Sequence record: PP129558
DNA from: Escherichia phage vB_EcoM_01
DNA: 64,000 nt
Direction: 5' to 3' (one strand)
In this document: positions 1-64,000 of the stretch, one piece after another
Layout of the letters: every line of letters starts with the position of its first letter
How positions within the stretch are numbered: position 1 is the stretch's first letter
Translations under genes and position numbers: made by a program
Notes under the pieces: model-generated
What the model was told of the DNA's origin: nothing
Database searches by the model: none
What the model saw: the letters and a program-made list of their open reading frames with translations, nothing else

Positions 1-35
1 NNNNNNNNNNNNNNNNNNNNNNNNNNNNNNNNNNN
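1..35. other. N-run at window start (unresolved sequence)
   Basis: 35 consecutive n. Confidence 0.99.
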
Positions 36-36
36 G

Positions 37-207
37 GTTATCTATGATAAGGAGACGCAAAGGGCGTATTCCCTACCTGCTGATATTGCCCCAGGTACTA
101 CTGCCATTAGTCTTAGTGCTGCTGTACTTGTGCATTCGGCGGGTTCTGTAGACCTTGGGGAATTAGCTGTATCTTGTGATTTAAAAAGTAATGAGAACAC
201 ACTATGA
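37..207 (+). CDS. 3' end of an upstream structural gene (5' truncated by window edge)
   Basis: Frame open from 37 to TGA at 205-207; stop overlaps ATG of next gene (ATGA). Confidence 0.4.
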   Translation, partial: VIYDKETQRAYSLPADIAPGTTAISLSAAVLVHSAGSVDLGELAVSCDLKSNENTL

Positions 208-446
208 GAAAATTTTTAATAGGTATGTTCTGTACATATCCTGATAATAAAGTCAGTTCTACGAAAGTCTGGAACGCTGTAGGCATGTCGGTTATGACAG
301 GCATGTTTATCTTTTTAGGAATAGAAAAAGAAATTCCTGAATGGATGGGTTGGGCTTTTGTTTTCATGATAACTCCTTCTCGCCTCATGAAAAATCTTAT
401 TGATTTACGCTGGGGCAGATCACAATCTACCAAAGAGGATGACTAA
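204..446 (+). CDS. small hydrophobic protein
   Basis: 80 aa ORF, hydrophobic core, stop/start junction with flanking plus-strand genes; competing antisense ORF 113-433 judged less likely. Confidence 0.45.
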   Translation: MRKFLIGMFCTYPDNKVSSTKVWNAVGMSVMTGMFIFLGIEKEIPEWMGWAFVFMITPSRLMKNLIDLRWGRSQSTKEDD

Positions 447-1933
447 TGGACGAATATGGTTTGACAGATGCGGGATTTGTAATCCCGACTTTTGACGATG
501 TTTTAAACAACTACATGACAGCAGTAAAAAACACATTTGGTGCAGATGCAGCCACTTCGGAAGATACTGTGATCGGACAACTGTTTAGAATAATTGCATA
601 CACAGATTACACATTGTGGGAAGGTATGCAAGGTGTTTATAATACTCAAACACTGGATGGTGCAGAAGGTATTTATCTTGATGAAATCTTTTCTAAACGC
701 GGTTTCTATCGAGCAGGTGCAGCAGCAAGTACAGGTTATGCATATGTTAAGAGTAATAACAAAGCAGCTTGGACTTATGAGCTAGGCACGGATATTTACT
801 TCAACTCTGATAGTGATATGAACTACTATGTTAGCACACCAACTATGTTGAATGCTAAGATTGCAGCTTATCAAATCTCTCGTGCTAATGCAACTGCTAC
901 AGGTGTTCCAAATATTACTTTTTATGCACAAAGTGCGGTCGATGGAGGACTAAACAGTAAAACACTTGCACCTGGTTCTTCTACATTTATAACCGATCTT
1001 GAAACTTTTATCAAGGCAAATTTAACAGAAGCTGATCGTAGTCTTGTATTTTCTGATTCAGGTAACTTATCAATTGGTTTTACTTCTTTAACCAGTGATA
1101 CTCCAGTGGGTCTGGTAACTCCTATTAAATTTTATGCTAGTGTTCCGGTTGGAACCAAATGGAGTGAGATTCCGGTAGTTGCAGCAGAGAAAGGATACAA
1201 TCCTGTTGGTGTGGAGTCTATTACAGGGATATCTTCTACCTTTACAGGTTATCTTGACAGTGGTAACTTCTATTCATTTTCTCCTGGTCGAGATGTTGAG
1301 ACAGACGCAGAATTCCGCTCTCGTTTCAATGACAACGTTGATGAAGCTAACGCAGGGACACGAGCAGCTATTGTGAAAGCTCTGTTGCTTACAGATGGTG
1401 TTACTAAGGTGAAGATTTATGATAACCCTACGTTACATGATCAAGAACACGCTCCAGCTATGACTTTCCAGACTATAGTTTATGGTGGCAGTGCAGAAGA
1501 AATTGCAAATGTTATCTATAAAACCAAACCAATTAACACTTTGACACACGGAACAACTAACATAACAGTTACAACAGAAGATGGAGGACAAGAAATTATT
1601 CGCTTCTCCCCTGGTGCTTCTGCTATGTATTCTGTAAAACTTGTTTATCAAACTGTCAACGGAACAACTTTAAGTGGAACAGAAAAACAAAACATCGTAG
1701 AAGCTTTACAAAACCTGCAAGCTTACTTTGAGTTAGGTTCTTCAGTAACAAACGATCAAATCAAAGGTGTTATTTATGCAGCACTTGCTTTTGGACGCTT
1801 GACTTCTCTTCGTGTTTATGTTAAACTTAATACTGAGGATGACAGTAAATATACAGAGAATAATATAGTTCCTGCTTATAATGTTGTCCCTTCTTTTGAC
1901 CTTGATAACATTTCTTACGAGTATGGAGTGTAA
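446..1933 (+). CDS. virion structural protein (tail/baseplate module), function unresolved
   Basis: 495 aa ORF, AAGAGG RBS upstream, first of a co-oriented tightly packed structural block. Confidence 0.7.
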   Translation: MDEYGLTDAGFVIPTFDDVLNNYMTAVKNTFGADAATSEDTVIGQLFRIIAYTDYTLWEGMQGVYNTQTLDGAEGIYLDEIFSKRGFYRAGAAASTGYAYVKSNNKAAWTYELGTDIYFNSDSDMNYYVSTPTMLNAKIAAYQISRANATATGVPNITFYAQSAVDGGLNSKTLAPGSSTFITDLETFIKANLTEADRSLVFSDSGNLSIGFTSLTSDTPVGLVTPIKFYASVPVGTKWSEIPVVAAEKGYNPVGVESITGISSTFTGYLDSGNFYSFSPGRDVETDAEFRSRFNDNVDEANAGTRAAIVKALLLTDGVTKVKIYDNPTLHDQEHAPAMTFQTIVYGGSAEEIANVIYKTKPINTLTHGTTNITVTTEDGGQEIIRFSPGASAMYSVKLVYQTVNGTTLSGTEKQNIVEALQNLQAYFELGSSVTNDQIKGVIYAALAFGRLTSLRVYVKLNTEDDSKYTENNIVPAYNVVPSFDLDNISYEYGV

Positions 1934-1935
1934 AA

Positions 1936-2565
1936 ATGGCAGTGAGTGTTGACCATGTAACAACTTGGGCCAGTATCAATGAAGACGTTAAAAACCTTCT
2001 GATTGAAGATTTTAAATCTTCTCCTAACATTGTCAAGCTCCTCTACATCGTATCCAGTGAAAAGCAAAAGATAGATCAGGCAATGATCTATCTTGCTAAA
2101 CACCGCTTGATCTCCACAGCCACAGGCAAATACCTAGATATCTTAGGAGAAGAAATGGGGATCGAACGTAATGGCTCTGATGATGAAGAGTATAGAACAA
2201 TATTAAAAATCAGGGCTTACCGCGTAGCCTCATCGGGGACTCGTGGTGACATAATTGATATCTTCGCCCGTTTCACAGGAACAGAGCGTGAAACGCTTAA
2301 TACTTACGTAGGTTTGAATAAAACCTTTGATGTGTTTTTCTACAACCTGTGTCTTCAATCTGATCAAGCTTTAGAGCAGTTGCTAAGTGTTTTCCCTATT
2401 ATTAGTAGCTACCGTCTTGGAGCAAAAGCAGGATCAGCTTTTGGTTTTAGTTCTTATTATGCTACCAAACCACCTCATGGTATTGGTGGTTTAGGTTCCC
2501 TGTACATGGAATCTACTGGGGATGAAACAGGACGCATGTGTACGCTTCTCAAGCAAATAGATTAA
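1936..2565 (+). CDS. structural module protein
   Basis: 209 aa ORF, 2-nt spacing from upstream gene, GGAG RBS. Confidence 0.65.
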   Translation: MAVSVDHVTTWASINEDVKNLLIEDFKSSPNIVKLLYIVSSEKQKIDQAMIYLAKHRLISTATGKYLDILGEEMGIERNGSDDEEYRTILKIRAYRVASSGTRGDIIDIFARFTGTERETLNTYVGLNKTFDVFFYNLCLQSDQALEQLLSVFPIISSYRLGAKAGSAFGFSSYYATKPPHGIGGLGSLYMESTGDETGRMCTLLKQID

Positions 2566-2574
2566 GGAGTTTAA

Positions 2575-3636
2575 ATGGCGAAGCCAATATATTATCCTGA
2601 CTGGGCTACACAAACTGTAACGCTCCCAGGAACTTTAAACACAAACAAAATTAGACCTAAAGAAACCATCCGCACAGTTGGTATGGATTATGGTCAAATC
2701 ATGACTTGCGAAGAAATGAACTGGATTCTTAATAATATCGGTTTATGGATTCGTTATTTGGTGGATGACTTTATTCCAACTTTACCTAATACTTACTTGC
2801 CTTTAGTTGGAACTAAGATTACAATGGCAGGTGATGCTACTGGTGAGGCTACTTGGAACGGTGATAAAGAAGTTATTTTATCTGTCCAAGTTCAAGATAA
2901 CAGTCATAATCACTTATCGGCAAACATTACAGATGCTACTAGTTCAATAGTAACACCAAATGTGTTGGTAAAACGTGATGCAGGTGGTGCTATTTATGGT
3001 GGTGATGTTTATGTTAATGGTACTTCCACAACAGATCCTGCAACCCTGTTTTTCAAGAACTTTGCAGGACAGACTAATGGTGAGATTTCTGCCGAATACC
3101 AAAGTGGAGGTCAGCTTTATATTTATCGTAGAAATCCTAGTACAGGTAGTGTAGCCGCAGGTGTTCGTTTATATGATGCAGGTTATGTTCTAATAGACAA
3201 TCCAAGATCAAACAATGGACAAGACACTTCTAACGGAAATGCCTTGGTTCGCTTAGATTATCTGAATTCTCGTTTGACTTCTCTTCAGAACACATTGCAA
3301 ACGAATATTAATACTGTTCAAAACAACCTGAATAGTGTTAACAACAACCTCTCTTCCCGTATAAACAATGTAGAAAGTAATCATCAAAGTCAGATTACAA
3401 ATAACTACAACTATGCTAATGGAACCTTTGTAAGAGATATTCGTTACACTAGCCAAGGTGTGTATTATCCGCCAGGGAACGAAGTTTCTTGGACTTATAT
3501 CTGTTCTTCTGGTTATGTTCTTTCTGGTATTATTGTTCAGGAAACAGGTCGTAGTTCTGCGGATAACATTGGTGGGGTTTACTTCAAACGCCTCCAGCGC
3601 AACGTTAACGGAAACTGGTACGATATTGGAGGCTAA
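2575..3636 (+). CDS. tail fibre-like protein
   Basis: 353 aa; Asn/Thr/Gly-rich with a coiled repeat segment (NTLQTNINTVQNNLNSVNNNLSSRINNVESN); AAGGAG RBS. Confidence 0.6.
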   Translation: MAKPIYYPDWATQTVTLPGTLNTNKIRPKETIRTVGMDYGQIMTCEEMNWILNNIGLWIRYLVDDFIPTLPNTYLPLVGTKITMAGDATGEATWNGDKEVILSVQVQDNSHNHLSANITDATSSIVTPNVLVKRDAGGAIYGGDVYVNGTSTTDPATLFFKNFAGQTNGEISAEYQSGGQLYIYRRNPSTGSVAAGVRLYDAGYVLIDNPRSNNGQDTSNGNALVRLDYLNSRLTSLQNTLQTNINTVQNNLNSVNNNLSSRINNVESNHQSQITNNYNYANGTFVRDIRYTSQGVYYPPGNEVSWTYICSSGYVLSGIIVQETGRSSADNIGGVYFKRLQRNVNGNWYDIGG

Positions 3637-4182
3637 ATGATATTTACAAATTTTAAAAAGTATATTCCTGAAGATCCTGAACTAAAAGAATTGGTAGAAG
3701 CAGAGAACATTCTTTTCCTTCGTTGTGATCAAGGTTACGATTGGTATGATTTACGTAGCACAGAATTCAATAACGATAAAATGAAAGTCGTTTTTGATGA
3801 TCAAAATCGTATTGTGTTTTGGAATACTGATCCTACACTACTTTGCCCTGAAGATCTTTCTATAGCACAAGTAGACTTTAATATAGATACTTTTGAGGAT
3901 ATTAGGAACAAGGTTTTGGATTTAGAAACCTTAACTCTTAAGGATAAAGAGTATTCCCGTGAAGAGTTGATGACGCAAGCTAGTGCAAAGATTCGCTCTT
4001 TACAAGAGACAGCGGTAGCACTTATAACACCTTTACAATATGCTAAAGATTTAGAAATGGCTACTGAAGATGAATTAGCTTATCTTAAAAATCTTCAAGT
4101 TTATGTGGTTAAACTAAACCGTGTTCCGCTTCAAAAAAACTATCCTTACACTATAGATTGGCCTACATTACCGACGGAATAA
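3637..4182 (+). CDS. hypothetical protein (possible fibre assembly/chaperone)
   Basis: 181 aa ORF directly following the fibre gene. Confidence 0.5.
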   Translation: MIFTNFKKYIPEDPELKELVEAENILFLRCDQGYDWYDLRSTEFNNDKMKVVFDDQNRIVFWNTDPTLLCPEDLSIAQVDFNIDTFEDIRNKVLDLETLTLKDKEYSREELMTQASAKIRSLQETAVALITPLQYAKDLEMATEDELAYLKNLQVYVVKLNRVPLQKNYPYTIDWPTLPTE

Positions 4183-4191
4183 GGGATCACT

Positions 4192-4527
4192 ATGGAATTT
4201 CAAGAAGCATGGGGACTTGCAAAGGATGCAATCATCCCTTTAATCGGAGTCATCTGGTTCTTTTTCAAACAAAAAATGGATAAATTCGGCTCTGATCTTG
4301 AGGAAATGGAGGAGAAAAGTCGAGAGCTAGAGAAGAAGTTGGTCTTTGTTGAATCAACTTATGCAACTAAAGCCGAACTTACCCAGATGCTAAATCAAAT
4401 TAACTCTACATTAATGGCAAATAATAACACTCTTGAGCAAAAGATTGAAAAGATTATGGACCTCAAGAATGCTACTATTCAAATGATGCTAGATGACATA
4501 GTTAAACGTACACAGAATAAGGGGTAA
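4192..4527 (+). CDS. small protein with N-terminal TM helix and coiled coil
   Basis: 111 aa, hydrophobic IIPLIGVIWFFF then charged coiled-coil-like region. Confidence 0.5.
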   Translation: MEFQEAWGLAKDAIIPLIGVIWFFFKQKMDKFGSDLEEMEEKSRELEKKLVFVESTYATKAELTQMLNQINSTLMANNNTLEQKIEKIMDLKNATIQMMLDDIVKRTQNKG

Positions 4528-4530
4528 TTA

Positions 4531-7500
4531 ATGGCAACATTCCCAACATATCCAGCAACGTCTCTTGAACAGGGCGTAGATCTGGTTATTTTCTCGTCTA
4601 ACCAACTCCATGATGTTATTAATGGAAGTGCTACAGAGAGTATTGAAACAGAATCAGGGTTGATACCAACCCTGAGAAAAGCCCTTGTTGACAACTTTTT
4701 CTTTAAAAGTCCATTAGATTGGGCGCAAGGCACAAACGAAACAGTTTTTAACCAACTTCGTTATTTCCAGAACGGAGTGTTGAGTGGTTATTACTATGCG
4801 CCTAATGCTACGCTGGTAAACCCAATTCCTATGCAAGGGACTCCAGTAGGAGATAACAACTGGGTATTGTGGGGACTGAAGACAGAACAACTAGCAACAG
4901 AAGTCACCCCTTGGGTATATTCTGGTGCAACTGGTTATGAAACAGTAATCAGTCCTCCCTACATCTTTGATAGTGCTATTGTTACAATCAATGGTGTTAT
5001 TCAGGTTCTGGGAGAAGCTTTCCGCATAGAAGATAGTAAAATCATTTTATCTGAACCTTTGGGACATGATCCTGCAACAGGACTGCCAAACAAGCTTTTT
5101 GCCTATATTGGTAAAATCGTAGCTTCCGCAGATACAGATCCTAACTTAGAAAACCGTCTTGTCAGTTTAGAAACAAAAACTGAAGAACTGACAGAAAGCA
5201 TGGATAAAGTACCTTTACAAACTATTGCTCGTAAATACGGTTTGTTGGATGATGAAGTAGCTTACGCAACAGCGGGTCAATCATTAACAGGGATTAAAGC
5301 TCTGTATGATCCGGTAGCACAATCTTCCTACACATTGCCTCCTAACATCACAGGGACTTTAACATCTTTGTCTGTTTCTGGAGTAATGACTTATTCTGGC
5401 GGATCTGTAGACCTTTCTGCATTAGCTGTTGAACGTGGACAGTTTGTTCATTTGCCTACAAGCTTTGGTAATAACGTAACTCTGACAGCTAAAAATCAGA
5501 CGATTGGGCGTGGCGCTGGTCGCTATCGTTGGGCGGGGAGTTTACCAAAAAGTATTTTAGCTTCTGATACATTGGAAACAAGTGGTGGATTAGGTCCAAA
5601 TGCATGGGTTCTAACTAATACAGAAGGACTGTTAACCCCTCGTGGTGGAACATACAACGATTTATTCGATGTTGTCTACTTGTCAGAATTTGCTAACAAT
5701 ACAACTACCTATGCCACACCAGAAGCAGCTTTCCAGGCGGCACTGTTAGCAGCAAAAGCTTCGAAAAGTAAGATTCTCGACGCTTACGGTTGTGATATGA
5801 CTTTCACGACAAGCTCTTTTGATATTCAAGATATCACTTTGCGTGGGGGTGTGTTCCGTGGTCAACGCGACTATCGTGTGCAAAATGCTACAGTAGAAGG
5901 CACAACTTTCCGTAACTCTCGTGTTATGTATTGGGGTGGTGCTGTGCGCATGTTCGATTGTTTGTGGGACGGTGCTCCTCGCGCAGGTCAAGTTGGTAGC
6001 TTGGTATTCCAAGGCAACCCAATATCAGGTACTTTTGAAATTGATAATTGTACTTTTAAAAATGGGTTATATGGCATCCTTCAACAAGGAACAGGGGAAC
6101 CAGTAACACGTGGTGTCTTCCGTAACCTTACCTTCATGGACATGCAAGGTGATGCAATAGAACTGAACGTCATCAATAAACATTATGACGATGGTTGTGT
6201 GATTGAGAATATTTACCTGTCTAATATCGATGGGACTAACGCTCCTATTCCTCTGTCCAACTGGGGTATCGGTATCGGTGTAGCTGGTAAAGGACCATAT
6301 GGTTACGGAATCCCTGATGATCAATATTGCAAGAATATTACAATTCGTAACGTTTTTGCAAAACGTTGTCGTCAGATTGTCCACGTAGAAGTTGGTCGTA
6401 ATATCTCTATCGAAAACATTCATGGCGATCCAGATCAAACCGTATCTGTTGGGACAGGTTTGGCAACAGGCGCAGTTGTAATGTATGGAAGTAAAGATTT
6501 TACGATTGACGGTGTTTACGGAGAGCCTAAAACAGACGGTAGCACACTTGCAAGTAATATCCGTATGATTTATTTGGAGTGGGGAACTAACGCAGTTCTG
6601 GACGAAGAGGGTAATCCGGTAGTTCCGGCACAGGGTAGACCTTCAAACCCATGCTTTAACTATTCTGTTCGTAACATTCACACCAAAACTGGGCGTGTTT
6701 TTGCGGGAGTTTCCGCTGGGCCAGGTTATGAAAACAGAGTTAGCTTTGAAAATATTCGTTGCGCTGCATTGCAGTTGTTCGGTATAGCTTCTTGGCTTTC
6801 AATGTCTAACATCACCTGTAATATCTTCGATTGTGTTGGTCAACCTGAATCTGGTCCAGGGACATTTTATGATGGATTCTTCCGTAGAGAAAAATCTGTT
6901 CTTGAAATGGTTAACGTAAACTGTTACCCAGATGGCAAGACGATGGTTACTGGTCGTCCACAGTGGAGCCGTTGCCGTTACTCGGATATTCATCGTGTCA
7001 ACTGTAATGTTGAAGCTAATATGTATACCAATATCGCAGGTGGTATTGGAGCTATTGTAGGGACAACGGGCAAAGTTTATTACTTAGAGCCTAATCCTAG
7101 TCGAAACATTGATGGAATGCATTTCCCAACAGGGAAAGAGTTTGACAAAGGTGATATGATAGTCAAGGCGGATAATACGTTCTTCCTTGTAACAACAAGT
7201 GGGGCATATATTCCAGATATCCCAGCTTTCGGTATTCGAGCTACACAAGCAGGAGATACCTTCCTGACACAGAACTTGACTCCTAACGGGACAGCAACAA
7301 ATGCTTCTTGGTTGTATCATTACCCTCTGTCAGCAGGGACACGTATCCGTATTCCTGGTGCTGGCGTAGGTGGAGCAGATTTGGACACAGTTATTACTCG
7401 TGCACCTTATCAAGATAATGATACGTGGACTAACCCAGTTAAAATAGACATTGCAGATCCAATTGTAACGCCTACAAGTGCTGGAGTTAGAATTAAAACC

Positions 7501-7584
7501 ATACCTAATGATTCCAGTAATGTTTCTGTAGGTAATACTGCGGTTATTCGCCCAACGCCAGTAGTAGATGTGCCAACAACCTAA
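4531..7584 (+). CDS. tailspike/tail fibre with parallel beta-helix-like repeats (possible polysaccharide depolymerase)
   Basis: 1017 aa; recurring short motifs (FRNLTFMDMQG, FRNSRVMYWGG, ITIRNVFAKRC, VRNIHTKTG) typical of right-handed beta-helix; followed by a hairpin. Confidence 0.6.
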   Translation: MATFPTYPATSLEQGVDLVIFSSNQLHDVINGSATESIETESGLIPTLRKALVDNFFFKSPLDWAQGTNETVFNQLRYFQNGVLSGYYYAPNATLVNPIPMQGTPVGDNNWVLWGLKTEQLATEVTPWVYSGATGYETVISPPYIFDSAIVTINGVIQVLGEAFRIEDSKIILSEPLGHDPATGLPNKLFAYIGKIVASADTDPNLENRLVSLETKTEELTESMDKVPLQTIARKYGLLDDEVAYATAGQSLTGIKALYDPVAQSSYTLPPNITGTLTSLSVSGVMTYSGGSVDLSALAVERGQFVHLPTSFGNNVTLTAKNQTIGRGAGRYRWAGSLPKSILASDTLETSGGLGPNAWVLTNTEGLLTPRGGTYNDLFDVVYLSEFANNTTTYATPEAAFQAALLAAKASKSKILDAYGCDMTFTTSSFDIQDITLRGGVFRGQRDYRVQNATVEGTTFRNSRVMYWGGAVRMFDCLWDGAPRAGQVGSLVFQGNPISGTFEIDNCTFKNGLYGILQQGTGEPVTRGVFRNLTFMDMQGDAIELNVINKHYDDGCVIENIYLSNIDGTNAPIPLSNWGIGIGVAGKGPYGYGIPDDQYCKNITIRNVFAKRCRQIVHVEVGRNISIENIHGDPDQTVSVGTGLATGAVVMYGSKDFTIDGVYGEPKTDGSTLASNIRMIYLEWGTNAVLDEEGNPVVPAQGRPSNPCFNYSVRNIHTKTGRVFAGVSAGPGYENRVSFENIRCAALQLFGIASWLSMSNITCNIFDCVGQPESGPGTFYDGFFRREKSVLEMVNVNCYPDGKTMVTGRPQWSRCRYSDIHRVNCNVEANMYTNIAGGIGAIVGTTGKVYYLEPNPSRNIDGMHFPTGKEFDKGDMIVKADNTFFLVTTSGAYIPDIPAFGIRATQAGDTFLTQNLTPNGTATNASWLYHYPLSAGTRIRIPGAGVGGADLDTVITRAPYQDNDTWTNPVKIDIADPIVTPTSAGVRIKTIPNDSSNVSVGNTAVIRPTPVVDVPTT

Positions 7585-7590
7585 TGGAAT

Positions 7591-7612
7591 AGAGGGGGAA
7601 TCCCCCCTCTTC
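7591..7612 (+). terminator. stem-loop downstream of tailspike gene
   Basis: agaggggg-aat-cccccctct inverted repeat, weak T tract. Confidence 0.4.
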
Positions 7613-7646
7613 TTCCAATAGAATGGTCTAATGATAGGAGAGATAA

Positions 7647-9671
7647 ATGAATTTAACAAGACCTAATAGTGCGATAGCCGATCTGGTAGAAGCTACTTAT
7701 CGAAAACGTCGCAGCTTTGAGGCAGGTTTTACATTACGTAATTCCCGTGAAGTTTTGCTGTTAGCAGCAGAAGGGAATTATTACCAATGGAAAGGAACTT
7801 TTCCTAAAGTAGTTCCAGCAAACTCTACGCCAGCCACCACAGGTGGTATTTCTTCCCTTGCATGGCAAAGTGTTGGGACCGCTGATGATATAGCAATTAT
7901 CAATGCCAAGTTTACGGCAGTGCAACAACAGATCGATGATTTGTCAGAAGCAATACCTGAAGCTGGTAAATCGGCTTATCAGATCGCACTTGATAATGGT
8001 TTTGTTGGAACAGAAGCACAATGGCTTGCTTCTTTGAAAGGGGATACTGGTGCTCAACTTAATATTAAAGGATCATTAGCAAGCACTAGTGAACTACCAT
8101 CTACAGGTAACGTTGCAGGGGATGGTTATATCGTAGGTGATGTTATTTACGCTTGGGACGGTTCTGTTTGGAAACTTATTTCTTCTCTTGGACCAGAAGG
8201 GAAATCAGCTTACGAGGTATGGTTGGCAGATGGTAATACAGGATCTGTTTATGACTTTCTTGCCTCTATAAAAGGTGATAAAGGAGACGTTGGTCCTACA
8301 GGTCCACAGGGTGCACCTGGTGTCAACGCTAATGGTTTTGATTATCGTGGGGATTTGCCTTCTACAAGTAACTTACCACAACCTAACTCTGAAAACGTAA
8401 GCCAAGCTTATTCTATCAGTGGTAATCTTTATGTCTCCAATGGGACAGCTTGGGTCAACATGGGTAATATTGTTGGTCCTCAAGGTCCACAAGGTGAGGC
8501 AGGTAAAGACGGTCTAGATGGAACAGATGGAGATGAAGGGAAATCTGCATATCAAAGTTGGCTGGATGCTGGTAATGAAGGGACAGAAGTAGATTTTATT
8601 GCCTCGCTTAAAGGTCCAAAAGGAGACAAGGGAGAGCAAGGAGAACGAGGACCACAAGGCGAATTAGGTCCACAAGGACCAGTGGGTGCAACAGGATCAG
8701 GTTTAGAGATTATCGGGGTTCTGAACAGCGAAGCTGAACTTCCTCCGACTGGAGAAGTAGGTGACGCATATAAAATTAATAATGATTTGTATGTTTGGGT
8801 TCAAGATGCTACGGAATGGATGAATGTTGGTAGTCTTGGAGGAACATCAATTACAGCTAAAGGTCATGTTCCGAACAGTGAAGCTCTACCTGTTTACAAT
8901 AACTATGGTGATGCTTACTTAACTGAAGACACTAGTAATCTTTACATCTATACCTACGATCAAGACACCAATTCCGCATCTTTTGTTGACATGGGAAGTA
9001 TTAAAGGCGACAAAGGTGAAAAAGGGGATAAAGGAGATAAGGGTGATCCTGGAACAAACGGAACCAACGGTACTGATGGGACCAACGGTAAGGACGGCGC
9101 ACAGTGGTTTGTAGCAACAACTAATCCAGTCACAGGAGACGGTGTTATCAATGATTACGCCTTCAATACTACTACTGGAGCAGTATTTAAGAAAACAGAT
9201 TCTTCTACGTGGACACTTATAGGAACTCTTCCTAGTATACCAGAAGCCCCTCAAGACGGCTTGACGTATGGTCGTTCTGATGGAAACTGGATCGAAATAT
9301 CAGGATCAGATCCTACGGAAGCTATAACACCAACTAAAGTTACAGCAGGTTTCATGGAACTTGAAACAACTACTGCCAACTCTGGAGCATCTTGGACTCC
9401 TTCTGGAACTTCCAATATGTATGTTGTTACAGTAACTGACGCTCTGACAGTTGGAGCATGGCCTGGTGTCACTGGCTCTACAAAACCTAAAGCGTTTTCA
9501 GCAATGATTTATTTGATTCAAGATACAACGGGACACACGGTTACACTAGATGCGTCTTATGGAGCACTAAATGATACAGAAATAGCAACTACTGCTAACG
9601 CAGTAACAATTTTGCAATTAACGTATCCTGGTGTGGGTGATATCGTGGACATGGTTGTTGTAACACGATAA
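7647..9671 (+). CDS. collagen-like repeat tail fibre protein
   Basis: 674 aa; several Gly-X-Y runs (GPQGPQGEAGKDGLDGTDGDEG; GPKGDKGEQGERGPQGELGPQGPVGATG; GDKGEKGDKGDKGDPGTNGTNGTDGTNGKDG) and three copies of GKSAY(Q/E)..L(D/A)..G..F(L/I)AS(L/I)KG. Confidence 0.8.
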   Translation: MNLTRPNSAIADLVEATYRKRRSFEAGFTLRNSREVLLLAAEGNYYQWKGTFPKVVPANSTPATTGGISSLAWQSVGTADDIAIINAKFTAVQQQIDDLSEAIPEAGKSAYQIALDNGFVGTEAQWLASLKGDTGAQLNIKGSLASTSELPSTGNVAGDGYIVGDVIYAWDGSVWKLISSLGPEGKSAYEVWLADGNTGSVYDFLASIKGDKGDVGPTGPQGAPGVNANGFDYRGDLPSTSNLPQPNSENVSQAYSISGNLYVSNGTAWVNMGNIVGPQGPQGEAGKDGLDGTDGDEGKSAYQSWLDAGNEGTEVDFIASLKGPKGDKGEQGERGPQGELGPQGPVGATGSGLEIIGVLNSEAELPPTGEVGDAYKINNDLYVWVQDATEWMNVGSLGGTSITAKGHVPNSEALPVYNNYGDAYLTEDTSNLYIYTYDQDTNSASFVDMGSIKGDKGEKGDKGDKGDPGTNGTNGTDGTNGKDGAQWFVATTNPVTGDGVINDYAFNTTTGAVFKKTDSSTWTLIGTLPSIPEAPQDGLTYGRSDGNWIEISGSDPTEAITPTKVTAGFMELETTTANSGASWTPSGTSNMYVVTVTDALTVGAWPGVTGSTKPKAFSAMIYLIQDTTGHTVTLDASYGALNDTEIATTANAVTILQLTYPGVGDIVDMVVVTR

Positions 9672-9673
9672 CA

Positions 9674-9700
9674 GAAGCCCCGAAAGGGGCTTTCTTTTTA
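9674..9700 (+). terminator. rho-independent terminator
   Basis: gaagcccc-gaaa-ggggcttt hairpin followed by ctttttat. Confidence 0.65.
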
Positions 9701-9712
9701 TGGAGGGTTTAA

Positions 9713-12385
9713 ATGTTTCCAATTCCAATATTTACTATTATGACCAGCACTGGTGTCGTTCCTCTGCCAGCAGGTATTGTTAAAAAAGTAATCACTTTAG
9801 ATTACCCAGATAATGCTGGCAATTCTAATAGCAGTTTAGCAATTTTGCTTAATGATGGTAGATTGTTTACTCAAGGCGCAAACCTTTTTGGTGAGATTGC
9901 AGATGGAACTCGTAGTGCACGATTCAATAATTTCCACTTAGCTTCTACTGTAGTAGCGGATGTGTTTACCGCAGATCGTTGTTTTGTTATTAAAACTAAC
10001 AGTGGAGGATGGCAATATTCAGGATTGACAGCAGGATTGGTAGGATCTATAGCAGCAGGTGGTACGGACGCATGTGTAACTACTTGGACCAGCTTTCCAT
10101 CTGTAATAACAGGGACTATCTCTTTAGCTAATCTTAAAGAGGTTAAGGGAGGATATAACAATACTCTCTGGTTAATGAATAGTGGTGTTCTTTATGGATC
10201 AGGTCAAAACACAGTAGGTAGTTTAGGTGCAAGTACTACTAACGAAGTTTCTACTCCTCGTCAGATAACAAGTGCAGCAGTTGCTTTTGATGCAGGTTAC
10301 AACCAATGTTCTTATGTCAACAATGTGGGAACCTTGCGTGTTTGTGGAGCCAGTAAAGGTTTAGCAGGTAATAATAACACAACAACAGCTTTTGTCAATG
10401 CCAAGATATCCGCTACTGAAACAGTGTATGTCAAAGATTACATCAATACAGTTTCCCAGACAATAGTTGTAGGAGATACCTCCGGTGGCACGGGTACAGT
10501 AAACTACTTATATGTTAGATCTAATACAGAAACAACCTACACTAAACTGGATACCTTTGCAGCAGGTTTCTCAACATGGAAGTTTCCACCAAGCCGCCAC
10601 TCTTTTTTCGTTGGGATCAATAATTCCTTGTGGGCTATTGGTAAGAACTACACTGCAAACTTAGGTTTGGGGTATGATTCTGCGAGCGGAGATCCACTCC
10701 AAGTGGGAAAACCAGTTAAACCTGAAGGAGTGGGTTCTTGGGATATAAACAAGCTCACAAGCGTTCATACGCTGAATATGGATGTTACTAACCAATTAGG
10801 TTATCAAGGAACCTTTTTCGTTTATAATGGAGATATGTATTATTCCGGTATTTGGAAAGATGGGAAAGCCTCGTATCTGTTCAATAGTGGTCTAAACTAT
10901 AATAAATTCACACCAATAGCAAGCTCCGTGATTACGGGCGATATTCTGGCAACTGGCTTAACTACAGATTCTTTAGGAATTTGTATTGTAGGTGGAACTA
11001 AACAGTTGACACATTCTGTTAGCCCAGAAGGAGGTAAACTTTTCAATATTAAATACACTTCTTCTGCCCCTGCAAACATGACAATATCATCTACTGGTTT
11101 AATGACTTTCCATGCAGAAGGTGGTTTTGATGCAGGTATGACAGCCTTAAACGCTGAAGGAACAACTTTATCAGATACCTCTGGAGGATATGCTTCAACA
11201 TTGAGCGTTTACACTCCTAGCTTATCTGCGATGGATGTAGGAACAACACAAACAATGGTAGCAGAAATAACGCCAACAGGAGCAGCAAGCTTACCTGGTA
11301 TGGTTGTTGAGTATACAACTACAGATCCTAATGTTGCTACAGTAGATCCTACAACTGGTGTAATAACTGGTGTTGGTGATGGTGGTTGTAGAATTGGTTG
11401 CACAGCTACGTATCAAGGTGTTGTTACCGCTTCTGATAGTTCTTATTTAACGGTGAATGCTGTTGCGGGAAAGGAGTTAGCTCCATCTCCGAGTAGTAGC
11501 TTAACGGTTCTAAACGGATATTTCAACCACTCGGCAGATGGGGCAATTACGTTCCCAATTTTATCGGGTACTGTCACACCAGCTAACTTTGTAGTTAAGG
11601 TGGATGACGTTGTAATACCTTCAAATAAAGTAATATTTAGAAATAAAGCTTTCTCTACAGTGGATAGCTATCCAGCAGGAGAATATAGACTGGCTATTGA
11701 ATTTGCAAGTGCTTCAGTAGTTAATAGTGTGGAAGTGTCTATGGAAGCAAACCCAAGTCTTTTAGAACTTTGGGGCGGTAATAGAATCAGTTATTCTACA
11801 AGCCCAGCCTCACAATTCTTAAAAGGTTGTGCTAACTTAAGACGAATAACTTCTGATTGTTTTAGTAACACATCTTACACCGGAACATCTATAAGTGGTA
11901 TCTTCTCTGGCTGTACAAGTTTGACAGCTATCCCTGAAGGTTTATTCAGTGATACTTTATTTCCTTCAATGACAACAATGTCAAGCACGTTTGAAGGTTG
12001 TACATCTTTAACATCTATTCCTTCAGATTTATTTAAGAATCTATCAAAAGTTACAAGATATTCTTACACCTTTAAAGATTGCACGTCTCTTGCAGAAGTT
12101 CCAGCAGGAATGTTTGATAATATTCCAACGAAAGTGACCTCTTTAACAGCTACATTCCAAGGTTGTTTAGCACTTACAGATTTTAATAAAATCTTTAATG
12201 ACAACCCAGGGTTAACTGTTTGTGGTAAACGTGGAGCATTATCTTCTTTCTTTAGTGGATGCACAAATCTTACAGGAACAGGAACAACATTAACAAATAC
12301 ATTAGGCGGAGTAGCTAATAGTTACCTATTCAGGTATTGCACAAAACTTTCTGATTATAACAACATTCCTTCCGGTTATAAATAA
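9713..12385 (+). CDS. large tail fibre/adhesin-like protein with C-terminal leucine-rich repeats
   Basis: 890 aa; repeated F(S/E/K/Q)GCTSLT.IP..LF units in the C-terminal third (BspA-type LRR-like); Ser/Thr/Gly-rich N-terminal two thirds. Confidence 0.7.
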   Translation: MFPIPIFTIMTSTGVVPLPAGIVKKVITLDYPDNAGNSNSSLAILLNDGRLFTQGANLFGEIADGTRSARFNNFHLASTVVADVFTADRCFVIKTNSGGWQYSGLTAGLVGSIAAGGTDACVTTWTSFPSVITGTISLANLKEVKGGYNNTLWLMNSGVLYGSGQNTVGSLGASTTNEVSTPRQITSAAVAFDAGYNQCSYVNNVGTLRVCGASKGLAGNNNTTTAFVNAKISATETVYVKDYINTVSQTIVVGDTSGGTGTVNYLYVRSNTETTYTKLDTFAAGFSTWKFPPSRHSFFVGINNSLWAIGKNYTANLGLGYDSASGDPLQVGKPVKPEGVGSWDINKLTSVHTLNMDVTNQLGYQGTFFVYNGDMYYSGIWKDGKASYLFNSGLNYNKFTPIASSVITGDILATGLTTDSLGICIVGGTKQLTHSVSPEGGKLFNIKYTSSAPANMTISSTGLMTFHAEGGFDAGMTALNAEGTTLSDTSGGYASTLSVYTPSLSAMDVGTTQTMVAEITPTGAASLPGMVVEYTTTDPNVATVDPTTGVITGVGDGGCRIGCTATYQGVVTASDSSYLTVNAVAGKELAPSPSSSLTVLNGYFNHSADGAITFPILSGTVTPANFVVKVDDVVIPSNKVIFRNKAFSTVDSYPAGEYRLAIEFASASVVNSVEVSMEANPSLLELWGGNRISYSTSPASQFLKGCANLRRITSDCFSNTSYTGTSISGIFSGCTSLTAIPEGLFSDTLFPSMTTMSSTFEGCTSLTSIPSDLFKNLSKVTRYSYTFKDCTSLAEVPAGMFDNIPTKVTSLTATFQGCLALTDFNKIFNDNPGLTVCGKRGALSSFFSGCTNLTGTGTTLTNTLGGVANSYLFRYCTKLSDYNNIPSGYK

Positions 12386-12390
12386 GAAAA

Positions 12391-12417
12391 GGAGCCATTT
12401 GGCTCCTTTCTTTTATA
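12391..12417. terminator. bidirectional terminator between convergent genes
   Basis: ggagcc-attt-ggctcc hairpin flanked by A-run upstream and T-run downstream. Confidence 0.6.
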
Positions 12418-12441
12418 AAAACTCTTTATAAATCAATAAGA

Positions 12442-13329
12442 TCAGAACGGAATATCATCATCGAAGTCCATTGGAGGTTCTTCTTGATTGCTTGGAGTTG
12501 GTTCTGGTTGTGGTTCAGGCTTTTTAACTTCTTTCTTCTCTTCTTTCTTAGGTTGTTCTGCGGAACCACGAATGGCAGCAGCAACTTTATCAGACAAAGC
12601 TAGAACTTTACGAGCAGAGTCAATCAGATCTTCTACAGATACAGTCTTAATGGTATGGTCTTTACAAGCATTGAGAATAGCGTGACCAACAGATGCCCCA
12701 AGATCATAATCATTAATATCAACGCCACGAGATTCAGCAATTTCAGATTTCAGCGTGACAGTTGCAGATTGAACAACCCCAGCGATATCGAAAGCATCGC
12801 CTTTAACACCATTACGAATCAGTTCCAGTGCACCATTTACTGCGTGACCAGTTTCCAGACCTACAGTATCACGTTTTTTATAGGACTGCTTAGGAGCAGC
12901 ATCGTTGGAACCTTTATTGCCAGAAGATTTGTTAGACTTCTGAACACCATCGGTAGACAATACTGTAATACGAGATTTTTTAGTATTGTAGTAAGTTTTA
13001 CCGCCTTTATTATCAACGCGATCAATATCAATACTTACTTCTACACCTTTTTCAATAGTGATCCAATTATCACCTTCTTTGACTTGCAGGTTTTCATAAC
13101 CTTCTTTCAGTTCAATGTCACCAAGAGAAATCCAAACACCTTTCTCATCTGGTTTAGCACCTTTCTCTTTCAGAACAAGAGAGGCTCGGTGAGTTGAAAC
13201 AATCGTTTTTCCTTCCCAATGAAAAGTTTTAGGTTCAGCGAATTTATCCAGTTTAACGTAGTCTACGATACCAGTTGCATAAGTTACGGTTTTGCCTTTA
13301 CGATCAGTTTCAGTATTAATTACGGACAT
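12442..13329 (-). CDS. single-stranded DNA-binding protein-like
   Basis: 295 aa; Gly/Ser/Lys-rich linker, acidic C terminus ending MDFDDDIPF (E. coli SSB-type tail). Confidence 0.6.
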   Translation of the reverse strand: MSVINTETDRKGKTVTYATGIVDYVKLDKFAEPKTFHWEGKTIVSTHRASLVLKEKGAKPDEKGVWISLGDIELKEGYENLQVKEGDNWITIEKGVEVSIDIDRVDNKGGKTYYNTKKSRITVLSTDGVQKSNKSSGNKGSNDAAPKQSYKKRDTVGLETGHAVNGALELIRNGVKGDAFDIAGVVQSATVTLKSEIAESRGVDINDYDLGASVGHAILNACKDHTIKTVSVEDLIDSARKVLALSDKVAAAIRGSAEQPKKEEKKEVKKPEPQPEPTPSNQEEPPMDFDDDIPF

Positions 13330-13345
13330 TATTATCTCCTCTACA

Positions 13346-13738
13346 TTACATTAATTTTGCACAGAAAGAGCGGAGTCTTTCCATATCATCTTGCTCTAAC
13401 AGGTATTTACCTTTACCTATTCCAACTCCAATTTCACCATTAGGAAAATGAACTATTTGCACTGGGAAACCTCCGAGTTTAATTGTGGCAGCTTTGCCTT
13501 CTTCGTCTATAACGTTTCGGATTGTATCTTGCAGTGAAATGAATTCTTTGTTTGTAACAGTGGTTTCAATTATTTCAGATGTTTCGACACGAGCAGTTAG
13601 CTTCTTGTTTCCACCTTGAATAACCAAAATTTGAAAATAAAAAGAGTTGTCAAGACCTACAACATTTTTCTCAACTAGTGTCAAACTGGTGTAGTTTCCA
13701 TAAACAGTTTCAACAGCTATCTTAGAACGTTCAGTCAT
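13346..13738 (-). CDS. hypothetical protein
   Basis: 130 aa ORF, co-oriented. Confidence 0.5.
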   Translation of the reverse strand: MTERSKIAVETVYGNYTSLTLVEKNVVGLDNSFYFQILVIQGGNKKLTARVETSEIIETTVTNKEFISLQDTIRNVIDEEGKAATIKLGGFPVQIVHFPNGEIGVGIGKGKYLLEQDDMERLRSFCAKLM

Positions 13739-13747
13739 TGAATGCTA

Positions 13748-13776
13748 TCCTATCATAAAATGTTTAATATTGTCAA
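13748..13776 (-). promoter_or_regulatory. candidate sigma70-like promoter
   Basis: TTGACA (rc of 13771-13776), about 18 nt spacer, TAGGAT, upstream of 13738 start. Confidence 0.3.
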
Positions 13777-13783
13777 GCTTTAA

Positions 13784-14377
13784 TTACCAAGGAATATCAT
13801 CTTCTTCCAATCTGGTATCTACTTGAGGTGGACGTGGAACCTTAACCTCTTTCACAAAACGAAGATATGGGAAACGTGTAGCAATTTTAATAACATGTTT
13901 GGCATCTTCTCTAACATCTTTGTGCAAGAAGCAGATCCCTGTTTCCAAGGTTGTTTCAAAATCTTTAGAATAATAACAGTCCTTCCCATCAAATGCAGCC
14001 TGGCAGATGGACAGATCGAACTCATTTAGAAAGGTTGTCATTACATTTGGGTCCATAATCATAAGGTTGCAAAGCTGACCATCACGTTCAAACTCAAAAA
14101 CGTGTTTAAGACCAGTAACACCTTCATAATTGTCAGAAGCCTCTTTGTTTCCTAGTTTACGAATATTGGTTCCCATTAAAGCAGATGCAATTAATCCTTG
14201 TACTTGTTCTTCAGTCCGATGTGCAGGAAGGGATGTATAGAAATCCAGATCACGTCCAGCAATATCAAGAATACGCCAATCACGAACAGCACCGCCAGCC
14301 AAGACAGAATTAGGATCAGCGATCTTTAATACGGTAAGAATTTCTTTGGCAATATTGATTTGTTTTGATTTAGTCAT
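13784..14377 (-). CDS. minimal nucleotidyltransferase-fold protein with SSB-like C-terminal tail
   Basis: 197 aa; LAGGAVRDWRILDIAGRDLDFYT matches the GG(A/S)xRD...DxD motif of CCA-adding/poly(A) polymerase type nucleotidyltransferases; C terminus LEEDDIPW. Confidence 0.5.
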   Translation of the reverse strand: MTKSKQINIAKEILTVLKIADPNSVLAGGAVRDWRILDIAGRDLDFYTSLPAHRTEEQVQGLIASALMGTNIRKLGNKEASDNYEGVTGLKHVFEFERDGQLCNLMIMDPNVMTTFLNEFDLSICQAAFDGKDCYYSKDFETTLETGICFLHKDVREDAKHVIKIATRFPYLRFVKEVKVPRPPQVDTRLEEDDIPW

Positions 14378-14588
14378 TGATACGCTCCACAGTTACTTTT
14401 ACAACATCGTCCATATTAATCTCATCCCCCAAGACCTCAATAACACCTTCCTCATAAAGTCGAGCACATTCTTCCCACACTTCAGCTTCCGTCATTCCAC
14501 CTGCAATCTTATTTGCAAGACCTTTAATAACATCTTCATTTTGTTCATCAACAAGAATTGAAACATTAAAGCTCACTAATTTACGCAT
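14370..14588 (-). CDS. hypothetical small acidic protein
   Basis: 72 aa ORF. Confidence 0.45.
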   Translation of the reverse strand: MRKLVSFNVSILVDEQNEDVIKGLANKIAGGMTEAEVWEECARLYEEGVIEVLGDEINMDDVVKVTVERIND

Positions 14589-14597
14589 TGTTTTCTC

Positions 14598-14759
14598 CTT
14601 ATACTTCTAAACGGAAAGTTTCTTTAGATACAAAATCGTATCCACCTTTTTCAAGCCAGTCATTGTAAACCTCATCGGCTTGAGATTCTATCATAAAATA
14701 CCGAGTGGTAACTTCGTCTCCGACAATACGCACAATTTTATAGCAAATCATGATACCAT
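14598..14759 (-). CDS. hypothetical small protein
   Basis: 53 aa ORF not in the supplied track; GGAGGA RBS 6 nt upstream of ATG at 14759. Confidence 0.4.
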
Positions 14760-14765
14760 TTCCCA

Positions 14766-14957
14766 TTAATCTTCCTCCAGATCAATTTCATTATAACAAT
14801 GTATGCAGAAACCATCATTGTGCATATGTTGTTCATAGGACATATCTTTACCACAAGACCAACAACGGATATCCCCATCGTCCCATTCACGTTCTTCTTC
14901 ACCTTCAAATTCATCTGGTAGGTAAGGCATACCAAAATAATCTAAATCGTAACTCAT
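14766..14957 (-). CDS. small zinc-ribbon-like protein
   Basis: Start taken at internal ATG (MSYDLDY) with AGGAGA RBS; CWSC...CIHC cysteine pairs. Confidence 0.5.
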   Translation of the reverse strand: MSYDLDYFGMPYLPDEFEGEEEREWDDGDIRCWSCGKDMSYEQHMHNDGFCIHCYNEIDLEED

Positions 14958-14970
14958 ATCTTCTCCTATA

Positions 14971-14989
14971 AAGGGGCAGAAGCCCCTTA
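14971..14989 (-). terminator. stem-loop downstream of DNA polymerase gene
   Basis: aaggggc-agaa-gcccctt inverted repeat. Confidence 0.4.
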
Positions 14990-15006
14990 TAAAACAACAT
15001 GTTAGA

Positions 15007-18000
15007 TCAATGACAGGATGCCCAGGAATTACCCACGTCATATCCGGCAGTAAGCTGAACGTTAAGATTGTAAAATTCTCCAGCCTTAGTAACAGCTAAA
15101 GCAGCAAGCTCACCTGCCCGACTATAAGCTGTAAACCATCCACCTTTAGGAGATTCATGAATGTTAGCCCAAATTTGCCCTGTCTCTTTTTCCTTATTAT
15201 GCTTCCATTCTTCAACTTTAGCAAGGCATTCTTTATCAATTTTCTTTTGTTCTTCAGGATCGTCTACTTTCTTCCAACCTAATGATTCAGGTGAAAACCA
15301 TTTAAATTCTACAAGGTTACGAGAAACTTCAAGCTGGGCTTCATCGTGATATGCAATCATTTGTTGCACGAAGTCTTTATTCTTCCAGTCATCTTTAAAG
15401 AAGTCAACACTTAGCCCTTCTTCTTCTATCATGTCGTCATAAATAACCATTGCACGTTTAGCGCAGATAACCCCACCACTTTGGAACAGAGAGTTAAGAA
15501 TCGCGTGAGCAGAACGAGTAGGAACCTTACGACCGTCAATACCCAAAACATACTGTTTACCAGTCTTAACCCAGAAATCGTTTAAACGTTCTTTAAGACG
15601 TGCCAGTGGGAATGCAGCTTCCCAGAAAGCATCAAACACCAATTGACCTGTAAACTTATCGCTACCAATTGTTTTAGCAACCTTGTCGGCTTGTGCACCA
15701 TAGGTAATACCATACTTAACAGATTTAGCAGGACTACGTTCAAATTTACGTCCAATAGTTTCAGTGATACGTTTTGCCATCATTGTGTGAACATCGTTAG
15801 GTTTCTCTAACAACAGAGCGTTACAATATTCATGTGGCTCCGGCTCGTACCGCCAACAGTAGTGTGATTCAATTTTTGCTTCCAAAGAGTCGAAGTCGTA
15901 GCCGATCTGGAAGTATTTAGGCNNGTCTCTTATACACATCTGACGCTGCCGACGACAGACGTGGTGTGTAGATCTCGGTGGTCGCCGTATCATTAAAAAN
16001 NNNNNNNNNNNNNNNNNNNNNNNNNNNNNNNNNNNNNNNNNNNNNNNNNNNNNNNNNNNNNNNNNNNNNNNNNNNNNNNNNNNNNNNNNNNNNNNNNNNN
16101 NNNNNNNNNNNNNNNNNNNNNNNNNNNNNNNNNNNNNNNNNNNNNNNNNNNNNNNNNNNNNNNNNNNNNNNNNNNNNNNNNNNNNNNNNNNNNNNNNNNN
16201 NNNNNNNNNNNNNNNNNNNNNNNNNNNNNNNNNNNNNNNNNNNNNNNNNNNNNNNNNNNNNNNNNNNNNNNNNNNNNNNNNNNNNNNNNNNNNNNNNNNN
16301 NNNNNNNNNNNNNNNNNNNNNNNNNNNNNNNNNNNNNNNNNNNNNNNNNNNNNNNNNNNNNNNNNNNNNNNNNNNNNNNNNNNNNNNNNNNNNNNNNNNN
16401 NNNNNNNNNNNNNNNNNNNNNNNNNNNNNNNNNNNNNNNNNNNNNNNNNNNNNNNNNNNNNNNNNNNNNNNNNNNNNNNNNNNNNNNNNNNNNNNNNNNN
16501 NNNNNNNNNNNATCATTGTGTGAACATCGTTAGGTTTCTCTAACAACAGAGCGTTACAATATTCATGTGGCTCCGGCTCGTACCGCCAACAGTAGTGTGA
16601 TTCAATTTTTGCTTCCAAAGAGTCGAAGTCGTAGCCGATCTGGAAGTATTTAGGAACCTCTACACCAAACAAGTTACGCATCTCCCATCCAAACAAAGAT
16701 GTGACACGAGGAATGTTAGCTACAGACCTATGCTTCATACGAGAGGTTGCAGCATCACATGTAGCTGCTGGGGTAGGAATACGACCATCCGCCCTTACTG
16801 CGGCTAAGAAACCTTTATCGTATTCTTGATCTTCTTCATCTTCTTCCCAATCAGCACCGCCACCTAAAATAGAGTTCCTACGATGCTTATACGTTAAGTA
16901 TTCTACAATCTGTGTAGCATAAGGGAATTTCTCACCCAAAGCTTGCAGGTTAGGACAGATTTCTTTTTCCTGACCTTTGGTAAAACATGGGTTAGTCAAT
17001 ACTTTAAGACCGCGACCTTTACCTTTTGCTATACGCTCTTGAATCTTCCTTTCCAAGGTTTCCGGTGTGCACTCCAGATGATCACAACGGTCCTGACAAA
17101 AATTAGAAGATAAAGTTTGCTCAACGTAAGCTCGAATACCTTTCTGAAGTTCTTCCTCGCTCTTTTTAATCTTGGTGCCAGATTTAAGAGTCAAGTCTTT
17201 ATCTTTATATTCAGACGGTACCCAACCTAATCCTACAAGCCAGTTTTTAATATGGGTTGTATCGTTCAATGTTGCAGGGATGTGAGGATCACATAAAGGC
17301 TCATCTGCTGCAACTGGCAGTTTCCACTCTTTCCCCAACATAACTAACCACCAATCTCCATCCCTCTCTTCCAAATGACCATCATGTTTCTTAGCAAAAT
17401 TGATCATATGGTTAGTTGGCTCTAAGTTCTTTTTAATTTGCAACTTAGGTGGAATAAAAGCCTTAAGATAGCCTTTTGTTGCTGGTTTAGGTGGCAAAAT
17501 AGGCTCAACGAGTAAACGAAGACGCTCCATTTCTGCATCCAAAAAAGCAAGGTTCTCTTCTGCTTGCTTCATGTTAAAAGCAAATCCACGGTGTTCCTGG
17601 CGTGTAATAATGTCTGCTACACGTTGTTCAAGTTCAAATGGACCTTCCCATTTATCATAATCACCCCACTCTTCCATAAGGTAATTATATACGCTTGTAT
17701 TAGCTTTGTTGTCATAGATACAGTAATAAAGCATATCCGCAGCAAAAGTCTTAAATCGATCTTCTTCTGGAATCTCTTTACGGAAATCTATTTTTACATC
17801 ACCACCTGCTTTTCGAGAAAGTGCTGCCAAGCTATGTCCTGATTTGCCCTCAATCTTTCGATCTGGGTTTAACACTTTACTCAAAATCAAGGAGTCAATA
17901 AGTTTTACCTTATTTTTGCCCCACGTATTATATTTAACACTGTAATCTAATCCATAAAACAGTTTTGTAGCCAACCAGTCGTAGTTGATACCGTTGTGAG

Positions 18001-18337
18001 CCACAGCCATTTCAACCAGATATTCAGGCTTGTCTTCAAAATAACCTTCATGATTAATAAAGTCTGGGAAATCTTTTAGTTGAAAATGTGTGTAATCTTG
18101 CGCCACATACTCTTTAAGAACATATGTGTATTTACCATCTGACTCTTCATAAGGACGCCCATCAAAGATGTATTTAGGGCCATCGTGGAAAGCTACTATT
18201 TCTCCTGTTTCATGGTTCTCTAAGACAATACAGTGCATTTGAAATGTGTCTTTGAGACGATAAGGACTAGCTAAATAATCAATAGTGTCATTATTCAACA
18301 ATCCGTTTGCTTCAATATCCCATGTAAACTTACTCAC
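15007..18337 (-). CDS. family A (Pol I-like) DNA polymerase with 3'-5' exonuclease domain; gene interrupted by assembly artifact
   Basis: N terminus FTWDIEANGL (exo motif); C-terminal part RSPAKSVKYGITYGAQADKVAKTIG resembles family A motif B; the ORF is split by adapter plus N gap at 15922-16511 with 144 bp duplicated on both sides. Confidence 0.8.
15922..15999. other. sequencing adapter contamination (Tn5 mosaic end + index + flow-cell sequence), not biological
   Basis: tctcttatacacatctgacgctgccgacga...gtgtagatctcggtggtcgccgtatcatt is a Nextera-type adapter read-through. Confidence 0.9.
16000..16511. other. scaffold gap (N-run) with duplicated flanks
   Basis: 512 n; 15779-15922 is repeated at 16511-16654. 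Confidence 0.95.
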
Positions 18338-19131
18338 TATTCCTCCTTTCTAATGTTCTCCAGAACCCACTGAAGTTCTTTTAAACTTAAACTTCTTACT
18401 CCCGCAGTTTTACTAGCTTCAGCTTTAAGTAACGGGTAAGCCTCAATGATACGCGTTTTAAGATCAGAAGTCAAGGCTTTTAAAAAATAGGTAGATGCTT
18501 CAGATAAAGAATCTTCTTCTGATAACACTTTACCTGCACTTGCTCCCGCTCTCCTAACGGCTATATCGTAGTCTTTACTGTTACCTAATACGAACAGTCG
18601 ATTCTCTCCTAAAACAACGGGAGAACGCTTCTCGTTGCGTTTAATCCATATCTGGAATACACAAGGAACATCCCAAGGTTCTCCATGAAGAATAAAAGAT
18701 CCTTTTGGACATTCTTCTTCGTAAAGAAGATGCATGTGGGGATTTAGTTTGTGTGCAAAAAAGATTTTTTGAAATGTGCGAGGCAAGATAAAACAAATAC
18801 CACCTTCGTTATCCAACATTTCAGCACAATGGTTAAAGAACTTAATGGCAAGACTGGCATTTTTTCCAAACGGAGGATTACCGACAAAAGCAGTTACACT
18901 GCCAACAGACTCAACAGATTGAGCTAAAAAATCTGCCTCAATACAATCTTCAAACTTAGGGTCAATATCAAAAGAAGTTATGTTTTTAAAACAAGAAGAG
19001 AAAGCTCCTTCTCCCGCAGATGGTTCTACGTAGTTAGCTTCCTCTCCAAAAATTTCTTTGATCTTATCACATAAGAACCCCGCATAAGCGGGGTTAGTGT
19101 AATATTGATCAAGTGTATTCAACTTGCTCAA
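18337..19131 (-). CDS. DNA N6-adenine methyltransferase (orphan)
   Basis: 264 aa; EPSAGEGAF (AdoMet motif I-like) and VGNPPFG ((D/N)PP(F/Y) catalytic motif). Confidence 0.65.
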   Translation of the reverse strand: MSKLNTLDQYYTNPAYAGFLCDKIKEIFGEEANYVEPSAGEGAFSSCFKNITSFDIDPKFEDCIEADFLAQSVESVGSVTAFVGNPPFGKNASLAIKFFNHCAEMLDNEGGICFILPRTFQKIFFAHKLNPHMHLLYEEECPKGSFILHGEPWDVPCVFQIWIKRNEKRSPVVLGENRLFVLGNSKDYDIAVRRAGASAGKVLSEEDSLSEASTYFLKALTSDLKTRIIEAYPLLKAEASKTAGVRSLSLKELQWVLENIRKEE

Positions 19132-19140
19132 TAGTCCTCC

Positions 19141-19572
19141 TTAGTTGTTAGCGAACTCAATAGTGAGGTCAACTTTACCATCGTCAGAAATAACCATGTT
19201 TTTGGTATTTTTAAAGATGATATCTACTTTACCTTCACTTACACGACAGAATGCGACACCATCTGCAACTTTATCGATATAATATTTGTAAGAAAGAATA
19301 CCCACTTTACTACGACCAGCACCTTTTGTGAAAGAAGGGCTTACATCGAAACGGAAACCTTTAGAAGAAACAACACGGTAAGAACGTCCAGTTGGAAGAT
19401 GTTCAATAACAGAGACATTGTTCTCAACAACTTTTACAGCAAACTCTTCAGGATGATCCTCAACAATCATATGTGGGATGGCAAATGCCAACGCTTGTTT
19501 GTGTTTAATAACACCAGCACCCAGAGCACCAGCAGCTTTAACTTTTGCATTCAGATCGATTGTCATACGCAT
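19141..19572 (-). CDS. hypothetical protein
   Basis: 143 aa ORF with AAGAGGAGAAG RBS and upstream promoter. Confidence 0.55.
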   Translation of the reverse strand: MRMTIDLNAKVKAAGALGAGVIKHKQALAFAIPHMIVEDHPEEFAVKVVENNVSVIEHLPTGRSYRVVSSKGFRFDVSPSFTKGAGRSKVGILSYKYYIDKVADGVAFCRVSEGKVDIIFKNTKNMVISDDGKVDLTIEFANN

Positions 19573-19605
19573 TTTTACTTCTCCTCTTGTTTGGTTGATG
19601 AGACA

Positions 19606-19634
19606 AGTATAAGTCCCTTCCGTAAAGTTGTCAA
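19606..19634 (-). promoter_or_regulatory. near-consensus sigma70 promoter
   Basis: minus-strand TTGACA-17 nt-TATACT upstream of 19572 start. Confidence 0.5.
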
Positions 19635-19640
19635 CAGGTA

Positions 19641-19666
19641 TTTTTAATAAAAGGGCCGAAGCCCTT
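19641..19666 (-). terminator. rho-independent terminator after primase-helicase gene
   Basis: agggc-ttcg-gccct hairpin then TTTTATTAAAAA on minus strand. Confidence 0.55.
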
Positions 19667-21443
19667 AATAGTTGCTATCCGTAGGCAAATTAGCAGGATT
19701 GTTGAAATACTGCTCTTTGTCATGCAGAGTTGCAGTTCTAATGTCATAGTAAAACTGCCCTGCCGGACCAGTTTCCGAGAACTCACGGTTTTTTAGGATA
19801 AAGCAATGAGTCGTATTGCGTTCTACAGGGTCTTCAGCGGCTTTATCTCGTTCCAAAGCCAAGGTAATACCAGCACCTTTAGCCAAGAAACTACTACCCA
19901 TTGCATCGTCCTCTGTTAAGTGTTCATTGCCACCATTAGCCGACTTCTTAACGTGTGAGATGACGATAATGGTTATAGCATACTCTTTCATGATGCGCTT
20001 CAACCATGTTGCTAACTCTTCCTGGGCTTGAACATCCATACCAGAAAGCAAATCAGAATAAGGGTCGATAACAAGAATTGTTACTCCAAAATAGATGATC
20101 ATCTCCAAAACTTTTTCTTTGATAGACTCCACATCTGCTCCACGATCATCACACACATAAAAACGTGGTGATCCATCTTCTCTTTCGTAAAAATCTAGGA
20201 TTTTTTCTTTATTCTCTTCCAAGATTTGAAATTTCTCTTCCGGTGTTTTCCTGTGTAGAGGAATATGCAGGAACGAGGACAACAGGTTACGAGAATATTT
20301 CTTATAAGTTGCTTCCAAGGACAGAATACCTAGGGTATGTTCTGGGTGCGCAACAATAATATGTTTGGTGATCTCGTTCACCATCAAAGTTTTACCGATA
20401 CTGGTCTTTGCCAGGATAACTGTAATCTCTTCCTCTACTAAACCACCACCCAGCATATTTGCAGCAACACGCATAAAAGGAGGCAAGGTAATCATCTTGG
20501 ATTCCAAGCATTCTAATGCAGCTTCATACAAGACATTAGAAGCATAAACACCTGCTGGGGTGTATAGACGAGCACTCCAAAAAGCTTTTACGAAATCTTT
20601 TGCACGACCTTCTTCCAGATACTGATTGGCATCCTTAAGATCCATCTGCATACGGTAGACTTTGTTACGAGGCAGCACCTTAACAATATTTTCAAATGCC
20701 TCATTACCTGCTTTGTCATTATCCATGCAAACAATAATCTTCTTAAATTTTTCAAAGAAAGGATATTGTGCCTGAACTTGTTTATACATACTGGTTTCAC
20801 CAGTTGTGCCACTAACTACTGCTGGAAGTTCATATTTGTTGTCCAAGTTTTCAGACAGCATTTGATAAGCTGCCAGAGCATCGTGTTCACCACCTGTAAT
20901 TACCACAGTATGAGAACGGTCTGCAAAACGAATTTGTCCAAAAAGATCTACATCTTTACCTACTTGACCAATAGGTTTGCTGAAATCTTTAGGATGAATA
21001 CGACGCTTAAAACCAACCAACTCTTTACCGATAGTAGTTGGATATAAACAACTTTCTACTACCATCTGATCCCCTTCCTGACGGTATTCATAACGAACAC
21101 CATAGAAAGATGAAACTTTTTCTTTAATGCCTCGATAACCACGTGGGTTGGTTGATGTTTCTTGAACAATTTTACGATGAATCTGTTTATTAAATTCCGA
21201 ACCCACAATCTCCTCCTCTTCTTCTAAAACTTCACCATTTTCTCGTAACCATTCTACGCTAGGAATAGTGTATTCACACGCAAAGCACTTAGCACCTTTA
21301 TGCTCTCCATTAGAATCTAATCCATAAACCATCAGGTTATTACGAGAGCGATCCTTGCCATTTTTCATGCAGCGCGGACAACCTGTATGCCCTTCCTTGC
21401 TAAGATCAACATCAAATCCATATTTAGTTATAATGTGCGACAC
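19665..21443 (-). CDS. primase-helicase (zinc-finger primase N-term, DnaB-like helicase C-term)
   Basis: 592 aa; CPRC...CFAC zinc motif; SIGKT Walker A-like and ILVIDPYSDL Walker B-like. Confidence 0.65.
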   Translation of the reverse strand: MSHIITKYGFDVDLSKEGHTGCPRCMKNGKDRSRNNLMVYGLDSNGEHKGAKCFACEYTIPSVEWLRENGEVLEEEEEIVGSEFNKQIHRKIVQETSTNPRGYRGIKEKVSSFYGVRYEYRQEGDQMVVESCLYPTTIGKELVGFKRRIHPKDFSKPIGQVGKDVDLFGQIRFADRSHTVVITGGEHDALAAYQMLSENLDNKYELPAVVSGTTGETSMYKQVQAQYPFFEKFKKIIVCMDNDKAGNEAFENIVKVLPRNKVYRMQMDLKDANQYLEEGRAKDFVKAFWSARLYTPAGVYASNVLYEAALECLESKMITLPPFMRVAANMLGGGLVEEEITVILAKTSIGKTLMVNEITKHIIVAHPEHTLGILSLEATYKKYSRNLLSSFLHIPLHRKTPEEKFQILEENKEKILDFYEREDGSPRFYVCDDRGADVESIKEKVLEMIIYFGVTILVIDPYSDLLSGMDVQAQEELATWLKRIMKEYAITIIVISHVKKSANGGNEHLTEDDAMGSSFLAKGAGITLALERDKAAEDPVERNTTHCFILKNREFSETGPAGQFYYDIRTATLHDKEQYFNNPANLPTDSNY

Positions 21444-21455
21444 TTTGTTCTCCTG

Positions 21456-21734
21456 TTAAAATGGTTCGTTAGTCTCCATCATATATTCTGCTTCTAGTTC
21501 TTCCATGTGCTTTCTAAATTGGAAAGCAATTTCTGCTACAGTTACATTTAAATCTTTTTCAAAAACTTCTGTAGAGCCTTCATAAAAACGAATACCGTCG
21601 ATTAAAAGCCCTCCGTGGTAATCCCAATCACTTTCACGAGAAAGCGGGTTAGGCTCTTCATAATAGTAATCCACCTCCACGACTAAGGCTTTCCCGTTAC
21701 GAGTGGTGTATTCAAAATCAAAAGTGTTAATCAT
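21456..21734 (-). CDS. hypothetical protein
   Basis: 92 aa ORF. Confidence 0.45.
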   Translation of the reverse strand: MINTFDFEYTTRNGKALVVEVDYYYEEPNPLSRESDWDYHGGLLIDGIRFYEGSTEVFEKDLNVTVAEIAFQFRKHMEELEAEYMMETNEPF

Positions 21735-22678
21735 TATAGCTCCTCAAATAAAAGTCTACGACGCTCATTCAACACATCAATGTGATAATGAGTCCTGACA
21801 TACTTAGCTAATGCTAATCCTTTCTCCATGCAAACATCGGGAGCACTTAATAAGTATTCCGTAATATCTTTCCACTCGGAAGGTGTTTCAGCAAAGAATA
21901 ACAAATCTTTAAACTCTTGTGTATGATAATTCTCACGAGGAGAACAGATCAAAGGTAAACCCTTAGCACCTGCCTCAAGAATTTTAAGATTGCTTTTTGC
22001 ATTATTAAACACGTTATCAAGCAATGGCGCAAGACTGATTTGATGACCATCGTAAGATTCCATGTAGTTGGCATATGGTCTTACACCTTCATAAACACAA
22101 GTTGGTGCTACATTTTCTCTGATCACAGACCATTCACGACTACTTAAAACTTCAGAATCCCTACGAAAACCACATATTGTAAGATCTTTACCAAAATCGG
22201 GCAAGATAGCCAAATCTTGTTTATGTGTTTCACTTCCAGCCCAGACTAATGGAGTTTTGGAGTAGCGATCACGGGTCAACACAAATTGACCTTCATCGTA
22301 AGGAAGACCATTAGGGATTATGTGCACATTATCATTGTATTGTGAAAGTTCAACTTGCAAAGCAGGTGTCGTAGTTGTAACAAGATCGCTGTGCTCTAAA
22401 AACCATTTTAAATGTTCACGAATACCTGATTCAAAAATACCTTCTAACATGTGTCCTTTTGGAATAACTAAAGAGTCATCCAAATCCATAACCATTTTAA
22501 AGCCTAGGTTTTTAAGGGCTAAAAAGCCCTCTTTACCTTTTGTTGGCACTCCGTTAAAAACGAAAACGTTGTGTTTAGGTTGTGAAGAGAACTGCCTTGA
22601 GTAAGGCAGCACTACCCTATGGAAATCGCAGACACTATAATTGATTCCGTTACGATTGTCAAGAATTATTTGTCCCAT
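21734..22678 (-). CDS. glycosyltransferase-like protein (GT-B-like), paralogue 1
   Basis: 314 aa; C-terminal NLKILEAGAKGLPLICS resembles the E-x7-G..P sugar-donor motif of GT1/GT4 enzymes; paralogous to next gene. Confidence 0.5.
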   Translation of the reverse strand: MGQIILDNRNGINYSVCDFHRVVLPYSRQFSSQPKHNVFVFNGVPTKGKEGFLALKNLGFKMVMDLDDSLVIPKGHMLEGIFESGIREHLKWFLEHSDLVTTTTPALQVELSQYNDNVHIIPNGLPYDEGQFVLTRDRYSKTPLVWAGSETHKQDLAILPDFGKDLTICGFRRDSEVLSSREWSVIRENVAPTCVYEGVRPYANYMESYDGHQISLAPLLDNVFNNAKSNLKILEAGAKGLPLICSPRENYHTQEFKDLLFFAETPSEWKDITEYLLSAPDVCMEKGLALAKYVRTHYHIDVLNERRRLLFEEL

Positions 22679-22685
22679 ACTTCAC

Positions 22686-23633
22686 CTACAAACTTTCAAT
22701 AACCTGGCGTCGCAACTCATTTGCATCTGCCAGATTATAATGTGTTCGAACATGTTCAGCCAAGAACAAGCCACGATCTTCCCGATAATTTGGATTGCGA
22801 AGAAGCTTAACAATTTCGTAATGCCATTCTGCTTTATTCTCTGCGTAAGTAACAGCACGAGCATCTACAGGGTTAAAATAAGGTAATACCTTAGAACAAA
22901 CAATCGGAATACCTTTTGCCCCAGCTTCAAGGATTTTGAGATTACTTTTACAATTATTAAAATCATTGTCTACCAAAGGAGCTATAGCAATAGCATGACT
23001 TTCGTAAACACTCATGTAATTATCTAAATCTTTTACAGCAGCTTTATATTTGGCGTTTGGTAAATTTCTACGGATCTTAATCCACTCTTGCCCTGTGATA
23101 CTCTGCGATGCTTCATATCCTGCAATAGTAAGAAGTTCATCATCGAAAGTATTAGAGACTAGTCGTAAATCGGGTTCGTGACTAGCACCGCCAGCCCATA
23201 CAACAGGGGTACCGGATGAACGATCATTTGACAAAGTGAATTGTCCGCTATCAAAAGGAAGTGCATTTCGGATCACAACAACATTCCTATTTAAGTGACG
23301 GATCTTATATGCCAAATATTCCGTAGTCACAATGACCACATCGGCAAGCTTAACCATAGCTACAATAGCATGAGTGTTTGACTCATATAAACTTGCTAAA
23401 TAATGTTCTGGATTAAGTTGGTAGAAATCATCTAAATCTACAACAATCTTAACACCTTGACGTTTCAGGGACAGAACATATTCTGCCCCTTTAGAATGAA
23501 TACGGTTAAACACGACAACATCTTTCTTAGGCTGAAAATTATTGTTGTTAAATGGTATAACAATACGATGATAATCACAACCACTGTGAGGTTTTGCATC
23601 AATTTTCAGTTTAGTCCATTTTTTATTTGACAT
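22686..23633 (-). CDS. glycosyltransferase-like protein (GT-B-like), paralogue 2
   Basis: Shares NLKILEAGAKGIPIVCS and TPVVWAGG motifs with 21734-22678; start set at ATG 23633 with GAGGAGG RBS (track ORF extends to 23672). Confidence 0.5.
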   Translation of the reverse strand: MSNKKWTKLKIDAKPHSGCDYHRIVIPFNNNNFQPKKDVVVFNRIHSKGAEYVLSLKRQGVKIVVDLDDFYQLNPEHYLASLYESNTHAIVAMVKLADVVIVTTEYLAYKIRHLNRNVVVIRNALPFDSGQFTLSNDRSSGTPVVWAGGASHEPDLRLVSNTFDDELLTIAGYEASQSITGQEWIKIRRNLPNAKYKAAVKDLDNYMSVYESHAIAIAPLVDNDFNNCKSNLKILEAGAKGIPIVCSKVLPYFNPVDARAVTYAENKAEWHYEIVKLLRNPNYREDRGLFLAEHVRTHYNLADANELRRQVIESL

Positions 23634-24306
23634 GTGCCAGTGCCTCCTCATAAGAAATTCGGATTTTCCCATTTTTAATATCTTCTAAAGACGCTTTATA
23701 TTCTTCCCAGTTAATGCCAATAGCAACTTCTTTCTCTTCTTTTGTCAGATTAGCAAAAGGCATAGGATTGTTTCCAAAAACATCGTCTGGGTGGATATAA
23801 GCCATGATACGAAGTGGACAAGGTATTGCCTGAATGCCCTGATTCAAACCAGCAGCTTTCAAACGGTGTACCCATTCAGCATCTTCAAAACCATAGCCGT
23901 GAGTGTAAGGGCGGAAATAACCCATCTTCTCAACAACGGCACGAGAATACATTGCAAATTGACACATTGCAAGTTCCCAGAGAATAACTTCTCCTTTACT
24001 CCCAACAACTTTATCTTTGAAATACTCCGGCATACCAAAGAAATCCCATCCTCCAGAGACAGCTTGATCTACAAAATATGTTTCCCATCCCTCCATGATT
24101 GGGTAGCAATCGTCGTCAAAAATAAACCAATAATCATAACCTTCTTCATAAAACTGGTGCATAAGTTCATTCCTGGCGTAAGCTACACCTTTACGATCTG
24201 GATCGTTGAATACTCGAAAATCTGCATGTGGATCTGTTACAAGGTAGTCTTTAAGTGGACGGACACCTACAGTGATAACACCCACTCCGATTTTAATATT
24301 TTCCAT
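23623..24306 (-). CDS. glycosyltransferase-like protein (GT-A fold, DxD)
   Basis: 227 aa; GVGVITVG near N terminus, FIFDDDCYP (DxD-like), GFEDAEW. Confidence 0.45.
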   Translation of the reverse strand: MENIKIGVGVITVGVRPLKDYLVTDPHADFRVFNDPDRKGVAYARNELMHQFYEEGYDYWFIFDDDCYPIMEGWETYFVDQAVSGGWDFFGMPEYFKDKVVGSKGEVILWELAMCQFAMYSRAVVEKMGYFRPYTHGYGFEDAEWVHRLKAAGLNQGIQAIPCPLRIMAYIHPDDVFGNNPMPFANLTKEEKEVAIGINWEEYKASLEDIKNGKIRISYEEALAHVK

Positions 24307-24314
24307 TTTCTCTC

Positions 24315-24878
24315 CTAAATAGTTTTACTGTGATCGTGACAGTGTAATAAATGATGTATAGACCGTTGAGGATTTGTTTGACCTAATCTGTAAATGTGAA
24401 ACAGATACATTCCCCGCATCAATCCTAACCTCTTTCCTTTTTCATGTAAAGTGCGAGAGAAAATTAAGTCGAATTGGATAGATTTTTCTTCGAAAGGAAT
24501 TTCATTCCACAATGATTTTCTAAAAAGCAAAAAGAAACCTGCCAGAGGTGTTCCGAAAGGAACTTCTTCAACACTCACTTTATGATATTCTCTTGCAATC
24601 TTAGCATATTCTATATGGTTTAGAATATCTGGATCATCGTTAATTTGGTTAGAGAAAAGCTGATAACCACTACCTAACCTGTTACAAGTTGCACCTATTA
24701 CATCAAAAGGCGGGTTTGACATAACAAGCTCTTCAAGCATAGATGGTTGATCAGGCAGGAGGAACATTGTATCGGTATCTCTTAAGCACACCCAACTATC
24801 ATCTGGAAGAACGGCAATAGCTTCATTGATAGCCTTGCCGATATTTCCTGTCAGATAGGGAGTAATATAATAAATCAT
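24315..24878 (-). CDS. possible glycosyltransferase (GT-A-like) / hypothetical
   Basis: 187 aa; YITPY...RDTD motifs; same block as three GT-like genes. Confidence 0.35.
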   Translation of the reverse strand: MIYYITPYLTGNIGKAINEAIAVLPDDSWVCLRDTDTMFLLPDQPSMLEELVMSNPPFDVIGATCNRLGSGYQLFSNQINDDPDILNHIEYAKIAREYHKVSVEEVPFGTPLAGFFLLFRKSLWNEIPFEEKSIQFDLIFSRTLHEKGKRLGLMRGMYLFHIYRLGQTNPQRSIHHLLHCHDHSKTI

Positions 24879-24894
24879 TCTCCCCTCCGTTATA

Positions 24895-25086
24895 TTAACT
24901 GTCAGCTACAATCCCACGTTTAATCATTTCTTGTTGGATTTGGATGACACGATCTCGTGCTTCCATATATTCTTTAAAAGATTCTTGGAGATGGTCACGA
25001 GCTACATCCCGTAGTTTAATCAGCTTGTCGTTTGTCACTTCTTGAAGAGAGATCTCGCCAGTTTCATTGGTCCCAAGCGTTTTCAT
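24895..25086 (-). CDS. hypothetical small protein
   Basis: 63 aa ORF. Confidence 0.4.
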   Translation of the reverse strand: MKTLGTNETGEISLQEVTNDKLIKLRDVARDHLQESFKEYMEARDRVIQIQQEMIKRGIVADS

Positions 25087-25342
25087 TTACAACCTCCTTA
25101 ATAGCTACTGCACAGTTCTTACAAATACATTGACCTTTGTTCTTAGAAATTTCAATGTAAGGTTCATTTTCGTTTTCTCCGCGTCGTGAATCGTATATTA
25201 CTGTATTGAAGCAGACAACGCAAATGTTTTTAATAACGACATATTTTTGCACTTTCTGTTTAGTGCGAAAATTGACTTCAATGACTTCTCCCATCAATGA
25301 ATCTCCCCTAAAATGTTGTTTTGAGACATTACTGCGGAGCAT
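25064..25342 (-). CDS. small Cys-rich (zinc-ribbon-like) protein
   Basis: 92 aa; CVVC...CICKNC. Confidence 0.4.
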   Translation of the reverse strand: MLRSNVSKQHFRGDSLMGEVIEVNFRTKQKVQKYVVIKNICVVCFNTVIYDSRRGENENEPYIEISKNKGQCICKNCAVAIKEVVNENAWDQ

Positions 25343-25578
25343 TCTACAGCATCATGAGTCCTTGCAAAACGCTCCCACAACACAGCATCTACTTTAAGAA
25401 CCATACAAGGATAAATACTGTCGTTGATCATATCAATGCTATATTTATCTACATCCTTTTCATCTTCCATAAACAAAGTAGCGTATGCTTCTAAATGCTT
25501 ACGGGTGTAGTATACATCCTCTTCGGTAAGACCGACAACCAGGTAACTTGCTACAACAACAGTATTATCTTCTTGCAT
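25294..25578 (-). CDS. hypothetical protein
   Basis: Start placed at internal ATG (MQEDNT) to avoid overlap with upstream gene. Confidence 0.4.
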   Translation of the reverse strand: MQEDNTVVVASYLVVGLTEEDVYYTRKHLEAYATLFMEDEKDVDKYSIDMINDSIYPCMVLKVDAVLWERFARTHDAVECSAVMSQNNILGEIH

Positions 25579-25579
25579 T

Positions 25580-26101
25580 TTAACTCCCCTTTGGTAGATA
25601 GAAACCATGCACTTTATCTCGATAAACAAGACGCATATCACGTTCCCAGTGTGTCCTTATATTCCGTTTCTTGAAGTATAGAGCACCTTTAGTAACATCT
25701 AAAACAGACCGCAATTCAGGAAAATGTTTCTCTAAATAAAGTAAACGCTCCGCTATTGCTTTTGCTTCCTGCCACTTATCTTTCTCTGTTACGTTAAAAG
25801 TTTTCGCATATGAGAATTGTCCTTTCTGGAACAAGACTCCTCTGACTGTGTTAGGGAAGTAGGTATCATTTCTTCTGTTGATTACCACATTCCCAACGGC
25901 ATTCATTCCTTTTTTACCCAGACCTCGACCTTCTGCGTAAATTGCACAAGCTAATAGAATTTTATCATTATATTGCTTTGTACATTTGTGAACTACTTTA
26001 GCAGTTTTTACGTTTGCAGCTTCGGCTTTCGCCACAACAGGTGTAAATGTAAAAGCAGTTAAGGATAGTAACGCAACTGTTACAAAGTTTTTTATCAGCA
26101 A
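25580..26101 (-). CDS. secreted cell-wall hydrolase (SleB/CwlJ-like)
   Basis: 173 aa; N-terminal signal-like segment; CAIYAEGRG...GMNAVGNVVINR...VLFQKGQFS resembles spore-cortex-lytic hydrolase family. Confidence 0.6.
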   Translation of the reverse strand: MLIKNFVTVALLSLTAFTFTPVVAKAEAANVKTAKVVHKCTKQYNDKILLACAIYAEGRGLGKKGMNAVGNVVINRRNDTYFPNTVRGVLFQKGQFSYAKTFNVTEKDKWQEAKAIAERLLYLEKHFPELRSVLDVTKGALYFKKRNIRTHWERDMRLVYRDKVHGFYLPKGS

Positions 26102-26200
26102 ATTTTGCCTCCTTTTTAAGTTAACGAATTTCTAGTATAACACGATAGAGGCTTTATTGCAAGAGGGGGATTTCTCCCCCTCAAAATCATTTGTTAATTA

Positions 26201-26803
26201 TTACGGACATTCATACCATTCTTTTTTACCACCAAAGGCCATCACCACATCACAAATATCCAGACCAGCTTTACCTACACCATATGCTTTCAGCTTCCAT
26301 TCCCCATCTTCACGAACCAAGGAAGCCACGTGGCAGATTGTGTTGCCAGCTACTTCAGGAGCCAGGAAGTCAAAATCCAGAATTTCCACATTGCGCTCGG
26401 AGTCGAAGATTTTAAGCATACCTTCAGAAGCATGACCAAAACGTTTCAGACCTGTATCATCATCAATGGTCAGAACAAAGGCAATCTCTTGTGCGTCAGG
26501 AGAGATTTTAGCCAGAGTAATATCAATCTGCTCCATGCTGCCAGTTCCATCACGAACATCGTCACCAGCGAAGGTAGAACGTTCAGGATCAAACTTGTTA
26601 GCATAGCAAACCAGATGACGTGCAGACAGCATTTCAGGATTGCCAGCGGCATTGTGACGACAAACCAGTGCACTTACATCCAGATCTAGTTTAGAATCAG
26701 ATTTCCAAGAGAATTCCAGGCGCAGTTCTTTCAGAGCCGGAGCAACTTTCTTCAGGGAAATTTTTTCGCTAGAGCCTTTTTTCAGGGAAATTTTATCAGT
26801 CAT
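26201..26803 (-). CDS. terD: TerD-domain protein
   Basis: 200 aa; N-terminal ISLKK repeats, LDLDVSALV, GDDVRDGTGSMEQIDITL, IAFVLTIDD, DGEWKLKAYGVG match conserved TerD blocks. Confidence 0.8.
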   Translation of the reverse strand: MTDKISLKKGSSEKISLKKVAPALKELRLEFSWKSDSKLDLDVSALVCRHNAAGNPEMLSARHLVCYANKFDPERSTFAGDDVRDGTGSMEQIDITLAKISPDAQEIAFVLTIDDDTGLKRFGHASEGMLKIFDSERNVEILDFDFLAPEVAGNTICHVASLVREDGEWKLKAYGVGKAGLDICDVVMAFGGKKEWYECP

Positions 26804-26818
26804 CTTTTGTCTCCTCTA

Positions 26819-27088
26819 TTATTTAAGTGTAATACCAGTTACAGTCAATTCTACTTCCAAAAGCTTAGATGTGTTTTGGATTGATACTAATTGTGCATGA
26901 TGGTTTAGTTCTACAGCAGAATAATCATTTTCCCCATCATCTACTTTTAAATAAACAATGATTTCACTAAGGTCTAAACCATTTTCGTCAAATGCATTTT
27001 CATAAACGAAAGTATCTCCTACATCCAAATCTTTAATGGTAAGGCATCGTTTATTTACTTTTTGCTCATCAATTTCGAAGTTTAACAC
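26819..27088 (-). CDS. small protein, paralogue of 28110-28388
   Basis: 89 aa; shares DLDVG.TF.Y..A.DE.GLD and VEL.VT.ITLK with the other copy. Confidence 0.5.
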   Translation of the reverse strand: MLNFEIDEQKVNKRCLTIKDLDVGDTFVYENAFDENGLDLSEIIVYLKVDDGENDYSAVELNHHAQLVSIQNTSKLLEVELTVTGITLK

Positions 27089-27317
27089 TTCTTCCTCCTA
27101 ATGTTATCTCCGGTTTGTATATACGAAGAATTATAGCATTTTCATTTTCTTTGTCAACCCATTCTTCATAATCAGGCCATACATGAATCTCTACTCTACT
27201 TACAATATCTTCCATTCGCACAGTCCCAATGAAATACTCTTTGAGACTGCGCATAATGAAAGCTTCTCTCTCGCGCCAATAATTTTCTATGACTTGAGAG
27301 GCAAGCTCGTCGATCAT
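27069..27317 (-). CDS. hypothetical protein
   Basis: 82 aa ORF. Confidence 0.45.
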   Translation of the reverse strand: MIDELASQVIENYWREREAFIMRSLKEYFIGTVRMEDIVSRVEIHVWPDYEEWVDKENENAIILRIYKPEITLGGRSVKLRN

Positions 27318-28108
27318 TTTTTAGCACCTACTTTAACAACCCACTCTCCGAACTCTTCAGATAAGAGTTTGTCATAAAGCTCTGAATCTGTCAAGTCTAA
27401 ATCTTTAATGCCAATAAAACCAACATTATCATAAGCATTTGCCAGTTCTTTCAGGAAGCCAAACTTCTCATTACCAACGCCAACCATGAACCAATAAATA
27501 GGTTTATTCTTATTCTCTTCGATAAGACGACGAACAGCACTAGGATCACCATTCTCACCATCAGTCTGGAAGAATACAACACCAGGGGTAACGTCAGCAC
27601 CTGGTTCAGATACAGCTACAACTTTTTCACGCTCTACAGACACTGTTTCAGTTTTACCAAGCAGACGATTAAAGAAGCCTTTCTTTGGAGCCTCCTCTTG
27701 TACCACTTGTTTAGTGGTAATATATTTAGTAACAGTGCCAAAATACTCATCGTAGATATCCGCCATTACAGGGGCGTAATTTGTTCCACCTCCGATACGA
27801 ACATTACGCATACATTTACCAACATAATCGTCGTAAACATCTGCTGTTGCTGGAGTAAGCTCTTGGGAACTCGTATTGAAGGCCCACATATCAATTTGTT
27901 GATTATCGTCGAACAGCATACCAAAAGGAAGCAGTTTACCTACAAAATCACTCACTACCCCACTAGAATATAGACCATGCATACTACCAGAAATATCTAG
28001 AGCACATGCTACACGAAGAACAATCTTACCTTCGTTCAGGTTCTTATTCTTTTTCAGAGAGAAAGCAAGGTTTTCTTGACGTTTTTTCAGGCTGATTTTC
28101 TCGGACAT
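27314..28108 (-). CDS. von Willebrand factor A domain protein (TerY/TerF-like)
   Basis: 264 aa; MIDAS-type motif VACALDISGSM; N terminus carries ISLKK/FSLKK segments like the TerD gene. Confidence 0.65.
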   Translation of the reverse strand: MSEKISLKKRQENLAFSLKKNKNLNEGKIVLRVACALDISGSMHGLYSSGVVSDFVGKLLPFGMLFDDNQQIDMWAFNTSSQELTPATADVYDDYVGKCMRNVRIGGGTNYAPVMADIYDEYFGTVTKYITTKQVVQEEAPKKGFFNRLLGKTETVSVEREKVVAVSEPGADVTPGVVFFQTDGENGDPSAVRRLIEENKNKPIYWFMVGVGNEKFGFLKELANAYDNVGFIGIKDLDLTDSELYDKLLSEEFGEWVVKVGAKK

Positions 28109-28109
28109 A

Positions 28110-28388
28110 TTATTTCTCCTTTTTAAGTGTAATATTGGTAACTTCTAAATCTACTTCCACCATATTTGTATCTGGTGGGATGCAATGAGTATAGCCTCGT
28201 TGTGCTAGTGATCCATTAATACAGATCGCACTGTTTGTGGAATTTTTAATGAACACCAAGTTACGGTAGGTATCCAACCCTGCGTCTTCATAGGCATCAT
28301 AATACATGAATGTGGCCCCTACGTCAAGATCTTCGAAAGCAATAGGTAAATCCTGACTTTTTTCTTCTTGAATATTGAATCTAAACAC
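28110..28388 (-). CDS. small protein, paralogue of 26819-27088
   Basis: Start proposed at GTG 28388 with GAGGAGG RBS (track ORF starts 28454). Confidence 0.45.
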   Translation of the reverse strand: MFRFNIQEEKSQDLPIAFEDLDVGATFMYYDAYEDAGLDTYRNLVFIKNSTNSAICINGSLAQRGYTHCIPPDTNMVEVDLEVTNITLKKEK

Positions 28389-28944
28389 GCATACCTCCTC
28401 TACCAATTTTGAAGCCCAAATCGTAAGCTTCCTTAGTGATCTTTTGTAACTCACTTATAGGAAGTGTTACAAGAGGATCATCTTCTTCAATTTCCATCTT
28501 GTCATCTTCTGTTTCAATGAGAGTATTATGCACTTTGTGATAAGGGTTGTCAACACGTTTAAACTTATTCTTTTCTGTGCTGAAAAAACAATCTGGATCT
28601 TCTTCACCATCACCCCAACCTTGGTTAGGATCTCCGTCAGATTGTTCTGTAGGGATTTCACCTGTAAAGTACTCTTCCAGCACCATAGCAATACCGTCTC
28701 TTGGATTTGAGGAATGCATTAAATCACAAACCTTACCCCAATCCGTAGCCCATTCGAACCGTTCACGAACGCCATTTTCACCCTCTTTTCCAGAGAAAAC
28801 ACAACCATAACTATCATAGTTGCCATACATCTCTTCAATAACAACACCGTCCTTCAAAAGAAAGAGGTAGCAAGGTGATCCGTCGAAAGAAGTAGAAAGG
28901 GCAGCTTTGCCCGATTCTTTGCACAAAAAGCTAAAACAACCCAT
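28381..28944 (-). CDS. hypothetical protein
   Basis: 187 aa ORF, acidic. Confidence 0.5.
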   Translation of the reverse strand: MGCFSFLCKESGKAALSTSFDGSPCYLFLLKDGVVIEEMYGNYDSYGCVFSGKEGENGVRERFEWATDWGKVCDLMHSSNPRDGIAMVLEEYFTGEIPTEQSDGDPNQGWGDGEEDPDCFFSTEKNKFKRVDNPYHKVHNTLIETEDDKMEIEEDDPLVTLPISELQKITKEAYDLGFKIGRGGMRV

Positions 28945-29147
28945 TACAAACCCTCCTTCAGATTATCAAGAGCTACAGTGGTTTCACAAGAGTCTCCATA
29001 AGTTTTATGATGTTCCAGAAAAGCTTCGGGTCCACCCCAGTCATTATCTTGTGTATTCCAGCCATCAATAAAAGCATCTTCAATGATTGTGATCAGTTCT
29101 TGTCGGGTTAACTGGATAATATTAGGATCGTTATCGTAGTTAAACAT
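28944..29147 (-). CDS. hypothetical protein
   Basis: 67 aa ORF. Confidence 0.4.
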   Translation of the reverse strand: MFNYDNDPNIIQLTRQELITIIEDAFIDGWNTQDNDWGGPEAFLEHHKTYGDSCETTVALDNLKEGL

Positions 29148-29312
29148 CTTCTTCCTCCTCTAAAATATGGAACCCGTAATTACAATAATCCTGAAAGGTT
29201 TCGTGCGCAAGATCTTCTATATCCTCTTGAGACATATCATCTTCAATTTCGATATCCACAACCTCATTGCATCCACACCAAGCAGTTTCAATATTCACTC
29301 GTAATATTTTCA

Positions 29313-29513
29313 TTACTCCTCCTCCTCCTCATTGAAGTCAATATCTGCAAGGAGTTCGAATTTACGGAAGTTACGACAACCTTCATAAATATAACAATCA
29401 CGACAAACTGCTAGAACACTTGGGGGATATATACCTCCCATCGGTGCGAATCGTTTTTCGTCATCATAACGGACACCAATGTCTTCATCAATTATATAGA
29501 TACGGATTCTCAT
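29313..29513 (-). CDS. small Cys-rich protein
   Basis: 66 aa; CRDCYIYEGC. Confidence 0.4.
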   Translation of the reverse strand: MRIRIYIIDEDIGVRYDDEKRFAPMGGIYPPSVLAVCRDCYIYEGCRNFRKFELLADIDFNEEEEE

Positions 29514-30622
29514 TTACCAAGCCCTCGTTTCACAGCAGCTACCATCCCGTCTTCCAGAGATTGAACTTCATTAATATAATCAACACGAGCAGCACGGGCT
29601 TCCGTATTGATGCGGTTAGTTTCTTCCAACATCTTAACCAAGTTTTCCTGATCGTGACGCAGAGTTTCAATATCCAACACTTGACGGTTAGCCAGTGCTG
29701 CTGCTTCGATCTGATTTTGTGTGGCAAGATCGCTACCCAGTTTAATTGCCAGGTTAAATTCATCAAGAACGTTATTCTGTGTCTCTGCGGCTTTCATTTG
29801 ACGTAAGCTCTCAATATACATTGAGAAGTTAGCAGAGTAAGCAGGAATAACATTATTCACTATGTTACGCGCAGATCGCATTAAGCTTGCAGAAACTTTT
29901 TGCATACCTTGCACACGTGGTCCCATTTGGACACACAGTAGGCGCAATGCTTTTAAATCCGCAATACGAATCTCCAGAAGATCCAAAGTATCTCGGATCG
30001 CTTGTCGCTGTTCTACCGCATCTTCTGGAAGAGCAGCCAAAGCTTGTTCTTCTTTTTCGTAGGTTGCTGTTAGAAGCTGCATATCTCGGTTCAAACTTGC
30101 AGCATATTGTCCAATAGCTTGATGTAGCTTTTCAAGATATACCAAGGAATCTTCTTCTTTGCGAATATCCATTTGAAGGTTCTTTACCAACTCTTCAATA
30201 CGGTTATTAACATTATCAAACTCCCCAAACAGGTCTTCTTTCATACCCATAACTTTTTTAATGAGTTTAGTAATACCTTTGCTTTGTTTAATAGAGTTTG
30301 GATCAAGTTGTTTTGCCTGTTTAATCAAAGCTGTGAGTCGTTCACTCATCTGATCGCCTTGATTACTACGTTGATGTTTTAATACCTCGGCATTCAAGGA
30401 ACGCAAGGTTGTTCCTGCCTCTGCCCCGATCTCTTCGATCTCTTGTCGTGTCATAGAAGGCAAAACTGGGACTTCTTGCGGTGCGGCTGGTGCATAAACA
30501 GGACTGGCATCTAACACGCTTGGAGCAAATACAGATTTACTTGCATCTGTTGTTGCAGTGAATACACTGATTTCAGACTTCTTCTGACCACCAGTAGCTG
30601 CTTTTAAAAACGGACTTGTCAT
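29510..30622 (-). CDS. telA: TelA/KlaA-like (toxic anion resistance family) protein
   Basis: 370 aa, largely helical/coiled, overall resemblance to TelA family; lies with TerD, vWA and TerC genes. Confidence 0.55.
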   Translation of the reverse strand: MTSPFLKAATGGQKKSEISVFTATTDASKSVFAPSVLDASPVYAPAAPQEVPVLPSMTRQEIEEIGAEAGTTLRSLNAEVLKHQRSNQGDQMSERLTALIKQAKQLDPNSIKQSKGITKLIKKVMGMKEDLFGEFDNVNNRIEELVKNLQMDIRKEEDSLVYLEKLHQAIGQYAASLNRDMQLLTATYEKEEQALAALPEDAVEQRQAIRDTLDLLEIRIADLKALRLLCVQMGPRVQGMQKVSASLMRSARNIVNNVIPAYSANFSMYIESLRQMKAAETQNNVLDEFNLAIKLGSDLATQNQIEAAALANRQVLDIETLRHDQENLVKMLEETNRINTEARAARVDYINEVQSLEDGMVAAVKRGLGK

Positions 30623-31209
30623 TCTTCATTCTCCTCTTCTGCATCTCTTATGTATGGTGAAACACCGTATTCTTTAGCTACTTTAATCCAATCGTCCCAT
30701 TTATACAACCATAATTTTCCTTCTGTTCCTTCTTTATCTGATTTTAACCACATATTAGGTTGCTTACCTGGATACATGCGATTAGGTTTACGATTATACC
30801 CTCTAACACATCTTGTCGCAAACCTATCCACCAAAACAAGAACATATTTATATTCATGGTTCAACGGCTCTTTGGAAGTAGCTTTAGGGTTTGCCCCTAA
30901 TTCTGCTGCCAGTTTTTGCCAATGAGCACCGTGCCGACTAAACTTACCCATACAACCATCAATAGCATGAGCAATTTCGTGCTTCATTGTATCCACGATC
31001 ATATCTCTTGTAGAGTTCTTATGCAAGTGCCAATTTACAACAACAATTTTATCTCGGTAGTTGCACCAACCGAAAGAGTTATTCACTTTGTTTCTAACGC
31101 AAGCTTTATATCCTGCTTCACGTAACATGTTGTAGTAAACAGGAAAATCTTCTTTTATTTCCTGCATCACTTCCCACCACAAGAGTTGCAAGTCTCTCTC
31201 GGTATACAT
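30619..31209 (-). CDS. SprT-like zinc metallopeptidase-fold protein
   Basis: 196 aa; HEIAHAIDG (HExxH) followed by Cys/His cluster. Confidence 0.45.
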   Translation of the reverse strand: MYTERDLQLLWWEVMQEIKEDFPVYYNMLREAGYKACVRNKVNNSFGWCNYRDKIVVVNWHLHKNSTRDMIVDTMKHEIAHAIDGCMGKFSRHGAHWQKLAAELGANPKATSKEPLNHEYKYVLVLVDRFATRCVRGYNRKPNRMYPGKQPNMWLKSDKEGTEGKLWLYKWDDWIKVAKEYGVSPYIRDAEEENEE

Positions 31210-31212
31210 AAC

Positions 31213-31806
31213 TTACACCTTAAAAGTGAAATGCGTGGTCGTGGCTTCAAAATCAGGGCCAGATAAACGTGCACTGAAATCTGAAATATTTGTAATTAAA
31301 AAGCTTTTATGCATACCCAACACAGCCACGCTTTCAATATCTTCTACTAACATTTCAATCATGTTAGAAACATGGCTGAACGTAGTGTTTTGTTTTTTGA
31401 TGGTGTAGAAAGAAAGATTCCCACCTGCTGTATAAGATACTTCTTCAAAATCTTTAATCGTATACTGTGTCCCATCAGTAAAGAAAATGGTAGCTTTATT
31501 AGTAGCACGTTTCTTGTTTTTTGGTCCTTTTTTACGTTTACTGCGAGTAGGAAAACCATTTGGGAATACCGTAGCTACAAATTCTTCAGGAGAAACCTCC
31601 TTACCGAAATCATAACCATAAGAAACAGCATCTATAAACTCATCGTCCTCATTTTTAAAATAATGAAAATAGGGCCAATTTGACAGGTTATCAAGCATCT
31701 TGTGCTCATCCACAGCAGAGAACGTATCCCTCAAAGCACGTGTGATTTGCAAAGCATTAGGCAACCTTTTAACACCTACGATGGAAGTACGAATAGAAAT
31801 TGTCAT
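31213..31806 (-). CDS. hypothetical protein
   Basis: 197 aa ORF. Confidence 0.5.
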   Translation of the reverse strand: MTISIRTSIVGVKRLPNALQITRALRDTFSAVDEHKMLDNLSNWPYFHYFKNEDDEFIDAVSYGYDFGKEVSPEEFVATVFPNGFPTRSKRKKGPKNKKRATNKATIFFTDGTQYTIKDFEEVSYTAGGNLSFYTIKKQNTTFSHVSNMIEMLVEDIESVAVLGMHKSFLITNISDFSARLSGPDFEATTTHFTFKV

Positions 31807-31820
31807 TATTTTTCTCCTTA

Positions 31821-32258
31821 TTAACGTCGCTTGCTACGAGATGAACTCTTTTTACTTAAAGGACTATTGTAAGATTTACGAGTTGTATAGCTGCTATTTG
31901 TTTTAAAAGTTTGTCTCGGCTTTTCATAAGTTTTTATCTCTTGTTTAGGCTTACCATAAAAATTAGTTTTCGGTTTAGGTGTGTTATAATGTTTATTAAT
32001 AATCGTTCTGTTATCGTTATAATCCCCGCCGCTACGATTACTACCACCGCTCATCATATGTCCTAACAACATACCTGTAGCAAACTCACCAACACCGCTA
32101 CTACTAGAACCGCCACCATTGTTGATAATAGTTGTATCTCCGTCAGATCCTTGTTGAGTGTATTGTTGAGGAGGTTGTTGATATTGTGTAGGATTTGTTT
32201 CATCCTCGCAAGCTGTTAAAAAGATACAACCAATTAAAATCAGGGCTAGTTTTTTCAT
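31821..32258 (-). CDS. Gly/Ser-rich lipoprotein
   Basis: Start at ATG 32258 (MKKLALILIGCIFLTAC: signal peptide plus lipobox) with GAGGAAAG RBS. Confidence 0.5.
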   Translation of the reverse strand: MKKLALILIGCIFLTACEDETNPTQYQQPPQQYTQQGSDGDTTIINNGGGSSSSGVGEFATGMLLGHMMSGGSNRSGGDYNDNRTIINKHYNTPKPKTNFYGKPKQEIKTYEKPRQTFKTNSSYTTRKSYNSPLSKKSSSRSKRR

Positions 32259-32441
32259 ATTTGCTTTCCTCGTTTTGACTATTAATACATCTGTGTTTGA
32301 AATCTCCAGAGAAGCAATAAAGCTGCTCTCCATCTCGGTATAAACTCACTTTACTGCCGTTGATTACGCTTGTCAATACAAAAATTACAACAAACAACCC
32401 TATTGCAAAACAAATATTTTCAAACACAACCAACAAGTATT

Positions 32442-32792
32442 TCATTTTAAAAATACCTCATCATCAGTTTCATTATCCCAGAAGAACAAATCCCAACCAT
32501 TAGGATCATTCCACTTGGCGGCTGGAGAAGTCCAGATTTGTTCGATATCAATATTCAAAACTTCGCCGTTTCGTTTTGAAACAGCCTTGGTTAATTCCCA
32601 ACGAGATACAGGTTCTACCTCTCCTGAACCACTTCCACAACAAGCTACTACGTTAGGAGGAAGGTTAATTGGATCTTTGGTCACAATCATAACGCTTACC
32701 CCAGGGTAAACTTTTGAAAGATAATCTGAAACGTAATCAACATCACCAGGTAAATCCCAAACAAGTTTTTGAATTTCATCAAAATTACTCAT
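32442..32792 (-). CDS. hypothetical protein
   Basis: 116 aa ORF. Confidence 0.5.
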   Translation of the reverse strand: MSNFDEIQKLVWDLPGDVDYVSDYLSKVYPGVSVMIVTKDPINLPPNVVACCGSGSGEVEPVSRWELTKAVSKRNGEVLNIDIEQIWTSPAAKWNDPNGWDLFFWDNETDDEVFLK

Positions 32793-32800
32793 AAGTCTCT

Positions 32801-32828
32801 CCTATAAAATAGCCTCCCGAAGGAGGCT
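32801..32828 (-). terminator. rho-independent terminator after terC
   Basis: gcctcc-ttcg-ggaggc hairpin followed by TATTTTAT on minus strand. Confidence 0.5.
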
Positions 32829-32834
32829 CATCTA

Positions 32835-33809
32835 TTAAACAGTAGCTTCTTCTTTTTCAGGGAAGATAAAGCTTGCAATAACACCAAGAGCTAATGTGCC
32901 TAGAACAATCATCAGACTTACGTTAGGGGAAATATCATGCGGGAGGAATGACCACTTGGCATGAAGTGTTTCACCGAACGGGTGATACATAAGTTTAGCA
33001 CCAACAAACACCAGAACCACAGCAACAGCTTTCTCTAAGTGAACCAAATATTTCACAGCTACACTTAACACAAAGAAAAGTGCACGTAAACCAAGAACAG
33101 CCATCAGCATTGCAGAATAAACTAGCAGAGGTTCTTGTGTCACACCGATCACAGCCGGAACTGAATCAAAAGAGAAGACAATATCTGTAAGCTCAATAAC
33201 AAACACACAAAGAAGAGCAGGAGTTGCATATTTAATACCATTCTTAATGGTAATGAACTTTTCACCATCCAGTGCATTGTGCACAGGCAGAACTTTACCT
33301 ACTAAACGAACAGCCCAATGCTTAGAGTAATCAATATCCTCTTCTTCGTCACCACCTTTGATGATAGCCACGGCAGACCAAGCTACAATCAAACCGAACA
33401 ACACTTGGACCGACCAATGAAGGTTAAACAAAGCGGTCCCTGCTGCAACAAAAATACCTCGGAAGACAATGGCTCCTGCAATCCCCCAAAGTAAAATCTT
33501 ATGTTGGAGATGTGTGCTCTTAATTCCAAAGCTTGCAAAAATTGCCATGAACACCATCAGGTTATCTACAGAAAGACTCTTTTCCAACACATAGCCACTT
33601 AGGAAAAGCGCGGCAAACTCTTTACCATGTTCTACCCAAATGAATGCGTAATATCCTAAAGCTAAAGCAATCCAAAAAACAGACCAAAGCAAAGCAGATT
33701 TAATTCCAATTTCTTTATTCTCTTTATGACCAAAGAAATCGATACCAATAGACAATGCTAAAATACCAACTAAAACAACTACATCAATAATTGGGAAACC
33801 AAGTTGCAT
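32835..33809 (-). CDS. terC: TerC-family integral membrane protein
   Basis: 324 aa, multiple TM helices; hallmark SGYVLEKSLSVDNLMVF motif. Confidence 0.8.
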   Translation of the reverse strand: MQLGFPIIDVVVLVGILALSIGIDFFGHKENKEIGIKSALLWSVFWIALALGYYAFIWVEHGKEFAALFLSGYVLEKSLSVDNLMVFMAIFASFGIKSTHLQHKILLWGIAGAIVFRGIFVAAGTALFNLHWSVQVLFGLIVAWSAVAIIKGGDEEEDIDYSKHWAVRLVGKVLPVHNALDGEKFITIKNGIKYATPALLCVFVIELTDIVFSFDSVPAVIGVTQEPLLVYSAMLMAVLGLRALFFVLSVAVKYLVHLEKAVAVVLVFVGAKLMYHPFGETLHAKWSFLPHDISPNVSLMIVLGTLALGVIASFIFPEKEEATV

Positions 33810-33826
33810 TCTTTTCTCCTCTCTTT

Positions 33827-33885
33827 GCGGGGAACTATTCCCCGCTTCATGTGATATATCTTACTCTTTTTAAGAACTATGTCAA
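33827..33885 (-). promoter_or_regulatory. promoter plus 5' hairpin module upstream of terC (same architecture as the 55.7-59.9 kb array)
   Basis: minus strand: TTGACA-16 nt-TAAGAT-atatcacatga-GCGGGGAA tagt TTCCCCGC-RBS-ATG. Confidence 0.55.
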
Positions 33886-33888
33886 CAC

Positions 33889-34110
33889 TTATTTTGTTGA
33901 ATGAGAGGAAAAGATTCCTCGTAATACAGCCAGAATAAACGAAACACAAACCACGGTCCAGAAGGTTACTGGAACAGTGATATCTGCATGACCCATAACT
34001 TCAGCAACATAGTTGTAAGCCAGCAACAGTAACCAAGCTGGAATCAAACTAAGCATAAAAGCAATAACAAAAAAGCTTACCACTGCAACAATACCTGCAA
34101 AAACACCCAT
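33889..34110 (-). CDS. small membrane protein (two TM helices)
   Basis: 73 aa, two hydrophobic helices. Confidence 0.5.
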   Translation of the reverse strand: MGVFAGIVAVVSFFVIAFMLSLIPAWLLLLAYNYVAEVMGHADITVPVTFWTVVCVSFILAVLRGIFSSHSTK

Positions 34111-34122
34111 ACTAATCTCCTC

Positions 34123-34608
34123 TTAAAGTTTATAAATAGTCACATCGTGACCAGCTTTTACTAAAGTTTCTTTGATCATGACTTCAATGATAGCCCAATT
34201 ACCTCCAGCATGACCTGCACCTATCATAGGTAGACCAATCTTATGTGCTGGTTGATCTCCTTTATCGTAATTGTGTAAGTCCATTGCCATAGCTGCAAGA
34301 GCATCATATAGCGCATCATAATCTAGTTGACGACCTTTACTATTGTATCCATAACGATACTGTCCATAAAGGTTGTATACCATAGGGTTAGGATAATCTT
34401 CTGGTTCCCCTAAACTAAAAGAACCAAGCTTTTTCTGGTTTCCTGCTCCTGTAGCTAAATCTGCTTCGTATGCATATGGAAACGCATATTTTATTTGTGG
34501 GGCAATACCTGCCCCCATATTACACATACAGTTGCAACAATGAGCAATAACAGTTACTTCACCTGCTTTAGCGGCATCAATAAGATTACCTGTTTTCATT
34601 TTAAGCAT
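34123..34608 (-). CDS. macro-domain protein (ADP-ribose binding/processing)
   Basis: VIAHCCNCMCNMGAGIA and LPMIGAGHAGGNW resemble macro-domain Gly-rich loops; start at ATG 34608 with AAGGAG RBS (track ORF extends to 34713). Confidence 0.55.
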   Translation of the reverse strand: MLKMKTGNLIDAAKAGEVTVIAHCCNCMCNMGAGIAPQIKYAFPYAYEADLATGAGNQKKLGSFSLGEPEDYPNPMVYNLYGQYRYGYNSKGRQLDYDALYDALAAMAMDLHNYDKGDQPAHKIGLPMIGAGHAGGNWAIIEVMIKETLVKAGHDVTIYKL

Positions 34609-34621
34609 TTTTAGCTCCTTA

Positions 34622-35284
34622 TTACAGAACATGTTGTTTTGTGTAACGATCCAAGAATTCAAAGTTTTCAGCATACTTTGAAATTCGGTTGTAACCTTCT
34701 CCCAAACATCCAAAGAAAAGTTGCTCTACATAGTAGTGTGGCAATTGGCTAAGAATGATTTTGAAGTCTTCGTGATTTTGGCCCATAAGATACTTAATAG
34801 GACGAACAAGGCACTGTGCATCACGTTCTTCATTAATCATTTTAACAAACGCTTCTGGTGTATTAATATAATTAAAATTCAGTTTAGCTTCGGTATCTGC
34901 TTGATTACCTTCATATTTTGCAAAATACAAGAAGTAAACATCATTTTTAACTTGATTTTCATCAAGGATCTCAATCAGTTTGTCTTCATGAGTTCCAGTG
35001 ATATTTACATCATCAATAAACACAAGCTTCTTATCACCCCAGAATTCTTTGTTGCAGTAGAATGTATCCCCATCAATAAGTTTCTTACGACTAGCTTTAT
35101 CCAAGAAACCATAATCGTTGATATAGCTAACTTTACGATGAATAATATCCAGTTCTGCTGAACGACCTTGGTCATATTGTGATTGCAACATATTAAAGTA
35201 ATTAATAAAATGATCTGTCATCATTGTTGCAGCATTATGCACATGGTTGTAAGGAGAAGGAATGATAACAAATTGTTCCCCCAA
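34622..35284 (-). CDS. phosphoribosyltransferase (type I PRTase fold); N terminus uncertain
   Basis: KKLVFIDDVNITGTHEDK is a PRPP-binding motif; track start is TTG; upstream ORF 35235-35450 could be the true N terminus via a shift at a G5 run. Confidence 0.65.
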   Translation of the reverse strand: MGEQFVIIPSPYNHVHNAATMMTDHFINYFNMLQSQYDQGRSAELDIIHRKVSYINDYGFLDKASRKKLIDGDTFYCNKEFWGDKKLVFIDDVNITGTHEDKLIEILDENQVKNDVYFLYFAKYEGNQADTEAKLNFNYINTPEAFVKMINEERDAQCLVRPIKYLMGQNHEDFKIILSQLPHYYVEQLFFGCLGEGYNRISKYAENFEFLDRYTKQHVL

Positions 35285-35442
35285 TATGTTTCATTGCTAC
35301 TTGAGCAAAAAACTGAAGTGCCAATTCTTTACCCATACGACGCGCAGCTTGGTTACTACCAAATTTCAATTTTGAATAATCTTGGATATCAAAAGTAGCA
35401 GTTTCCAGATCATCAAATTTATTTGCAAAAATTTGAGTTTGA

Positions 35443-36099
35443 TTACGCATTTACAATTTCTCCTCTTTTAAGTTTCTCTAGTAAGTCGTTAGGGTTCTTA
35501 ATATGACAGAAGTTAAATCCTAAGTCAACACATTTTCCATCATATTCTTCACTATCGCCTACGTGCAATACTTCGTGCCCTAACAGAGGGATCGGAGAAT
35601 ACGTGAGCGTGCGAGCAAAGAATCGCGGATCTGGTTTACAAAGTAAAGCTTCATCTGAGAAATGGGTGAACTCAAAACAATTCCAACTATCAAACTTACA
35701 AGCACGACGCAGGATATCCCCTGATATGAAGTTGGTATTGCTCTTAATACTCAAATCATAACGCCCCGAAAGATACAGCAAGTACATCGGCAGATCCACG
35801 GCTACGTGTGGTGGAAACTTAAGGAACCACTGTTCACACTCGAAACGAAGCTTTGCAGACTTCCAAGGCGTTATCCCAAGTTCAGAACCAAGTCTTTCCC
35901 AAGCGTATGCTGCACACTCGGCTTTGCCTTGAAGTGCTGCATTATCCAGTTCCTTTTTGATCTTTTTATAAGCTGCTCTTGCTTCCACTTCCGTAATATC
36001 TCCATATTTTGCGATAGTCCAGGCTCGCATGTCTGCGTAATTGGAGTTTGCTGTGATCAGTGTGTTCCATACATCAAAAGAGATATGTTTAATAGTCAT
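35443..36099 (-). CDS. HAD-superfamily hydrolase
   Basis: 218 aa; motif I ISFDVWNTLI, motif III KPDPRFF, motif IV HVGDSEEYD. Confidence 0.7.
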   Translation of the reverse strand: MTIKHISFDVWNTLITANSNYADMRAWTIAKYGDITEVEARAAYKKIKKELDNAALQGKAECAAYAWERLGSELGITPWKSAKLRFECEQWFLKFPPHVAVDLPMYLLYLSGRYDLSIKSNTNFISGDILRRACKFDSWNCFEFTHFSDEALLCKPDPRFFARTLTYSPIPLLGHEVLHVGDSEEYDGKCVDLGFNFCHIKNPNDLLEKLKRGEIVNA

Positions 36100-36100
36100 A

Positions 36101-36706
36101 TTAAGCCCACCATGCGTCTAAGTTAAGATTACTGTCCACTACCACTTGTTCTATGTGGTAGCCTTTTATCTGTATCCCACTGTTCAAGAGCATATCATAC
36201 GCTTCATTGAAACGCAACTTATCTTCTGCGGAATATAAGCGAGCATTATAAAATCGGTAATCAATTTCTTCAGCATTAGAAGAAATACGGAAGAAGTTTG
36301 TTTCTACTTCGGGATCACTTGCTGAAGTCTTAATGTGAACTTCTCCGTAATTTTCTTTACTTAGATCCATGAAAAGAACACAGGCAACATGTTTAAACAT
36401 TCGTTCCAGTTTGTAACGAACAACATTGAAACCTGCATTCTCAAGTTTTTCTACACACTGCAACATTAAAGTAGTGTCGAGATCGCTTTGATACTTTGTT
36501 AACATACGATCACGTTGAGACTTTGTATCCCGATGTAAATCAATTGTTGTGCATTTGGCACCAATAATCTTAGCTGCTTTCATCAACTCTTCAGAACTAA
36601 CGTTAGATAAAGTAAGATGAAAATGGGCTTTCCACACTTTTTTAGCAGGGACACCAAAAGATTTATCCCCACTATTCGGCATGTTGACTACTACACTATG
36701 TTGCAT
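36101..36706 (-). CDS. hypothetical protein (weak 2H phosphoesterase-like signature)
   Basis: 201 aa; HFHLTL and VHIKTS as possible H-x-T/S-x pairs; weak. Confidence 0.4.
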   Translation of the reverse strand: MQHSVVVNMPNSGDKSFGVPAKKVWKAHFHLTLSNVSSEELMKAAKIIGAKCTTIDLHRDTKSQRDRMLTKYQSDLDTTLMLQCVEKLENAGFNVVRYKLERMFKHVACVLFMDLSKENYGEVHIKTSASDPEVETNFFRISSNAEEIDYRFYNARLYSAEDKLRFNEAYDMLLNSGIQIKGYHIEQVVVDSNLNLDAWWA

Positions 36707-36721
36707 TACTTATCTCCTCAC

Positions 36722-36946
36722 TTAAAATGGAAGTCTTTGAAGTTCATCTCCTCCGATATCAAGTAATTTAGCAACATCTCGATCAGAAAGCAACTCTTTT
36801 CTTTGTAAAATATCCACAAGGGTTGCAAGAATGTCCTTAACGTCCCGATCACTGTTCTTCAAAAGTTCTCCTGCCGTCCCTACTCTATCTCCTACAGCAA
36901 AATATGTAACCATGAAACCTCCTAAGTTAATCTGATTGCCAACCAC
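36722..36946 (-). CDS. hypothetical small protein
   Basis: 74 aa ORF. Confidence 0.35.
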   Translation of the reverse strand: MVGNQINLGGFMVTYFAVGDRVGTAGELLKNSDRDVKDILATLVDILQRKELLSDRDVAKLLDIGGDELQRLPF

Positions 36947-37397
36947 TTGCCGTTTTGGTCCATAATCTTTGATTATCTGACCCTCTGAAAGGTTTTGTAG
37001 TTGGATTGTTTATTTCATACTTTCCGTCTACAATAATGTCAACAAGATTTTTAATATACAAAGGCACTTCCTCAAAAGTATATCCTGTATACACCATTAT
37101 ATCTTTGCTTGACCCATAAACGTCTCTAACCTTTTCTATAAGGTTTTTAACATTGTAAATATTCTGCGGATCTAATGGCTCTCCTCCTAAAATTGTTAAA
37201 CCTTTTACAAACGGTCTTGACAAATCTTTTAAAACTTGCTCTACATTTTCGTGAGTAAACGGTTTCCCGTAAGAATAAGACCAGGCTTTTTGGTTAAAAC
37301 AGCCACGACAACCGTGGCTACAACCACTAACCCAGAGGGAGCACCTAACTCCCTCGCCATTAATAAGATCTACAGGTTCATATCCTGCAAAATTCAA
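36927..37397 (-). CDS. nrdG: anaerobic ribonucleotide reductase activating protein (radical SAM)
   Basis: 156 aa; CSHGCRGC cluster; immediately downstream of nrdD-like gene. Confidence 0.8.
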   Translation of the reverse strand: MNFAGYEPVDLINGEGVRCSLWVSGCSHGCRGCFNQKAWSYSYGKPFTHENVEQVLKDLSRPFVKGLTILGGEPLDPQNIYNVKNLIEKVRDVYGSSKDIMVYTGYTFEEVPLYIKNLVDIIVDGKYEINNPTTKPFRGSDNQRLWTKTASGWQSD

Positions 37398-39208
37398 AGA
37401 TGTTTCTCCCTTTGCAAAACTTCCTGCATTTTACCTTTGTTGTAAGGGCGTGAATTAGGGGCAGAAAGATACCCTGACACACGTCTAACTACAGAAATAG
37501 TTTCTTCTTCATGGTTGCCACAATCAGGACACTCAAACCCTTTAGCCGTTGCCTTAAATTCTCCATGAAAACCACACTTAAAGCATTGATCCACGGGCTG
37601 ATTAATACCAAAATAGTGAATATGTTCATAAGCGTAGTCTACTAAAGTCTCCAAAGCTTCTAAGTTATTCTTTAAGTTTGGTGTTTCGACATAACTTATG
37701 TTACCACCATTGCTAATCTGTGCAAAACCTGCTTCATAATCCCATTTTTCAAAAGGATTTGTTACCAACCATACAGGTTGATGAAAAGAATTAGTAAGAT
37801 AATCTCTTTCTACCAGACCTGGATATTTTTCATTTAAAGCTGTTGCAAATTTATAGCACAAGGATTCTGCTGGAGTTCCATAAAGACTAAATGCCAACTT
37901 AGATCGTTCTTTAAACACAGCACACACATCTTTCATATGTTGCAGAATGTTTTTACCTAGTTCCTTTTTATCTTTTTCCTCTGGATAAAGGATTTCCAAA
38001 GCTTCGGCAAGACCTACATAACCAATACTAATAGAAGCATAACCACCTTCAAACAAAGCACCAATTTCATCGTTGGCATTTAAACGCGCTAAAGCCCCTT
38101 CCATGAAAAGAATAGGGTTTTCAGATGCTTTGGTATGTCTGATACGGTTTACACGTAGCATGTGAGCATCGTAGGCTATCTCCATATGTTTATTAAGAAG
38201 ATCGGTGAAAGATTCTCCTTTACTTCTCGCTTCCGCAGCAATCAGAGGCAAGTTGATAGAAACTACTCCAAGGTTGAATCGTCCATCATATTTTTCTCCT
38301 TGTTCGGTGGCATAGTACGACAAAAAGGAACGACAACCCATGCTCGTAACAGTACCATCTGCTGATCCCGTAACTTCTTTGTTCAAAGGAACAGAAATAA
38401 AGTCTGGATAAATACGATCAGCACAACATGCCAAAGCTTGTTGCTTAAGGTCATAGTTAGGATCACTAGGTTTCATGTTAACGCCTTCTTGTAAAAAGAA
38501 AATAACTTTAGGGAATACAGGCGTTACATGATCTTTGCCTAGACCATTACTATGCACTTTAAGATAGTTAGCTGTGATCATTCTGCCAAAAACAGAGGTA
38601 TCCAGACCCATACTGATTGTAATAAAAGGAGATTGTCCATTTACACTCATTAAAGTATTAACCTGATACAAGAGAGTTTGCATAGCATCATATACATCTT
38701 GTTCGGTCATTTCCAGGGCTTCTTTCCTTGCATAACAGCCGTAGCGACGTTTGGTTATCTCCATGTTTTTAAGGAAACTAGCTTCAACATAAGGACTAAG
38801 ACCTTTATCAATGTGCGCACACGTTTGACCTCCATACTGACTGGAGGCAACAGCTTGAATGATTTGAGTTAGCACTGTAGTAGCTACCCCAATAGATTTT
38901 GGTTTTTCTATCTGTGCGGCTCCGATCTTAAAACCATTCTCTAACATATCTTGATAATTAACAAGACAACAGTTTGTAAGAGGAGAGAGCAGATAATCCA
39001 AGTCGTGAATATGCCCAAAACCTTCTGTATGCCATTCTGACAAGTTTTTTGGCAGTATCTGTGTCATTGCCATATGTTTGCTTAAAATCCCCGCCAAGAG
39101 ATCCCTATGTGTGTTAACGAGGTGGGAAGGTTTGTTTGCATTCTCTCTAGTGTATGTTTCTGAAGTGCGATCTAAAAAAGAAAAAACATCTTGGTACAAA
39201 TCTTTCAT
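37394..39208 (-). CDS. nrdD: anaerobic ribonucleoside-triphosphate reductase
   Basis: 604 aa; C-terminal CFKCG...CPDCG zinc site and RRVSGYL glycyl-radical-like motif. Confidence 0.8.
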   Translation of the reverse strand: MKDLYQDVFSFLDRTSETYTRENANKPSHLVNTHRDLLAGILSKHMAMTQILPKNLSEWHTEGFGHIHDLDYLLSPLTNCCLVNYQDMLENGFKIGAAQIEKPKSIGVATTVLTQIIQAVASSQYGGQTCAHIDKGLSPYVEASFLKNMEITKRRYGCYARKEALEMTEQDVYDAMQTLLYQVNTLMSVNGQSPFITISMGLDTSVFGRMITANYLKVHSNGLGKDHVTPVFPKVIFFLQEGVNMKPSDPNYDLKQQALACCADRIYPDFISVPLNKEVTGSADGTVTSMGCRSFLSYYATEQGEKYDGRFNLGVVSINLPLIAAEARSKGESFTDLLNKHMEIAYDAHMLRVNRIRHTKASENPILFMEGALARLNANDEIGALFEGGYASISIGYVGLAEALEILYPEEKDKKELGKNILQHMKDVCAVFKERSKLAFSLYGTPAESLCYKFATALNEKYPGLVERDYLTNSFHQPVWLVTNPFEKWDYEAGFAQISNGGNISYVETPNLKNNLEALETLVDYAYEHIHYFGINQPVDQCFKCGFHGEFKATAKGFECPDCGNHEEETISVVRRVSGYLSAPNSRPYNKGKMQEVLQREKHL

Positions 39209-39308
39209 TATTAATCCTTATTTTGTGAGTAGAACTATTATTCTACCTCTTCCAACCGAAAAAAGCTTTGAGGAAAATCAAAAAAGGCGCAAAGTGCGCC
39301 TTTAAGTT

Positions 39309-40727
39309 TTATCGTTTGGAGAGGAATTGTCTTCCCATGATCTTACCGTTCTTTACAGCGGTCCCATCGTGTCCATTATAATCCCAAGTTCCATCAATGT
39401 TACGCAAGAAGCTATCACGAACAGTGTAGGCTTTACCGTTCTCTACTTTACTTTCTTCAACAATGATTGCCATAACAAGCTTATTTTCAATTTCGGTAGT
39501 AACCGATTCTTTAATACCCTCTGTAACTTCACGATCATATTGGATATAAACTCGCTCCTCGGTCACTTGCACGTCTACCACATTTTTAAATGTGTATGTC
39601 TGCTGTGTAGTGTAAAGGACACGAACAACACTCTTCTTACCTACTGGCGGCTTCTTACGAGGCTTACGGTAACGTGGTTTAGGGTTGTTAGTTGGAAGCC
39701 AACCAACAATATCCCGATCATATCCAACATGACCCCAAGTGAAATGCGTAGCCGATCCACTATCCGTAGTTCCGTCACGAAAGAGAACTTCTACGTGACC
39801 ACCACAAGGGCGGTGTCCACCATTATTATAGTTGTATTTTGCCGTGCGCGGGAGAATGAAGTATTCTTTAATTGCCCACTCTTCCAGATTGTCGATATTC
39901 CAAGTGAATACTGTTCCCTTAGCAACATCTGTTTGACCATTGTTGAAGCGAACCTGCACGAAATCTTCTGAAGGCATAACACCTGTGTTCGGCAGATATT
40001 CAAATGCAGTATCTTCCGCTACAAACTGTTCTTCCTCTTGCTCCTCAATACTTGGCACAGGCGCAGCTTCATCGTATTTCGCAGCAAACATATTTTTAAA
40101 TTCTTGAGCCGTGACTTCTACAAGGCCGCGATCACCAGTAGCAACAGAGTGTGGGCGTGGTAAATCCCCAACTTCAATATGCATTGCATCTAAGCCTGCT
40201 TGACGATCAAAGAAGATAACCTTGCGGAATTGTTTATCTTTATATTGTGGCAGTTCATACATACTTGGATCGATTGTCTTCAAACGTTCAGCATCTTCTG
40301 GCTTCCAGAAGCTTTTACCTGTTGCAAATCTAAAGTCTACCAGTAGTTTAACAACATCTCCTAATGATAAACTATCTGCATCTACGAAAACGTCTTCGAT
40401 TCCCAATAACCCTGATTTCTTAAGAATCAGATCTAACATGTAACCTCCTGTGGTTTGTTCTGCGTCTGGATAACGATCAACACTGGTGCTGGTTACACCG
40501 TTTATTTCACCAGTGGAGGCATTGTAGGAAATATATGGGAAGGTCATATCGTTCATTGCAAAATCACCTGAACAGGTTGGATCATCTTCTCCCTCCCAGC
40601 CATACACCTTCACAATACCTTCACATAATTTGTCATACACACCAGCGCGACGTGCTGCTTCAGCAACTTCCTGTTTACGGGCAAATTTATTAATCATGAT
40701 TCCTCCTGTTAATTGCCATAGATGCAC
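39309..40727 (-). CDS. hypothetical protein
   Basis: 472 aa ORF, no motif recognised. Confidence 0.55.
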   Translation of the reverse strand: MHLWQLTGGIMINKFARKQEVAEAARRAGVYDKLCEGIVKVYGWEGEDDPTCSGDFAMNDMTFPYISYNASTGEINGVTSTSVDRYPDAEQTTGGYMLDLILKKSGLLGIEDVFVDADSLSLGDVVKLLVDFRFATGKSFWKPEDAERLKTIDPSMYELPQYKDKQFRKVIFFDRQAGLDAMHIEVGDLPRPHSVATGDRGLVEVTAQEFKNMFAAKYDEAAPVPSIEEQEEEQFVAEDTAFEYLPNTGVMPSEDFVQVRFNNGQTDVAKGTVFTWNIDNLEEWAIKEYFILPRTAKYNYNNGGHRPCGGHVEVLFRDGTTDSGSATHFTWGHVGYDRDIVGWLPTNNPKPRYRKPRKKPPVGKKSVVRVLYTTQQTYTFKNVVDVQVTEERVYIQYDREVTEGIKESVTTEIENKLVMAIIVEESKVENGKAYTVRDSFLRNIDGTWDYNGHDGTAVKNGKIMGRQFLSKR

Positions 40728-41247
40728 GAGGTTCGGCTATGGCTGTTGCATAAATATATGGATGACCTTGTGGGGACAATCTTGTTCCGAATGACCCTAA
40801 TTCTAAACCATTCATGTCTTCCACGTCAAGCCCTATTTCTGTTTCTACAATTCTTGTTTGGACTTTGTAGTAGGTCCAGAAGAAGTATCGCATTTCTTCG
40901 GCATACTCTTTCACTTCACCAAAGCTGGGATAGAACTCAATCAACTCCAGCTTCAAGAAGATGTTGAAGTGAGAATCATCCAACACTTCCTCTGTGCGGT
41001 AACATGGTGTCAGGGCCATGTAGGGATGACCAGCGATAAACTCGTAGCCATCCTTTTCCATTTGCAAGAATGATTGCTCGGCACTGGCAACATAAAACTT
41101 CCCATTAGGATGCCCCAAAGGAGCATCTTCTTTGCCAGGTGGCAGTGTGAATGCCAAAATATCTGCATCCACTAAATAAGGAACATCTAACATTTCAGCA
41201 AAGCGTCCATAACTCTGGATGGCTTCGGCAATCACACCTGTGTTCAT
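40690..41247 (-). CDS. hypothetical protein
   Basis: 185 aa ORF. Confidence 0.5.
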   Translation of the reverse strand: MNTGVIAEAIQSYGRFAEMLDVPYLVDADILAFTLPPGKEDAPLGHPNGKFYVASAEQSFLQMEKDGYEFIAGHPYMALTPCYRTEEVLDDSHFNIFLKLELIEFYPSFGEVKEYAEEMRYFFWTYYKVQTRIVETEIGLDVEDMNGLELGSFGTRLSPQGHPYIYATAIAEPRASMAINRRNHD

Positions 41248-41495
41248 GACCTTCCTCCTGTGCGAAACGCACGTTTAGTAATGTTTGACATAATGATCAA
41301 ATCTTGTAAAGTCGTACCTGGGAACTGTTGTTCTAACACTCCCTCGACAGCACCTATAATATCAGATAGTTCAACAAGTTGCATTATTTTGCAATCCTGT
41401 TCAACAGCATCGAAAAGTTCTTCCACTTCCTCTTTAATCTTTTCTATGCTTCCGTAAGATTGTTTCTTAATGTCTGTTATGTGATACCCTGCCAT
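41244..41495 (-). CDS. hypothetical protein
   Basis: 83 aa ORF. Confidence 0.45.
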   Translation of the reverse strand: MAGYHITDIKKQSYGSIEKIKEEVEELFDAVEQDCKIMQLVELSDIIGAVEGVLEQQFPGTTLQDLIIMSNITKRAFRTGGRS

Positions 41496-43088
41496 TTAAC
41501 GATCCTCTCTGATTTGATTAATCTTACGAGCAAGGGCAGCTATAAGTTTATCTTCTTCAGATACAGGAGCCGTGCTCTTACCTAAACGATGCATGTCTAA
41601 AATCTCTTGAACAGTTCGGTTCCATTGCAGGCATTTAATACAACGTGTATGTGCAACATACAGAAGATTTCGTTCTGATTCTTCAAGACCTACCCACTCA
41701 CCCTTCTTATCATAATTGGAAGGAAAGTCATTTGCAACAATAACCTGATCCCACTCCAAGCCTTTTGATTTATGGGCTGTAGTTAAAGTAACTTTAGCCG
41801 TTGGGGAGTTACGGTGCATACGCAGAGTGTATGCAATATTACTAGCTTTACCAGAGACAACAATATTTAAAAGTCGTTTTGCATCAGGATCTGATTCTGC
41901 ACACTCTACGAACTCTTCCCAAGAAGTGTAAGGGAGAACTGTCTCATGTTTAACTTTGTCCAAATCTCCTCTACGTAAAGCATTAACGCTGTCAACCATA
42001 GAAATGAAATCTTTGGTATCTACGTTAATAATAATCTCTTCTCCGTTAGCGATTCGATCCATAGCTTCGAGCAACAGGGTCAAATTCTTACGGAAAATAA
42101 TGGTGTAAGGTTTACTATAATCTACCACATCAGAATGAAAACTTCCAGTGACAGTATCATAACCTTTGCCTACCAGCGGATGCTTCAGAGGTGAGCGATC
42201 AGAAAGGATCGCATTAGCAATGTCCGCAACTTTAGGACCAAAGCGAAAACAAGCTGTCAGAGGCAACTCAACCCCATATGTAGCCGTTTGCTTCATCATG
42301 TTCTGGCTTCCACGGAACTGATAAATACTCTGAAATTCATCACCCACAACAACAATACGTTTAGCCGATTTAGCATTGCGAAGGATAGACAGGAATGCAG
42401 GGTTAACATCCTGGAATTCATCTCCAAAAATAATATCATATCCTAAATCTTCTTTACTCAATTCGAAGAGTTTCACATAGGTGTCATGAGTCATAATGGT
42501 TTCTGATTTAGGATCAATACGCTCACGCCAAAGTTGCTTCGCATATTTAACAACTTCGTTAATAAGTTTTTGTTCGTTGATATTCTTACGTTTAAGATCT
42601 GACATATGCACTTTAGGAAAATGTTTATGTCCAATATGTTCATCGTCAGAAAACTCATATTTAGCTAAAGTTTGTTTTACCATTAACCCGATCATTGCAC
42701 GAGTCAGTAGCACTTTACCATTCTTATCAATCAAGTTCTGAATCTTGAATTTTTTGGCAATCTCACTACCAGTTCCAGCTACGTTAACATATTGACCTTC
42801 TGGACGAGACAATTTGTGTCGAAGGTTTTGTGGAAGACGCTGGTAACAGATTGAATGTAGCGTTCGGCACATAACATTAGGCGGCATTTTACGTCGAGCT
42901 TCCTCTGCCATACTTTTGTTAAACGCCAAGTATAGAATACTGTCATTTGTGCCATTAGCCAACATATACAGTGTTGACGTTTTACCTGATCCAGATTTAG
43001 CTTGAATTGTAACGAAACGATTTTCTTGATACCCACTTTCAATAGCATATTGTTCATCGGTAGGTGTAAAACTCAATTGTGTAGACAC
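41496..43088 (-). CDS. superfamily 1 DNA helicase (UvrD/RecD/Dda-like)
   Basis: 530 aa; Walker A QAKSGSGKTS, Walker B IIFGDEFQDV, C-terminal TTAHKSKGLEWDQVIV. Confidence 0.7.
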   Translation of the reverse strand: MSTQLSFTPTDEQYAIESGYQENRFVTIQAKSGSGKTSTLYMLANGTNDSILYLAFNKSMAEEARRKMPPNVMCRTLHSICYQRLPQNLRHKLSRPEGQYVNVAGTGSEIAKKFKIQNLIDKNGKVLLTRAMIGLMVKQTLAKYEFSDDEHIGHKHFPKVHMSDLKRKNINEQKLINEVVKYAKQLWRERIDPKSETIMTHDTYVKLFELSKEDLGYDIIFGDEFQDVNPAFLSILRNAKSAKRIVVVGDEFQSIYQFRGSQNMMKQTATYGVELPLTACFRFGPKVADIANAILSDRSPLKHPLVGKGYDTVTGSFHSDVVDYSKPYTIIFRKNLTLLLEAMDRIANGEEIIINVDTKDFISMVDSVNALRRGDLDKVKHETVLPYTSWEEFVECAESDPDAKRLLNIVVSGKASNIAYTLRMHRNSPTAKVTLTTAHKSKGLEWDQVIVANDFPSNYDKKGEWVGLEESERNLLYVAHTRCIKCLQWNRTVQEILDMHRLGKSTAPVSEEDKLIAALARKINQIREDR

Positions 43089-43102
43089 GTATTTCTCCTC
43101 TC

Positions 43103-43618
43103 TTAATAAAAACTCTTGACAATCCTCATCATTTCCTTAGCTCTGCTGGCGTAAGGTTCTTTTAGATTAGGTGGCAAATGTGCATTAATGTATCCCATTT
43201 GTTTTTCCCATGTCCACTTATCTTTAAATCTTGGCATGGTGTCTCCTGCTAAACTGTTTTCTTTTCGTGTTTGAATAATCCAATTGCATGGAAAATGCAC
43301 ACCACCTTTACGGAAGGGAATATAATGTCCCAATGTGAATGCCTTATTGTTCTTTAAACGTCCAGCTAAATTAAGATTAACAATAAGACTACGAAACACG
43401 TAGTATTGATAAAGATTGTCAACAGTATATACAGAGTAGTATGCTCTAAGTGCATTATCTCTACTAAGATTACCAACATCCAAACTGCACCAGTTTAAAT
43501 TACTTGGATCGTAGTTGTGATTATCAATCCATTCTTCTCTTTCCTCAAATTCTGCATTAACAGCAGACTGCCCTGCTGTAGATACAAAAAGAGAATTTGC
43601 ATCAAAGAACATACTCAC
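43103..43618 (-). CDS. hypothetical protein
   Basis: 171 aa ORF. Confidence 0.5.
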   Translation of the reverse strand: MSMFFDANSLFVSTAGQSAVNAEFEEREEWIDNHNYDPSNLNWCSLDVGNLSRDNALRAYYSVYTVDNLYQYYVFRSLIVNLNLAGRLKNNKAFTLGHYIPFRKGGVHFPCNWIIQTRKENSLAGDTMPRFKDKWTWEKQMGYINAHLPPNLKEPYASRAKEMMRIVKSFY

Positions 43619-43625
43619 TCCCCCT

Positions 43626-44036
43626 TTAGTTTACATCGTTTAGAGCATTACCAATCTTTAAGATAATAACATCATTAAGAGCTTCTTCTCCATTAAGGCC
43701 AGAGAAAGCAGGAGTAACGAAAGTTACCATATAATAATGGTCTTCTTGTAGGATTGCGATAACGCCATCTAGTTTAACATCTCCTGTGAAACGAAAAACT
43801 TTCAACTTTTGTTCTAAAGGAAGATCTCCTTCAACATTTAAAACCATATCTCCGACACCAAACTTTTCTGCCCCGATGTAGATGTAAGCTTGGTCCTCTT
43901 TTTTATGATAATACAATGTTGCTTGTTTGTCTTGTAGTGTTGTGATACCAAACACATCTACATCAATAATATTTTTCAAAAATTCTCCTCCCAAATCCAA
44001 TAATTGTCTACATAAGTAGGATGCCTTTTGTCCCAC
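43626..44036 (-). CDS. hypothetical protein
   Basis: 136 aa ORF; overlaps upstream ORF, start uncertain. Confidence 0.4.
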   Translation of the reverse strand: MGQKASYLCRQLLDLGGEFLKNIIDVDVFGITTLQDKQATLYYHKKEDQAYIYIGAEKFGVGDMVLNVEGDLPLEQKLKVFRFTGDVKLDGVIAILQEDHYYMVTFVTPAFSGLNGEEALNDVIILKIGNALNDVN

Positions 44037-44344
44037 TCTTTTCTAGCCCAAGCTACGGCTGCTACCAATACATCTCCATGACAAGGTTGAGGTGAGCAGT
44101 AGCAAACTAAATCTTTCCCTTCTAACTCTAATAAATCTTCAAGAGTGATCTTACCACAACGAATTTGCTCCCACAACCACTCTTTATACCTTTGTATGGT
44201 TGATCCTCGTGGTTCATCATCTTTTAACTTAAAAGGATTTGCAAACTTAGAGGCTTTTAGTCCCATATGTGGCATTGCTCTACCAATATAAACAGCACCT
44301 TCTGGGATTGTTTTGCCTAAATGGTAAAAGTTTAATACCTTCAT
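43976..44344 (-). CDS. conserved Cys/His-motif protein (DUF4326-like)
   Basis: 122 aa; DLVCYCSPQPCHGDVL. Confidence 0.45.
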   Translation of the reverse strand: MKVLNFYHLGKTIPEGAVYIGRAMPHMGLKASKFANPFKLKDDEPRGSTIQRYKEWLWEQIRCGKITLEDLLELEGKDLVCYCSPQPCHGDVLVAAVAWARKEWDKRHPTYVDNYWIWEENF

Positions 44345-44345
44345 A

Positions 44346-44708
44346 TTAACCTAAACACATACGTGCGATCAGACCCTGGATGAGTTTATCTGCTTCTTCA
44401 CGATCATAGTCGGTATCTTCTATACCACCATCTTCGTCACGATAAACTTTACCTTCCAGGTACCCAGCATCGATCAAACCAATAATCAAATCGAACTGCC
44501 AGCAAGAGTTACCGAAAGGGCGTTTTCCACTGAAACTGTCTTCTTCTTCCCAAAGTGTAGAGAGCAGTCGTCTGAAATATTCACGCACAGTAACAGTTCC
44601 AAGATCATCGTCTTCAAAAACAACATCTAAAGCGTCTGGTTCAGCTTTCTCTACAACAGGCACATAACGTTGACCATTAATAACAACATCTACAATCGTT
44701 TCTCTCAT
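44346..44708 (-). CDS. hypothetical protein
   Basis: 120 aa ORF. Confidence 0.5.
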   Translation of the reverse strand: MRETIVDVVINGQRYVPVVEKAEPDALDVVFEDDDLGTVTVREYFRRLLSTLWEEEDSFSGKRPFGNSCWQFDLIIGLIDAGYLEGKVYRDEDGGIEDTDYDREEADKLIQGLIARMCLG

Positions 44709-45067
44709 TTTTCCTCCTTCTTGTATTCTAAGAACATGTCAACTTCATAAGCTGTCCGTTCATCAAATTTGCTAGGATCTACTAAAATAAAAAGTTGTTT
44801 ATTTATATCTTGAAACTCTTTTACTACAATGTAAAGGTGTTTCTTACAAGAGAAGCCTGTTGCTTGATAAGCATCACCCCAATCATCCACACCTTTTAAT
44901 GTTTCTACATACTTACATTTTATTTTATCTTTACCATCTTGGTAAAGTGCTTCACCTCCGAACCATGTGAAGAATTTAGTGCGATCTGCCCCAACCTTGA
45001 AGCCGTCACGAGCAAAAACACCAGCAGAGGCTAATAACAGCAAGGCAAACAGCACTTTTCTCATCAC
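44705..45067 (-). CDS. secreted/periplasmic protein
   Basis: 120 aa; signal peptide MMRKVLFALLLLASAGVFA. Confidence 0.5.
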   Translation of the reverse strand: MMRKVLFALLLLASAGVFARDGFKVGADRTKFFTWFGGEALYQDGKDKIKCKYVETLKGVDDWGDAYQATGFSCKKHLYIVVKEFQDINKQLFILVDPSKFDERTAYEVDMFLEYKKEEK

Positions 45068-45372
45068 ATCTCCTCGTCGGACTTCAAGGCTTTAGAGAAT
45101 ACTACATTAAACATTTCACCGCAACCATTATTAACATAATACATGATGTAATTATCATCTTCGTCTACAGGCGCACGATACTCCAATTCATAACTATACA
45201 GATTAGAATTACTTGTGCAACCTTGTGGATACCAAAAGTAAAGTTCACCACAAGATTCTACCCATTTAAGACCAGTCCGATCTTCAAACACCAATGTAGA
45301 AGGGTTTTCTGAATCTTTCACAGCTTCTTCATACTGTTGATGTACCATAACTGCTAATGATAATGTACTCAT
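45064..45372 (-). CDS. hypothetical protein
   Basis: about 102 aa; start taken at ATG 45372. Confidence 0.45.
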   Translation of the reverse strand: MSTLSLAVMVHQQYEEAVKDSENPSTLVFEDRTGLKWVESCGELYFWYPQGCTSNSNLYSYELEYRAPVDEDDNYIMYYVNNGCGEMFNVVFSKALKSDEEM

Positions 45373-45588
45373 CACGCCTCCAAATAGTGTTTACAAATGA
45401 CAAAACGCCATGTTTGTTTGTAATAGTCTCTTTTTTCAAGAGCCTCTTTGTAAGAGGGTATACGTTGCGACAGAAGCATCCATTCACAATCTGCACCCAT
45501 TCTTCCATAAAGCGCGTAACGGATGTTACTTTGTTTATCTCCCATAAATGCCTCCTTAATCTTGTTTACAAGTATACCCTCTAATTAG

Positions 45589-45786
45589 TTACACTTTTTC
45601 CCAAGTACCAAAAGCACAGGAAGGGTAGATTCCAACTTGAGGGTTTCCGTTATCATCTTTGAAAGTAAAACTGTTGTTGTCTTTATCAAGAACTGTAGAA
45701 TAAATCTTACCAACAGTAACGCAGTTGGAAGCTTGACCCAGTTCAGTGAGAGTAAGACATTTCATTTTCTGTTTCTTTGTAGCCAT
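45589..45786 (-). CDS. hypothetical small protein
   Basis: 65 aa ORF. Confidence 0.4.
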   Translation of the reverse strand: MATKKQKMKCLTLTELGQASNCVTVGKIYSTVLDKDNNSFTFKDDNGNPQVGIYPSCAFGTWEKV

Positions 45787-45868
45787 TTATAAAATCTCCT
45801 TAGTAAGTGAATCTTTATTCTACACAAAGAGCTTTGCACATGTCAAGTAACTCTTTGTCAGATTAGTC

Positions 45869-46138
45869 TTAATGATTAGTGATGTTGATGACAATCTTAG
45901 TTTCAACCTTAGCCCAACAGTAGTCTGCTTCATTAAAACGACTAGTCACAATGTATTCTCCTGCACGAGAACCTGTTAAGCACACTGCACCTGTATCTGT
46001 AGCTAAGTAGTAGTCCCGTTCTTGTTCACTTACTTCTGAATCGTAGTAGTAGAAAACAGACATAGGTTCAATTTCATCTAAACGATATAATTTTGGAACA
46101 GGGGATTTCTCGATAAACTCGATAGAAGTCTTACTCAT
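45869..46138 (-). CDS. hypothetical protein
   Basis: 89 aa ORF. Confidence 0.45.
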   Translation of the reverse strand: MSKTSIEFIEKSPVPKLYRLDEIEPMSVFYYYDSEVSEQERDYYLATDTGAVCLTGSRAGEYIVTSRFNEADYCWAKVETKIVINITNH

Positions 46139-46371
46139 TTGTTTTCTCCTAGATCTAAACTAATTAAGAAGTCACGAAGGATGATCATTTGTTCTGTAGA
46201 TAATGATAATACACCTTCTCCATAAATATCACCAGACCATTCAGCAGTTAGATCTAGTGTACCAGTACCAGGAAACCAATCAACAGTGATCTGATTACCA
46301 TTAGAGTCAGGTAGTATTTCACTAACTAACATAACACACTCTCCTATTATTGTTCTTGATCTTACGATCAT
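46135..46371 (-). CDS. hypothetical protein
   Basis: 78 aa ORF, stop/start overlap with upstream gene. Confidence 0.45.
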   Translation of the reverse strand: MIVRSRTIIGECVMLVSEILPDSNGNQITVDWFPGTGTLDLTAEWSGDIYGEGVLSLSTEQMIILRDFLISLDLGENK

Positions 46372-46501
46372 CTACCGATAAGAACAAGTACTTAAATCTC
46401 TGTTCTTCGAACATCTAACGATAGAGATTAATCTATTACATAATCTATACTCGCTATCGCTCGACCCTTCGGGGTTAGGGTAGCATATTTTTTGAAAAAA
46501 G

Positions 46502-46825
46502 TCAACACTTATTTTTGGTAAGTAGAGAAATCAATTGTTCACCTGCTTCTGGTGCATATAGTGCTTTAGTATCGAAGTCAAAGAAGTGAGTGACCCCTGT
46601 TACTTTGGATGCCTGAATAGATAATCGTGCAAGCTTAAGCAGATTATCCATTTCCGCAATCTTTGCACGAAATACTGCACGTGTAGCGTCAAAAGCTGCA
46701 TGTGGCATGTATTTACGATTTAGACTACTACGTTTAAATTTACGATAATCTGCAATGATCTTGTTACGTTCTTTGTTCAAGTGCTTTACCAGTGCAGTGT
46801 ATACATGTGGTTCTTTGTTAGCCAT
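46502..46825 (-). CDS. hypothetical basic protein
   Basis: Start at ATG 46825 with GAGGAG RBS (track ORF extends to 46858). Confidence 0.45.
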   Translation of the reverse strand: MANKEPHVYTALVKHLNKERNKIIADYRKFKRSSLNRKYMPHAAFDATRAVFRAKIAEMDNLLKLARLSIQASKVTGVTHFFDFDTKALYAPEAGEQLISLLTKNKC

Positions 46826-47030
46826 TGTTAATCTCCTCTTCATATGTTGGTAGTGCATGGTATGCGATCACAGGTGCCAAGTCAAAATAAAAATGACCAT
46901 TGATAACAGCTATCGTGCCATTGCGTATTTTGTTAACTTCACAGAATCCCTTCTTGCCGTTTGCCATGATTACAAGCCACTCTCCGATAGGAACATCCTC
47001 GGTACCAGATACTTTAATCCATCCACTCAC
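46818..47030 (-). CDS. hypothetical protein
   Basis: 70 aa ORF. Confidence 0.4.
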   Translation of the reverse strand: MSGWIKVSGTEDVPIGEWLVIMANGKKGFCEVNKIRNGTIAVINGHFYFDLAPVIAYHALPTYEEEINNG

Positions 47031-47284
47031 TTTACTTCCCCTTTGTAATCGGACACTATACCAGGTCTTACTTTTGCCTTAAGATGTTTCAACTCTACCA
47101 TAGGAGTTGCCACTTGTATAGGGCTAACTTCAACCTTGTAGATAGTATATTCATAAGTCGCATATTTACCGATGGAATGCAAATACTTAATTGCGTGTTC
47201 AGGGGAATCTGCTTCAACATACCCTAAATCTTTCGTAGTACGACCTTCGGTATCGCCTTCAGTGGTTACGTGATAAAGTGTCAT
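47027..47284 (-). CDS. hypothetical protein
   Basis: 85 aa ORF. Confidence 0.45.
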   Translation of the reverse strand: MTLYHVTTEGDTEGRTTKDLGYVEADSPEHAIKYLHSIGKYATYEYTIYKVEVSPIQVATPMVELKHLKAKVRPGIVSDYKGEVK

Positions 47285-47604
47285 AAAACCTCCTTCTGGT
47301 TGGCTGCTTCAATCATAACGTTAAGAGTCTCCATACCGCTTTCAACTGCTTGAGCAATCTCTTGGAACACTGTTTTCTTAAAGATGTATAAAGATCCTGC
47401 CTGTAAGCGTTGCACACAGCATAAGAGGGTTTGGTGATCCATAACAAAGTCTCCATAAGCACAATCAATTTTCCCTGTGATTGGGTTGTCTCGTGAGCGA
47501 GGATCGTATTCTAATGTGATATGCGTTACACCAGGTAAAGTAACAAACTGACAACGGATGTTGACACGTGGTGCAATTGACACGCTAAACAAACTGTTTG
47601 ACAT
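47281..47604 (-). CDS. hypothetical protein
   Basis: 107 aa ORF. Confidence 0.45.
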   Translation of the reverse strand: MSNSLFSVSIAPRVNIRCQFVTLPGVTHITLEYDPRSRDNPITGKIDCAYGDFVMDHQTLLCCVQRLQAGSLYIFKKTVFQEIAQAVESGMETLNVMIEAANQKEVL

Positions 47605-47747
47605 TTAAACCTCCTCGTAGTAAGGCAAAGCTTTGATCAGCTGTTCTGAAGTGCCATTCTCTGTCCATGTAACCCCGTTGTCAAGAGAAACATACCCTTT
47701 CTTATCGATGAATTTACGGAGACAACCAGTGAACTTGTTTTTGTAGA

Positions 47748-48191
47748 TCATTTCTTCTTTCCTTTCTTTAATTTGTTGTGACCTTTACCCTTATAAAGCT
47801 TGTGATTACGAGCAGATGGGTTATTTTGGTTCTCCAGTCGGCTAACAGGTGTATTCCAAAGATTTCCTGCTACAAAAGATGCTGCCACAAGTTCTTCCAG
47901 GTATACAAAATCCAAAGCAGGTATCTTTGTTTCCCTCATCTTGCGTTCTACATTAGACAACACGCCTTCTTCCTTACTGTCTTCTTTTTCAATTACAGAC
48001 CAACCCTCTTCCTGCCAAGCTTCCCCTCTGAACCAAGTTTCCATGTTATAACCTTGTTCGTCGAGAATAACACCATCTCGCATCTCAAACCATTCGCCAC
48101 CACAAAAATGGCGGTGCTCAACACGTCTACCTTCCTTCATTGCTTCTTTAGCTTCGGGCCAAGTCAGTTTGATGTTTTGGATGTTTTGCAT
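47748..48191 (-). CDS. hypothetical protein with basic C-terminal tail
   Basis: 147 aa; first gene of the minus-strand block. Confidence 0.5.
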   Translation of the reverse strand: MQNIQNIKLTWPEAKEAMKEGRRVEHRHFCGGEWFEMRDGVILDEQGYNMETWFRGEAWQEEGWSVIEKEDSKEEGVLSNVERKMRETKIPALDFVYLEELVAASFVAGNLWNTPVSRLENQNNPSARNHKLYKGKGHNKLKKGKKK

Positions 48192-48305
48192 TTGTTTTCT
48201 CCTTTTGTTTGGTAGGAGTTGATCTTAACAAGATTAAAAAGTATGTCAATACTTGATCTGAAATTATTTTCAGGTATCATGTATGAACATTAACAAGAGA
48301 GGTAG
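48192..48305. promoter_or_regulatory. strand-switch intergenic region with probable divergent promoters
   Basis: Divergent gene starts at 48191 (-) and 48306 (+); AT-rich, repeated TTGATCT, short dyad gatcttaacaagat. Confidence 0.4.
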
Positions 48306-48599
48306 ATGATAAACATTACTTTAGCAACTAAGAATATTTCTGAAACAATTAACGGTTTTGGTGTGATTGTAGCCTTGCACGGTAACAATGAGAAATGGTT
48401 GGCTTCTTTTGAAGAGGATCGTCAACACAACATTATTTTAGATGCCCCTATAAAAGTTATGCATATCGTTGGTGAAAGCAAAGTGCTCACTTCCTCCCGT
48501 TCAAAAGAACAAATTACAAATGAATTAGTAAAACTGCTTGACAATGTTCTTAACATGTTTGATAATGCACCCATCGATACAAAACGTGTCTTAATGTGA
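48306..48599 (+). CDS. hypothetical protein
   Basis: 97 aa ORF. Confidence 0.5.
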   Translation: MINITLATKNISETINGFGVIVALHGNNEKWLASFEEDRQHNIILDAPIKVMHIVGESKVLTSSRSKEQITNELVKLLDNVLNMFDNAPIDTKRVLM

Positions 48600-48611
48600 G
48601 AGGAGAACAAA

Positions 48612-48899
48612 ATGTACTATTCACAAGACGAAGTAGCAAACATTAAACTGGCAGTGGGAGATCTTATTGTGTCACCTAACTACTATTGGGATAACACAGA
48701 TTTGGTTGAAGTAGTAACCCATGTTGGAGTTGAAGGTATTGTGCTCTACACACTAGGTGGAGGTGTTGTTGGGGAAATGGAACGTTATACGACAACGAAG
48801 AAACTGGTAAGCTCTTATCACATGTTTTTACACCAAGGTTCGGAAGAGTATACAGCTTTCTTGTTGAAATTAGATGCAGATCGGGAGAAGGCACGATGA
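48612..48899 (+). CDS. hypothetical protein
   Basis: 95 aa ORF, GAGGAGAA RBS. Confidence 0.5.
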   Translation: MYYSQDEVANIKLAVGDLIVSPNYYWDNTDLVEVVTHVGVEGIVLYTLGGGVVGEMERYTTTKKLVSSYHMFLHQGSEEYTAFLLKLDADREKAR

Positions 48900-49252
48900 A
48901 AATTGTACACGATGAAATTCAAATAGAAGAAAGTGACCTGATGGATTTGGATGCAGCTTTGGGGAAGGTAATCTATGCAGGAATTAAAGCCTTCCGTGAG
49001 AAGGCAAACAATAGCACGTTTGTCATGATCCCCACTAAACTGATGCGTGTTTTGTATCCAAATAGAAGTGCGCCGTATACAAATGAAGAAGAGGAGACAG
49101 GTAGAAGAGAGTGGTTAAATATTTTAGAAAAGATGGAGAATGCTTTTATTGATAGTGGTAATCCAGAAATCGTGTATGCTGAAGATCAAAGGAAGGCACG
49201 GTTAGAGGGCCGTCTTTTATTCGCTAGTTATTTTGATAATCTTTGGAGCTAA
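48896..49252 (+). CDS. hypothetical protein
   Basis: 118 aa ORF, overlapping stop/start. Confidence 0.5.
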   Translation: MKIVHDEIQIEESDLMDLDAALGKVIYAGIKAFREKANNSTFVMIPTKLMRVLYPNRSAPYTNEEEETGRREWLNILEKMENAFIDSGNPEIVYAEDQRKARLEGRLLFASYFDNLWS

Positions 49253-49431
49253 ATATGTCTGAATTCTTCACAATGGCTTTCTTAGGGATCTATCTGATTA
49301 TTAGTGCTGTTGGCTTAATCATGTCTCTAATAGAGGAAATGGGAATTAAGTGGAATTGTGCATTCGGTATAGCTCTTATGCTCACTCCGGTTTGGATCTA
49401 CATCTGCAAAGCAGTTGAACTAATTGGTTAA
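49243..49431 (+). CDS. small membrane protein
   Basis: 62 aa, two hydrophobic helices. Confidence 0.45.
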   Translation: MELNMSEFFTMAFLGIYLIISAVGLIMSLIEEMGIKWNCAFGIALMLTPVWIYICKAVELIG

Positions 49432-49458
49432 TAGGGGNTAATATGNTTNAGTNNNGAG

Positions 49459-49782
49459 ATGAGAGACGTAATTGCCACTCTGGTAGTTGATCATGGTGTT
49501 GAAGTTGAGCGTCACGTTTGGAAAGATGAGCCTCCTTTCTTTGATTTGGCATCACGGGCTAAAAGTCACATGTATCTCCTTGAAGATGATAAGGATTTTA
49601 TTCTGCGTATGCGTTATGATCGAGAGTTTAGAATTCCTCTTGACACAGATCCTGATGATGTAGTATTGTGGTTGGCAGAGCATTTCGCATTTAACGCTCT
49701 ACATGGAAGAAGTTTTGGTAATGAACGTTGGGATACCATTTGTCGTAAACATAATATTGAACCAGAATACGGGAGTATGTAA
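49459..49782 (+). CDS. hypothetical protein
   Basis: 107 aa ORF; ambiguous bases just upstream (49438-49456). Confidence 0.45.
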   Translation: MRDVIATLVVDHGVEVERHVWKDEPPFFDLASRAKSHMYLLEDDKDFILRMRYDREFRIPLDTDPDDVVLWLAEHFAFNALHGRSFGNERWDTICRKHNIEPEYGSM

Positions 49783-50033
49783 TGTTAAGCATCAAACCTA
49801 AAATGATTACTGAAGATCAAAAAGATTACATTTATAAATGTGGTCGGGTGTGGAAAGAATACACTAAAGGTAATGAAGTTATTGTAGTTACGGAACATGC
49901 TATTTCTTTATCAGATCTTTTTGGTGATTATTTGCAAGTCATTAAAATTGGTATTGACAGAGGTTTGGTGCAGGTGTTAACATTATCCCAAGTTGAAGCA
50001 GAACACTTAGACAAAATCATTGTCGAGTTCTAA
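49782..50033 (+). CDS. hypothetical protein
   Basis: 83 aa ORF. Confidence 0.45.
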   Translation: MLSIKPKMITEDQKDYIYKCGRVWKEYTKGNEVIVVTEHAISLSDLFGDYLQVIKIGIDRGLVQVLTLSQVEAEHLDKIIVEF

Positions 50034-50211
50034 GAGGAGAAAGAATATGATCTCTTTAGAATCAATAGCTTTTAAGAAAGGGTATACCGCAGGGTTCAAG
50101 TTTGGTATGTTTAATAAAGTAAATCCATACTGTCCAATGACACACAAAAAGGAATTCGAAGAATGGGAAGATGGATTTTCTAAAGGCTACCAGGCAAAGG
50201 GTTGGTTGTAA
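50020..50211 (+). CDS. hypothetical protein
   Basis: 63 aa ORF. Confidence 0.4.
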   Translation: MSSSKRRKNMISLESIAFKKGYTAGFKFGMFNKVNPYCPMTHKKEFEEWEDGFSKGYQAKGWL

Positions 50212-50220
50212 GGAGAGAAT

Positions 50221-50385
50221 ATGATTTTAAACTTCATCATCAACTTGTGTTTGACATTGGGACTACTCTGTGCAATAGTATCCCCTCTGATTGGTGAATA
50301 TTTTTCTGAACTGGCGATGTTTATAGTTCTTGGTGCGGCTGTTGCTAATATGTTTGTCGCTGCGATTTGTATGTTGTGGGAATAG
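50221..50385 (+). CDS. small membrane protein
   Basis: 54 aa ORF not in track; AAGGAGAGAAT RBS; two hydrophobic helices. Confidence 0.4.
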   Translation: MILNFIINLCLTLGLLCAIVSPLIGEYFSELAMFIVLGAAVANMFVAAICMLWE

Positions 50386-50397
50386 GAGGGGAAGTTT

Positions 50398-50754
50398 ATG
50401 AAAAAATTAATCTTAGCCACATTGCTGGCTACCGTAAGCTTCACCACTTACGCTCAAAAATTTGTAGCAGTTAAAACAGATATTGGTAAAGATGTTGTGA
50501 TCACAGGCAACAAGTTTTACTATACACCTGGAAATGGTGTTCTAGAAGAGTGTAAAGATGTTGAGGCATATACAGGAAAAGAAGATAACACGGAACGTCC
50601 TTTTTATTCGATTATAGCCACTTGCAAAAATGAAATAGTAGCTATTAAACAATATAAAGATGCCCCTGGAGGAGAATACTTATTAGTCAAGAATATTAAG
50701 AGTGAAAAAACTGCAAAGTTTACAGTAATTATTTTAAAAGGAGAAACGTTCTAA
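50398..50754 (+). CDS. secreted protein
   Basis: 118 aa; signal peptide MKKLILATLLATVSFTTYA; GGAGGGGAAG RBS. Confidence 0.5.
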   Translation: MKKLILATLLATVSFTTYAQKFVAVKTDIGKDVVITGNKFYYTPGNGVLEECKDVEAYTGKEDNTERPFYSIIATCKNEIVAIKQYKDAPGGEYLLVKNIKSEKTAKFTVIILKGETF

Positions 50755-51893
50755 TGAAATACACTATTTTTGGAGATGTGGCTGTTGTAAATAAGGAATA
50801 TGGTGTTGAAGCTAATAAACTTCCTGCTGGAGTTTGGGTTGTCAACTGCGATCCGCACGGTAACTACTCTTTAGTGCGTGGCGAAAGTTTCTCTCTTCCG
50901 AACACTCTTTATGGGGAAACTAAAGACCGCGCCGCACATGTTATTAAAACATTTGCTCGTCGTAGTAAAGAAGGTAAAAATACTGGGGTGTTACTGACAG
51001 GGACAAAGGGCAGTGGTAAGACGATGTTAGCTAAACTGATTAGCATGTCCCTAATGTCCACAGAAGGTTTAGGTATTCCAACCATTTTGGTGACACAGCC
51101 TTACACAGACGCTGGATTCTTAGAATTTATGAGTAAAATTACAGATCGTGCTGTTGTTTTATTTGACGAGTTTGATAAAGTGTACGCTAAGAAAGAAGAT
51201 CAGGAAGCACTGTTGACCTTGTTGGATGGAACAGGAAGTGGAAATAAACTTTACATCCTCACTAAAAATAGTGGCTATATCTCGGAATATTTTGTAAACC
51301 GTCCTAGTCGTATCTATTACAGTTTCAATTACGATAAACTGTCTAGTGAAACTATGTTAGATTACTTGGATAAGAACTTGGTAAATAAAAAGCACGTAGA
51401 TAACTTCCAACGTTTATGGGATGTTAGTACAGAGTTGTCTTTCGATGTTATTCAAGGCATTGTAGAAGAATTGAATTTCTATCCAAAAATGACTTTTAAA
51501 GAATGTCTTGAAATGATGGGTATTTCTTTAGGGAACGATGCTAAATGGAATGTGGCTTCTATCGTAGCTAATGGCAAAACCTTGAAGGTGAATTGGATCA
51601 ATAACTGGCACGACTTCACCCCTACTAAGTTTTTGTCGGGTGCTTGTTCCCTGAACATCTATCTACAAAGTTTGAAAGATGATGAAGTGGAAGCAATGGA
51701 AACCAACAGTTATGTTATCCTGGATGAAGATGGTGATCCACATATTGATCTATGTGCAACGGCTGATGGTCTAACTTGTGATCTGATTGAAGGTGGTAAG
51801 ATTCTTGTGATGAGCACTACACCAGGAAACACTTTGCGAGTGGTGCTGGAGCCTGTAACACAACGTTCCACTACACTGGGTAGCGTGTTCTGA
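50754..51893 (+). CDS. AAA+ family ATPase
   Basis: 379 aa; Walker A LLTGTKGSGKTMLAK, Walker B VVLFDEFDKV. Confidence 0.65.
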   Translation: MKYTIFGDVAVVNKEYGVEANKLPAGVWVVNCDPHGNYSLVRGESFSLPNTLYGETKDRAAHVIKTFARRSKEGKNTGVLLTGTKGSGKTMLAKLISMSLMSTEGLGIPTILVTQPYTDAGFLEFMSKITDRAVVLFDEFDKVYAKKEDQEALLTLLDGTGSGNKLYILTKNSGYISEYFVNRPSRIYYSFNYDKLSSETMLDYLDKNLVNKKHVDNFQRLWDVSTELSFDVIQGIVEELNFYPKMTFKECLEMMGISLGNDAKWNVASIVANGKTLKVNWINNWHDFTPTKFLSGACSLNIYLQSLKDDEVEAMETNSYVILDEDGDPHIDLCATADGLTCDLIEGGKILVMSTTPGNTLRVVLEPVTQRSTTLGSVF

Positions 51894-51910
51894 TACAGCA
51901 CAAATAGCTA

Positions 51911-51935
51911 AACCCGCTTCGGCGGGTTTTGTTAT
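51911..51935 (+). terminator. rho-independent terminator
   Basis: aacccgc-ttcg-gcgggtt hairpin followed by TTTGTT. Confidence 0.6.
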
Positions 51936-51973
51936 ATTGATTTCAGACTTATAGGGAGAGAGGATAGACAAAG

Positions 51974-53146
51974 ATGGCGAAGACGTTAGAACAGTATATA
52001 GGAGAATGTAAACCAATAGCGGAAGCTAAAGGATATGAGATTATAGGGATTGTAGAGCCATTTAAAGNAGGTGTGCACACGAAGATGATCAACTTCTGCC
52101 CTAATCNNNNNNNNNNNNNNNNNNNNNNNNNNNNNNNNNNNNNNNNNNNNNNNNNNNNNNNNNNNNNNNNNNNNNNNNNNNNNNNNNNNNNNNNNNNNNN
52201 NNNNNNNNNNNNNNNNNNNNNNNNNNNNNNNNNNNNNNNNNNNNNNNNNNNNNNNNNNNNNNNNNNNNNNNNNNNNNNNNNNNNNNNNNNNNNNNNNNNN
52301 NNNNNNNNNNNNNNNNNNNNNNNNNNNNNNNNNNNNNNNNNNNNNNNNNNNNNNNNNNNNNNNNNNNNNNNNNNNNNNNNNNNNNNNNNNNNNNNNNNNN
52401 NNNNNNNNNNNNNNNNNNNNNNNNNNNNNNNNNNNNNNNNNNNNNNNNNNNNNNNNNNNNNNNNNNNNNNNNNNNNNNNNNNNNNNNNNNNNNNNNNNNN
52501 NNCTGCCTGCTCTCACGATGAGTATGTGCAAGCTGGGGTGTGTGATGGTAAGTTTTATGTCGCAGGGAATGACCTTAAACAAGGGAAGATTCCTTGCCGT
52601 TGTGCAACTAACTGTCATTACACAGAAGCACAGATTACCTATAGGGTAAAAAAGGCAGTAGAAAGGAAAGGGTATATCTGGGTAGGTTGGATCGGGAAAC
52701 CGTCTGTAAGATTAGGTAAGTTTAAATATGGATGTAAGAAACATGGGGTACAAATAGGACGTGCCAGTGGTTTGTTAAATCATGGTACTGGTTGTCCGCA
52801 ATGTGCTAACCAGACACAACAACAATGTTACATTAACCACATCCATGATGAACAAGGTATTCTCTGTGCTTTGAAATTTGGAATTGCCAATAATAGTGAT
52901 CGCCGTATCAAAAAACAAAATAGTCATAATGTGTTTACTATGAAACAGGTCCAAGTGTGGCACTTCCCTACTGTGAAGCAATGCAAAGATGCAGAGAAGC
53001 GTTGTAAGCGTGTCCTTCACACGGAAGCAGTGAGCAAATATGCTATGCCAGATGGCTACACAGAGACAGTGGAGTTATCTTGCATGGCATCAATACAAAA
53101 CATTTATAAACTTTATGGTGGAACATTACAGGAGGAAACATGTTAG
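51974..53146 (+). CDS. Cys-rich protein (zinc-ribbon motifs), interrupted by gap
   Basis: C-terminal 214 aa after gap has CRCATNC and CPQC; N-terminal 44 aa before gap; internal sequence unknown (52107-52502 N). Confidence 0.4.
   Translation: MAKTLEQYIGECKPIAEAKGYEIIGIVEPFKXGVHTKMINFCPNXXXXXXXXXXXXXXXXXXXXXXXXXXXXXXXXXXXXXXXXXXXXXXXXXXXXXXXXXXXXXXXXXXXXXXXXXXXXXXXXXXXXXXXXXXXXXXXXXXXXXXXXXXXXXXXXXXXXXXXXXXXXXXXXXXXXXACSHDEYVQAGVCDGKFYVAGNDLKQGKIPCRCATNCHYTEAQITYRVKKAVERKGYIWVGWIGKPSVRLGKFKYGCKKHGVQIGRASGLLNHGTGCPQCANQTQQQCYINHIHDEQGILCALKFGIANNSDRRIKKQNSHNVFTMKQVQVWHFPTVKQCKDAEKRCKRVLHTEAVSKYAMPDGYTETVELSCMASIQNIYKLYGGTLQEETC
52107..52502. other. scaffold gap (N-run)
   Basis: 396 n. Confidence 0.95.
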
Positions 53147-53505
53147 TTGACGTTCAAATTATGCGCAACGAAAGAATGGACTTCTTTGAAGCAGTAGAGA
53201 AACATCTGATCAGATGGGACTATGAATTTGTTCCTGCTGGATGTGGACCAGTAGAGCATTTAGCGGAAGACGATGATGTATACATGATCATTCGTCAAGT
53301 GTACCAGACAGACCAGTGTGAAGAAACTCCCGAACTGATTTTGTTTGAGTGTAAAGATCTTGCAAAATATTTTGACTATGGCGGAAAAGAGGGTCATAAT
53401 CTCTCCAGATACAATAAACGTCTACTTATCTTAGACTACATGCGGAACAACAAACACAAACTCATCGACGCAGACGCAGTTTATGGCTACTGGTGGATGG
53501 ACTAA
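53140..53505 (+). CDS. hypothetical protein
   Basis: 121 aa ORF. Confidence 0.5.
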   Translation: MLVDVQIMRNERMDFFEAVEKHLIRWDYEFVPAGCGPVEHLAEDDDVYMIIRQVYQTDQCEETPELILFECKDLAKYFDYGGKEGHNLSRYNKRLLILDYMRNNKHKLIDADAVYGYWWMD

Positions 53506-53518
53506 CAAAGGAGAAACT

Positions 53519-53698
53519 ATGGCACGTTTAGCAGACCATGAAATCTTTAAACCTATTCTGAACCACTATGATGAACTTAAAGCAGTGTTGGATTGTTATA
53601 GAGAGGATGAAGAACGTTTGGAAGTCAATCTTAAGATAGTTCTGATGAAAGCTTTTCAAGACGGGCAAGCTAAAGTTTTAGAAGGCATGAAAAAATGA
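53519..53698 (+). CDS. hypothetical small protein
   Basis: Start at ATG 53519 with AAGGAGAAA RBS (track ORF begins 53483). Confidence 0.45.
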   Translation: MARLADHEIFKPILNHYDELKAVLDCYREDEERLEVNLKIVLMKAFQDGQAKVLEGMKK

Positions 53699-54237
53699 GA
53701 ATAACTGACGAATATGTATTCTTCTTTTCACATAAAGATGTGTTTAGTAATTGGTATATTGCACCCTTTACAGAAACTGAACCAGGTTACAATGAGACTT
53801 TCTGTTGTGTTGAGCAATATATGATGTGGCGTAAGGCTTTGCTGTTCAAGGATCATGCGATTGCAGCAGCTATCCTTGATCACTCGACTATACGTGACAA
53901 CGAGAGAAAACAAGCATACTACAAACGTATGGGTCGAGCGGTATCTGGTTTTAATAATGATATGTGGGAAGAGAACCGTGAGCGTATTGTTATGCGAGGT
54001 TTATGCTTGAAATATGTACAGAATCCAGATTTGTATGCAGACTTACACCTTTACCAATACAAAACGTTTGTTGAAGCAAGTCCTTACGATAAGGTTTACG
54101 GTATTGGAATGGGAATGTATGAACCAGGGGTGCTAAACCCTGCCACCTGGAAAGGGCAAAATCTTTTAGGTAAATATCATAACAAACTGATCGAAATACT
54201 TTTCCCAGACAAAATACCGCAAAGACGATATTTGTGA
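53695..54237 (+). CDS. NADAR-domain protein (YbiA-like)
   Basis: 180 aa; FFFSHKDVFSNW, EQYMMWRKA, RMGRAVSGF...MWEENRERIVMRGL..KYVQNPDL, EASPYDKVYGIG align block-for-block with E. coli YbiA. Confidence 0.75.
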   Translation: MRITDEYVFFFSHKDVFSNWYIAPFTETEPGYNETFCCVEQYMMWRKALLFKDHAIAAAILDHSTIRDNERKQAYYKRMGRAVSGFNNDMWEENRERIVMRGLCLKYVQNPDLYADLHLYQYKTFVEASPYDKVYGIGMGMYEPGVLNPATWKGQNLLGKYHNKLIEILFPDKIPQRRYL

Positions 54238-54478
54238 TATTTTAACTTTTTTCATTTTTAGAACAAAGGCGTCACTTTGTAGCACAGAAATAAGGCTCCT
54301 ACAGCACCGTAGAGAGCCTGTTATTTTGTCCTATACAAACCCTTGTCTTTTTCAGTTTGCATCACTAGGACTCGATCTGAGTGGGTTCCTGAAGGTCTGC
54401 CAATAAGATTAAAGGTTATCTCAAATTCCCATTACCTATTATCTCAAAAATCCCTCAAATTATTTAAACTTTTTAAGA

Positions 54479-54666
54479 ATTTACAAAAGTGAAAGTTGAA
54501 AACCAAAATTTAAAGTTTAGGAAAATTATCTTAAAATGTCAGATACAAAACAAAACTCAAAAGTCAAGGAAAATTTTAAAAATTTTGCGCGCCCACAGTA
54601 TTTAAAGTTTTTTTGCTTTTACAAAAATGAAAGTACAAAAGCAAAATTTAAAGTTTACAAAAATTT
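54479..54666. repeat. pair of ~45 bp direct repeats (about 88 percent identical) plus recurring tttaaagttt
   Basis: copy 1 at 54479-54526, copy 2 at 54617-54666. Confidence 0.6.
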
Positions 54667-54705
54667 ATGCAGATGGGAATGAGAAGAGTTCTCATATGGA
54701 AATGC

Positions 54706-54784
54706 AAATGATAATGATTCGCATTTAGGTTTATAAATGAGATTGATTCTTATTTGATAAGGTAAATGATAATCATTCTCATTT
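54706..54784. promoter_or_regulatory. two Fur-box-like motifs
   Basis: aaaTGATAATGATTCGCATTt (54706-54726) and aaaTGATAATCATTCTCATTt (54764-54784); resemble Fur box GATAATGATAATCATTATC. Confidence 0.4.
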
Positions 54785-55010
54785 AGAGAATGACGCGCAG
54801 GGGCGGTGTTTGTCTCGCGCTCCCGTGTCCCCTCGCCATGTAATAAGAATAACAGATCCAGCCAGGAAAGCAAGCGATTATTTTATCTTTACATTTCTTT
54901 ACAAATATATAGCGCCCAGCCTACCGGCGATCAACCTTCCAACCAGCGCCCTGGTATGTTAGCCCCGCCTTTACGCCGTGGGGTGGCGCTTCCTCTCCTG
55001 TATGTAAAAC

Positions 55011-55039
55011 AGTATAAGCCCGATCCCTGGGCTTGTCAA
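55011..55039 (-). promoter_or_regulatory. near-consensus sigma70 promoter on minus strand within GC-rich island
   Basis: TTGACA (rc 55034-55039), 17 nt, TATACT (rc 55011-55016). Confidence 0.45.
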
Positions 55040-55041
55040 GA

Positions 55042-55308
55042 TTATTTTTTGTTTTCTTGCCAGGATAGGACACCTAACCAAAAATGCATATCGCCCCGCG
55101 CCCCTGGCGGGATCTTGCTTTCCCCGCCGCCACTGCAAGCCCATAAATAACCATCAGCGAACGGATCAAAATGTTCTATCTCTTCCACTTTATGATCGCC
55201 CAGGTTGAGAACTGTTTCAACCTTTAAGCCCGTTGCGCTTGCTACCTGGTGCACCGTGCCGCCTTGCCAGCCCAATGAGTGCATAAGGTGTAATGTAGTA
55301 TTTGTCAT
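55042..55308 (-). CDS. hypothetical protein (GC-rich island)
   Basis: 88 aa ORF with non-repetitive composition; weak RBS. Confidence 0.3.
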   Translation of the reverse strand: MTNTTLHLMHSLGWQGGTVHQVASATGLKVETVLNLGDHKVEEIEHFDPFADGYLWACSGGGESKIPPGARGDMHFWLGVLSWQENKK

Positions 55309-55495
55309 GGTATCGCCCTTTCTTTGTTGTGCGCCCAGGTTGGCGCGGTAGAAAGATGATAGCCGTTTCCTTCATATATAGCAAGCAAAAAGAAAATAAA
55401 AAAGATTGAAAAAGTGGTTGACGTTCCTCACCTGGTAGCNNNNTANTCNACCGTCCACCAACAAAAAACATCATTCATCACCTGGAGTTAAAATC

Positions 55496-55693
55496 ATGGC
55501 AACATTGCACATTGTGGCGAAAGCAGGACAAATCAGCGTCGTGGTAAACGGTTTTACTGAGTTCAGTCATCCCCAGGATGATCATGAAACGGTTTTATCT
55601 TTCATTGATTCCCTGTTAGAAATGGGAGTCATTACAGAAGACCAGCACGCTACAAAATGCAAGCGCGTTAATCAAATTGCAGGAATAGAATAA
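55496..55693 (+). CDS. hypothetical small protein
   Basis: 65 aa; GGAG RBS. Confidence 0.5.
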   Translation: MATLHIVAKAGQISVVVNGFTEFSHPQDDHETVLSFIDSLLEMGVITEDQHATKCKRVNQIAGIE

Positions 55694-55699
55694 AAAGTA

Positions 55700-55758
55700 T
55701 TGACAACAAACAACAACCTGATAAGATGTATCACATAGGGCGGGAAGTGGTTTCCCGC
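55700..55758 (+). promoter_or_regulatory. promoter plus 5' hairpin module
   Basis: TTGACA-16-TG-a-TAAGAT-gtatcacatag-GGCGGGAA gtggt TTCCCGC. Confidence 0.6.
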
Positions 55759-55783
55759 TCGTAACAGAAGAGAGATTATCATC

Positions 55784-56056
55784 ATGGCATCATATAGCGC
55801 AACAATGATCGTAGCTGGCACCACTGGTAAACCTATGTGCGGTGGCGGATCTTTCGCTAATATCAATATTGACGGGCGTTTATCCCTGGACGCAGCGATC
55901 ACCGTGGCGCGGGAAACATTTAAGAAAGAATGTAAATTCAATAAACAAGATTATCTCGGTTTCGCTATTGAAAAAACCGCGCGCTTTGTTGATTATAAAA
56001 GCCCGAAAATGGTTGATACTACACTAAAAGCGCAAGATGTAGCGTTTTTGCTTTAA
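55784..56056 (+). CDS. hypothetical small protein (array gene)
   Basis: 90 aa; AGAGAGATTATC RBS; preceded by module. Confidence 0.6.
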   Translation: MASYSATMIVAGTTGKPMCGGGSFANINIDGRLSLDAAITVARETFKKECKFNKQDYLGFAIEKTARFVDYKSPKMVDTTLKAQDVAFLL

Positions 56057-56059
56057 GGC

Positions 56060-56114
56060 TTGACATTAACGAATAATTTGTTTATATGTTACATAAAGCG
56101 GGAATAGTTCCCGC
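56060..56114 (+). promoter_or_regulatory. promoter plus 5' hairpin module
   Basis: TTGACA-17-TATATG...GCGGGAA tag TTCCCGC. Confidence 0.55.
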
Positions 56115-56132
56115 TATTTGTAAGGTGGTAGA

Positions 56133-56390
56133 ATGTTTTACATCAAATTAAAAGGTCACGTGATCGCGTTCAAAGATAACGCTTTTTACAGATTAGCAAA
56201 ATATGCGTTAATACATCCCCACTATGTTTATATAAGGGGGCGTGATGAAATAAATATCTTTGATCAAACAACATGCGAGAACATCGAGATCCGCAAGGTT
56301 GGCGTACGTGATTATCGTACATCTTTCTACCCTTGCAAGGATTCAGCAAGTCTTTTTAAAGTATGCCGATTGTTGAAAAAAGGTGGTTAA
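56133..56390 (+). CDS. hypothetical small protein (array gene)
   Basis: 85 aa; AAGGTGG RBS. Confidence 0.55.
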   Translation: MFYIKLKGHVIAFKDNAFYRLAKYALIHPHYVYIRGRDEINIFDQTTCENIEIRKVGVRDYRTSFYPCKDSASLFKVCRLLKKGG

Positions 56391-56949
56391 TATGGGCCGC
56401 GAATATGTGATCCAGTCTTGGGTAAAACATGAAGCAGATGATCCGCGCATCATTCCTGATTATCTTGTCGATGAATCCACGGGCTATAGCGGGGAGCAAA
56501 TAGGTAACAGATCAGCACGTAGTAACGGCAACGTAAAAGCGCGTTATGTGCGCCCTGGCTGGCTGGCAAATGGTAACGCTGATTTATCCAGTGCGGAAGA
56601 TGCGAGCGACGGCGCGAAAGATAATCCTTTGTACAAAATTGATCCGGCTTTTCGTGTCCTGGATGAATACCCCAGCAAGATAGCGGCGCTCGATCAAGCC
56701 CTGGAAAGTAAGCGCATCACCTGGACCGCTTACAACATGGCAAAAAACGTACTTGATGGTAAATTGATTCAAGCTGAAAGAAAATTAGCCAAAATTGCAG
56801 CCATAGCCCAGGAGGAAGACGAGGAGACAACGGAAGAGGAAGAGTACGAAGAGATCCCGCCGTTGTTGTGTGTTGATGCTTTTCCTGATTATCAGCCGAC
56901 AGAGGAAGAAAAAAGGATCGCGCTAGAAAACTTTGAAAATAGTCTTTGA
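56383..56949 (+). CDS. hypothetical protein with highly acidic C-terminal region
   Basis: 188 aa; EEDEETTEEEEYEE tract. Confidence 0.55.
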   Translation: MVNMGREYVIQSWVKHEADDPRIIPDYLVDESTGYSGEQIGNRSARSNGNVKARYVRPGWLANGNADLSSAEDASDGAKDNPLYKIDPAFRVLDEYPSKIAALDQALESKRITWTAYNMAKNVLDGKLIQAERKLAKIAAIAQEEDEETTEEEEYEEIPPLLCVDAFPDYQPTEEEKRIALENFENSL

Positions 56950-57003
56950 CATATCGCCGCCACTGGCATAATATTTACCACGTAGGGCGGCAATGGTGCC
57001 GCT
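56946..57003 (+). promoter_or_regulatory. promoter plus 5' hairpin module
   Basis: TTGACA (overlapping upstream stop)-17-TAATAT-ttaccacgtag-GGCGGCA atgg TGCCGCC. Confidence 0.55.
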
Positions 57004-57031
57004 CATAGTGAAATTATGCAAGAGGTTTACA

Positions 57032-57127
57032 ATGATTAATAAAGAAAATAGCTTGACGGTTGGAACGATTAACGCTATCATTTTCGCCGTTCCATTTTGG
57101 GTTGTAGTAGCGGCTATTATTTTCTAA
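57032..57127 (+). CDS. small hydrophobic peptide (31 aa)
   Basis: AAGAGG RBS 7 nt upstream; MINKENSLTVGTINAIIFAVPFWVVVAAIIF; not in track. Confidence 0.45.
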   Translation: MINKENSLTVGTINAIIFAVPFWVVVAAIIF

Positions 57128-57136
57128 AAAATATTC

Positions 57137-57196
57137 TTGACAACGTTTTTTAATCTGATAAGATGTATCACATAGGGCGGCGGAATACTTCCCCGC
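57137..57196 (+). promoter_or_regulatory. promoter plus 5' hairpin module
   Basis: TTGACA-16-TG-a-TAAGAT-gtatcacatag-GGCGGCGGAA tac TTCCCCGCC. Confidence 0.6.
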
Positions 57197-57218
57197 CAAA
57201 ACAAAAAAGGGTAACACA

Positions 57219-57581
57219 ATGAGCAAGCAAATCAATACTATCATGTTTAATCTGGTATCTTTCCGCGATGATATGAAAAATTTACCACGTGAAACGGTTG
57301 ATATTCATGTTTCAGCTTATCGCGCCCTTATTGATATGTTACCGCTAAAACGTGATCAACATGCCGCTAATATGATGCTTAATGCTATGCTTAAAAAGAT
57401 GATTCAAACGGATCTTACTCTGGCGTATGAGTATCAAGGGCGCTTATATGCGACTTACAACAAGGCGGTACCTGGTCTAGGAAGTACCGAAGAGTTGCAC
57501 GGCTTAAACCTGGATCAAAACACTTGGGATAGTATGCGCCGCGTTATGGTATGGGCCGAAAGCGGTAAAATTTACGAATAA
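57219..57581 (+). CDS. hypothetical protein (array gene)
   Basis: 120 aa; AAAAGGG RBS. Confidence 0.6.
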   Translation: MSKQINTIMFNLVSFRDDMKNLPRETVDIHVSAYRALIDMLPLKRDQHAANMMLNAMLKKMIQTDLTLAYEYQGRLYATYNKAVPGLGSTEELHGLNLDQNTWDSMRRVMVWAESGKIYE

Positions 57582-57587
57582 AAACGG

Positions 57588-57647
57588 TTGACACTGTTTA
57601 AAATTCTAGTATAGTTTACCACATAGGGCGGGAAGTGGTTTCCCGCC
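57588..57647 (+). promoter_or_regulatory. promoter plus 5' hairpin module
   Basis: TTGACA-16-TATAGT-ttaccacatag-GGCGGGAA gtggt TTCCCGCC. Confidence 0.6.
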
Positions 57648-57669
57648 AACAATGAAAAAGGTTAACATC

Positions 57670-58035
57670 ATGGCTANNANTNNNAANNNTNNTGNTTATG
57701 CTACCCTGGCTAACACTGCTAAAATTGAACTATCCAGCATTGAAGCGGTACATATTAGCGCCCGTCGCTGGTTTCAAAAGTCTTATGGTAATACTTATTT
57801 CTCTTTGATGGTTGACGTTGAGATCGGCGGTAAACTGATCGAAGTGGTTAACGTTCCGTTTCAATATGGCTATGGGGATCATTTTGATACCGTTGCCCTA
57901 GAAGAGTTTAGCAAGGTTATCAACCTGGAAGGTAAAGAATTTTCAAATTATGCCTACCTTTCCCGTTTTTGCCGTGATAATGGGATCGCTGTATACAGTC
58001 ATGCAAGCGATGTTAAACGTAAAAAAGATTTATAA
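57670..58035 (+). CDS. hypothetical protein (array gene); contains ambiguous bases
   Basis: Start placed at ATG 57670 with AAAAAGG RBS (track begins 57652 inside hairpin); n bases at 57677-57694. Confidence 0.5.
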   Translation: MAXXXXXXXYATLANTAKIELSSIEAVHISARRWFQKSYGNTYFSLMVDVEIGGKLIEVVNVPFQYGYGDHFDTVALEEFSKVINLEGKEFSNYAYLSRFCRDNGIAVYSHASDVKRKKDL

Positions 58036-58041
58036 AAAGCA

Positions 58042-58100
58042 TTGACAGCACGAATAAAAAGAGTAAACTGTATTACATAGAGAGCGGGAATAGTTCTCGC
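58042..58100 (+). promoter_or_regulatory. promoter plus 5' hairpin module
   Basis: TTGACA-16-TAAACT-gtattacatagag-GCGGGAA tag TTCTCGC (G-U wobble). Confidence 0.55.
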
Positions 58101-58124
58101 CTCACTGAAAAAGAGAGAAAAATC

Positions 58125-58364
58125 ATGGCTAAATCTAAAATGTACAACGGTCACAAAAACAAAACTCATTGGAATGTAAGCCTGTGGATTAATAACGATG
58201 AGGGATTGTATCGGTTTGCATTGGGATTGATCAATGAGTGCGGTAATAAAGATCAGGCGGCTGATTTAATGTGCTACCGTTTGAAACAGGATGGAATCAC
58301 TACAACGCCAGACGGCTTTAAGTATAGTAAAACTGCAATCCGCGCCGCTATGGTTGGAATGTAA
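58125..58364 (+). CDS. hypothetical small protein (array gene)
   Basis: 79 aa; AGAGAGAAAAATC RBS. Confidence 0.55.
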   Translation: MAKSKMYNGHKNKTHWNVSLWINNDEGLYRFALGLINECGNKDQAADLMCYRLKQDGITTTPDGFKYSKTAIRAAMVGM

Positions 58365-58373
58365 TAAAAACAG

Positions 58374-58432
58374 TTGACAACGTTTAAAATTAGTGTAAGA
58401 TGTATCACATAGGGCGGGAAGTGGTTTCCCGC
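58374..58432 (+). promoter_or_regulatory. promoter plus 5' hairpin module
   Basis: TTGACA-16-TAAGAT-gtatcacatag-GGCGGGAA gtggt TTCCCGCC. Confidence 0.6.
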
Positions 58433-58455
58433 CAACAACAGAGAGATTAAAGATT

Positions 58456-58683
58456 ATGGCTATCAATATTGTTCGTGTATCCGGCACCGTTGGCAGTTCC
58501 CAGGTTGTAGCAGTTGTAACAAACAAAAAGATTAATGATGTATGTGAGATCTTGAATAAGTGGGCTATTGCTAATTTTGGGGAATATGCAAGCGTTGAGT
58601 ACATCGAATCCTACCAGGTGCCGACCATCAGCCTAACCGATCTCAACGTTGATCGCCTGTTATGCCTGGATGAATTAATCTGA
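58456..58683 (+). CDS. hypothetical small protein (array gene)
   Basis: 75 aa; AGAGAGATTAAAG RBS. Confidence 0.55.
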   Translation: MAINIVRVSGTVGSSQVVAVVTNKKINDVCEILNKWAIANFGEYASVEYIESYQVPTISLTDLNVDRLLCLDELI

Positions 58684-58692
58684 AAAAGATTG

Positions 58693-58748
58693 TTGACACG
58701 GGAAAGAAAAAGAGTAAACTGTATTACGTAGGGCGGCAATAGTGCCGC
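58693..58748 (+). promoter_or_regulatory. promoter plus 5' hairpin module
   Basis: TTGACA-16-TAAACT-gtattacgtag-GGCGGCA atag TGCCGC. Confidence 0.55.
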
Positions 58749-58773
58749 TCACAACAGAAGAGAGATTATCACG

Positions 58774-58910
58774 ATGGCTAATATCCGTACACTGTTAAAA
58801 AATGCAAGTCAAGTTTTATTTTCAGATGACGAGTATTTCAACAAAGACATTACAGGCGTGAAAAATTTAAAANGNCNTNNANNANTNTAACGGCGACGAT
58901 GAAGAGTAAT
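58774..58910 (+). CDS. hypothetical small protein (array gene), ambiguous bases near 3' end
   Basis: AGAGAGATTATC RBS; ORF about 45 aa; n bases 58874-58890 make the end uncertain. Confidence 0.35.
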
Positions 58911-58975
58911 TAATAAGGCGGGGAATACTTCCCGCCACGCAGTGAATTTTCCGTTTGGGAAGTAAAAAATAAATC

Positions 58976-59037
58976 TTGACGATAATTTGTTATCTGATAG
59001 AATGTATTTCGTAGGGCGGGGCAATAAGGCAACGCCC
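58976..59037 (+). promoter_or_regulatory. promoter plus 5' hairpin module (variant)
   Basis: TTGACG-16-TG-a-TAGAAT-gtatttcgtag-GGCG...CGCCC. Confidence 0.5.
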
Positions 59038-59055
59038 ATTAATGAGGGTAGAATC

Positions 59056-59163
59056 ATGTTAGAGAAAATTTTCACGGTTGTAATAGTGGGCCTGGCGTTA
59101 TTGGTTGGAGTGGTTGCAACTATGGCTAACATGATCCTATCTTCCCACGGTATCGGCTAAAAG
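59056..59163 (+). CDS. small hydrophobic peptide (35 aa)
   Basis: GAGGGTAGAATC RBS; MLEKIFTVVIVGLALLVGVVATMANMILSSHGIG; not in track. Confidence 0.45.
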
Positions 59164-59248
59164 AGAGACACAACATGAAAACAGAAATCATTATTGAAAT
59201 CATCAACGGCTATAAAGAAGCCTTTATTTTTGCTGAATCACACATCTG

Positions 59249-59303
59249 NNNNNNNNNNNNNNNNNNNNNNNNNNNNNNNNNNNNNNNNNNNNNNNNNNNN
59301 NNN
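59249..59303. other. scaffold gap (N-run) with duplicated flanks
   Basis: 59094-59240 is repeated at 59304-59450. Confidence 0.9.
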
Positions 59304-59384
59304 GGCGTTATTGGTTGGAGTGGTTGCAACTATGGCTAACATGATCCTATCTTCCCACGGTATCGGCTAAAAGAGAGACACAAC

Positions 59385-59771
59385 ATGAAAACAGAAATCA
59401 TTATTGAAATCATCAACGGCTATAAAGAAGCCTTTATTTTTGCTGAATCAGCAAGGGATCATGAAGGTAATTTTATCGATAACTTAGACGATTATGATTT
59501 TTCTCCTAGCGCGGACGAACGGATCGCCCAGGATGTAACAGCCTTTATTAATGCTAATCTTGCCGCTATCTCTGAGGCAATGAGCGACGGCGCAACAGCC
59601 AACCAGATCGGGAATGATTTACATTTTACCCGTAACGGTCACGGCGTAGGATTTTGGGATCGCCCTGAAATATACACCACTAACACGGCGAACCGCCTAA
59701 CAAATGCAGCTAAGTTTATGCCGAACGTGTCGGCTTACATTGGTGAAGATAATTTGATTTATATTGAATAA
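59385..59771 (+). CDS. hypothetical protein (array gene)
   Basis: 128 aa; AAGAGAGACACAAC RBS; truncated duplicate of 5' end at 59175-59240. Confidence 0.55.
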   Translation: MKTEIIIEIINGYKEAFIFAESARDHEGNFIDNLDDYDFSPSADERIAQDVTAFINANLAAISEAMSDGATANQIGNDLHFTRNGHGVGFWDRPEIYTTNTANRLTNAAKFMPNVSAYIGEDNLIYIE

Positions 59772-59777
59772 AAAGTA

Positions 59778-59889
59778 TTGACACAGATCGCCAGTGTGCT
59801 AATATTTACCACGTAGGGCGGCAATGGNNNNNNNGANACNGATCGCCAGTGTGCTAATATTTACCACGTAGGGCGGCAATGGTGCCGCC
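59778..59889 (+). promoter_or_regulatory. promoter plus 5' hairpin module (duplicated by assembly artifact)
   Basis: TTGACA-16-TAATAT-ttaccacgtag-GGCGGCA atgg TGCCGCC; repeated after n block 59828-59840. Confidence 0.55.
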
Positions 59890-59907
59890 GATAATGAGGA
59901 AAGTAAA

Positions 59908-60207
59908 ATGGAAACTATCGCTATTGTTACCGTAGAAAAACTGGTTGTTGGTGATGTATTCGCGTTAATGGTGCCTAACAGCAGCAAGCTGGGCGCTTAT
60001 GAAGTAATGGATCATAAAAATGAATCATTTGGCGACGGTTGCACAATGGCGGTAAAATCTTTAAGGGATGGAATCATCCGCCAGGCTAACTGGCACAAAG
60101 GGAATCAAGTCGGTTTAATATCAGCTAATTTCTTGCCAGAAGAGCAAACATTAGATCAACTGTCAGGCGGTAAGACGTTAGCCGAACTACTGGAAACAGC
60201 GATCTAA
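59908..60207 (+). CDS. hypothetical protein (array gene)
   Basis: 99 aa; GAGGAAAG RBS. Confidence 0.55.
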   Translation: METIAIVTVEKLVVGDVFALMVPNSSKLGAYEVMDHKNESFGDGCTMAVKSLRDGIIRQANWHKGNQVGLISANFLPEEQTLDQLSGGKTLAELLETAI

Positions 60208-60212
60208 TCGAC

Positions 60213-60228
60213 AAGGGGCGGCAACGCC
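60213..60228 (+). other. intergenic RNA stem-loop with GNRA-type loop
   Basis: GGGGCG-GCAA-CGCCCC, no T tract; repeated at 60493-60508 by assembly duplication. Confidence 0.4.
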
Positions 60229-60298
60229 CCCATTAAACGCAATAGGAAGAGGATAGACACATGAAAAAGATGATCGCAGTAGTTGCCCTGGTTGTTGG

Positions 60299-60429
60299 NN
60301 NNNNNNNNNNNNNNNNNNNNNNNNNNNNNNNNNNNNNNNNNNNNNNNNNNNNNNNNNNNNNNNNNNNNNNNNNNNNNNNNNNNNNNNNNNNNNNNNNNNN
60401 NNNNNNNNNNNNNNNNNNNNNNNNNNNNN
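60299..60429. other. scaffold gap (N-run) with duplicated flanks
   Basis: about 150 bp before the gap is repeated after it (60430 onward). Confidence 0.9.
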
Positions 60430-60541
60430 CATTAGATCAACTGTCAGGCGGTAAGACGTTAGCCGAACTACTGGAAACAGCGATCTAATCGACAAGGGGC
60501 GGCAACGCCCCCATTAAACGCAATAGGAAGAGGATAGACAC

Positions 60542-60832
60542 ATGAAAAAGATGATCGCAGTAGTTGCCCTGGTTGTTGGTATTAACGCGCCTGTACTGGC
60601 TAATGAGTTGCCAGAATCCATCACGCTAACCGATATCAACGCAGTGAACCGGATCGGTGTTAATTATCGCCTATGCCTTGCCGCTAAAACTTTCCAGGAC
60701 GGCACGACAGAATACCACGGATTCGAGGGTATACGCTGCGGTGAGCTTGCACGCGACCTTAAGGAAGATCCAGACCTTGAGGCCATACCGATGACCGTAA
60801 ACGGTAAAGCTTACGTAAACCGCCAACAATGA
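60542..60832 (+). CDS. secreted small protein
   Basis: 96 aa; signal peptide MKKMIAVVALVVGINAPVLA; GGAAGAGGA RBS. Confidence 0.55.
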   Translation: MKKMIAVVALVVGINAPVLANELPESITLTDINAVNRIGVNYRLCLAAKTFQDGTTEYHGFEGIRCGELARDLKEDPDLEAIPMTVNGKAYVNRQQ

Positions 60833-60963
60833 GAAAGGTAATCATCACAATGGGGATCGTAGTAGCAACGCTGGCGCTTATTCCCTTCCTGGTTGAATAT
60901 GTGCTGATTAATGTTGTCCTGGTAGTCAGTGACATATTGGAAACGGTTGGCACCTGGTTTTAA
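60829..60963 (+). CDS. small membrane peptide (44 aa)
   Basis: ATGA stop/start overlap with upstream gene; MRKVIITMGIVVATLALIPFLVEYVLINVVLVVSDILETVGTWF; not in track. Confidence 0.45.
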   Translation: MRKVIITMGIVVATLALIPFLVEYVLINVVLVVSDILETVGTWF

Positions 60964-60972
60964 AAATAAATA

Positions 60973-61002
60973 AACAGGACTTGTTTTTGTCCTGTTTTTT
61001 GT
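60973..61002 (+). terminator. rho-independent terminator at end of array
   Basis: aacaggac-ttgttttt-gtcctgtt hairpin followed by TTTTTTGTT. Confidence 0.7.
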
Positions 61003-61139
61003 TATACTTATTGAACGGGCGGCACCTGGGAGCAGGCGAAGATAATCACCGGAAGATCCCGCTATATATCGATAGCTAATACCTATCAAACAACAAAACA
61101 TCAAAGAGATAAACTATCAAATCTTTACAATCCTACCTA

Positions 61140-61168
61140 TTGACCGATAAATCACAACAGTTTAATAT
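61140..61168 (+). promoter_or_regulatory. sigma70-like promoter (no hairpin)
   Basis: TTGACC-17-TAATAT upstream of 61217 start. Confidence 0.4.
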
Positions 61169-61216
61169 TGTTTTTAGAGGTTAGAATATTCCCCAAACGA
61201 AAACAGGAAAAAGAAA

Positions 61217-62456
61217 ATGAAAGAAGTTATGATCCTCAAAAAATCACCTATTTTACGTGGTGGCTTTATCGCTTACTCTGATGATCTGTTAATTGCAACA
61301 GTTGCAAAAATACTAAAATCAGAAGATGACAGTAAANNNNNNNNNNNNNNNNNNNNNNNNNNNNNNNNNNNNNNNNNNNNNNNNNNNNNNNNNNNNNNNN
61401 NNNNNNNNNNNNNNNNNNNNNNNNNNNNNNNNNNNNNNNNNNNNNNNNNNNNNNNNNNNNNNNNNNNNNNNNNNNNNNNNNNNNNNNNNNNNNNNNNNNN
61501 NNNNNNNNNNNNNNNNNNNNNNNNNNNNNNNNNNNNNNNNNNNNNNNNNNNNNNNNNNNNNNNNNNNNNNNNNNNNNNNNNNNNNNNNNNNNNNNNNNNN
61601 NNNNNNNNNNNNNNNNNNNNNNNNNNNNNNNNNNNNNNNNNNNNNNNNNNNNNNNNNNNNNNNNNNNNNNNNNNNNNNNNNNNNNNNNNNNNNNNNNNNN
61701 NNNNNNNNNNNNNNNNNNNNNNNNNNNNNNNNNNNNNNNNNNNNNNNNNNNNNNNNNNNNNNNNNNNNNNNNNNNNNNNNNNNNNNNNNNNNNNNNNNNN
61801 NNNNNNNNNNNNNNNNNNNNNNNNNNNNNNNNNNNNNNNNNNNNNNNNNNNNNNNNNNNNNNNNNNNNNNNNNNNNNNNNNNNNNNNNNNNNNNNNNNNN
61901 NNNNNNNNNNNNNNNNNNNNNNNNNNNNNNNNNNNNNNNNNNNNNNNNNNNNNNNNNNNNNNNNNNNNNNNNNNNNNNNNNNNNNNNNNNNNNNNNNNNN
62001 NNNNNNNNNNNNNNNNNNNNNNNNNNNNNNNNNNNNNNNNNNNNNNNNNNNNNNNNNNNNNNNNNNNNNNNNNNNNNNNNNNNNNNNNNNNNNNNNNNNN
62101 NNNNNNNNNNNNNNNNNNNNNNNNNNNNNNNNNNNNNNNNNNNNNNNNNNNNNNNNNNNNNNNNNNNNNNNNNNNNNNNNNNNNNNNNNNNNNNNNNNNN
62201 NNNNNNNNNNNNNNNNNNNNNNNNNNNNNNNNNNNNNNNNNNNNNNNNNNNNNNNNNNNNNNNNNNNNNNNNNNNNNNNNNNNGGAAAATTGAATATCGC
62301 GAGATGATCGACGATGAAACGGGGCAGGATTTTAGCGAGTACGTTTATATTCGTTCCGAGACATTAGCCGAACGTTTGATCGAGAAAATGAAAGCAAAAA
62401 ATAAAATTAATTTATCTCATTGGATTGATATAACAAACGATCCAGCTTATCAGTAA
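61217..62456 (+). CDS. coding region interrupted by large gap (one or more genes)
   Basis: N-terminal 40 aa with RBS before gap; C-terminal 57 aa after gap ending at 62456 followed by terminator; 61337-62283 is N. Confidence 0.35.
61337..62283. other. scaffold gap (N-run)
   Basis: 947 n. Confidence 0.95.
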
Positions 62457-62471
62457 ATAACATTTCATACC

Positions 62472-62499
62472 AGGGCGCACAAAGCGCCCTTTCTTTTTG
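62472..62499 (+). terminator. rho-independent terminator
   Basis: agggcgc-acaaa-gcgccct hairpin followed by TTCTTTTTG. Confidence 0.65.
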
Positions 62500-62559
62500 C
62501 CCGAACAATGTTGATAGCTTTCGCCTATGAAAAACCGACACAGAACAAAACTGAATAAA

Positions 62560-63000
62560 TCGCGGTATCGAGCTAATCAACCATTAAACGAATAACCATA
62601 CCTCCCAGGGCAACAGGCTGTTAGAGAGCCATTTATAGCGGTTAAAATCGATCAACAACCAACAACAAACCATCAAAAACACCCTTTTACCTCCTTTCTA
62701 GTGCAATGATAACCATTATCATCTACCCATGATTATCTATGCAATATAAGCGCATAACTATAATGTTGATAATAGTTCGCAACAACTAACTAACCAACAA
62801 CCTAAAACAACAAGCAAACTAATCATAATCAAAGGAATAATAGCAAGATGATTGATAACGACAAACAATAAAACCATGATGAATACTAAGCAAGATAACG
62901 ATAACACGACAAAACAACCAACTAACGAACAATAACAAACGAAACCATTAAAATAATAACTATTAGCAAAATAGTGCCTGAATGAAATCATTACAAAACG
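62560..63000. repeat. strand-asymmetric A+C-rich low-complexity non-coding tract
   Basis: Plus strand dominated by caacaa/aacaa/ataac units, depleted in G and T; no credible ORF. Confidence 0.6.
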
Positions 63001-63023
63001 AATCATTCACAGAGTCATCATTA

Positions 63024-63240
63024 GCACGCTATGCCGGACACATAGCGAGCTAATAATAAGCCAACTACACCCCAACAATCATAACCATCGGTGATGGTTA
63101 TTTCTTGTTACTGCGTAGCTTGCAATAATTGCAAGCGTAATGACGCTTACACTTATTGCGCTGGCTTATTATTAGCATTATATGTAATTACCAAGATCAT
63201 AACATTAGCGCAATAACAATAATCATTGTGGTAATTACAT
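63024..63240. repeat. dense cluster of palindromes and inverted repeats
   Basis: cgctatg/catagcg (63026-63047); 14 bp arms 63049-63062 and 63163-63176; ataaccatcGgtgatggttat (63081-63101); gcttgcaatAattgcaagc (63118-63136); aagcgtaatgacgctt (63133-63148); atgtaattacc/ggtaattacat (63182-63192, 63230-63240). Confidence 0.7.
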
Positions 63241-63448
63241 AAGGAAATAATTAGCAAGATGAATAATTGCACGTAGCAACATGAGCGAATAGCGACAGNN
63301 NNCATAGTGTNNAAACATACAGGAAAATAAAGGCTAATCTTTTGGGGCGAATACTATCGCGTAGCGATATGTTGAGCAAGTTCTCTTAAACGTAAATAAA
63401 ATCAGAAAATTCTTGATTTGTTTTGGTTTTTATGTTAATAAACGTTTA

Positions 63449-63647
63449 AATAATAATCATTCTCATATAAATAATAGTCGGCTTGTCATGAGCGGGATTA
63501 GTTGACAATGTTCCGTCATATGATGAAGTTGCCAAGCCATTGATAAATAAGTGTTTGTGTGATTTATAATCAGGTGGCCCACCTTGTCGCTATGTTGGCA
63601 TGAGCCTTGCATAAGTCATTGAATACGAATGATAATTATTCTCATTC
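63449..63647. promoter_or_regulatory. two further Fur-box-like motifs
   Basis: aATAATAATCATTCTCATa (63449-63469) and aATGATAATTATTCTCATT (63627-63647); same core as 54706-54784. Confidence 0.35.
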
Positions 63648-63714
63648 GCATGATATTTGGGAATTGTCGCTGCGTGGACCTGACGGCCCGAAAATTCGCG
63701 TTAAGCACTTCTTA

Positions 63715-64000
<286 letters not shown>

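Follow-up and report, generated by a model that had tools for sequence, protein, structure and literature searches.

A collagen-like tail fibre and a multi-domain tail protein with an exchangeable leucine-rich repeat C-terminus at the end of a Phapecoctavirus tail-fibre module

What do the last two genes of the tail-fibre module encode, and do they bear on host recognition? Phapecoctaviruses are among the E. coli phages with the broadest host ranges and are entering therapeutic and biocontrol cocktails (PMC10844046), and the division of labour among Phapecoctavirus-type fibres is still unsettled (PMC8594841; PMC13450770). An initial annotation of the locus in Escherichia phage vB_EcoM_01 (PP129558) had described two unusual fibre proteins, one with collagen-like runs and the other with a BspA-type leucine-rich repeat (LRR) C-terminus, and had proposed both as likely host-range determinants and recombination hot spots. 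Overall, the locus is a case of the usual modularity of receptor-binding proteins, with an LRR tip of a kind seldom remarked on.

The 64,000-nt stretch of DNA analysed (the window) is from a Phapecoctavirus (Stephanstirmvirinae; an ESCO5/phAPEC8-like, 'Swiss-army-knife' myovirus), and the whole 4.7 kb of interest shares 98% nucleotide identity with AV126, ESCO5 and others. The two open reading frames were found exactly as first described, at 7647-9671 (674 aa; a collagen-like lateral tail fibre gene) and 9713-12385 (890 aa; a multi-domain tail protein gene), both on the plus strand, as are all stranded features below. They are preceded on the same strand by genes for a baseplate wedge, a short fibre, a chaperone and a colanidase and form the end of the tail-fibre (multi-fibre adsorption) module; downstream lies the replication module in convergent orientation. 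A terminator-like hairpin with a T-run (9674-9693) occupies the intergenic space, and a second, bidirectional one (12387-12410) separates the convergent tail and replication modules, a 'Terminator' being annotated at the matching position in the phAPEC8 and ASO2A records. Directly upstream, the context gene at 4531-7584 encodes a 1017-aa colanidase-like tailspike (phrog_6117, 'colanic acid degradation', E 2e-282) with an internal Tail_spike_N domain (PF18668; residues 302-361, 37.6 bits). Its ESCO5 counterpart is likewise annotated 'colanic acid degradation', and the identical product of the deletion variant L005 carries PF26208 (Phage_phiTE_241_N) and PF27800 (WcaM).

Segmented architecture of the 674-aa fibre

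The 674-aa protein matches phrog_15437 (tail fiber protein) over its full length with 1335 bits, and the phiWec papers name the corresponding gene 'TfpM2'; its counterpart in phi92 is the gp151-type gene. Residues 12-77 (7680-7877) belong to the TSP1/Gp66-type Tail_spike_N anchor by sequence and by fold. They match PF18668 with E 1.2e-19 and 70.6 bits (cut-off 25); phmmer against the PDB retrieves the solved tailspikes CBA120 TSP1/3/4, G7C gp63.1 and 9vvr at E 1.8e-13 to 1e-6, and Foldseek returns the same structures at probability 1.0 from a model with pLDDT 83-90. A single long helix in the AF2 secondary structure (residues 81-102; 7887-7952) follows, presumably forming a coiled-coil neck in the trimer.

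Further along the chain, three kinds of module alternate. The three GKSAY(Q/E)...(L/I)AS(L/I)KG units that had been recognized in the initial annotation start at residues 107, 185 and 298 (107-132, 7965-8042; 185-210, 8199-8276; 298-323, 8538-8615), as defined by the motif and the AF2 model; the first consists of two short predicted helices (110-116 and 123-130), and G107, S109, A110, Y111, W126, L127, S129, L130 and G132 are (nearly) invariant in the alignment of homologues (A2). The collagen-like segments amount to 35 Gly-X-Y triplets in four uninterrupted runs of 6, 8, 10 and 11 triplets, at residues 210-227 (8274-8327), 277-300 (8475-8546), 323-352 (8613-8702) and 454-486 (9006-9104). Between them lie five beta knobs, delimited by repeat alignment and AF2 modelling, at residues 139-180 (8061-8186; four strands, pLDDT about 83), 232-274 (8340-8468), 354-396 and 403-451 (together 8706-8999) and 487-527 (9105-9227). 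Knob 1 shows the motif ..LP.tGn.GD.Y.V....y.WdG..W..., with L150, P151, G158, D159, W170, D171 and W175 invariant in A2. A PDB sequence search with the GKSAY-plus-knob segment gave no match at E ≤ 10. The authors of the phi92 study remarked on a likeness of gp151 to the Pa223 capsid spike (PMC13450770); as a likeness for the shaft, that spike (9ny6_C) was rejected as too weak (Foldseek E 1.9e-3, TM 0.21).

The shaft is followed by a foldon-like beta-hairpin at residues 530-552 (9234-9302), with strands at 540-544 and 547-551 in the AF2 model. In phmmer searches it matched the fibritin-foldon chimera 1v1h and foldon-tagged spike constructs, the Fibritin_C match being weak, and its sequence, SIPEAPQDGLTYGRSDGNWIEIS, resembles the T4 foldon sequence. 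The C-terminal beta-sandwich of about 100 aa (residues 575-674; 9369-9668; pLDDT 80-92) matches the C-terminal part of 9cuy_g, a phiTE 'putative tail fiber protein', with E 1.5e-11; homologues have a precomputed PF26209 assignment, and the domain is presumably the receptor-binding end of the fibre. The anchor, the five knobs, the hairpin and the C-terminal domain shared with phiTE had all been passed over in the initial annotation.

Whether the repeats carry structural meaning at all deserves consideration, since all four Gly-X-Y runs have a pLDDT below 50 in a monomer model with a pTM of 0.24. Low complexity in these runs, together with a merely coincidental CTSLT periodicity in the 890-aa protein, would account for such values. 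Low monomer confidence is, however, expected of an obligate trimer, because the segment needs the trimer to fold. None of 2,000 residue shuffles reached 35 triplets (mean 4.5, maximum 22), the protein scores 46.4 bits against Pfam Collagen (PF01391; cut-off 27.2), best over residues 454-485, and the glycine at every third position is invariant across 33 homologues, including in run 1 of A2. The several collagen-like runs first reported are thus genuine, and the fibre would be trimeric, with these runs as triple helices; a trimeric TSP-type N-domain and the foldon-like hairpin support this state indirectly.

Little about this design is unusual, contrary to the first description. The architecture is very widespread, with over 3,915 homologues, most of which bear a tail-fibre label, and matches to 77 PHROG families; the collagen-like fibre is an ordinary design, and the current understanding of phage adsorption stands unchallenged. 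Within Phapecoctavirus, the gene retains 96-99% nucleotide identity and is no more diverged than its neighbours; per 500 nt, its identity with ESCO5 and ESCO13 is 95.8-99.8%, the same as that of the flanking genes. A recombination hot spot in this gene was therefore rejected at the genus level, where the proposal applies only to the final ~307 codons of the 890-aa gene.

Domains of the 890-aa protein and its LRR C-terminus

The 890-aa protein, encoded by 'TfpM1' of the phiWec papers, is a multi-domain protein and not a classical fibre, as two thirds of it consist of an RCC1-like propeller and two Big_2 domains, neither of which had been noticed initially. Its AF2 model has a mean pLDDT of 87.7. 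Residues 1-16 (9713-9760) form a conserved peptide, M(F/Y)PIP(I/L)F..., which is present in all homologues listed, is kept in a propeller-less Justusliebigvirus protein and is a candidate attachment peptide. The seven-bladed propeller (residues ~20-400; 9770-10912; pLDDT about 90) is recognized by both repeat and fold matches: 23.9 bits against PF00415 RCC1 (cut-off 21.7), a partial match of 42 bits to the whole-domain model PF25390 that is below the cut-off of 150, and Foldseek top matches in the PDB to UVR8, RCC1 and HERC2 (E 2.5e-13, target-normalised TM 0.65-0.71). The two Ig-like Big_2 domains (residues ~410-584; 10940-11464; PF02368, 36 bits in two stretches, cut-off 22.8) share 66% identity with the Justusliebigvirus protein, and a beta-sandwich (residues ~590-690; 11480-11782; strands between 598 and 686, pLDDT 85-92) precedes the LRR. 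Relatives of the LRR have a 'DWGDG...H.Y...G.Y...I.G' sandwich in that position.

RCC1-like phage proteins bear PHROG and UniProt labels such as 'regulator of chromosome condensation' and 'DNA condensation protein', which would suit a non-structural intracellular or secreted factor that adjoins the fibre genes by chance. The terminator-like hairpin between the two genes would also fit, and a search for proteomic evidence found none, the rV5 proteomics text and supplements making no mention of gp27, the rV5 homologue. Similarly, literature on PVP-SE1 gp40 gave nothing useful on virion presence, and an O177 'proteomics' paper was discarded as virion evidence, being in silico only. The condensation labels, however, were carried over by name from eukaryotic RCC1 and reflect no test, and the gene is on the same strand as the tail module, of which it is the last member. 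Its best PHROG is a tail protein (phrog_11922, 1352 bits), further matches being structural proteins with Ig domains; in PollyC and Littlefix, RCC1-like propellers are combined with a T7 tail-fibre N-terminal domain; a natural fusion places the C-terminal head of the 890-aa protein directly on the fibre's Tail_spike_N anchor; and the alternative to the LRR cassette, described below, is a virion-protein module elsewhere. An intracellular role of the propeller protein in chromosome condensation was rejected on context and on the fusion variant, and we consider a non-structural factor of any kind very unlikely. We infer that both the 674-aa and the 890-aa proteins are incorporated into the virion.

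The C-terminus ends in tandem CTSLT(S/A)IP..LF repeats, as first noted. Seven units of 26-32 aa (residues 702-890; 11816-12382), supported by the motif, AF2 and profiles, start at 702, 730, 759, 786, 814, 846 and 872 with F-x-x-C-x-x-L, three of them being near-perfect 'GCTSLT(A/S)IP..LF', and the terminal cap C-T-K-L-S-D-Y-N-N-I-P-S-G-Y-K is conserved in nearly all relatives. The strands that AF2 predicts at 726-728, 755-757, 782-784 and 810-812 (pLDDT 91-96), one per 27-29 aa, are spaced in a manner consistent with a solenoid. With the full-length model, the best 50 Foldseek matches in PDB and BFVD were to the propeller, to the Ig domains or to full-length proteins only.

At the sequence level, the repeats reflect homology and not chance, because thousands of representative protein clusters match the C-terminal 303 aa (14,889 at E ≤ 1e-3 and 803 at E ≤ 1e-30). 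A single-sequence search retrieved the designed LRR 4psj (E 1.2e-5), and the family profile (A3) matched the solved LRRs 5a5c (LRRTM; 6.4e-26), 4fs7 (1.5e-17), 4gt6 (2e-11) and TpLRR 6mlx (8.5e-5), as well as variable lymphocyte receptors and repebodies at about 1e-15. The region is under the Pfam thresholds, which taken singly would speak for coincidence: the fragment scores 19.6 bits against LRR_5 (PF13306; cut-off 27.7; E 9e-4), which the full-length protein does not match, and 16.5 bits against DUF285 (PF03382; cut-off 25; E 7e-3), to which the full length gives 13.5 bits. The regular, confidently modelled strands and the profile matches nevertheless weigh heavily against it, and together with the shuffles, the invariant glycines and the homologue counts they leave chance or low complexity refuted, an explanation to which we give practically no credence. 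Sequence and profile comparison thus place the C-terminus in the LRR superfamily, nearest to the BspA/LRR_5 and DUF285 types, and relatives of it pass LRR_5, DUF285 and LRR_8. Since the window sequence itself remains below the LRR_5 and DUF285 gathering scores, the 'BspA-type' of the initial annotation stands as a nearest-family label, not as demonstrated membership.

The remark that LRRs are uncommon in phage tail fibres was borne out for cultured phages, as matches at E ≤ 1e-3 occur in 59 of 50,697 phage records, 35 of them from the same phage group. The same LRR type is found in a protein combining Tail_P2_I, Big_2 and LRR_5 (P0289), in a Klebsiella phage 'tail protein' and in a Synechococcus phage 'putative tail protein'. 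Literature searches on BspA/LRR or RCC1 propellers in phage tails found nothing relevant.

An exchangeable cassette and its relation to host recognition

Comparison across phages for domain swapping, as proposed in the initial annotation, located an exchange between the window and ESCO13. The two are colinear and about 97% identical on both sides and have no similarity across 11464-12406, the breakpoints (11463/11464 and 12406/12407) being sharp. This cassette (residues ~585-890) contains the linker, the beta-sandwich and the LRR and extends past the stop codon through most of the terminator hairpin. Its upstream edge is the conserved 3' end of the Big_2 region (...CRIGCTATYQG.V.A.DSSYL.VNAV), and the breakpoint falls at linker residues 585-589, with a pLDDT below 50. 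The ESCO13-type allele (P0010, the 891-aa form of 'TfpM1') is 97-98% identical to the 890-aa protein over residues 1 to ~585 and has identical flanks, whereas the ~307 aa at its C-terminus ('VIVMDYDLTQE...GNGWYR...KYYD') bear no relation to the LRR cassette and gave no Pfam match. The alternative module also occurs in a Kagunavirus minor tail protein, an RcapMu tail protein, a cyanophage baseplate protein and a 939-aa Justusliebigvirus protein. The 890-aa gene therefore shows an exchangeable C-terminal module, with unrelated heads in near-identical genomes.

The LRR allele is present in 35 phage records and the alternative in 39; among 64 records with a propeller at least 95% identical, about 32 carry the former and about 31 the latter. 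At least four C-terminal types of the gene were found, those from metagenomes including a canonical DUF285 (P0021, 145 bits), another unrelated type and none at all. No match to the LRR cassette turned up in 5,426 complete E. coli genomes searched by distant-mode blastn, which indicates that it was not recently drawn from E. coli prophages. Being exchanged as a cassette makes the C-terminus of the 890-aa protein a plausible host-range determinant, and this is the part of the original host-range proposal that the comparison upholds.

Accessory, non-essential surface proteins of phages are where Big_2 Ig-like domains and propellers typically occur, and bacterial BspA-type LRR proteins are adhesins to host proteins. 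The 890-aa protein could accordingly be a virion decoration or environmental adhesin, adhering weakly to mucus, biofilm matrix or debris and raising the number of encounters without determining which bacteria can be infected. Relatives of the LRR carry Mfa-like fimbrillin and BACON domains, the Justusliebigvirus counterpart does without the propeller, and many relatives are headless, with forms of 565-610 aa (P0027-P0037). Further, most of both genes is gone in L005, a natural-looking deletion, so that neither full-length protein may be essential. A precise exchange of two alleles at about equal frequency in genomes otherwise 97-99% identical, however, is a pattern typical of diversifying selection on host recognition, and the alternative module is common to tail and baseplate proteins of other phages. 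Among the phiWec phages, the two alleles also go along with different requirements for bacterial host factors, and on balance we regard a decoration role as possible but rather unlikely.

In that collection, a yhaH mutation in the host abolishes the infectivity of phiWec188 and phiWec190, and an flhD mutation that of phiWec179, phiWec181 and phiWec186, waaT being needed by both groups (PMC12548472; PMC12695924). We found that phiWec190 carries the LRR allele and phiWec179 the alternative. The co-variation is a correlation only, and a confounded one because the groups differ in another fibre, TfpL, as well; YhaH, annotated as an inner-membrane protein, is unlikely to be the direct receptor.

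On the whole, we favour, with some reserve, a joint reading in which the 674-aa protein is a homotrimeric side fibre and the 890-aa protein a bead-on-a-string accessory adhesin with an exchangeable specific head. The Tail_spike_N domain of the fibre would dock onto another component of the branched-fibre complex, a helical neck would lead into a segmented shaft in which two-helix GKSAY units, short collagen triple helices and small beta knobs alternate, the foldon-like hairpin would set the trimer register, and the beta-sandwich would be the distal tip. In the 890-aa protein, the N-terminal peptide may be the tether to the virion, the propeller and the two Ig-like domains may serve as a spacer and weak glycan-binding part, and the beta-sandwich and LRR solenoid would form the specific binding head, with the LRR binding a bacterial surface ligand. 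The stretch from the conserved end of the second Ig domain to the terminator/SSB region downstream may be where homologous recombination swaps the head. That the head is a discrete cassette with an unrelated module of ~307 aa in sister phages suggests that it tunes the host-surface feature recognised, and the LRR cassette probably helps to set host range.

A more specific version, which we advance tentatively and think doubtful, makes the 890-aa protein a monomeric, non-fibrous adhesin held to the baseplate via the ~15-residue N-terminal peptide. The LRR head would be the receptor-binding domain for an envelope feature of E. coli other than LPS, proteinaceous or not, and the cassette swap would switch between two secondary-receptor routes, matching the yhaH- and flhD-dependent routes of phiWec. 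If the LRR head does act as a receptor-binding domain, the 890-aa protein would be the first receptor-binding protein of LRR type to be characterised in a coliphage, and the cassette would offer a plug-in site for engineering the host specificity of broad-host-range Stephanstirmvirinae. The domain-level map of the two terminal fibre genes and the clean two-allele cassette of ~307 codons, LRR versus unrelated module, are concrete handles that support allele-swap experiments and host-range prediction from sequence.

Comparison with known systems

A close counterpart of the fibre is the Justusliebigvirus KMB37 'tail assembly protein' (WQN06860; phi92 gp151-type), whose gene also follows a colanidase and which shares 59% identity over 664 aa, with Tail_spike_N, the GKSAY units, the collagen runs, the knobs, the foldon-like hairpin and the tip in identical order; it differs in being 641 aa long and having fewer collagen triplets. 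In the 2026 cryo-EM study of phi92, the gp151-type fibre fitted no density (PMC13450770). CBA120 TSP1/TSP3/TSP4 and G7C gp63.1 (PF18668) have an N-domain like that of residues 12-77, which in those phages is part of tailspikes in branched receptor-binding complexes (PMC11414711); there it bears a beta-helix depolymerase, whereas in the 674-aa protein it bears a collagen-segmented fibre. Phage and bacterial collagen-like proteins (PF01391; PHROG 'collagen like minor tail') similarly have uninterrupted, Pro-poor and charge-rich Gly-X-Y runs amid globular modules, although those of the 674-aa protein are short (6-11 triplets) and broken up by GKSAY and knob modules. The 'putative tail fiber protein' of the Pectobacterium myophage phiTE (9CUY/9MJN chain g) is homologous to the tip over its C-terminal ~110 residues and unrelated elsewhere. 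The phiTE fibres were built from density in their N-terminal parts only, and the shared domain falls outside.

For the 890-aa protein, rV5 gp27 (1878 aa), PVP-SE1 gp40 (604 aa) and BASEL proteins, whose genes close the fibre locus of Vequintavirinae and their relatives, have a homologous N-terminal peptide, a partial propeller and Big_2 domains, but differ in length and C-terminal content, with no LRR head among those found; the BASEL label for the Vequintavirus relatives is 'lateral tail fiber protein with intimin domain'. The LRR shares the pattern F..C.sLt.IP..lF....vT.....F and a period of 26-29 aa with BspA-type (LRR_5) and DUF285 surface proteins and with 4fs7, 4gt6 and TpLRR 6mlx. It differs from BspA-type and DUF285 proteins in having about seven units only and in being part of a phage tail protein, where those are surface proteins of bacteria. 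The cap C-T-x-L-S-D-Y-x-x-I-P-x-x-W/Y-K also sets it apart from the BspA type and is common to a subset of short metagenomic proteins.

A conserved fibre locus

The 4.7-kb region containing the genes for the 674-aa protein (7647-9671, + strand) and the 890-aa protein (9713-12385, + strand) is 98% identical over its full length in AV126, ESCO5, REC, Mt1B1_P17 and other Escherichia phages, and at least 80% of it is covered in 65 phage records. The phages sharing this region belong to Phapecoctavirus (Stephanstirmvirinae), a group of ~150-kb myoviruses with phi92 and rV5 as relatives. Near-identical Phapecoctavirus genomes have also been filed under other hosts, as 'Campylobacter phage B15' (MG065650.1), 'Pseudomonas phage PsgM04F' (OR584014.1) and 'Acinetobacter phage vB_AbaM_ABPW7' (OP562383.1). 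These are 92-99.7% identical to the region of this E. coli phage, and their host labels therefore look doubtful.

In ESCO5, a single strand encodes the baseplate wedge and a baseplate protein, a 353-aa fibre, its chaperone and a small lipoprotein, followed by a 1017-aa colanidase-like tailspike, the 674-aa 'tail fiber protein' and the 890-aa 'tail protein'. Downstream of the 890-aa gene, replication genes (SSB, nucleotidyltransferase, DNA polymerase) form a convergent module. Each large fibre gene of the three is followed directly by a terminator-like hairpin with a T-run (7594-7606, 9674-9693 and 12387-12410). The last of these is bidirectional and lies between the convergent modules, and the one between the 674-aa and 890-aa genes could reduce expression of the last gene. 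The 1017-aa tailspike (4531-7584) has an internal Tail_spike_N domain (residues 302-361) preceded by a ~300-aa N-terminal extension with a phiTE_241_N-type domain; it may serve as a docking hub for the next fibre.

In the neighbouring replication genes, the family-A DNA polymerase appears as two overlapping ORFs (15007-18337, - strand) of 806 aa (15917-18337) and 328 aa (15007-15993, matching PF00476 positions 139-345), whereas polA is a single 1110-aa gene product in ESCO5 and one of 865 aa in ESCO13. The segment 15860-16589 is without a counterpart in either phage, and GC drops to 0.30 at 16-18 kb of the window. This arrangement may reflect an insertion, a frameshift or a mobile element.

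The collagen-like fibre and its relatives

The 674-aa ORF was borne out as described in the initial annotation, including its collagen-like runs and three GKSAY units, which start at residues 107, 185 and 298. Four uninterrupted Gly-X-Y runs of 6, 8, 10 and 11 triplets are present; 35 triplets were observed, against a mean of 4.5 and a maximum of 22 in 2,000 shuffles, and Pfam Collagen scores above its cut-off. Domains were mapped with Pfam, sequence matches in PDB and an AF2 model of the monomer (mean pLDDT 69). In the model, pLDDT is 76-92 in the globular parts and below 50 in the Gly-X-Y runs, which is expected because such a segment needs three chains.

The protein begins with a Tail_spike_N domain (residues 12-77; PF18668, 70.6 bits), which also matches CBA120 TSP1/3/4 and G7C gp63.1, and continues in the model with a single long helix (81-102). 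The GKSAY units (107-132, 185-210 and 298-323) are each predicted to form two short helices, and five small four-strand beta knobs (139-180, 232-274, 354-396, 403-451 and 487-527) have in common the motif LP..G..GD.Y......W.G..W. Between these modules lie the four collagen runs (210-227, 277-300, 323-352 and 454-486). A hairpin at residues 530-552, SIPEAPQDGLTYGRSDGNWIEIS, matches foldon-containing PDB constructs and resembles the T4 fibritin foldon. The C-terminal beta-sandwich (575-674, pLDDT 80-92) is homologous to the C-terminal end of one phiTE tail fibre (9cuy_g, E 1.5e-11). The anchor, knobs, foldon-like element and tip had previously been missed. In all likelihood the 674-aa protein forms a trimeric side fibre, which would dock via its TSP-type N-domain into the branched fibre complex and have a shaft segmented by collagen runs, with the beta-sandwich as its tip.

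Such a fibre had been considered unusual; however, its architecture is very common, with more than 3,915 homologues at E<=1e-3 among 8,000 candidates scored and matches to 77 PHROG families, mostly with tail fibre labels. The number of modules differs among relatives. The 512-aa collagen fibre of Escherichia phage vB_EcoM_EP57 has lost ~residues 318-483 in frame, between its third GKSAY unit and final collagen run. Evidently, recombination between repeats can alter the length of the shaft. More distant relatives (814-1056 aa) have extra knobs, repeated foldon-like hairpins and other tips. Within Phapecoctavirus, the variability of this gene is not that of a recombination hot spot, as had been proposed, since its identity to ESCO5 and ESCO13 per 500 nt (95.8-99.8%) is the same as that of neighbouring genes. 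The Justusliebigvirus (phi92-like) counterpart, a gp151-type protein, is colinear at 59% identity. In the 2026 phi92 cryo-EM study, the gp151-type protein is a putative fibre with no fit into density (PMC13450770). The literature searched yielded no proteomic or structural placement of the 674-aa or 890-aa protein in the virion.

Domains of the 890-aa protein

The 890-aa ORF likewise stood as first described. Its AF2 model has a mean pLDDT of 87.7, with 528 residues at 90 or above. A seven-bladed RCC1-like propeller (residues ~20-400; PF00415 above cut-off) and two Big_2 Ig-like domains identified by Pfam (~410-584) are followed in the model by a low-confidence linker (585-589), a beta-sandwich (~590-690) and a repeat region (702-890) with a short strand every 27-29 residues (pLDDT 91-96). 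In Foldseek, the propeller matches UVR8, RCC1 and HERC2 (E 2.5e-13, target-normalised TM ~0.7). RCC1-like propellers are widespread among phage proteins, some of which have a T7 tail-fibre N-terminal domain. Because the propeller, Ig pair, sandwich and repeat region form a string of typically monomeric domains, the earlier 'fibre' label does not fit, and the protein is not a classical trimeric fibre.

The C-terminal repeats, seven F-x-x-C-x-x-L units of 26-32 aa each, had been read as BspA-type leucine-rich repeats (LRR). The isolated C-terminal fragment scores below the Pfam thresholds for LRR_5 (19.6 bits vs 27.7) and DUF285 (16.5 bits vs 25), and the window's LRR sequence alone falls outside formal Pfam membership. 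The fragment does match a designed LRR protein in PDB (E 1.2e-5), and an exhaustive HMMER search with the C-terminus gave 14,889 representative clusters at E<=1e-3, including many giant multi-repeat proteins. Sampled relatives pass LRR_5, DUF285 and LRR_8 and have Mfa-like fimbrillin or BACON domains. Among them is a baseplate protein of the P2 gpI type that contains Big_2 and LRR_5. The family profile matches solved LRR proteins (LRRTM, 6.4e-26; 4fs7, 1.5e-17; 4gt6, 2e-11; TpLRR, 8.5e-5) as well as variable lymphocyte receptors. A C-terminal cap, C-F-x-x-C-T-x-L-S-D-Y-x-x-I-P-x-x-W-K, is conserved in the family alignment and reads LFRYCTKLSDYNNIPSGYK in the 890-aa protein. We conclude that the C-terminus is a genuine LRR domain, nearest to the BspA/LRR_5 and DUF285 types. 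The domain is rare among cultured phages, in line with the initial remark on phage tail fibres: only 59 of 50,697 records match, 35 of them from this group, and the remainder come from temperate phages of Klebsiella, a few jumbo phages, and phages of Listeria, Synechococcus and Butyrivibrio.

An exchangeable cassette and its possible role in host recognition

Domain swapping across related phages was seen at the C-terminal end of the 890-aa gene. Homologues keep residues 1 to ~585, followed by at least four kinds of C-terminus: the LRR, an unrelated ~307-aa type ('VIVMDYDLTQE...GNGWYR...KYYD') behind an N-terminal part up to 98% identical, a canonical DUF285 (145 bits) and a further unrelated type. 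None of these is present in Vequintavirinae-like relatives 565-610 aa long. The window and ESCO13 are colinear at ~97% from 209 to 11463 and from 12407 onward, and similarity is absent in the intervening cassette (11464-12406). The upstream breakpoint falls at residue 584, just ahead of the low-confidence linker, and the downstream one within the terminator hairpin. Identity falls to 90% over the final 460 nt ahead of the upstream breakpoint. All alleles have in common the conserved end of the second Ig domain (…CRIGC.ATYQG.V.A.DSSYL.VNAV), which is therefore likely the upstream homology arm. Among 64 phage records with a propeller at least 95% identical, ~32 have the LRR allele and ~31 the alternative, ~307-aa module. 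No counterpart of the LRR cassette was found in complete E. coli genomes.

A 396-aa in-frame fusion was observed in a Logan contig from SRR10359460 (6001-7191), in which the Tail_spike_N anchor of the fibre (residues 1-74) runs directly into the sandwich and LRR head of the 890-aa protein (residues ~572-890). In window coordinates, ~7647-7868 is fused to ~11426-12385, implying a ~3.5-kb deletion; the fusion lies with normal flanks on a 21-kb assembled contig, in a cluster of 11 member sequences. It could be a genuine deletion variant or else an artefact of assembly. In the former case, the fibre anchor can present the LRR head directly, and the greater part of both proteins can be lost.

Outside this gene, the alternative module is present in minor tail proteins of Kagunavirus, the tail protein of RcapMu and cyanophage baseplate proteins. 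In Justusliebigvirus KMB37, the syntenic last gene (12093-14912 of sequence L003) encodes a 939-aa protein that retains the N-terminal peptide MYPIPLF, has a Big_2 pair of 66% identity and ends in the alternative, non-LRR cassette (~63% identity), whereas the propeller is absent and a ~450-aa middle part is annotated 'carbohydrate esterase'. The conserved core is therefore the N-terminal peptide and Ig pair, with propeller and head as add-ons. The 890-aa protein, named TfpM1 in phiWec phages, has been stated to be absent from Justusliebigvirus (PMC12695924); the 939-aa protein indicates that this absence is domain replacement, not gene loss. The recurrence of the alternative module in tail and baseplate proteins and in the 939-aa protein supports a putative virion-exposed binding role for the slot's occupant.

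TfpM1 occurs in phiWec phages in 890-aa or 891-aa forms (PMC12695924), and phiWec190 has the LRR allele and phiWec179 the alternative. Infectivity is lost on a yhaH mutant in the phiWec188/190 group and on an flhD mutant in the phiWec179/181/186 group, and both groups need waaT (PMC12548472). The relation between allele and host-factor requirement is a correlation only. The two groups differ in the TfpL fibre as well, and the annotation of YhaH is that of an inner-membrane protein. The main rival explanation, less likely but of appreciable probability, sees the 890-aa protein as a non-specific decoration or an environmental adhesin. We consider it most likely an accessory adhesin tethered by its N-terminal peptide, in which the beta-sandwich and LRR head would form the specificity module; exchanging the cassette at this head would then tune which hosts are recognised. 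Domain architecture, homologies, breakpoints and allele frequencies are direct observations, and the oligomeric state, virion incorporation, docking partners and ligand are inferred.

Modular receptor-binding proteins with exchangeable tips are well known. Dozens of GenBank records already contain both genes, annotated 'tail fiber protein' and 'tail protein'; the genes have been discussed as TfpM2 and TfpM1, with C-terminal variation noted by the phiWec authors. The papers searched gave no description of the 890-aa protein at domain level (RCC1-like propeller, Ig pair, LRR head with cap) or of a clean two-allele cassette. The main use of these findings is to give host-range experiments a handle in a phage group of therapeutic relevance.

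Follow-up and report, generated by a model that had tools for sequence, protein, structure and literature searches.

The 197-aa nucleotidyltransferase (NTase) encoded in the replication module of Escherichia phage vB_EcoM_01 ends in a conserved peptide that imitates the C-terminal tip of SSB, suggesting that this tail may tether the enzyme to the machinery of DNA replication or repair. We put at roughly one in two the probability that the tail is a docking peptide of the SSB-tip type, tethering the phage NTase to receptors of SSB tails in the host or in the phage replisome. The window (the whole stretch of DNA analysed, 64,000 nucleotides of record PP129558) is that of a Phapecoctavirus, a phAPEC8-like E. 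coli myovirus. The stretch with both tailed open reading frames (ORFs) is free of N and shares 99% identity with published Phapecoctavirus genomes. The order of genes in the replication module is polymerase, NTase, 130-aa protein and 295-aa SSB-like protein, and the features referred to below are the following.

12387..12410, no strand assigned: terminator-like hairpin with a T-run (from sequence), closing the leftward replication-gene block and common to the convergent tail-protein gene.
12442..13329, minus strand: SSB-like protein, 295 aa (ORF; model; Bas52_0087 family).
12445..12471, minus strand: codons of the SSB-like tip MDFDDDIPF, identical to the C-terminal tip of E. coli SSB; stop codon at 12442-12444.
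13346..13738, minus strand: 130-aa protein (PHROG 16560, labelled unknown function).
13747..13776, minus strand: weak sigma-70-like promoter match (TTGACA, 18 nt, TAGGAT; 10/12 matches) in the interval between the NTase and 130-aa genes.
13784..14377, minus strand: NTase, 197 aa, predicted to be minimal, class II-type and Gad2-related (ORF; PHROG 10174/1614 'nucleotidyltransferase'; AF2; Foldseek; hhalign).
13787..13807, minus strand: codons of the NTase C-terminal EEDDIPW, an SSB-tip-like candidate docking motif (from sequence); stop codon at 13784-13786.
13808..13849, minus strand: codons of the NTase linker (about residues 177-190), variable among relatives and of low pLDDT, leading from the catalytic domain to the tail.
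15007..18337, minus strand: gene for a family A (T7-like) DNA polymerase, upstream of the block (ORFs; synteny).

The polymerase gene is interrupted in the window by an assembly gap and adapter sequence, and its assignment comes from synteny with the annotated DNA polymerase I of SF1-1 and Mt1B1_P17. The phage also encodes a primase-helicase. The number of sigma-70-like sites in the region, the match at 13747..13776 included, was not above that in shuffles. Scans of the NTase, 130-aa and SSB-like proteins with Pfam, NCBIfam and PADLOC gave nothing above threshold and no defence-system match.

The acidic-aromatic end to which the initial annotation had drawn attention is present in ORF 13784-14377: the protein terminates in ...RLEEDDIPW, with the stop codon directly after Trp197. 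In the AF2 model the tail is disordered: pLDDT is 58 at residues 181-190 and drops below 50 at residues 191-197. The annotation had also likened this end to SSB tails, and we asked how far the likeness could be a coincidence of composition without function, as might be supposed for a short motif on two proteins that both have acidic C-termini. Several observations contradict this. When all 414 ORFs of the window (stop to stop, 50 aa or more) were scored for the end [DE][DE][ILVMF]P[FWY], only the NTase and the SSB-like protein carried it. Among about 1,000 more ORFs from related loci such ends were confined to homologues of the NTase and of the SSB-like protein, apart from a single ...LQRLPF, which is not acidic. 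Mean pairwise identity among relatives, down to 34% identity, is 0.62 in the core and 0.91 over the last five residues, compared with 0.27 in the linker, which differs in both length and sequence. DDIPW is found in all homologues at least 59% identical and, unchanged, in P0064, which has the same synteny at 34% overall identity. In relatives the tail reads NDFEDDIPW or EDFQDDIPW, so that the likeness to MDFDDDIPF of E. coli SSB spans 8-9 residues.

The same conclusion follows from the wider family. On a tree of the catalytic domain alone, [ILVF]P[FWY] ends appear at about eight separate places. They close 8 of 150 family representatives where about 0.5 would be expected (Poisson P 8e-8), a background that itself includes true SSBs (about 0.3%, compared with 5% in the NTase family). 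Again, at IMG/VR loci such ends are found on 4/79 NTases and on 21/6,101 other ORFs (Fisher p 2.6e-4). Coincidence is thus contradicted by both conservation and enrichment, and we regard it as very improbable. The acidic-aromatic tail of the NTase is a genuine feature under selection, and it resembles the tip of SSB.

Two further candidates were rejected. A recent DNA copy between the two tails was considered, and the shared stretch is only 11 nt (GATGATATTCC), inside the common D-D-I-P codons. A clamp-binding motif was also considered, and on inspection EEDDIPW does not fit QL[SD]LF.

About 95% of the NTase family members are without such a tail, and where it is present its last residue varies. 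It is Trp in the window NTase and in all Stephanstirmvirinae-type tailed relatives (four tailed lineages in total end in Trp), Phe in four other lineages (P0160, P0164, P0187 and P0200) and Tyr in P0092. Since the terminal tips of the listed SSB-like family members all end in Phe, the receptor of the Trp-ended tails may differ from that of SSB. In phages of the same hosts the NTase can end without the motif, as in ...NNEEFKI of phi92, ...DDAWDDDKI of FKP3, ...DLDSFDKF of 05F01-like phages and ...SPDVFNF of others, phi92 and FKP3 being close relatives with the same synteny. The tail thus changes more quickly than one would expect of a peptide directed at conserved pockets of the host, and this points to a phage partner that co-evolves with it or to a function that can be dispensed with.

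These observations lend some weight to a different reading, in which the tail docks onto a phage-specific partner unrelated to SSB-tail receptors (the neighbouring 130-aa protein, for example, or a protein of the virion or of regulation), its likeness to the SSB tip being convergence on an acidic run and a terminal aromatic residue. Variation between sister lineages on the same hosts (EEFKI, DDAWDDDKI, DSFDKF, DVFNF) is what co-evolution predicts, and the terminal residue is Trp rather than Phe. Moreover, 130-aa homologues lie directly after the NTase gene in phi92, FKP3, L011 and L014, so that the two genes travel together; upstream of the SSB-like gene of the rV5-like phage Bas52, no 130-aa homologue was found. 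However, the likeness in relatives extends over 8-9 residues (NDFEDDIPW against MDFDDDIPF), and IP[FW] ends are also found in phages whose gene content is quite different and includes no 130-aa gene. Such ends are carried, too, by replication proteins encoded next to SSBs: in IMG/VR contigs a primase/helicase ending in ...DDRVPF lies beside an SSB with a matching ...D-x-VPF end, and a DnaD-like loader ending in ...EEGLPF lies beside an SSB with the same end. We consider a partner unrelated to SSB-tail receptors to be rather unlikely.

The setting of the gene is one of DNA replication and repair, also outside this group of phages: in unrelated phages, polymerase, ligase or primase-helicase genes adjoin the NTase gene. 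An SSB-like neighbour is a more local property. In the flanks read for the tailed NTases P0018 and P0150 no SSB-like gene was seen, and the tail is therefore not dependent on an adjacent SSB-like gene. The adjacency of the NTase and SSB-like genes belongs to the replication module of Stephanstirmvirinae rather than to the tail.

Structure prediction bears out the nucleotidyltransferase that had been proposed from the motif. The AF2 model (pLDDT 85.5, pTM 0.79) was compared with the PDB using Foldseek, and the first 33 matches consist entirely of class II enzymes of the CCA-adding, A-adding or poly(A) type (TM over the query 0.43-0.56, with E down to 4e-5). Normalised to the target, TM falls to 0.21-0.32, so that the NTase covers only the head and neck part of these enzymes. 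LAGGAVRDW at residues 26-34 is motif A, and DLD at residues 43-45 (RDLDFY) supplies the metal-binding carboxylates; G28, G29, R32, D43 and D45 are invariant among 43 family members. The pol-beta-type head fold and GGxVRD...DxD are common to the NTase and the class II enzymes (PF01743), and small phage NTases of 170-220 aa have the same fold. In an alignment of the family profile to CCA-adding enzymes, helix 1, GGAVRD and DxD match and the similarity ends past motif A, short of the nucleotide-selecting motifs B-E. On this modelling, the NTase is a minimal enzyme of the pol-beta superfamily, corresponding to the head of class II CCA-adding/poly(A) enzymes together with part of their neck.

The nearest solved folds being CCA-adding enzymes, with an agreeing motif A, and many GenBank records carrying the label 'putative tRNA nucleotidyl transferase / poly(A) polymerase', the protein might be a phage tRNA nucleotidyltransferase or poly(A) polymerase that repairs or matures tRNA 3' ends, with the tail incidental. 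Its size argues otherwise: at 197 aa, compared with 340-520 aa for the PF01743 enzymes, it consists of head and neck only and is without the body and tail domains that hold the tRNA. The scores stay under the Pfam and NCBIfam cut-offs (13.7 vs 23 bits for PF01743, PolyA_pol; 12.6 vs 438.8 for TIGR02692). The gene sits among replication genes and not among tRNA genes, of which none were found in the window, and the tail is under selection. We think it improbable that the enzyme acts on tRNA in this manner.

A further possibility is that the acidic tail acts within the NTase itself, as a nucleic-acid mimic lying on the enzyme's own substrate groove and keeping it off until a partner or the substrate displaces it. 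An acidic tail on a flexible linker would suit such a switch, and SSB-type tails are established to bind their own protein in E. coli SSB, T7 gp2.5 and T4 gp32. Self-binding of this kind is a subject of PMC3936761 and PMC5892887. In the NTase, however, the best-conserved part of the tail is Ile-Pro-Trp-COOH and not the acidic run, which points to a specific pocket; AF2 leaves the tail undocked on the domain, at pLDDT below 50; and most family members manage without it. Autoinhibition by the tail therefore has, in our estimate, a small chance of being correct.

The initial annotation called the gene of the SSB-like protein the SSB gene, and here the name holds for the tip more than for the rest of the protein. 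ORF 12442-13329 ends in ...SNQEEPPMDFDDDIPF, and E. coli SSB, which ends in ...APSNEPPMDFDDDIPF in PDB chains, matches it over about 14 residues, the terminal MDFDDDIPF included. No PF00436 match was obtained, and NCBIfam and PDB sequence matches are confined to the tail. The model consists of an OB-fold-like beta domain (residues 1-125), a disordered linker, a four-helix domain (156-253) and a disordered tail rich in K, E and P. The N-terminal beta domain is modelled with confidence and its PDB matches are weak (best E 0.016), recurrently to OB folds: Ta0387, Stn1, TEBP, the MCM N-terminal domain, aaRS anticodon domains and D. radiodurans SSB. The protein matches rV5-type long members at E about 1e-23, and in tblastn it matches bas52_0087 in MZ501102.1. 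The product of that gene is an SSB-like trigger of the DRT10 defence system; it has an FDDDIPF tip and, as its authors propose, interfaces with host factors such as ExoI/SbcB (bioRxiv 10.64898/2026.04.29.721553). The two proteins are homologous and share the FDDDIPF tip; they differ in that Bas52_0087 has 408 aa and a second OB-like insert, compared with 295 aa here, and in that rV5-like phages have no NTase gene between the polymerase and the SSB-like gene. The tailed NTase is not mentioned in the Bas52_0087 paper (bioRxiv 10.64898/2026.04.29.721553). We conclude that the 295-aa protein is a member of the Bas52_0087 family with a putative OB-fold domain, a helical domain and an E. coli-type tip, and that it is not a canonical SSB. 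Among the 120 family members listed, the tip is nearly universal, and wherever it stands at the terminus the last residue is Phe. In many viable relatives, phi92 included, a homing-endonuclease insertion covers the tip with 15 residues; these phages can therefore do without a free SSB-type tip.

The NTase family also has a relative among anti-defence proteins. Gad2 (Gabija anti-defence 2; PF26128) of Bacillus phage SPbetaL7 is a phage enzyme with a predicted nucleotidyltransferase domain. Its way of acting on Gabija is not yet known (PMC12904381), and anti-Gabija activity has been demonstrated for the SPbetaL7 protein and one Brevibacillus homologue only. An hhalign comparison of the NTase family alignment with Gad2 homologues gave a probability of 96.6% (E 5.8e-10, 116 columns), and an HMM made from Gad2 homologues matches 107 of 197 NTase family members; in this HMM P0001 scores just 13.3 bits and the window NTase is not reported. 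Precomputed PF26128 matches exist for P0009 (59% identical), P0017, P0164 and others, tailed members among them, and there is none for the window NTase or for the P0001 cluster, which is 96% identical to it. In pairwise BLAST, Gad2 homologues had no significant match to the window, so that the link is visible only via profiles. The alignment places an AGG...D-x-D-x-[YF] motif followed by an FD-[FL]-[ST]-[IV]-C block in both Gad2 and the NTase family. At the motif Gad2 has AGGxITSLF where the window NTase has AGGAVRDW; it also extends to about 400 aa, against 197 aa, and has an additional region at its C-terminus, although its authors' own list of homologues includes short forms of 214-228 aa. 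A long-form Gad2 was sought in the window and in Mt1B1_P17 and none was found. No SSB-type tail has been described for Gad2. Among complete entries of the Gad2 supplementary tables, in which sequences over 400 aa are cut short, some end in ...KPIF, ...VPIF or ...PYPWF, which should not be over-read. By this family-level profile match, the NTase family and the NTase domain of Gad2 are remote relatives.

The initial annotation had also not recognised the combination of an NTase with an SSB-like tail as a described system. In the literature covered by our search, no non-SSB phage enzyme with a mimic of the SSB tip was found, but the combination is not without relatives, namely the Gad2-linked family and the shared tails of T7. 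The T7 primase-helicase, gp4, carries an acidic, Phe-terminated tail that docks on the gp5 polymerase. The acidic tail of gp2.5 likewise docks onto a basic patch of the T7 polymerase (PMC12339929). Thus several T7 replisome proteins with an SSB-like tail use one docking surface, and the phage studied here, like T7, encodes a polymerase of family A as well as a primase-helicase. The tailed proteins of T7 are, however, an SSB and a helicase, not an NTase, and the tails in the window copy the host IPF-type tip rather than the ...DF type of T7. Compared with E. coli SSB, the NTase tail has the same layout of disordered linker, acidic run, Ile-Pro and C-terminal aromatic residue with a free carboxylate, but it is placed on an enzyme instead of an OB-fold ssDNA binder and ends in Trp instead of Phe.

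We suggest that docking onto an SSB-tail receptor best accounts for these features. The flexible linker would join the NTase domain to [DE]-D-D-I-P-W-COOH, and this end would mimic the action of the SSB tip through its acidic run, Ile-Pro and terminal aromatic residue with free carboxylate, fitting pockets normally taken by SSB tails. In this way the tail may tether the NTase to proteins gathered on SSB-coated DNA. The receptor is proposed to be one of the host SSB partners (ExoI, RecQ, PriA, chi or others) or, as in T7, the phage polymerase or primase-helicase; the docked NTase would then transfer nucleotides to a nucleic-acid 3' end or to another substrate.

A more elaborate version, which also proposes an anti-defence role, can be built on the Gad2 relationship. 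Here, the IPW tail would deliver a Gad2-type NTase to SSB-coated DNA ends or, by way of the SSB-tip pocket, to a host protein of genome maintenance or defence; the enzyme would then nucleotidylate this protein or cap the DNA 3' end, countering defence by mimicry of the SSB interactome. We consider this elaboration quite unlikely. Candidate host proteins for such delivery are ExoI, RecQ, PriA and a helicase-nuclease such as Gabija's partners.

In bacteria, much of the replication, recombination and repair of DNA is organised by SSB tips. SSB-like proteins of phages that carry tips of the host type are newly implicated as triggers of defence, in the case of DRT10 (bioRxiv 10.64898/2026.04.29.721553). 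If the tip on the NTase works as suggested, phages would have the SSB hub or their own replisome as a destination for catalytic activities and not for DNA binders alone; if it binds a phage partner only, it would be an ordinary extension of the shared acidic tail principle of T7. Since the NTase family is linked to Gad2, whose mechanism is not yet known, the tail is a cheap experimental handle, and its binding partner could reveal the substrate and the setting of a widespread family of small phage NTases. Should delivery to a host protein or to DNA ends prove true, it would provide the first mechanistic handle on Gad2-family enzymes.

The window derives from a phAPEC8-like Phapecoctavirus (Stephanstirmvirinae), an E. 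coli myovirus of ~150 kb; over positions 12000-15000 it is matched at 99% identity by phage anhysbys and by about 65 records more. ORF calls and the sequence reads bore out the coordinates and sequences that the initial annotation had given for a nucleotidyltransferase (NTase) and an SSB-like ORF. By ORF calls and synteny, both belong to a leftward replication block on the minus strand:

Start of the block, minus strand: primase-helicase, methyltransferase and family A DNA polymerase (from synteny with annotated relatives)
Between the polymerase and the 197-aa ORF, minus strand: three small ORFs
13784-14377, minus strand: 197-aa NTase ORF, with LAGGAVRDW...RDLDFY inside and C-terminus ...RLEEDDIPW
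13346-13738, minus strand: 130-aa ORF, PHROG 16560
12442-13329, minus strand: 295-aa SSB-like ORF, C-terminus ...SNQEEPPMDFDDDIPF, with a hairpin terminator after the gene

At 15923-16511, Nextera adapter read-through (CTGTCTCTTATACACATCTGACGCTGCCGACGA...) lies beside a 512-N gap within the DNA polymerase gene, and a polymerase segment is duplicated on both sides; these are assembly artefacts, which makes ORFs 15007-15993 and 15917-18337 artefactual versions of one polymerase gene. The window end (63715-64000) is adapter and poly-G, N are scattered at 49438-63312, and further N runs reach 947 bases.

The similarity of the NTase C-terminus to the SSB tip, noted initially, is not a coincidence. 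The window has 414 stop-to-stop ORFs with a length of 50 aa or more, and none but the NTase and SSB-like ORFs end in [DE][DE][ILVMF]P[FWY]. All homologues at least 59% identical end in D-D-[IS]-[IF]-P-W, the linker before the tail varying in length and sequence, and even at 34% identity the cluster representative P0064, from the same polymerase-NTase-129 aa-SSB-like arrangement, has the identical PDDIPW end. When nine such proteins were compared pairwise, mean identity was 0.91 in the last five residues, against 0.62 in the catalytic core and 0.27 in the linker, a pattern typical of short linear motifs carried by flexible tethers. In agreement with this, the AlphaFold model has a confident NTase domain (pLDDT 85.5) and disordered last seven residues. 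In relatives of the NTase the likeness to the E. coli SSB tip (MDFDDDIPF) is longer, as in NDFEDDIPW and EDFQDDIPW. Two further small minus-strand ORFs in the window end in Pro-Phe without the acidic Ile-Pro pattern, at 21456-21743 (...METNEPF) and 36722-37009 (...ELQRLPF); the latter corresponds to a gene of 63 aa that is annotated in Mt1B1_P17 behind the small subunit of the anaerobic ribonucleotide reductase.

The wider NTase family (~200 aa) was collected as 273 clusters by an exhaustive profile-free search, and tails were counted on the 150 representatives listed. Ends of the form [ILVF]P[FWY] were found on eight of these 150, seven of them independent of the window's own clade. Against a deliberately generous background, in which 21 of 6,101 ORFs from 80 phage loci had such ends (mostly true SSBs), this gives a Poisson P of 8e-8. 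Within the same 80 loci, 4/79 NTases carried such ends compared to 21/6,101 other ORFs (Fisher p 2.6e-4).

C-terminal ends of the seven independent tailed NTase-family representatives, and of P0018
P0064: ...PDDIPW
P0150: ...SSNDIPW
P0160: ...PDDGIPF
P0164: ...NDTIPF
P0187: ...PYIPF
P0200: ...KPIPF
P0092: ...ESIPY
P0018: ...SNDFPW (from a word-indexed search)

Several other family members have acidic ends with a final Phe. In a tree of the catalytic domain only, tailed NTases are scattered over about eight positions, with untailed sequences between them. The tail is a minority trait (~5%) yet clearly associated with the NTase family. Since tailed NTases also occur in phages with no SSB-like gene seen in the flanks read, and syntenic relatives have different ends (phi92 ...NNEEFKI, FKP3 ...DDAWDDDKI, 05F01-like ...DLDSFDKF, others ...SPDVFNF), the tail is independent of the SSB-like neighbour.

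Phi92 and the Klebsiella phage FKP3, like the 05F01-like and P0064-type phages, keep the same gene order: polymerase, NTase, 130-aa protein, SSB-like protein. The 130-aa gene tracks the NTase gene rather than the SSB-like gene: the two travel together, at identities as low as 34%, in several lineages of the Stephanstirmvirinae type, whereas rV5-like Bas52 has the SSB-like gene without the NTase gene and with no 130-aa homologue upstream. The 130-aa protein is a candidate partner of the NTase. Among unrelated phages, NTase genes adjoin genes for an ATP-dependent DNA ligase (P0150) or a primase-helicase (P0160), or lie within a few kb of an SSB gene. In locus L015 (5655-7608) the P0150 gene (tail ...SSNDIPW) overlaps the end of the ligase gene, and in locus L016 (1108-2908) the P0160 gene (tail ...DDGIPF) precedes the primase/helicase gene. 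An exonuclease of L015 (413-1486) has a T7-like C-terminal tail, ...LDDFDDF.

The nucleotidyltransferase fold, proposed from the motif, was confirmed by the structure model, Foldseek and profile alignment. Foldseek ranks 1-33 were class II CCA-adding, A-adding and poly(A) polymerases, and the family profile aligned with CCA-adding enzymes over helix 1, GGAVRD and DxD. Those enzymes are 340-520 aa long, whereas the NTase comprises the head and part of the neck only, sequence likeness ends after motif A, and scores fall under Pfam and NCBIfam thresholds. The name given in GenBank, 'tRNA nucleotidyl transferase / poly(A) polymerase', thus describes a fold and not a function. Small uncharacterised NTases of similar kind are widespread in phages.

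Several family members, tailed ones included, have precomputed Pfam matches to PF26128 (Gad2). Gad2, a phage protein of 400 aa in which an NTase domain is predicted, inhibits the Gabija defence system (bioRxiv 10.1101/2023.05.01.538930), its mechanism still listed as unknown in a 2026 review (PMC12904381). Using an alignment of eight Gad2 homologues from the supplementary table of the former, profile-profile comparison with the NTase family gave a probability of 96.6% (E 5.8e-10, 116 columns), and the Gad2-homologue HMM matched 107 of 197 family members. The cluster 96% identical to the window NTase has no precomputed Gad2 match, and pairwise BLAST of Gad2 homologues against the window gave nothing significant; the window NTase thus lies at the edge of the relationship, and we call it Gad2-related rather than a Gad2. 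Among the complete Gad2 homologue sequences read in supplementary table 10 of bioRxiv 10.1101/2023.05.01.538930, ends include ...TLKPIF and ...KAVPIF (Paenibacillus) and ...EAPYPWF (Schlesneria), hydrophobic or aromatic C-termini that may or may not have a connection with the IP[FW] tails seen in the short family.

The neighbouring gene had been called an SSB gene. Its product is SSB-like with an E. coli-type tip, but the 295-aa protein has no SSB domain family match, its SSB resemblance is confined to the last 20-40 residues, and it belongs instead to a recently described SSB-like family. Its model has a confident beta domain (1-125), a disordered stretch, a four-helix domain (156-253) and a disordered K/E/P-rich tail; PDB structure matches are weak but repeatedly OB folds. 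The family gave 137 matches, with a DFDDDIPF-type tip on almost all of the best 120 of 137. As it includes bas52_0087 of BASEL phage Bas52, described in a 2026 preprint as an SSB-like DRT10 trigger with a host-type tip and a proposed ExoI link (bioRxiv 10.64898/2026.04.29.721553), this half of the finding is already known in outline.

The SSB-like gene of many viable relatives carries an HNH homing-endonuclease gene placed precisely behind its DDDIPF codons, as seen by comparing window 12442-12444, the uninterrupted form, with Mt1B1_P17 (L009, 3738-4261) and phi92 gp156/gp155 (L002, 5026-6765). The insertion replaces the stop and adds ~15 residues (APIGLQYGRNFLHCF), capping the tip; the endonuclease start ATG is likely inside this extension. 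Since extensions of this kind ([AS]P[ILV]GLQY...) are also present in distant members of the family, the conserved DNA that encodes the tip resembles a homing site, and because the tip is capped in many viable relatives, a free one on the SSB-like protein is not essential to these phages. Phi92 lacks both a free SSB-like tip and an NTase with the IPW tail. If these tips have a function, it is probably conditional, in line with host-interaction or anti-defence traits, or redundant.

The SSB tip inserts its Ile-Pro-Phe and free carboxylate into pockets on partner proteins, and has the same anatomy as the NTase C-terminus, a disordered linker and an acidic-Ile-Pro-aromatic carboxy terminus. In T7, the gp4 tail uses the same docking sites as the gp2.5 tail. 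The latter docks at a basic patch of the polymerase (PMC12339929). T7 places one tail device on several replisome proteins, a principle that fits two IMG/VR loci: in L094 (2228-3904 and 6193-6750) a primase-helicase ends in ...ERADDRVPF and the SSB-like protein in ...DLDEDVPF, and in L051 (7740-8234 and 18775-19515) a DnaD-like loader ends in ...DDEEGLPF and the SSB-like protein in ...DSFDDSIPF. NTase-bearing contigs also encode PHROG 862 proteins (233-263 aa) ending in ...GDDVPW (L043, 715-1416), ...KDKDIPW (L048, 7074-7805) and ...GEDTPW (L053, 7753-8544), placing Trp-terminated acidic tips on a second protein family.

From the shared anatomy, the T7 tails and the further tailed replication proteins, we propose that the NTase, a catalytic domain followed by a variable disordered linker and an invariant carboxy terminus, would be tethered by its tail to SSB-tail receptors. 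The receptor could be a host SSB partner: that the tail nearly copies the host tip, and does so again in phages that are unrelated, favours a host-type pocket. Alternatively it could be the phage's own polymerase or helicase, and Trp in place of Phe and the divergent tails of same-host sister lineages favour such a co-evolving phage partner. So tethered, the enzyme may add nucleotides at 3' ends of DNA or RNA, or may nucleotidylate a protein, a catalytic role for which we have as grounds only the intact DxD, the relationship to Gad2 and the replication/repair genes nearby. A minimal Gad2-related NTase and an SSB-type putative docking tail are each of a known kind, and targeting of the NTase to the SSB hub by its tail, as first suggested, is plausible and now better founded.

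Follow-up and report, generated by a model that had tools for sequence, protein, structure and literature searches.

Organization of the glycosyltransferase locus

The window analysed here is a stretch of 64,000 nucleotides of Escherichia phage vB_EcoM_01 (PP129558), whose sequence is that of a phAPEC8/ESCO5-like Phapecoctavirus (about 99% identical). ORF calling in the window finds four tightly packed genes on the minus strand, from 24878 to 21734, which carry the RefSeq label "glycosyltransferase x4" and are called here the GT4 gene (24315..24878, 187 aa), GT3 (23623..24306, 227 aa), GT2 (22686..23633, 315 aa) and GT1 (21734..22678, 314 aa). Neighbouring genes either leave gaps of 7-8 nt or share 1-11 nt, a ribosome-binding site precedes every one of them, and the block, which is free of N-runs, shows no convincing terminator inside it. 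The cassette is flanked downstream by a primase-helicase gene and upstream by a SleB-type endolysin gene and Ter genes. All four proteins match PHROG families labelled glycosyltransferase, with E-values from 1e-78 to 1e-149. A preliminary description, made from the sequence alone, had proposed a glycosyltransferase block between the primase-helicase and the lysis/Ter genes; the four ORFs, at the coordinates it gave, and these neighbours are indeed present, and the ORFs, the paralogy, the motifs, the PHROG matches and the AlphaFold models of GT1 and GT3 confirm that the block is genuine.

The four enzymes are predicted to be soluble, since the top 19-residue Kyte-Doolittle window is at most 1.65 in all of them and none has a predicted transmembrane helix. 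Next to GT1 lies an ORF of 92 aa (21456..21734, minus strand), with an ATG that overlaps the stop codon of GT1. It matches phrog_4240, of unknown function, and is 35% identical to the equivalent ORF in a distant relative, while no counterpart adjoins the module in temperate phages. Its membership in the module is doubtful because its conservation is confined to this phage subfamily.

Folds and families of the four enzymes

GT1 and GT2 are the paralogous GT-B-like pair that had been recognised by a common EAGAKG motif, and the relationship holds at 41% identity (E 3e-77), with LEAGAKG(L/I)P(L/I)(I/V)CS in both. The AF2/AlphaFold model of GT1 has a GT-B fold (pLDDT 88, pTM 0.88), and it gave 213 PDB matches in Foldseek at E<=1e-3, the best 50 of which are mostly enzymes of the CAZy family GT4 (a CAZy name, distinct from the GT4 gene of this cassette). 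Among these matches are GlgM (E 4e-10), BshA, TreT, GtfC/Gtf3, SdgB, PglA and MshA. GT2 presumably adopts the GT-B fold too, given its identity to GT1; it matches phrog_7162 (E 1e-148). The start of GT2 is placed at the ATG at 23633, which has a GAGGAGG Shine-Dalgarno sequence 9 nt upstream and agrees with the RefSeq annotation of ESCO5 gp213. An alternative in-frame ATG lies upstream at 23672 and would give a protein of 328 aa.

GT1 scores 25.1 bits on Pfam Glyco_trans_1_2 (cutoff 25), GT2 scores 21-22 bits on Glyco_trans_1_4 and Glyco_trans_1_2, under the cutoffs, and neither has an NCBIfam match. The GT-B family profile matches TreT (E 3e-4) at the C-terminal motif only, where LKILEAGAKG falls on the donor-site region of TreT. 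The retaining GT-B enzymes of bacterial CAZy GT4 type (BshA, MshA, TreT, GlgM, PimB, GtfC/Gtf3, SdgB, PglA) have the same two-Rossmann-domain fold as GT1 and share with it a C-terminal donor-binding region with a conserved Glu, but identity is only 12-16%, TM-scores are about 0.6, and the N-terminal domain of GT1 is shorter and carries invariant CDYHR..LP and DLDD motifs.

GT3 had been described as GT-A-like from its DDD and GFEDAEW motifs, an assignment that both its invariant residues and its model bear out. The motifs FIFDDDCYP and YGFEDAEW contain D64-D66, Y138, G139, E141 and D142, all invariant in the family, and the AF2/AlphaFold model (pLDDT 84) is a GT-A fold. The protein matches phrog_2456 (E 1e-78), and an exhaustive search collected 968 representatives of its family. 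In Foldseek it finds GT-A enzymes, led by STIV A197 (E 1.6e-6) and followed by ColGalT1/LH3, ppGalNAc-Ts and mimivirus R699, which puts a viral GT-A and enzymes that glycosylate proteins at the top of its fold matches. STIV A197, from an archaeal virus and with an acceptor that is itself unknown, is the best match of solved structure; both are minimal viral GT-A enzymes with DxD, but identity is 18% and the TM-score 0.5-0.6. The TM-scores of the GT1 and GT3 fold matches are modest (0.5-0.65) and generic for GT-A and GT-B folds.

The GT4 gene encodes a possible small GT-A enzyme, the weakest candidate of the four. The earlier suggestion of a further GT-A is in part upheld by the conserved, DxD-like RDxDTMF motif, in which D34 and D36 are invariant in the family alignment, and by the label of phrog_14179, "glycosyltransferase" (E 8.5e-113), but the product has no match in Pfam, PDB or NCBIfam. 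Its profile is also not significantly similar to the GT3 family (hhalign, 0.7% probability). It is homologous to the C-terminal domain of gp40 of Cellulophaga phage phi12:1, whose N-terminal half is a TOD1/MUCI70 glycosyltransferase-like domain, and in Cellulophaga phages the homologue lies within the head-gene module.

The GT3 and GT-B pair in other phages

Relatives of GT3 are encoded by at least 405 viral contigs of IMG/VR, which is the total number of contigs that match. From 80 IMG/VR loci, 28 clusters were defined at the 70% identity level, and in 23 of them a GT3-like gene and a GT-B gene lie side by side in the same orientation, with varying gene order. Two 550-aa proteins (P0126 and P0136) are natural fusions of a GT3-like enzyme with a GT-B enzyme. 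The GT4 gene has a homologue adjoining GT3/GT-B in 12 of the 28 clusters. GT3 and GT-B are thus a functional unit, a conserved phage gene pair newly described here, and the module is common to hundreds of phages. The presence of this pair, sometimes fused, in so many phages strengthens the earlier proposal of a multi-step glycosylation pathway.

The cassette is also portable: a Serratia HK97-like prophage has it, and so do a P22/Sf6-like phage and a lambdoid phage. In these temperate HK97-, P22- and lambda-like phages the pair is often next to capsid, portal or terminase genes. Within 8 kb of the module, 12 of the 28 clusters have head or packaging genes only, while seven are near replication genes (primase-helicase or PolA). 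In four clusters the major capsid gene is 220-520 bp from the module, and in one TerL is at 181 bp. The location next to replication genes, on which the preliminary description had based part of its interpretation, is therefore not general. Some relatives of the module are larger. The largest related cluster (L080) has two extra glycosyltransferases and a methyltransferase, L031 has an RmlB-like dehydratase embedded in the module, and distant relatives are multi-domain GT2 proteins. The additional enzymes of L080 and these multi-domain relatives suggest that the product is probably a glycan chain and not a single sugar.

Sugar donors may be encoded by the same phages. All four Rml proteins of ESCO5 (RmlA, B, C and D) exceed their NCBIfam equivalog cutoffs, and RmlC is found across the same phage subfamily. 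The RmlABCD genes of close relatives sit elsewhere in the genome, outside the part that corresponds to the window and so beyond the view of the preliminary description, and because of this location we infer from the relatives that vB_EcoM_01 itself has them. A supply of 6-deoxyhexose donors to the cassette is plausible in light of the complete ESCO5 set, the spread of RmlC and the dehydratase of L031.

Candidate acceptors of the glycan

The closest functional lead comes from the cluster-F mycobacteriophages (Cheoctovirus), whose capsids are reported to be glycosylated. The GT3 family matches the N-terminal domains of the large glycosyltransferases Rita gp101 (hhalign 99.7%, E 1e-26, 208 columns) and Wachhund gp097 (99.7%, E 3e-26). 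The homology extends over the whole length of GT3 at 26-27% identity, with the common motifs KIGxGVxT, RN, FLFDDDCYP and YG(F/W)E. These phages have several soluble glycosyltransferases in a row (Che8 gp108-110, Rita gp101/gp103, Wachhund gp097/gp100), as seen here, and the Rita and Wachhund genes lie just before HNH and terminase genes, a position equivalent to that of the cassette in the Serratia prophage. For Rita, PMC11256854 reports a glycosylated capsid, at second hand from a poster; the source for these cluster-F glycosyltransferases is Freeman et al. 2023, by way of the same paper. The experimentally studied Che8 gp108, gp109 and gp110 have no detectable homology to GT3, the GT4 gene or GT-B, and the link to virions therefore runs through the Rita-type enzymes. 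The mycobacteriophage loci hold no counterpart of GT-B or the GT4 gene. Unlike those phages, the present ones infect enterobacteria, and their cassette lies here beside replication and lysis genes.

Direct support exists for what the enzymes are (their folds and families), for the paralogy and the operon structure, for the linkage of GT3 with GT-B and for the Rml genes of relatives. The reading that we tentatively prefer, as the best guess among several, is that an oligosaccharide is built step by step on an acceptor other than DNA, most likely a phage protein and perhaps a virion protein. The core would be one GT-A enzyme (GT3) with one GT-B enzyme of CAZy GT4-like type such as GT1, expanded in this phage by duplication of the GT-B gene into GT1 and GT2 and by the small accessory enzyme of the GT4 gene. 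The four soluble enzymes, presumably co-transcribed, would act in sequence, one of them placing the first sugar on the acceptor and the others lengthening it into a short oligosaccharide with at most about four residues or branches. Host nucleotide sugars and probably dTDP-L-rhamnose made by RmlABCD would be the donors. The sugars would go onto one or several virion proteins of the phage itself, by analogy with the glycosylated cluster-F mycobacteriophages; the homology to Rita gp101, the head-gene neighbourhoods, the fold matches of GT3 and the solubility of the enzymes all point to such an acceptor.

Other observations weigh against this acceptor or are neutral on it. The cassette lies here in a minus-strand replication/lysis block away from the structural genes, which speaks against a virion target, as does the position of seven of the 28 clusters near primase-helicase or PolA genes, comparable with that of T4 a-gt and b-gt. 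The module moves among phages with unrelated capsids, which speaks against a protein acceptor, since such movement would be easier if the acceptor were universal, like DNA or a component of the host. The capsid, decoration, sheath and tube proteins of ESCO5 have no Ser/Thr-rich terminal tails, a trait that is uninformative on glycosylation. Earlier work stained the virions of ten phages, some of them E. coli phages of unestablished kinship to this one, and found no glycoproteins.

Modification of the host envelope, which was suggested in the ZCKP1 paper (PMC6141743), is a rather unlikely alternative. The targets would be LPS core, O-antigen, ECA or some other precursor of the infected cell's surface glycans, and their modification would block superinfection or the adsorption of progeny to debris. 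These phages use surface glycans and LPS core glucose as receptors; the synthesis of LPS and polysaccharides typically involves GT-A enzymes, CAZy GT4-like GT-B enzymes and dTDP-rhamnose; and the cassette adjoins lysis genes in vB_EcoM_01, the Serratia prophage and the lambdoid phage. Its occurrence in prophages would also suit lysogenic conversion, but in temperate phages it lies in late lytic operons (after Q, or in the terminase-portal gap) and not in typical conversion loci. Envelope remodelling is further opposed by the lack of transmembrane segments in GT1-GT4, and neither the cassette nor the 25 most frequent Pfam families of its neighbours include a flippase, a polymerase or a Gtr-type membrane partner. 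In Gtr-type O-antigen conversion (GtrA flippase, GtrB bactoprenol glycosyltransferase, serotype-specific Gtr) the components are membrane proteins, whereas the cassette is soluble and the phage lytic. Surface glycan synthesised within a lytic cycle, which is short, would leave most of the existing envelope as it was.

Glycosylation of another intracellular acceptor is likewise improbable. Such an acceptor could be a host or non-structural phage protein, involved in takeover or anti-defence, or a small molecule such as the nucleoside-like product predicted for Ter-linked biosynthetic clusters, which are found just upstream. Here and in distant subfamily members the cassette has TerD, vWA-TerF, TelA, TerC, PRTase, HAD and phosphatase genes next to it, the enzymes are soluble and the gene block is of early/middle type, and the CAZy GT4-like BshA, MshA and TreT use small-molecule acceptors. 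However, the module occurs without Ter genes in temperate phages and most IMG/VR clusters, the number of glycosyltransferases (at least four, sometimes with a methyltransferase) suggests a polymeric glycan, and this acceptor has neither a precedent nor specific homology in its favour.

DNA is probably not the acceptor. In this alternative, sugars, possibly rhamnose, would be added to modified bases of the phage DNA against restriction or CRISPR, like the glucosylation of 5-hydroxymethylcytosine in T-even phages, and Olsen et al. 2020 (PMC7552041) speculated along such lines. The cassette adjoins the primase-helicase, an N6-adenine methyltransferase-like gene and PolA, as the T4 a-gt and b-gt genes are found among replication genes; the replication-adjacent clusters and the portability of the module between unrelated phages would fit as well. 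GT3 also has a weak local match to TAGT (E 1.3e-3) and a match to the PHROG of the T-even beta-glucosyl-HMC-alpha-glucosyltransferase (E 5e-6) limited to 40 residues around DxD. The T4 glucosyltransferases have the GT-B fold, like GT1/GT2, and the T-even enzymes (T4 alpha-GT of GT72, beta-GT of GT63, the T2/T6 enzyme) are also soluble and phage-encoded.

The comparison with the T4 enzymes that had been proposed as a check gave no similarity. In hhalign the GT-B profile reaches 1.6% probability against beta-GT and 0.9% against alpha-GT, both T4 enzymes are absent from the best 50 of the 213 Foldseek PDB matches of GT1, and no T-even phage is among the matches listed in a tblastn search of GT3 against 50,697 phage records. 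The TAGT proteins (TET/JBP-associated glycosyltransferases, PF20691) are small phage GT-A enzymes, as GT3 is, but GT3 scores 19.2 bits on their model over 36 residues around the DxD motif (gathering cutoff 27.5), and they rank only 26th and 33rd in its viral fold search (BFVD). In all known cases of DNA glycosylation the sugar is attached through a hydroxymethyl or hydroxyl group of a modified base. T-even phages obtain that base through a ThyA-family dCMP or dUMP hydroxymethylase, together with a dCTPase or kinase, and TAGT systems have a neighbouring TET/JBP dioxygenase and 5mC methyltransferase. The preliminary description had seen no hydroxymethylase in the window, which is confirmed, and the annotation of ESCO5, the closest complete genome, extends this to the whole genome, with no ThyA-family hydroxymethylase and no TET/JBP enzyme; its sole thymidylate-synthase homologue is ThyX-type (Pfam Thy1, E 1.6e-8). 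Neither kind of enzyme is among the 25 most frequent Pfam families of 251 neighbouring proteins. In addition, PMC8594841 describes phi92-like relatives as "exceptionally susceptible" to RM systems; as Bas61, one of these phages, has an orthologous cassette, this speaks against glycosylated DNA. DNA is the least supported target because of the missing similarity to the T4 enzymes, the sub-threshold TAGT match, the lack of an annotated hydroxymethylase or TET enzyme and the RM-sensitive relatives, and we regard it as quite improbable. Sparse or sequence-specific DNA glycosylation that does without hydroxymethyl-pyrimidines is equally improbable or more so. The caution that DNA was just one hypothesis was thus right; of the original interpretation, the multi-step pathway stands and the argument from position does not.

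With virion proteins as the preferred acceptor, a more specific proposal, which is possible but doubtful, is that a widespread and unrecognised GT-A and GT-B module decorates virion proteins of phAPEC8/phi92 relatives with a rhamnose-containing oligosaccharide, partly from phage-made dTDP-rhamnose. If true, it would be the first such virion system of any phage of Gram-negative bacteria and would take particle glycosylation beyond the mycobacteriophages. The four-enzyme cassette and the complete dTDP-rhamnose pathway seen in relatives represent a sizeable and strictly conserved investment, and the definition of a portable two-gene core, GT3 and GT-B, is a gain in itself. If DNA or the host envelope is the target, the cassette would represent a new counter-defence or exclusion mechanism. 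If virions are glycosylated, antibody recognition and immune clearance, protein-sensing defence, particle stability and phage therapy may be affected; therapy is a use often proposed for Phapecoctaviruses and phi92-like phages, which are coliphages with a broad host range.

The four genes and their predicted enzymes

In the nucleotide comparison, ESCO5 (NC_047776.2), the closest complete relative, matches the whole of region 21400-25100 at 99% identity. ESCO5 is colinear with the window from ~85.9 to 149.3 kb and serves here as a stand-in for the genome outside it. About 60 other phAPEC8-like myoviruses of ~150 kb show 95-99% identity to this region, and the matching phages belong to the genus Phapecoctavirus, in the Stephanstirmvirinae. 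The record of Campylobacter phage B15 (MG065650) is also 99% identical at the nucleotide level to this E. coli Phapecoctavirus region, and in C3 (MG065656), A150 (MG065639) and A110a (MG065689), labelled as C. jejuni phages, the glycosyltransferase proteins match at 66-76% identity, which is typical of Justusliebigvirus genomes; the Campylobacter host labels of these four phages look doubtful, possibly through contamination or mislabelling. The sequence of the window is a masked or draft assembly, with N-runs at 16000-16511, 52107-52502 and 61337-62283 and many short ones beyond 49.4 kb, in its right third, and the PolA ORF (15917-18337, minus strand) is broken by a 512-base N run. The glycosyltransferase region is free of N.

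The four glycosyltransferase-like ORFs of the preliminary description are real, with the coordinates given there, and lie on the minus strand, in the transcription order GT4 (24878-24315, 187 aa), GT3 (24306-23623, 227 aa), GT2 (23633-22686, 315 aa) and GT1 (22678-21734, 314 aa). They are spaced by gaps of 7-8 nt or overlaps of 1-11 nt, a Shine-Dalgarno site precedes every one of them, and the search for internal terminators between GT4 and GT1 gave no convincing candidate. GT1 is followed by a 92-aa ORF, whose ATG overlaps the GT1 stop codon, and then by the primase-helicase gene. The bare annotation is not new, as RefSeq has "glycosyltransferase" on all four genes. All four proteins match PHROG families with this label (E 1e-78 to 1e-149), Pfam coverage is marginal or absent, NCBIfam gives no match, and transmembrane segments are absent from all four.

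GT1 and GT2 are paralogues, as had been proposed, with 41% identity (E 3e-77) and the common motif LEAGAKG(L/I)P(L/I)(I/V)CS. The AlphaFold model of GT1 (pLDDT 88) is a GT-B enzyme, and its best solved fold relatives are the GT4-family enzymes GlgM, BshA, TreT, MshA, PimB and PglA (E down to 4e-10, TM ~0.6), together with the protein-glycan enzymes GtfC/Gtf3 and SdgB. In the GT-B family profile the EAGAKG region aligns with the donor-site region in the C-terminal part of TreT. When the PDB was searched directly with sequences and profiles for GT1, GT3 and GT4, the only useful matches were those of the GT-B profile to the C-terminal part of GT4-family enzymes. In the alignment of the GT1/GT2 family, residues 13-25 of GT1 carry a nearly invariant N-terminal motif, S-x-CDYHR-x-x-LP. 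This motif coincides with the one part of the GT1 model that has low confidence (pLDDT <50) and seems disordered; it may form an acceptor-binding loop or a metal site peculiar to this GT-B family.

The AlphaFold model of GT3 (pLDDT 84) is a GT-A enzyme, and the family alignment shows no variation in the expected FIFDDD and YGFEDAEW motifs. Among solved structures a viral GT-A protein, STIV A197, matches it best, followed by protein glycosyltransferases of the collagen and mucin types and by mimivirus R699. A two-domain glycosyltransferase of Cellulophaga phages has a C-terminal domain homologous to GT4, in which the RDxDTMF motif is conserved. GT4 reaches no significant similarity to GT-A profiles and is a probable glycosyltransferase.

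A conserved module and its plausible donor sugar

In a word-indexed search among 5.8 billion proteins the glycosyltransferase families appear tiny, with 33, 14 and 32 clusters, and an exhaustive profile search gives 968 representatives for the GT3 family. Two of these are natural fusion proteins of 550 aa that join a GT3-like domain to a GT-B domain of the GT1 type. GT3 matched 405 viral contigs in IMG/VR, from which 80 fetched loci, grouped at 70% identity into 28 clusters, are the basis of the counts given here. A GT1-type GT-B gene directly adjoins GT3 on the same strand in 23 of the 28 clusters and GT4 is present in 12, with a gene order that varies among clusters. The module is placed between lysis genes and HNH/TerS/TerL in a Serratia HK97-like prophage (as GT4-GT3-GT-B), between terminase and portal in a P22/Sf6-like phage, and between the Q antiterminator and the holin/lysozyme genes in a lambdoid phage. 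The Stephanstirmvirinae version is this GT3/GT-B core with GT4 and a duplicated GT-B.

In the largest related cluster, where the module lies between primase-helicase and terminase, a methyltransferase and two more glycosyltransferases are added to it, and distant relatives are multi-domain GT2 proteins. These added genes and relatives, together with the fusions and the adjacency, point to an oligosaccharide assembled step by step, not to the transfer of one sugar, which supports the multi-step glycosylation pathway suggested for the block at the outset. No small partner or acceptor ORF adjoining the module is common to different phage types, and the flanking small ORFs are conserved within the subfamily only.

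Bacterial genomes scanned with the GT3 alignment, using search patterns that proved too specific, returned only the same phage inside a MAG. The sequence concerned (JAEZZU010000159.1, 'MAG: Proteobacteria bacterium OH_PFB_59'), an 18.6-kb contig with a GT3 100% identical to that of the window, is a phage contig binned into the MAG.

The donor is plausibly rhamnose or another 6-deoxyhexose, because ESCO5 encodes RmlA, RmlB, RmlC and RmlD, which all pass the NCBIfam equivalog cutoffs and lie outside the window, RmlC is found across the cassette-carrying subfamily, including BASEL phage Bas61, which has an orthologous four-gene cassette, and a locus of an unrelated lineage has an RmlB-like NDP-hexose 4,6-dehydratase inside the module. 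Within the subfamily, the co-occurrence of Rml genes and cassette may be mere shared ancestry.

Virion proteins as the proposed acceptor

Among the tblastn matches listed, the only GT3 relatives in cultured phages beyond its own subfamily are those of ~350 cluster-F mycobacteriophages. In profile comparison GT3 is a full-domain homologue of the N-terminal domain of Rita gp101 (E 1e-26) and Wachhund gp097 (E 3e-26), with a probability of 99.7%, and the motifs KIGxGVxT, RN, FLFDDDCYP and YG(F/W)E are common to both groups. Genes of the Rita/Wachhund type occupy a right-end locus just before HNH and terminase, the same placement as the Serratia cassette. With reference to Freeman et al. 2023 and to a poster, a genome announcement (PMC11256854) reports glycans on the major capsid proteins of Che8 and Rita. 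The mycobacteriophage loci differ in having no counterpart of GT-B or GT4, neither of which is matched by Rita gp103 or by the C-terminal portion of Rita gp101. Residues 325-350 of Rita gp101 resemble GT4 around the DxD motif (25 residues at 36%, without significance), and the C-terminal half may be a second, GT4-like domain. Che8 gp108-110, which are experimentally characterised, have no detectable relation to any of the four proteins and were rejected as homologues.

Gene context was classified with a conservative local homology screen of 8 kb around the module. Only terminase, portal or capsid genes are found in 12 of the 28 clusters, only primase-helicase or PolA in seven (four of them Stephanstirmvirinae-like), both head/packaging and replication genes in one, and eight have no class call. 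In four clusters 220-520 bp separate the end of the major capsid gene from GT3, and in Cellulophaga phages the GT4 homologue lies inside the head module, adjoining a Methyltransf_24 gene. No Ser/Thr-rich terminal tails are found on the capsid, decoration, sheath or tube proteins of ESCO5, and the only glycoprotein staining found for virions of E. coli phages, in a study of ten phages whose kinship to this phage is not established, was negative. ESCO5 gp256, a 'DNA methyltransferase' of the head module in RefSeq, was considered as a sugar methyltransferase and is instead an XkdF-type prohead protease (63543-64022 of NC_047776.2, between portal and scaffold genes; Pfam Peptidase_S78_2, E 1.4e-11), so the RefSeq label is likely a misannotation.

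Other acceptors and the overall reading

Remodelling of the host envelope, an idea that comes from the ZCKP1 paper (PMC6141743), is possible with less support, as is glycosylation of a metabolite linked to the Ter genes. On the minus strand, motifs and synteny identify a TerD-like ORF (26201-26803) and a vWA-TerF-like ORF (27314-28108), followed to ~37000, by synteny with ESCO5 and related contigs, by TelA, TerC, phosphatase, phosphoribosyltransferase and HAD hydrolase genes; the stretch from 26201 is a predicted Ter-type stress or 'nucleoside-like metabolite' cluster inside a lytic coliphage. At 25580-26101 (minus strand) lies a SleB/Hydrolase_2-type endolysin whose N-terminus has a hydrophobic segment like that of a signal peptide or signal-anchor-release (SAR) sequence, and three small subfamily-specific ORFs, one of them Cys-rich and zinc-ribbon-like, separate it from GT4.

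Glycosylation of phage DNA, one of the targets first listed, is now weakened. In its favour, the cassette is in the replication/lysis block here, as are the DNA glucosyltransferases of T4, and a universal acceptor would make it easier for the module to move among phages whose capsids are unrelated. Against it, every known DNA glycosylation requires a hydroxylated, modified base. Phi92-like relatives, among them Bas61 with its orthologous cassette, are reported to be exceptionally susceptible to RM systems (PMC8594841). The annotation of the whole ESCO5 genome has no ThyA-family hydroxymethylase and no TET/JBP enzyme, its sole thymidylate-synthase homologue is a divergent ThyX-type protein, and neither ThyA-family hydroxymethylases nor TET/JBP are among the 25 most frequent Pfam families of 251 module-neighbour proteins. 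The GT-B profile has no similarity to the T4 glucosyltransferases, with probabilities of 1.6% (beta-GT) and 0.9% (alpha-GT). GT3 matches TAGT over 36 residues only, with a score under the Pfam threshold, TAGT proteins come only 26th and 33rd in its fold search of viral proteins, and tblastn against 50,697 phage records has no T-even phage among the matches listed; the TAGT and T-even matches of GT3, sub-threshold and local, were not taken to show that it belongs to these families. Net charge and pI were dropped as an argument against DNA binding (GT3 pI 4.9, GT1 pI 5.7), since T4 alpha-GT is acidic too (pI 6.1). Addition of rhamnose to hydroxymethylated nucleotides was speculated by Olsen et al. 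2020 (PMC7552041). Sparse or sequence-specific DNA modification is unlikely but conceivable.

At ESCO5 39755-41371, the ThyX-type protein annotated as thymidylate synthase (332 aa, long and divergent; Pfam Thy1 E 1.6e-8, well under the NCBIfam thyX cutoff), and the NT5C-like 5'-nucleotidase that follows are an unusual nucleotide-metabolism pair. In the window, a 264-aa Eco57I/N6-adenine methyltransferase-like gene (18337-19131, minus strand; phrog_5172, weak Pfam Eco57I match) lies between PolA and the primase-helicase operon and is labelled in ESCO5 as a putative DNA N6-adenine methyltransferase.

The literature search found no experimental work on these four genes. The reading tentatively preferred here, at somewhat under even confidence, is a portable GT-A and GT-B glycan-assembly module with a non-DNA acceptor, most likely a phage protein. 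What is new is that two genes form a conserved and widely distributed core, with homology to enzymes of the Rita type in mycobacteriophages.
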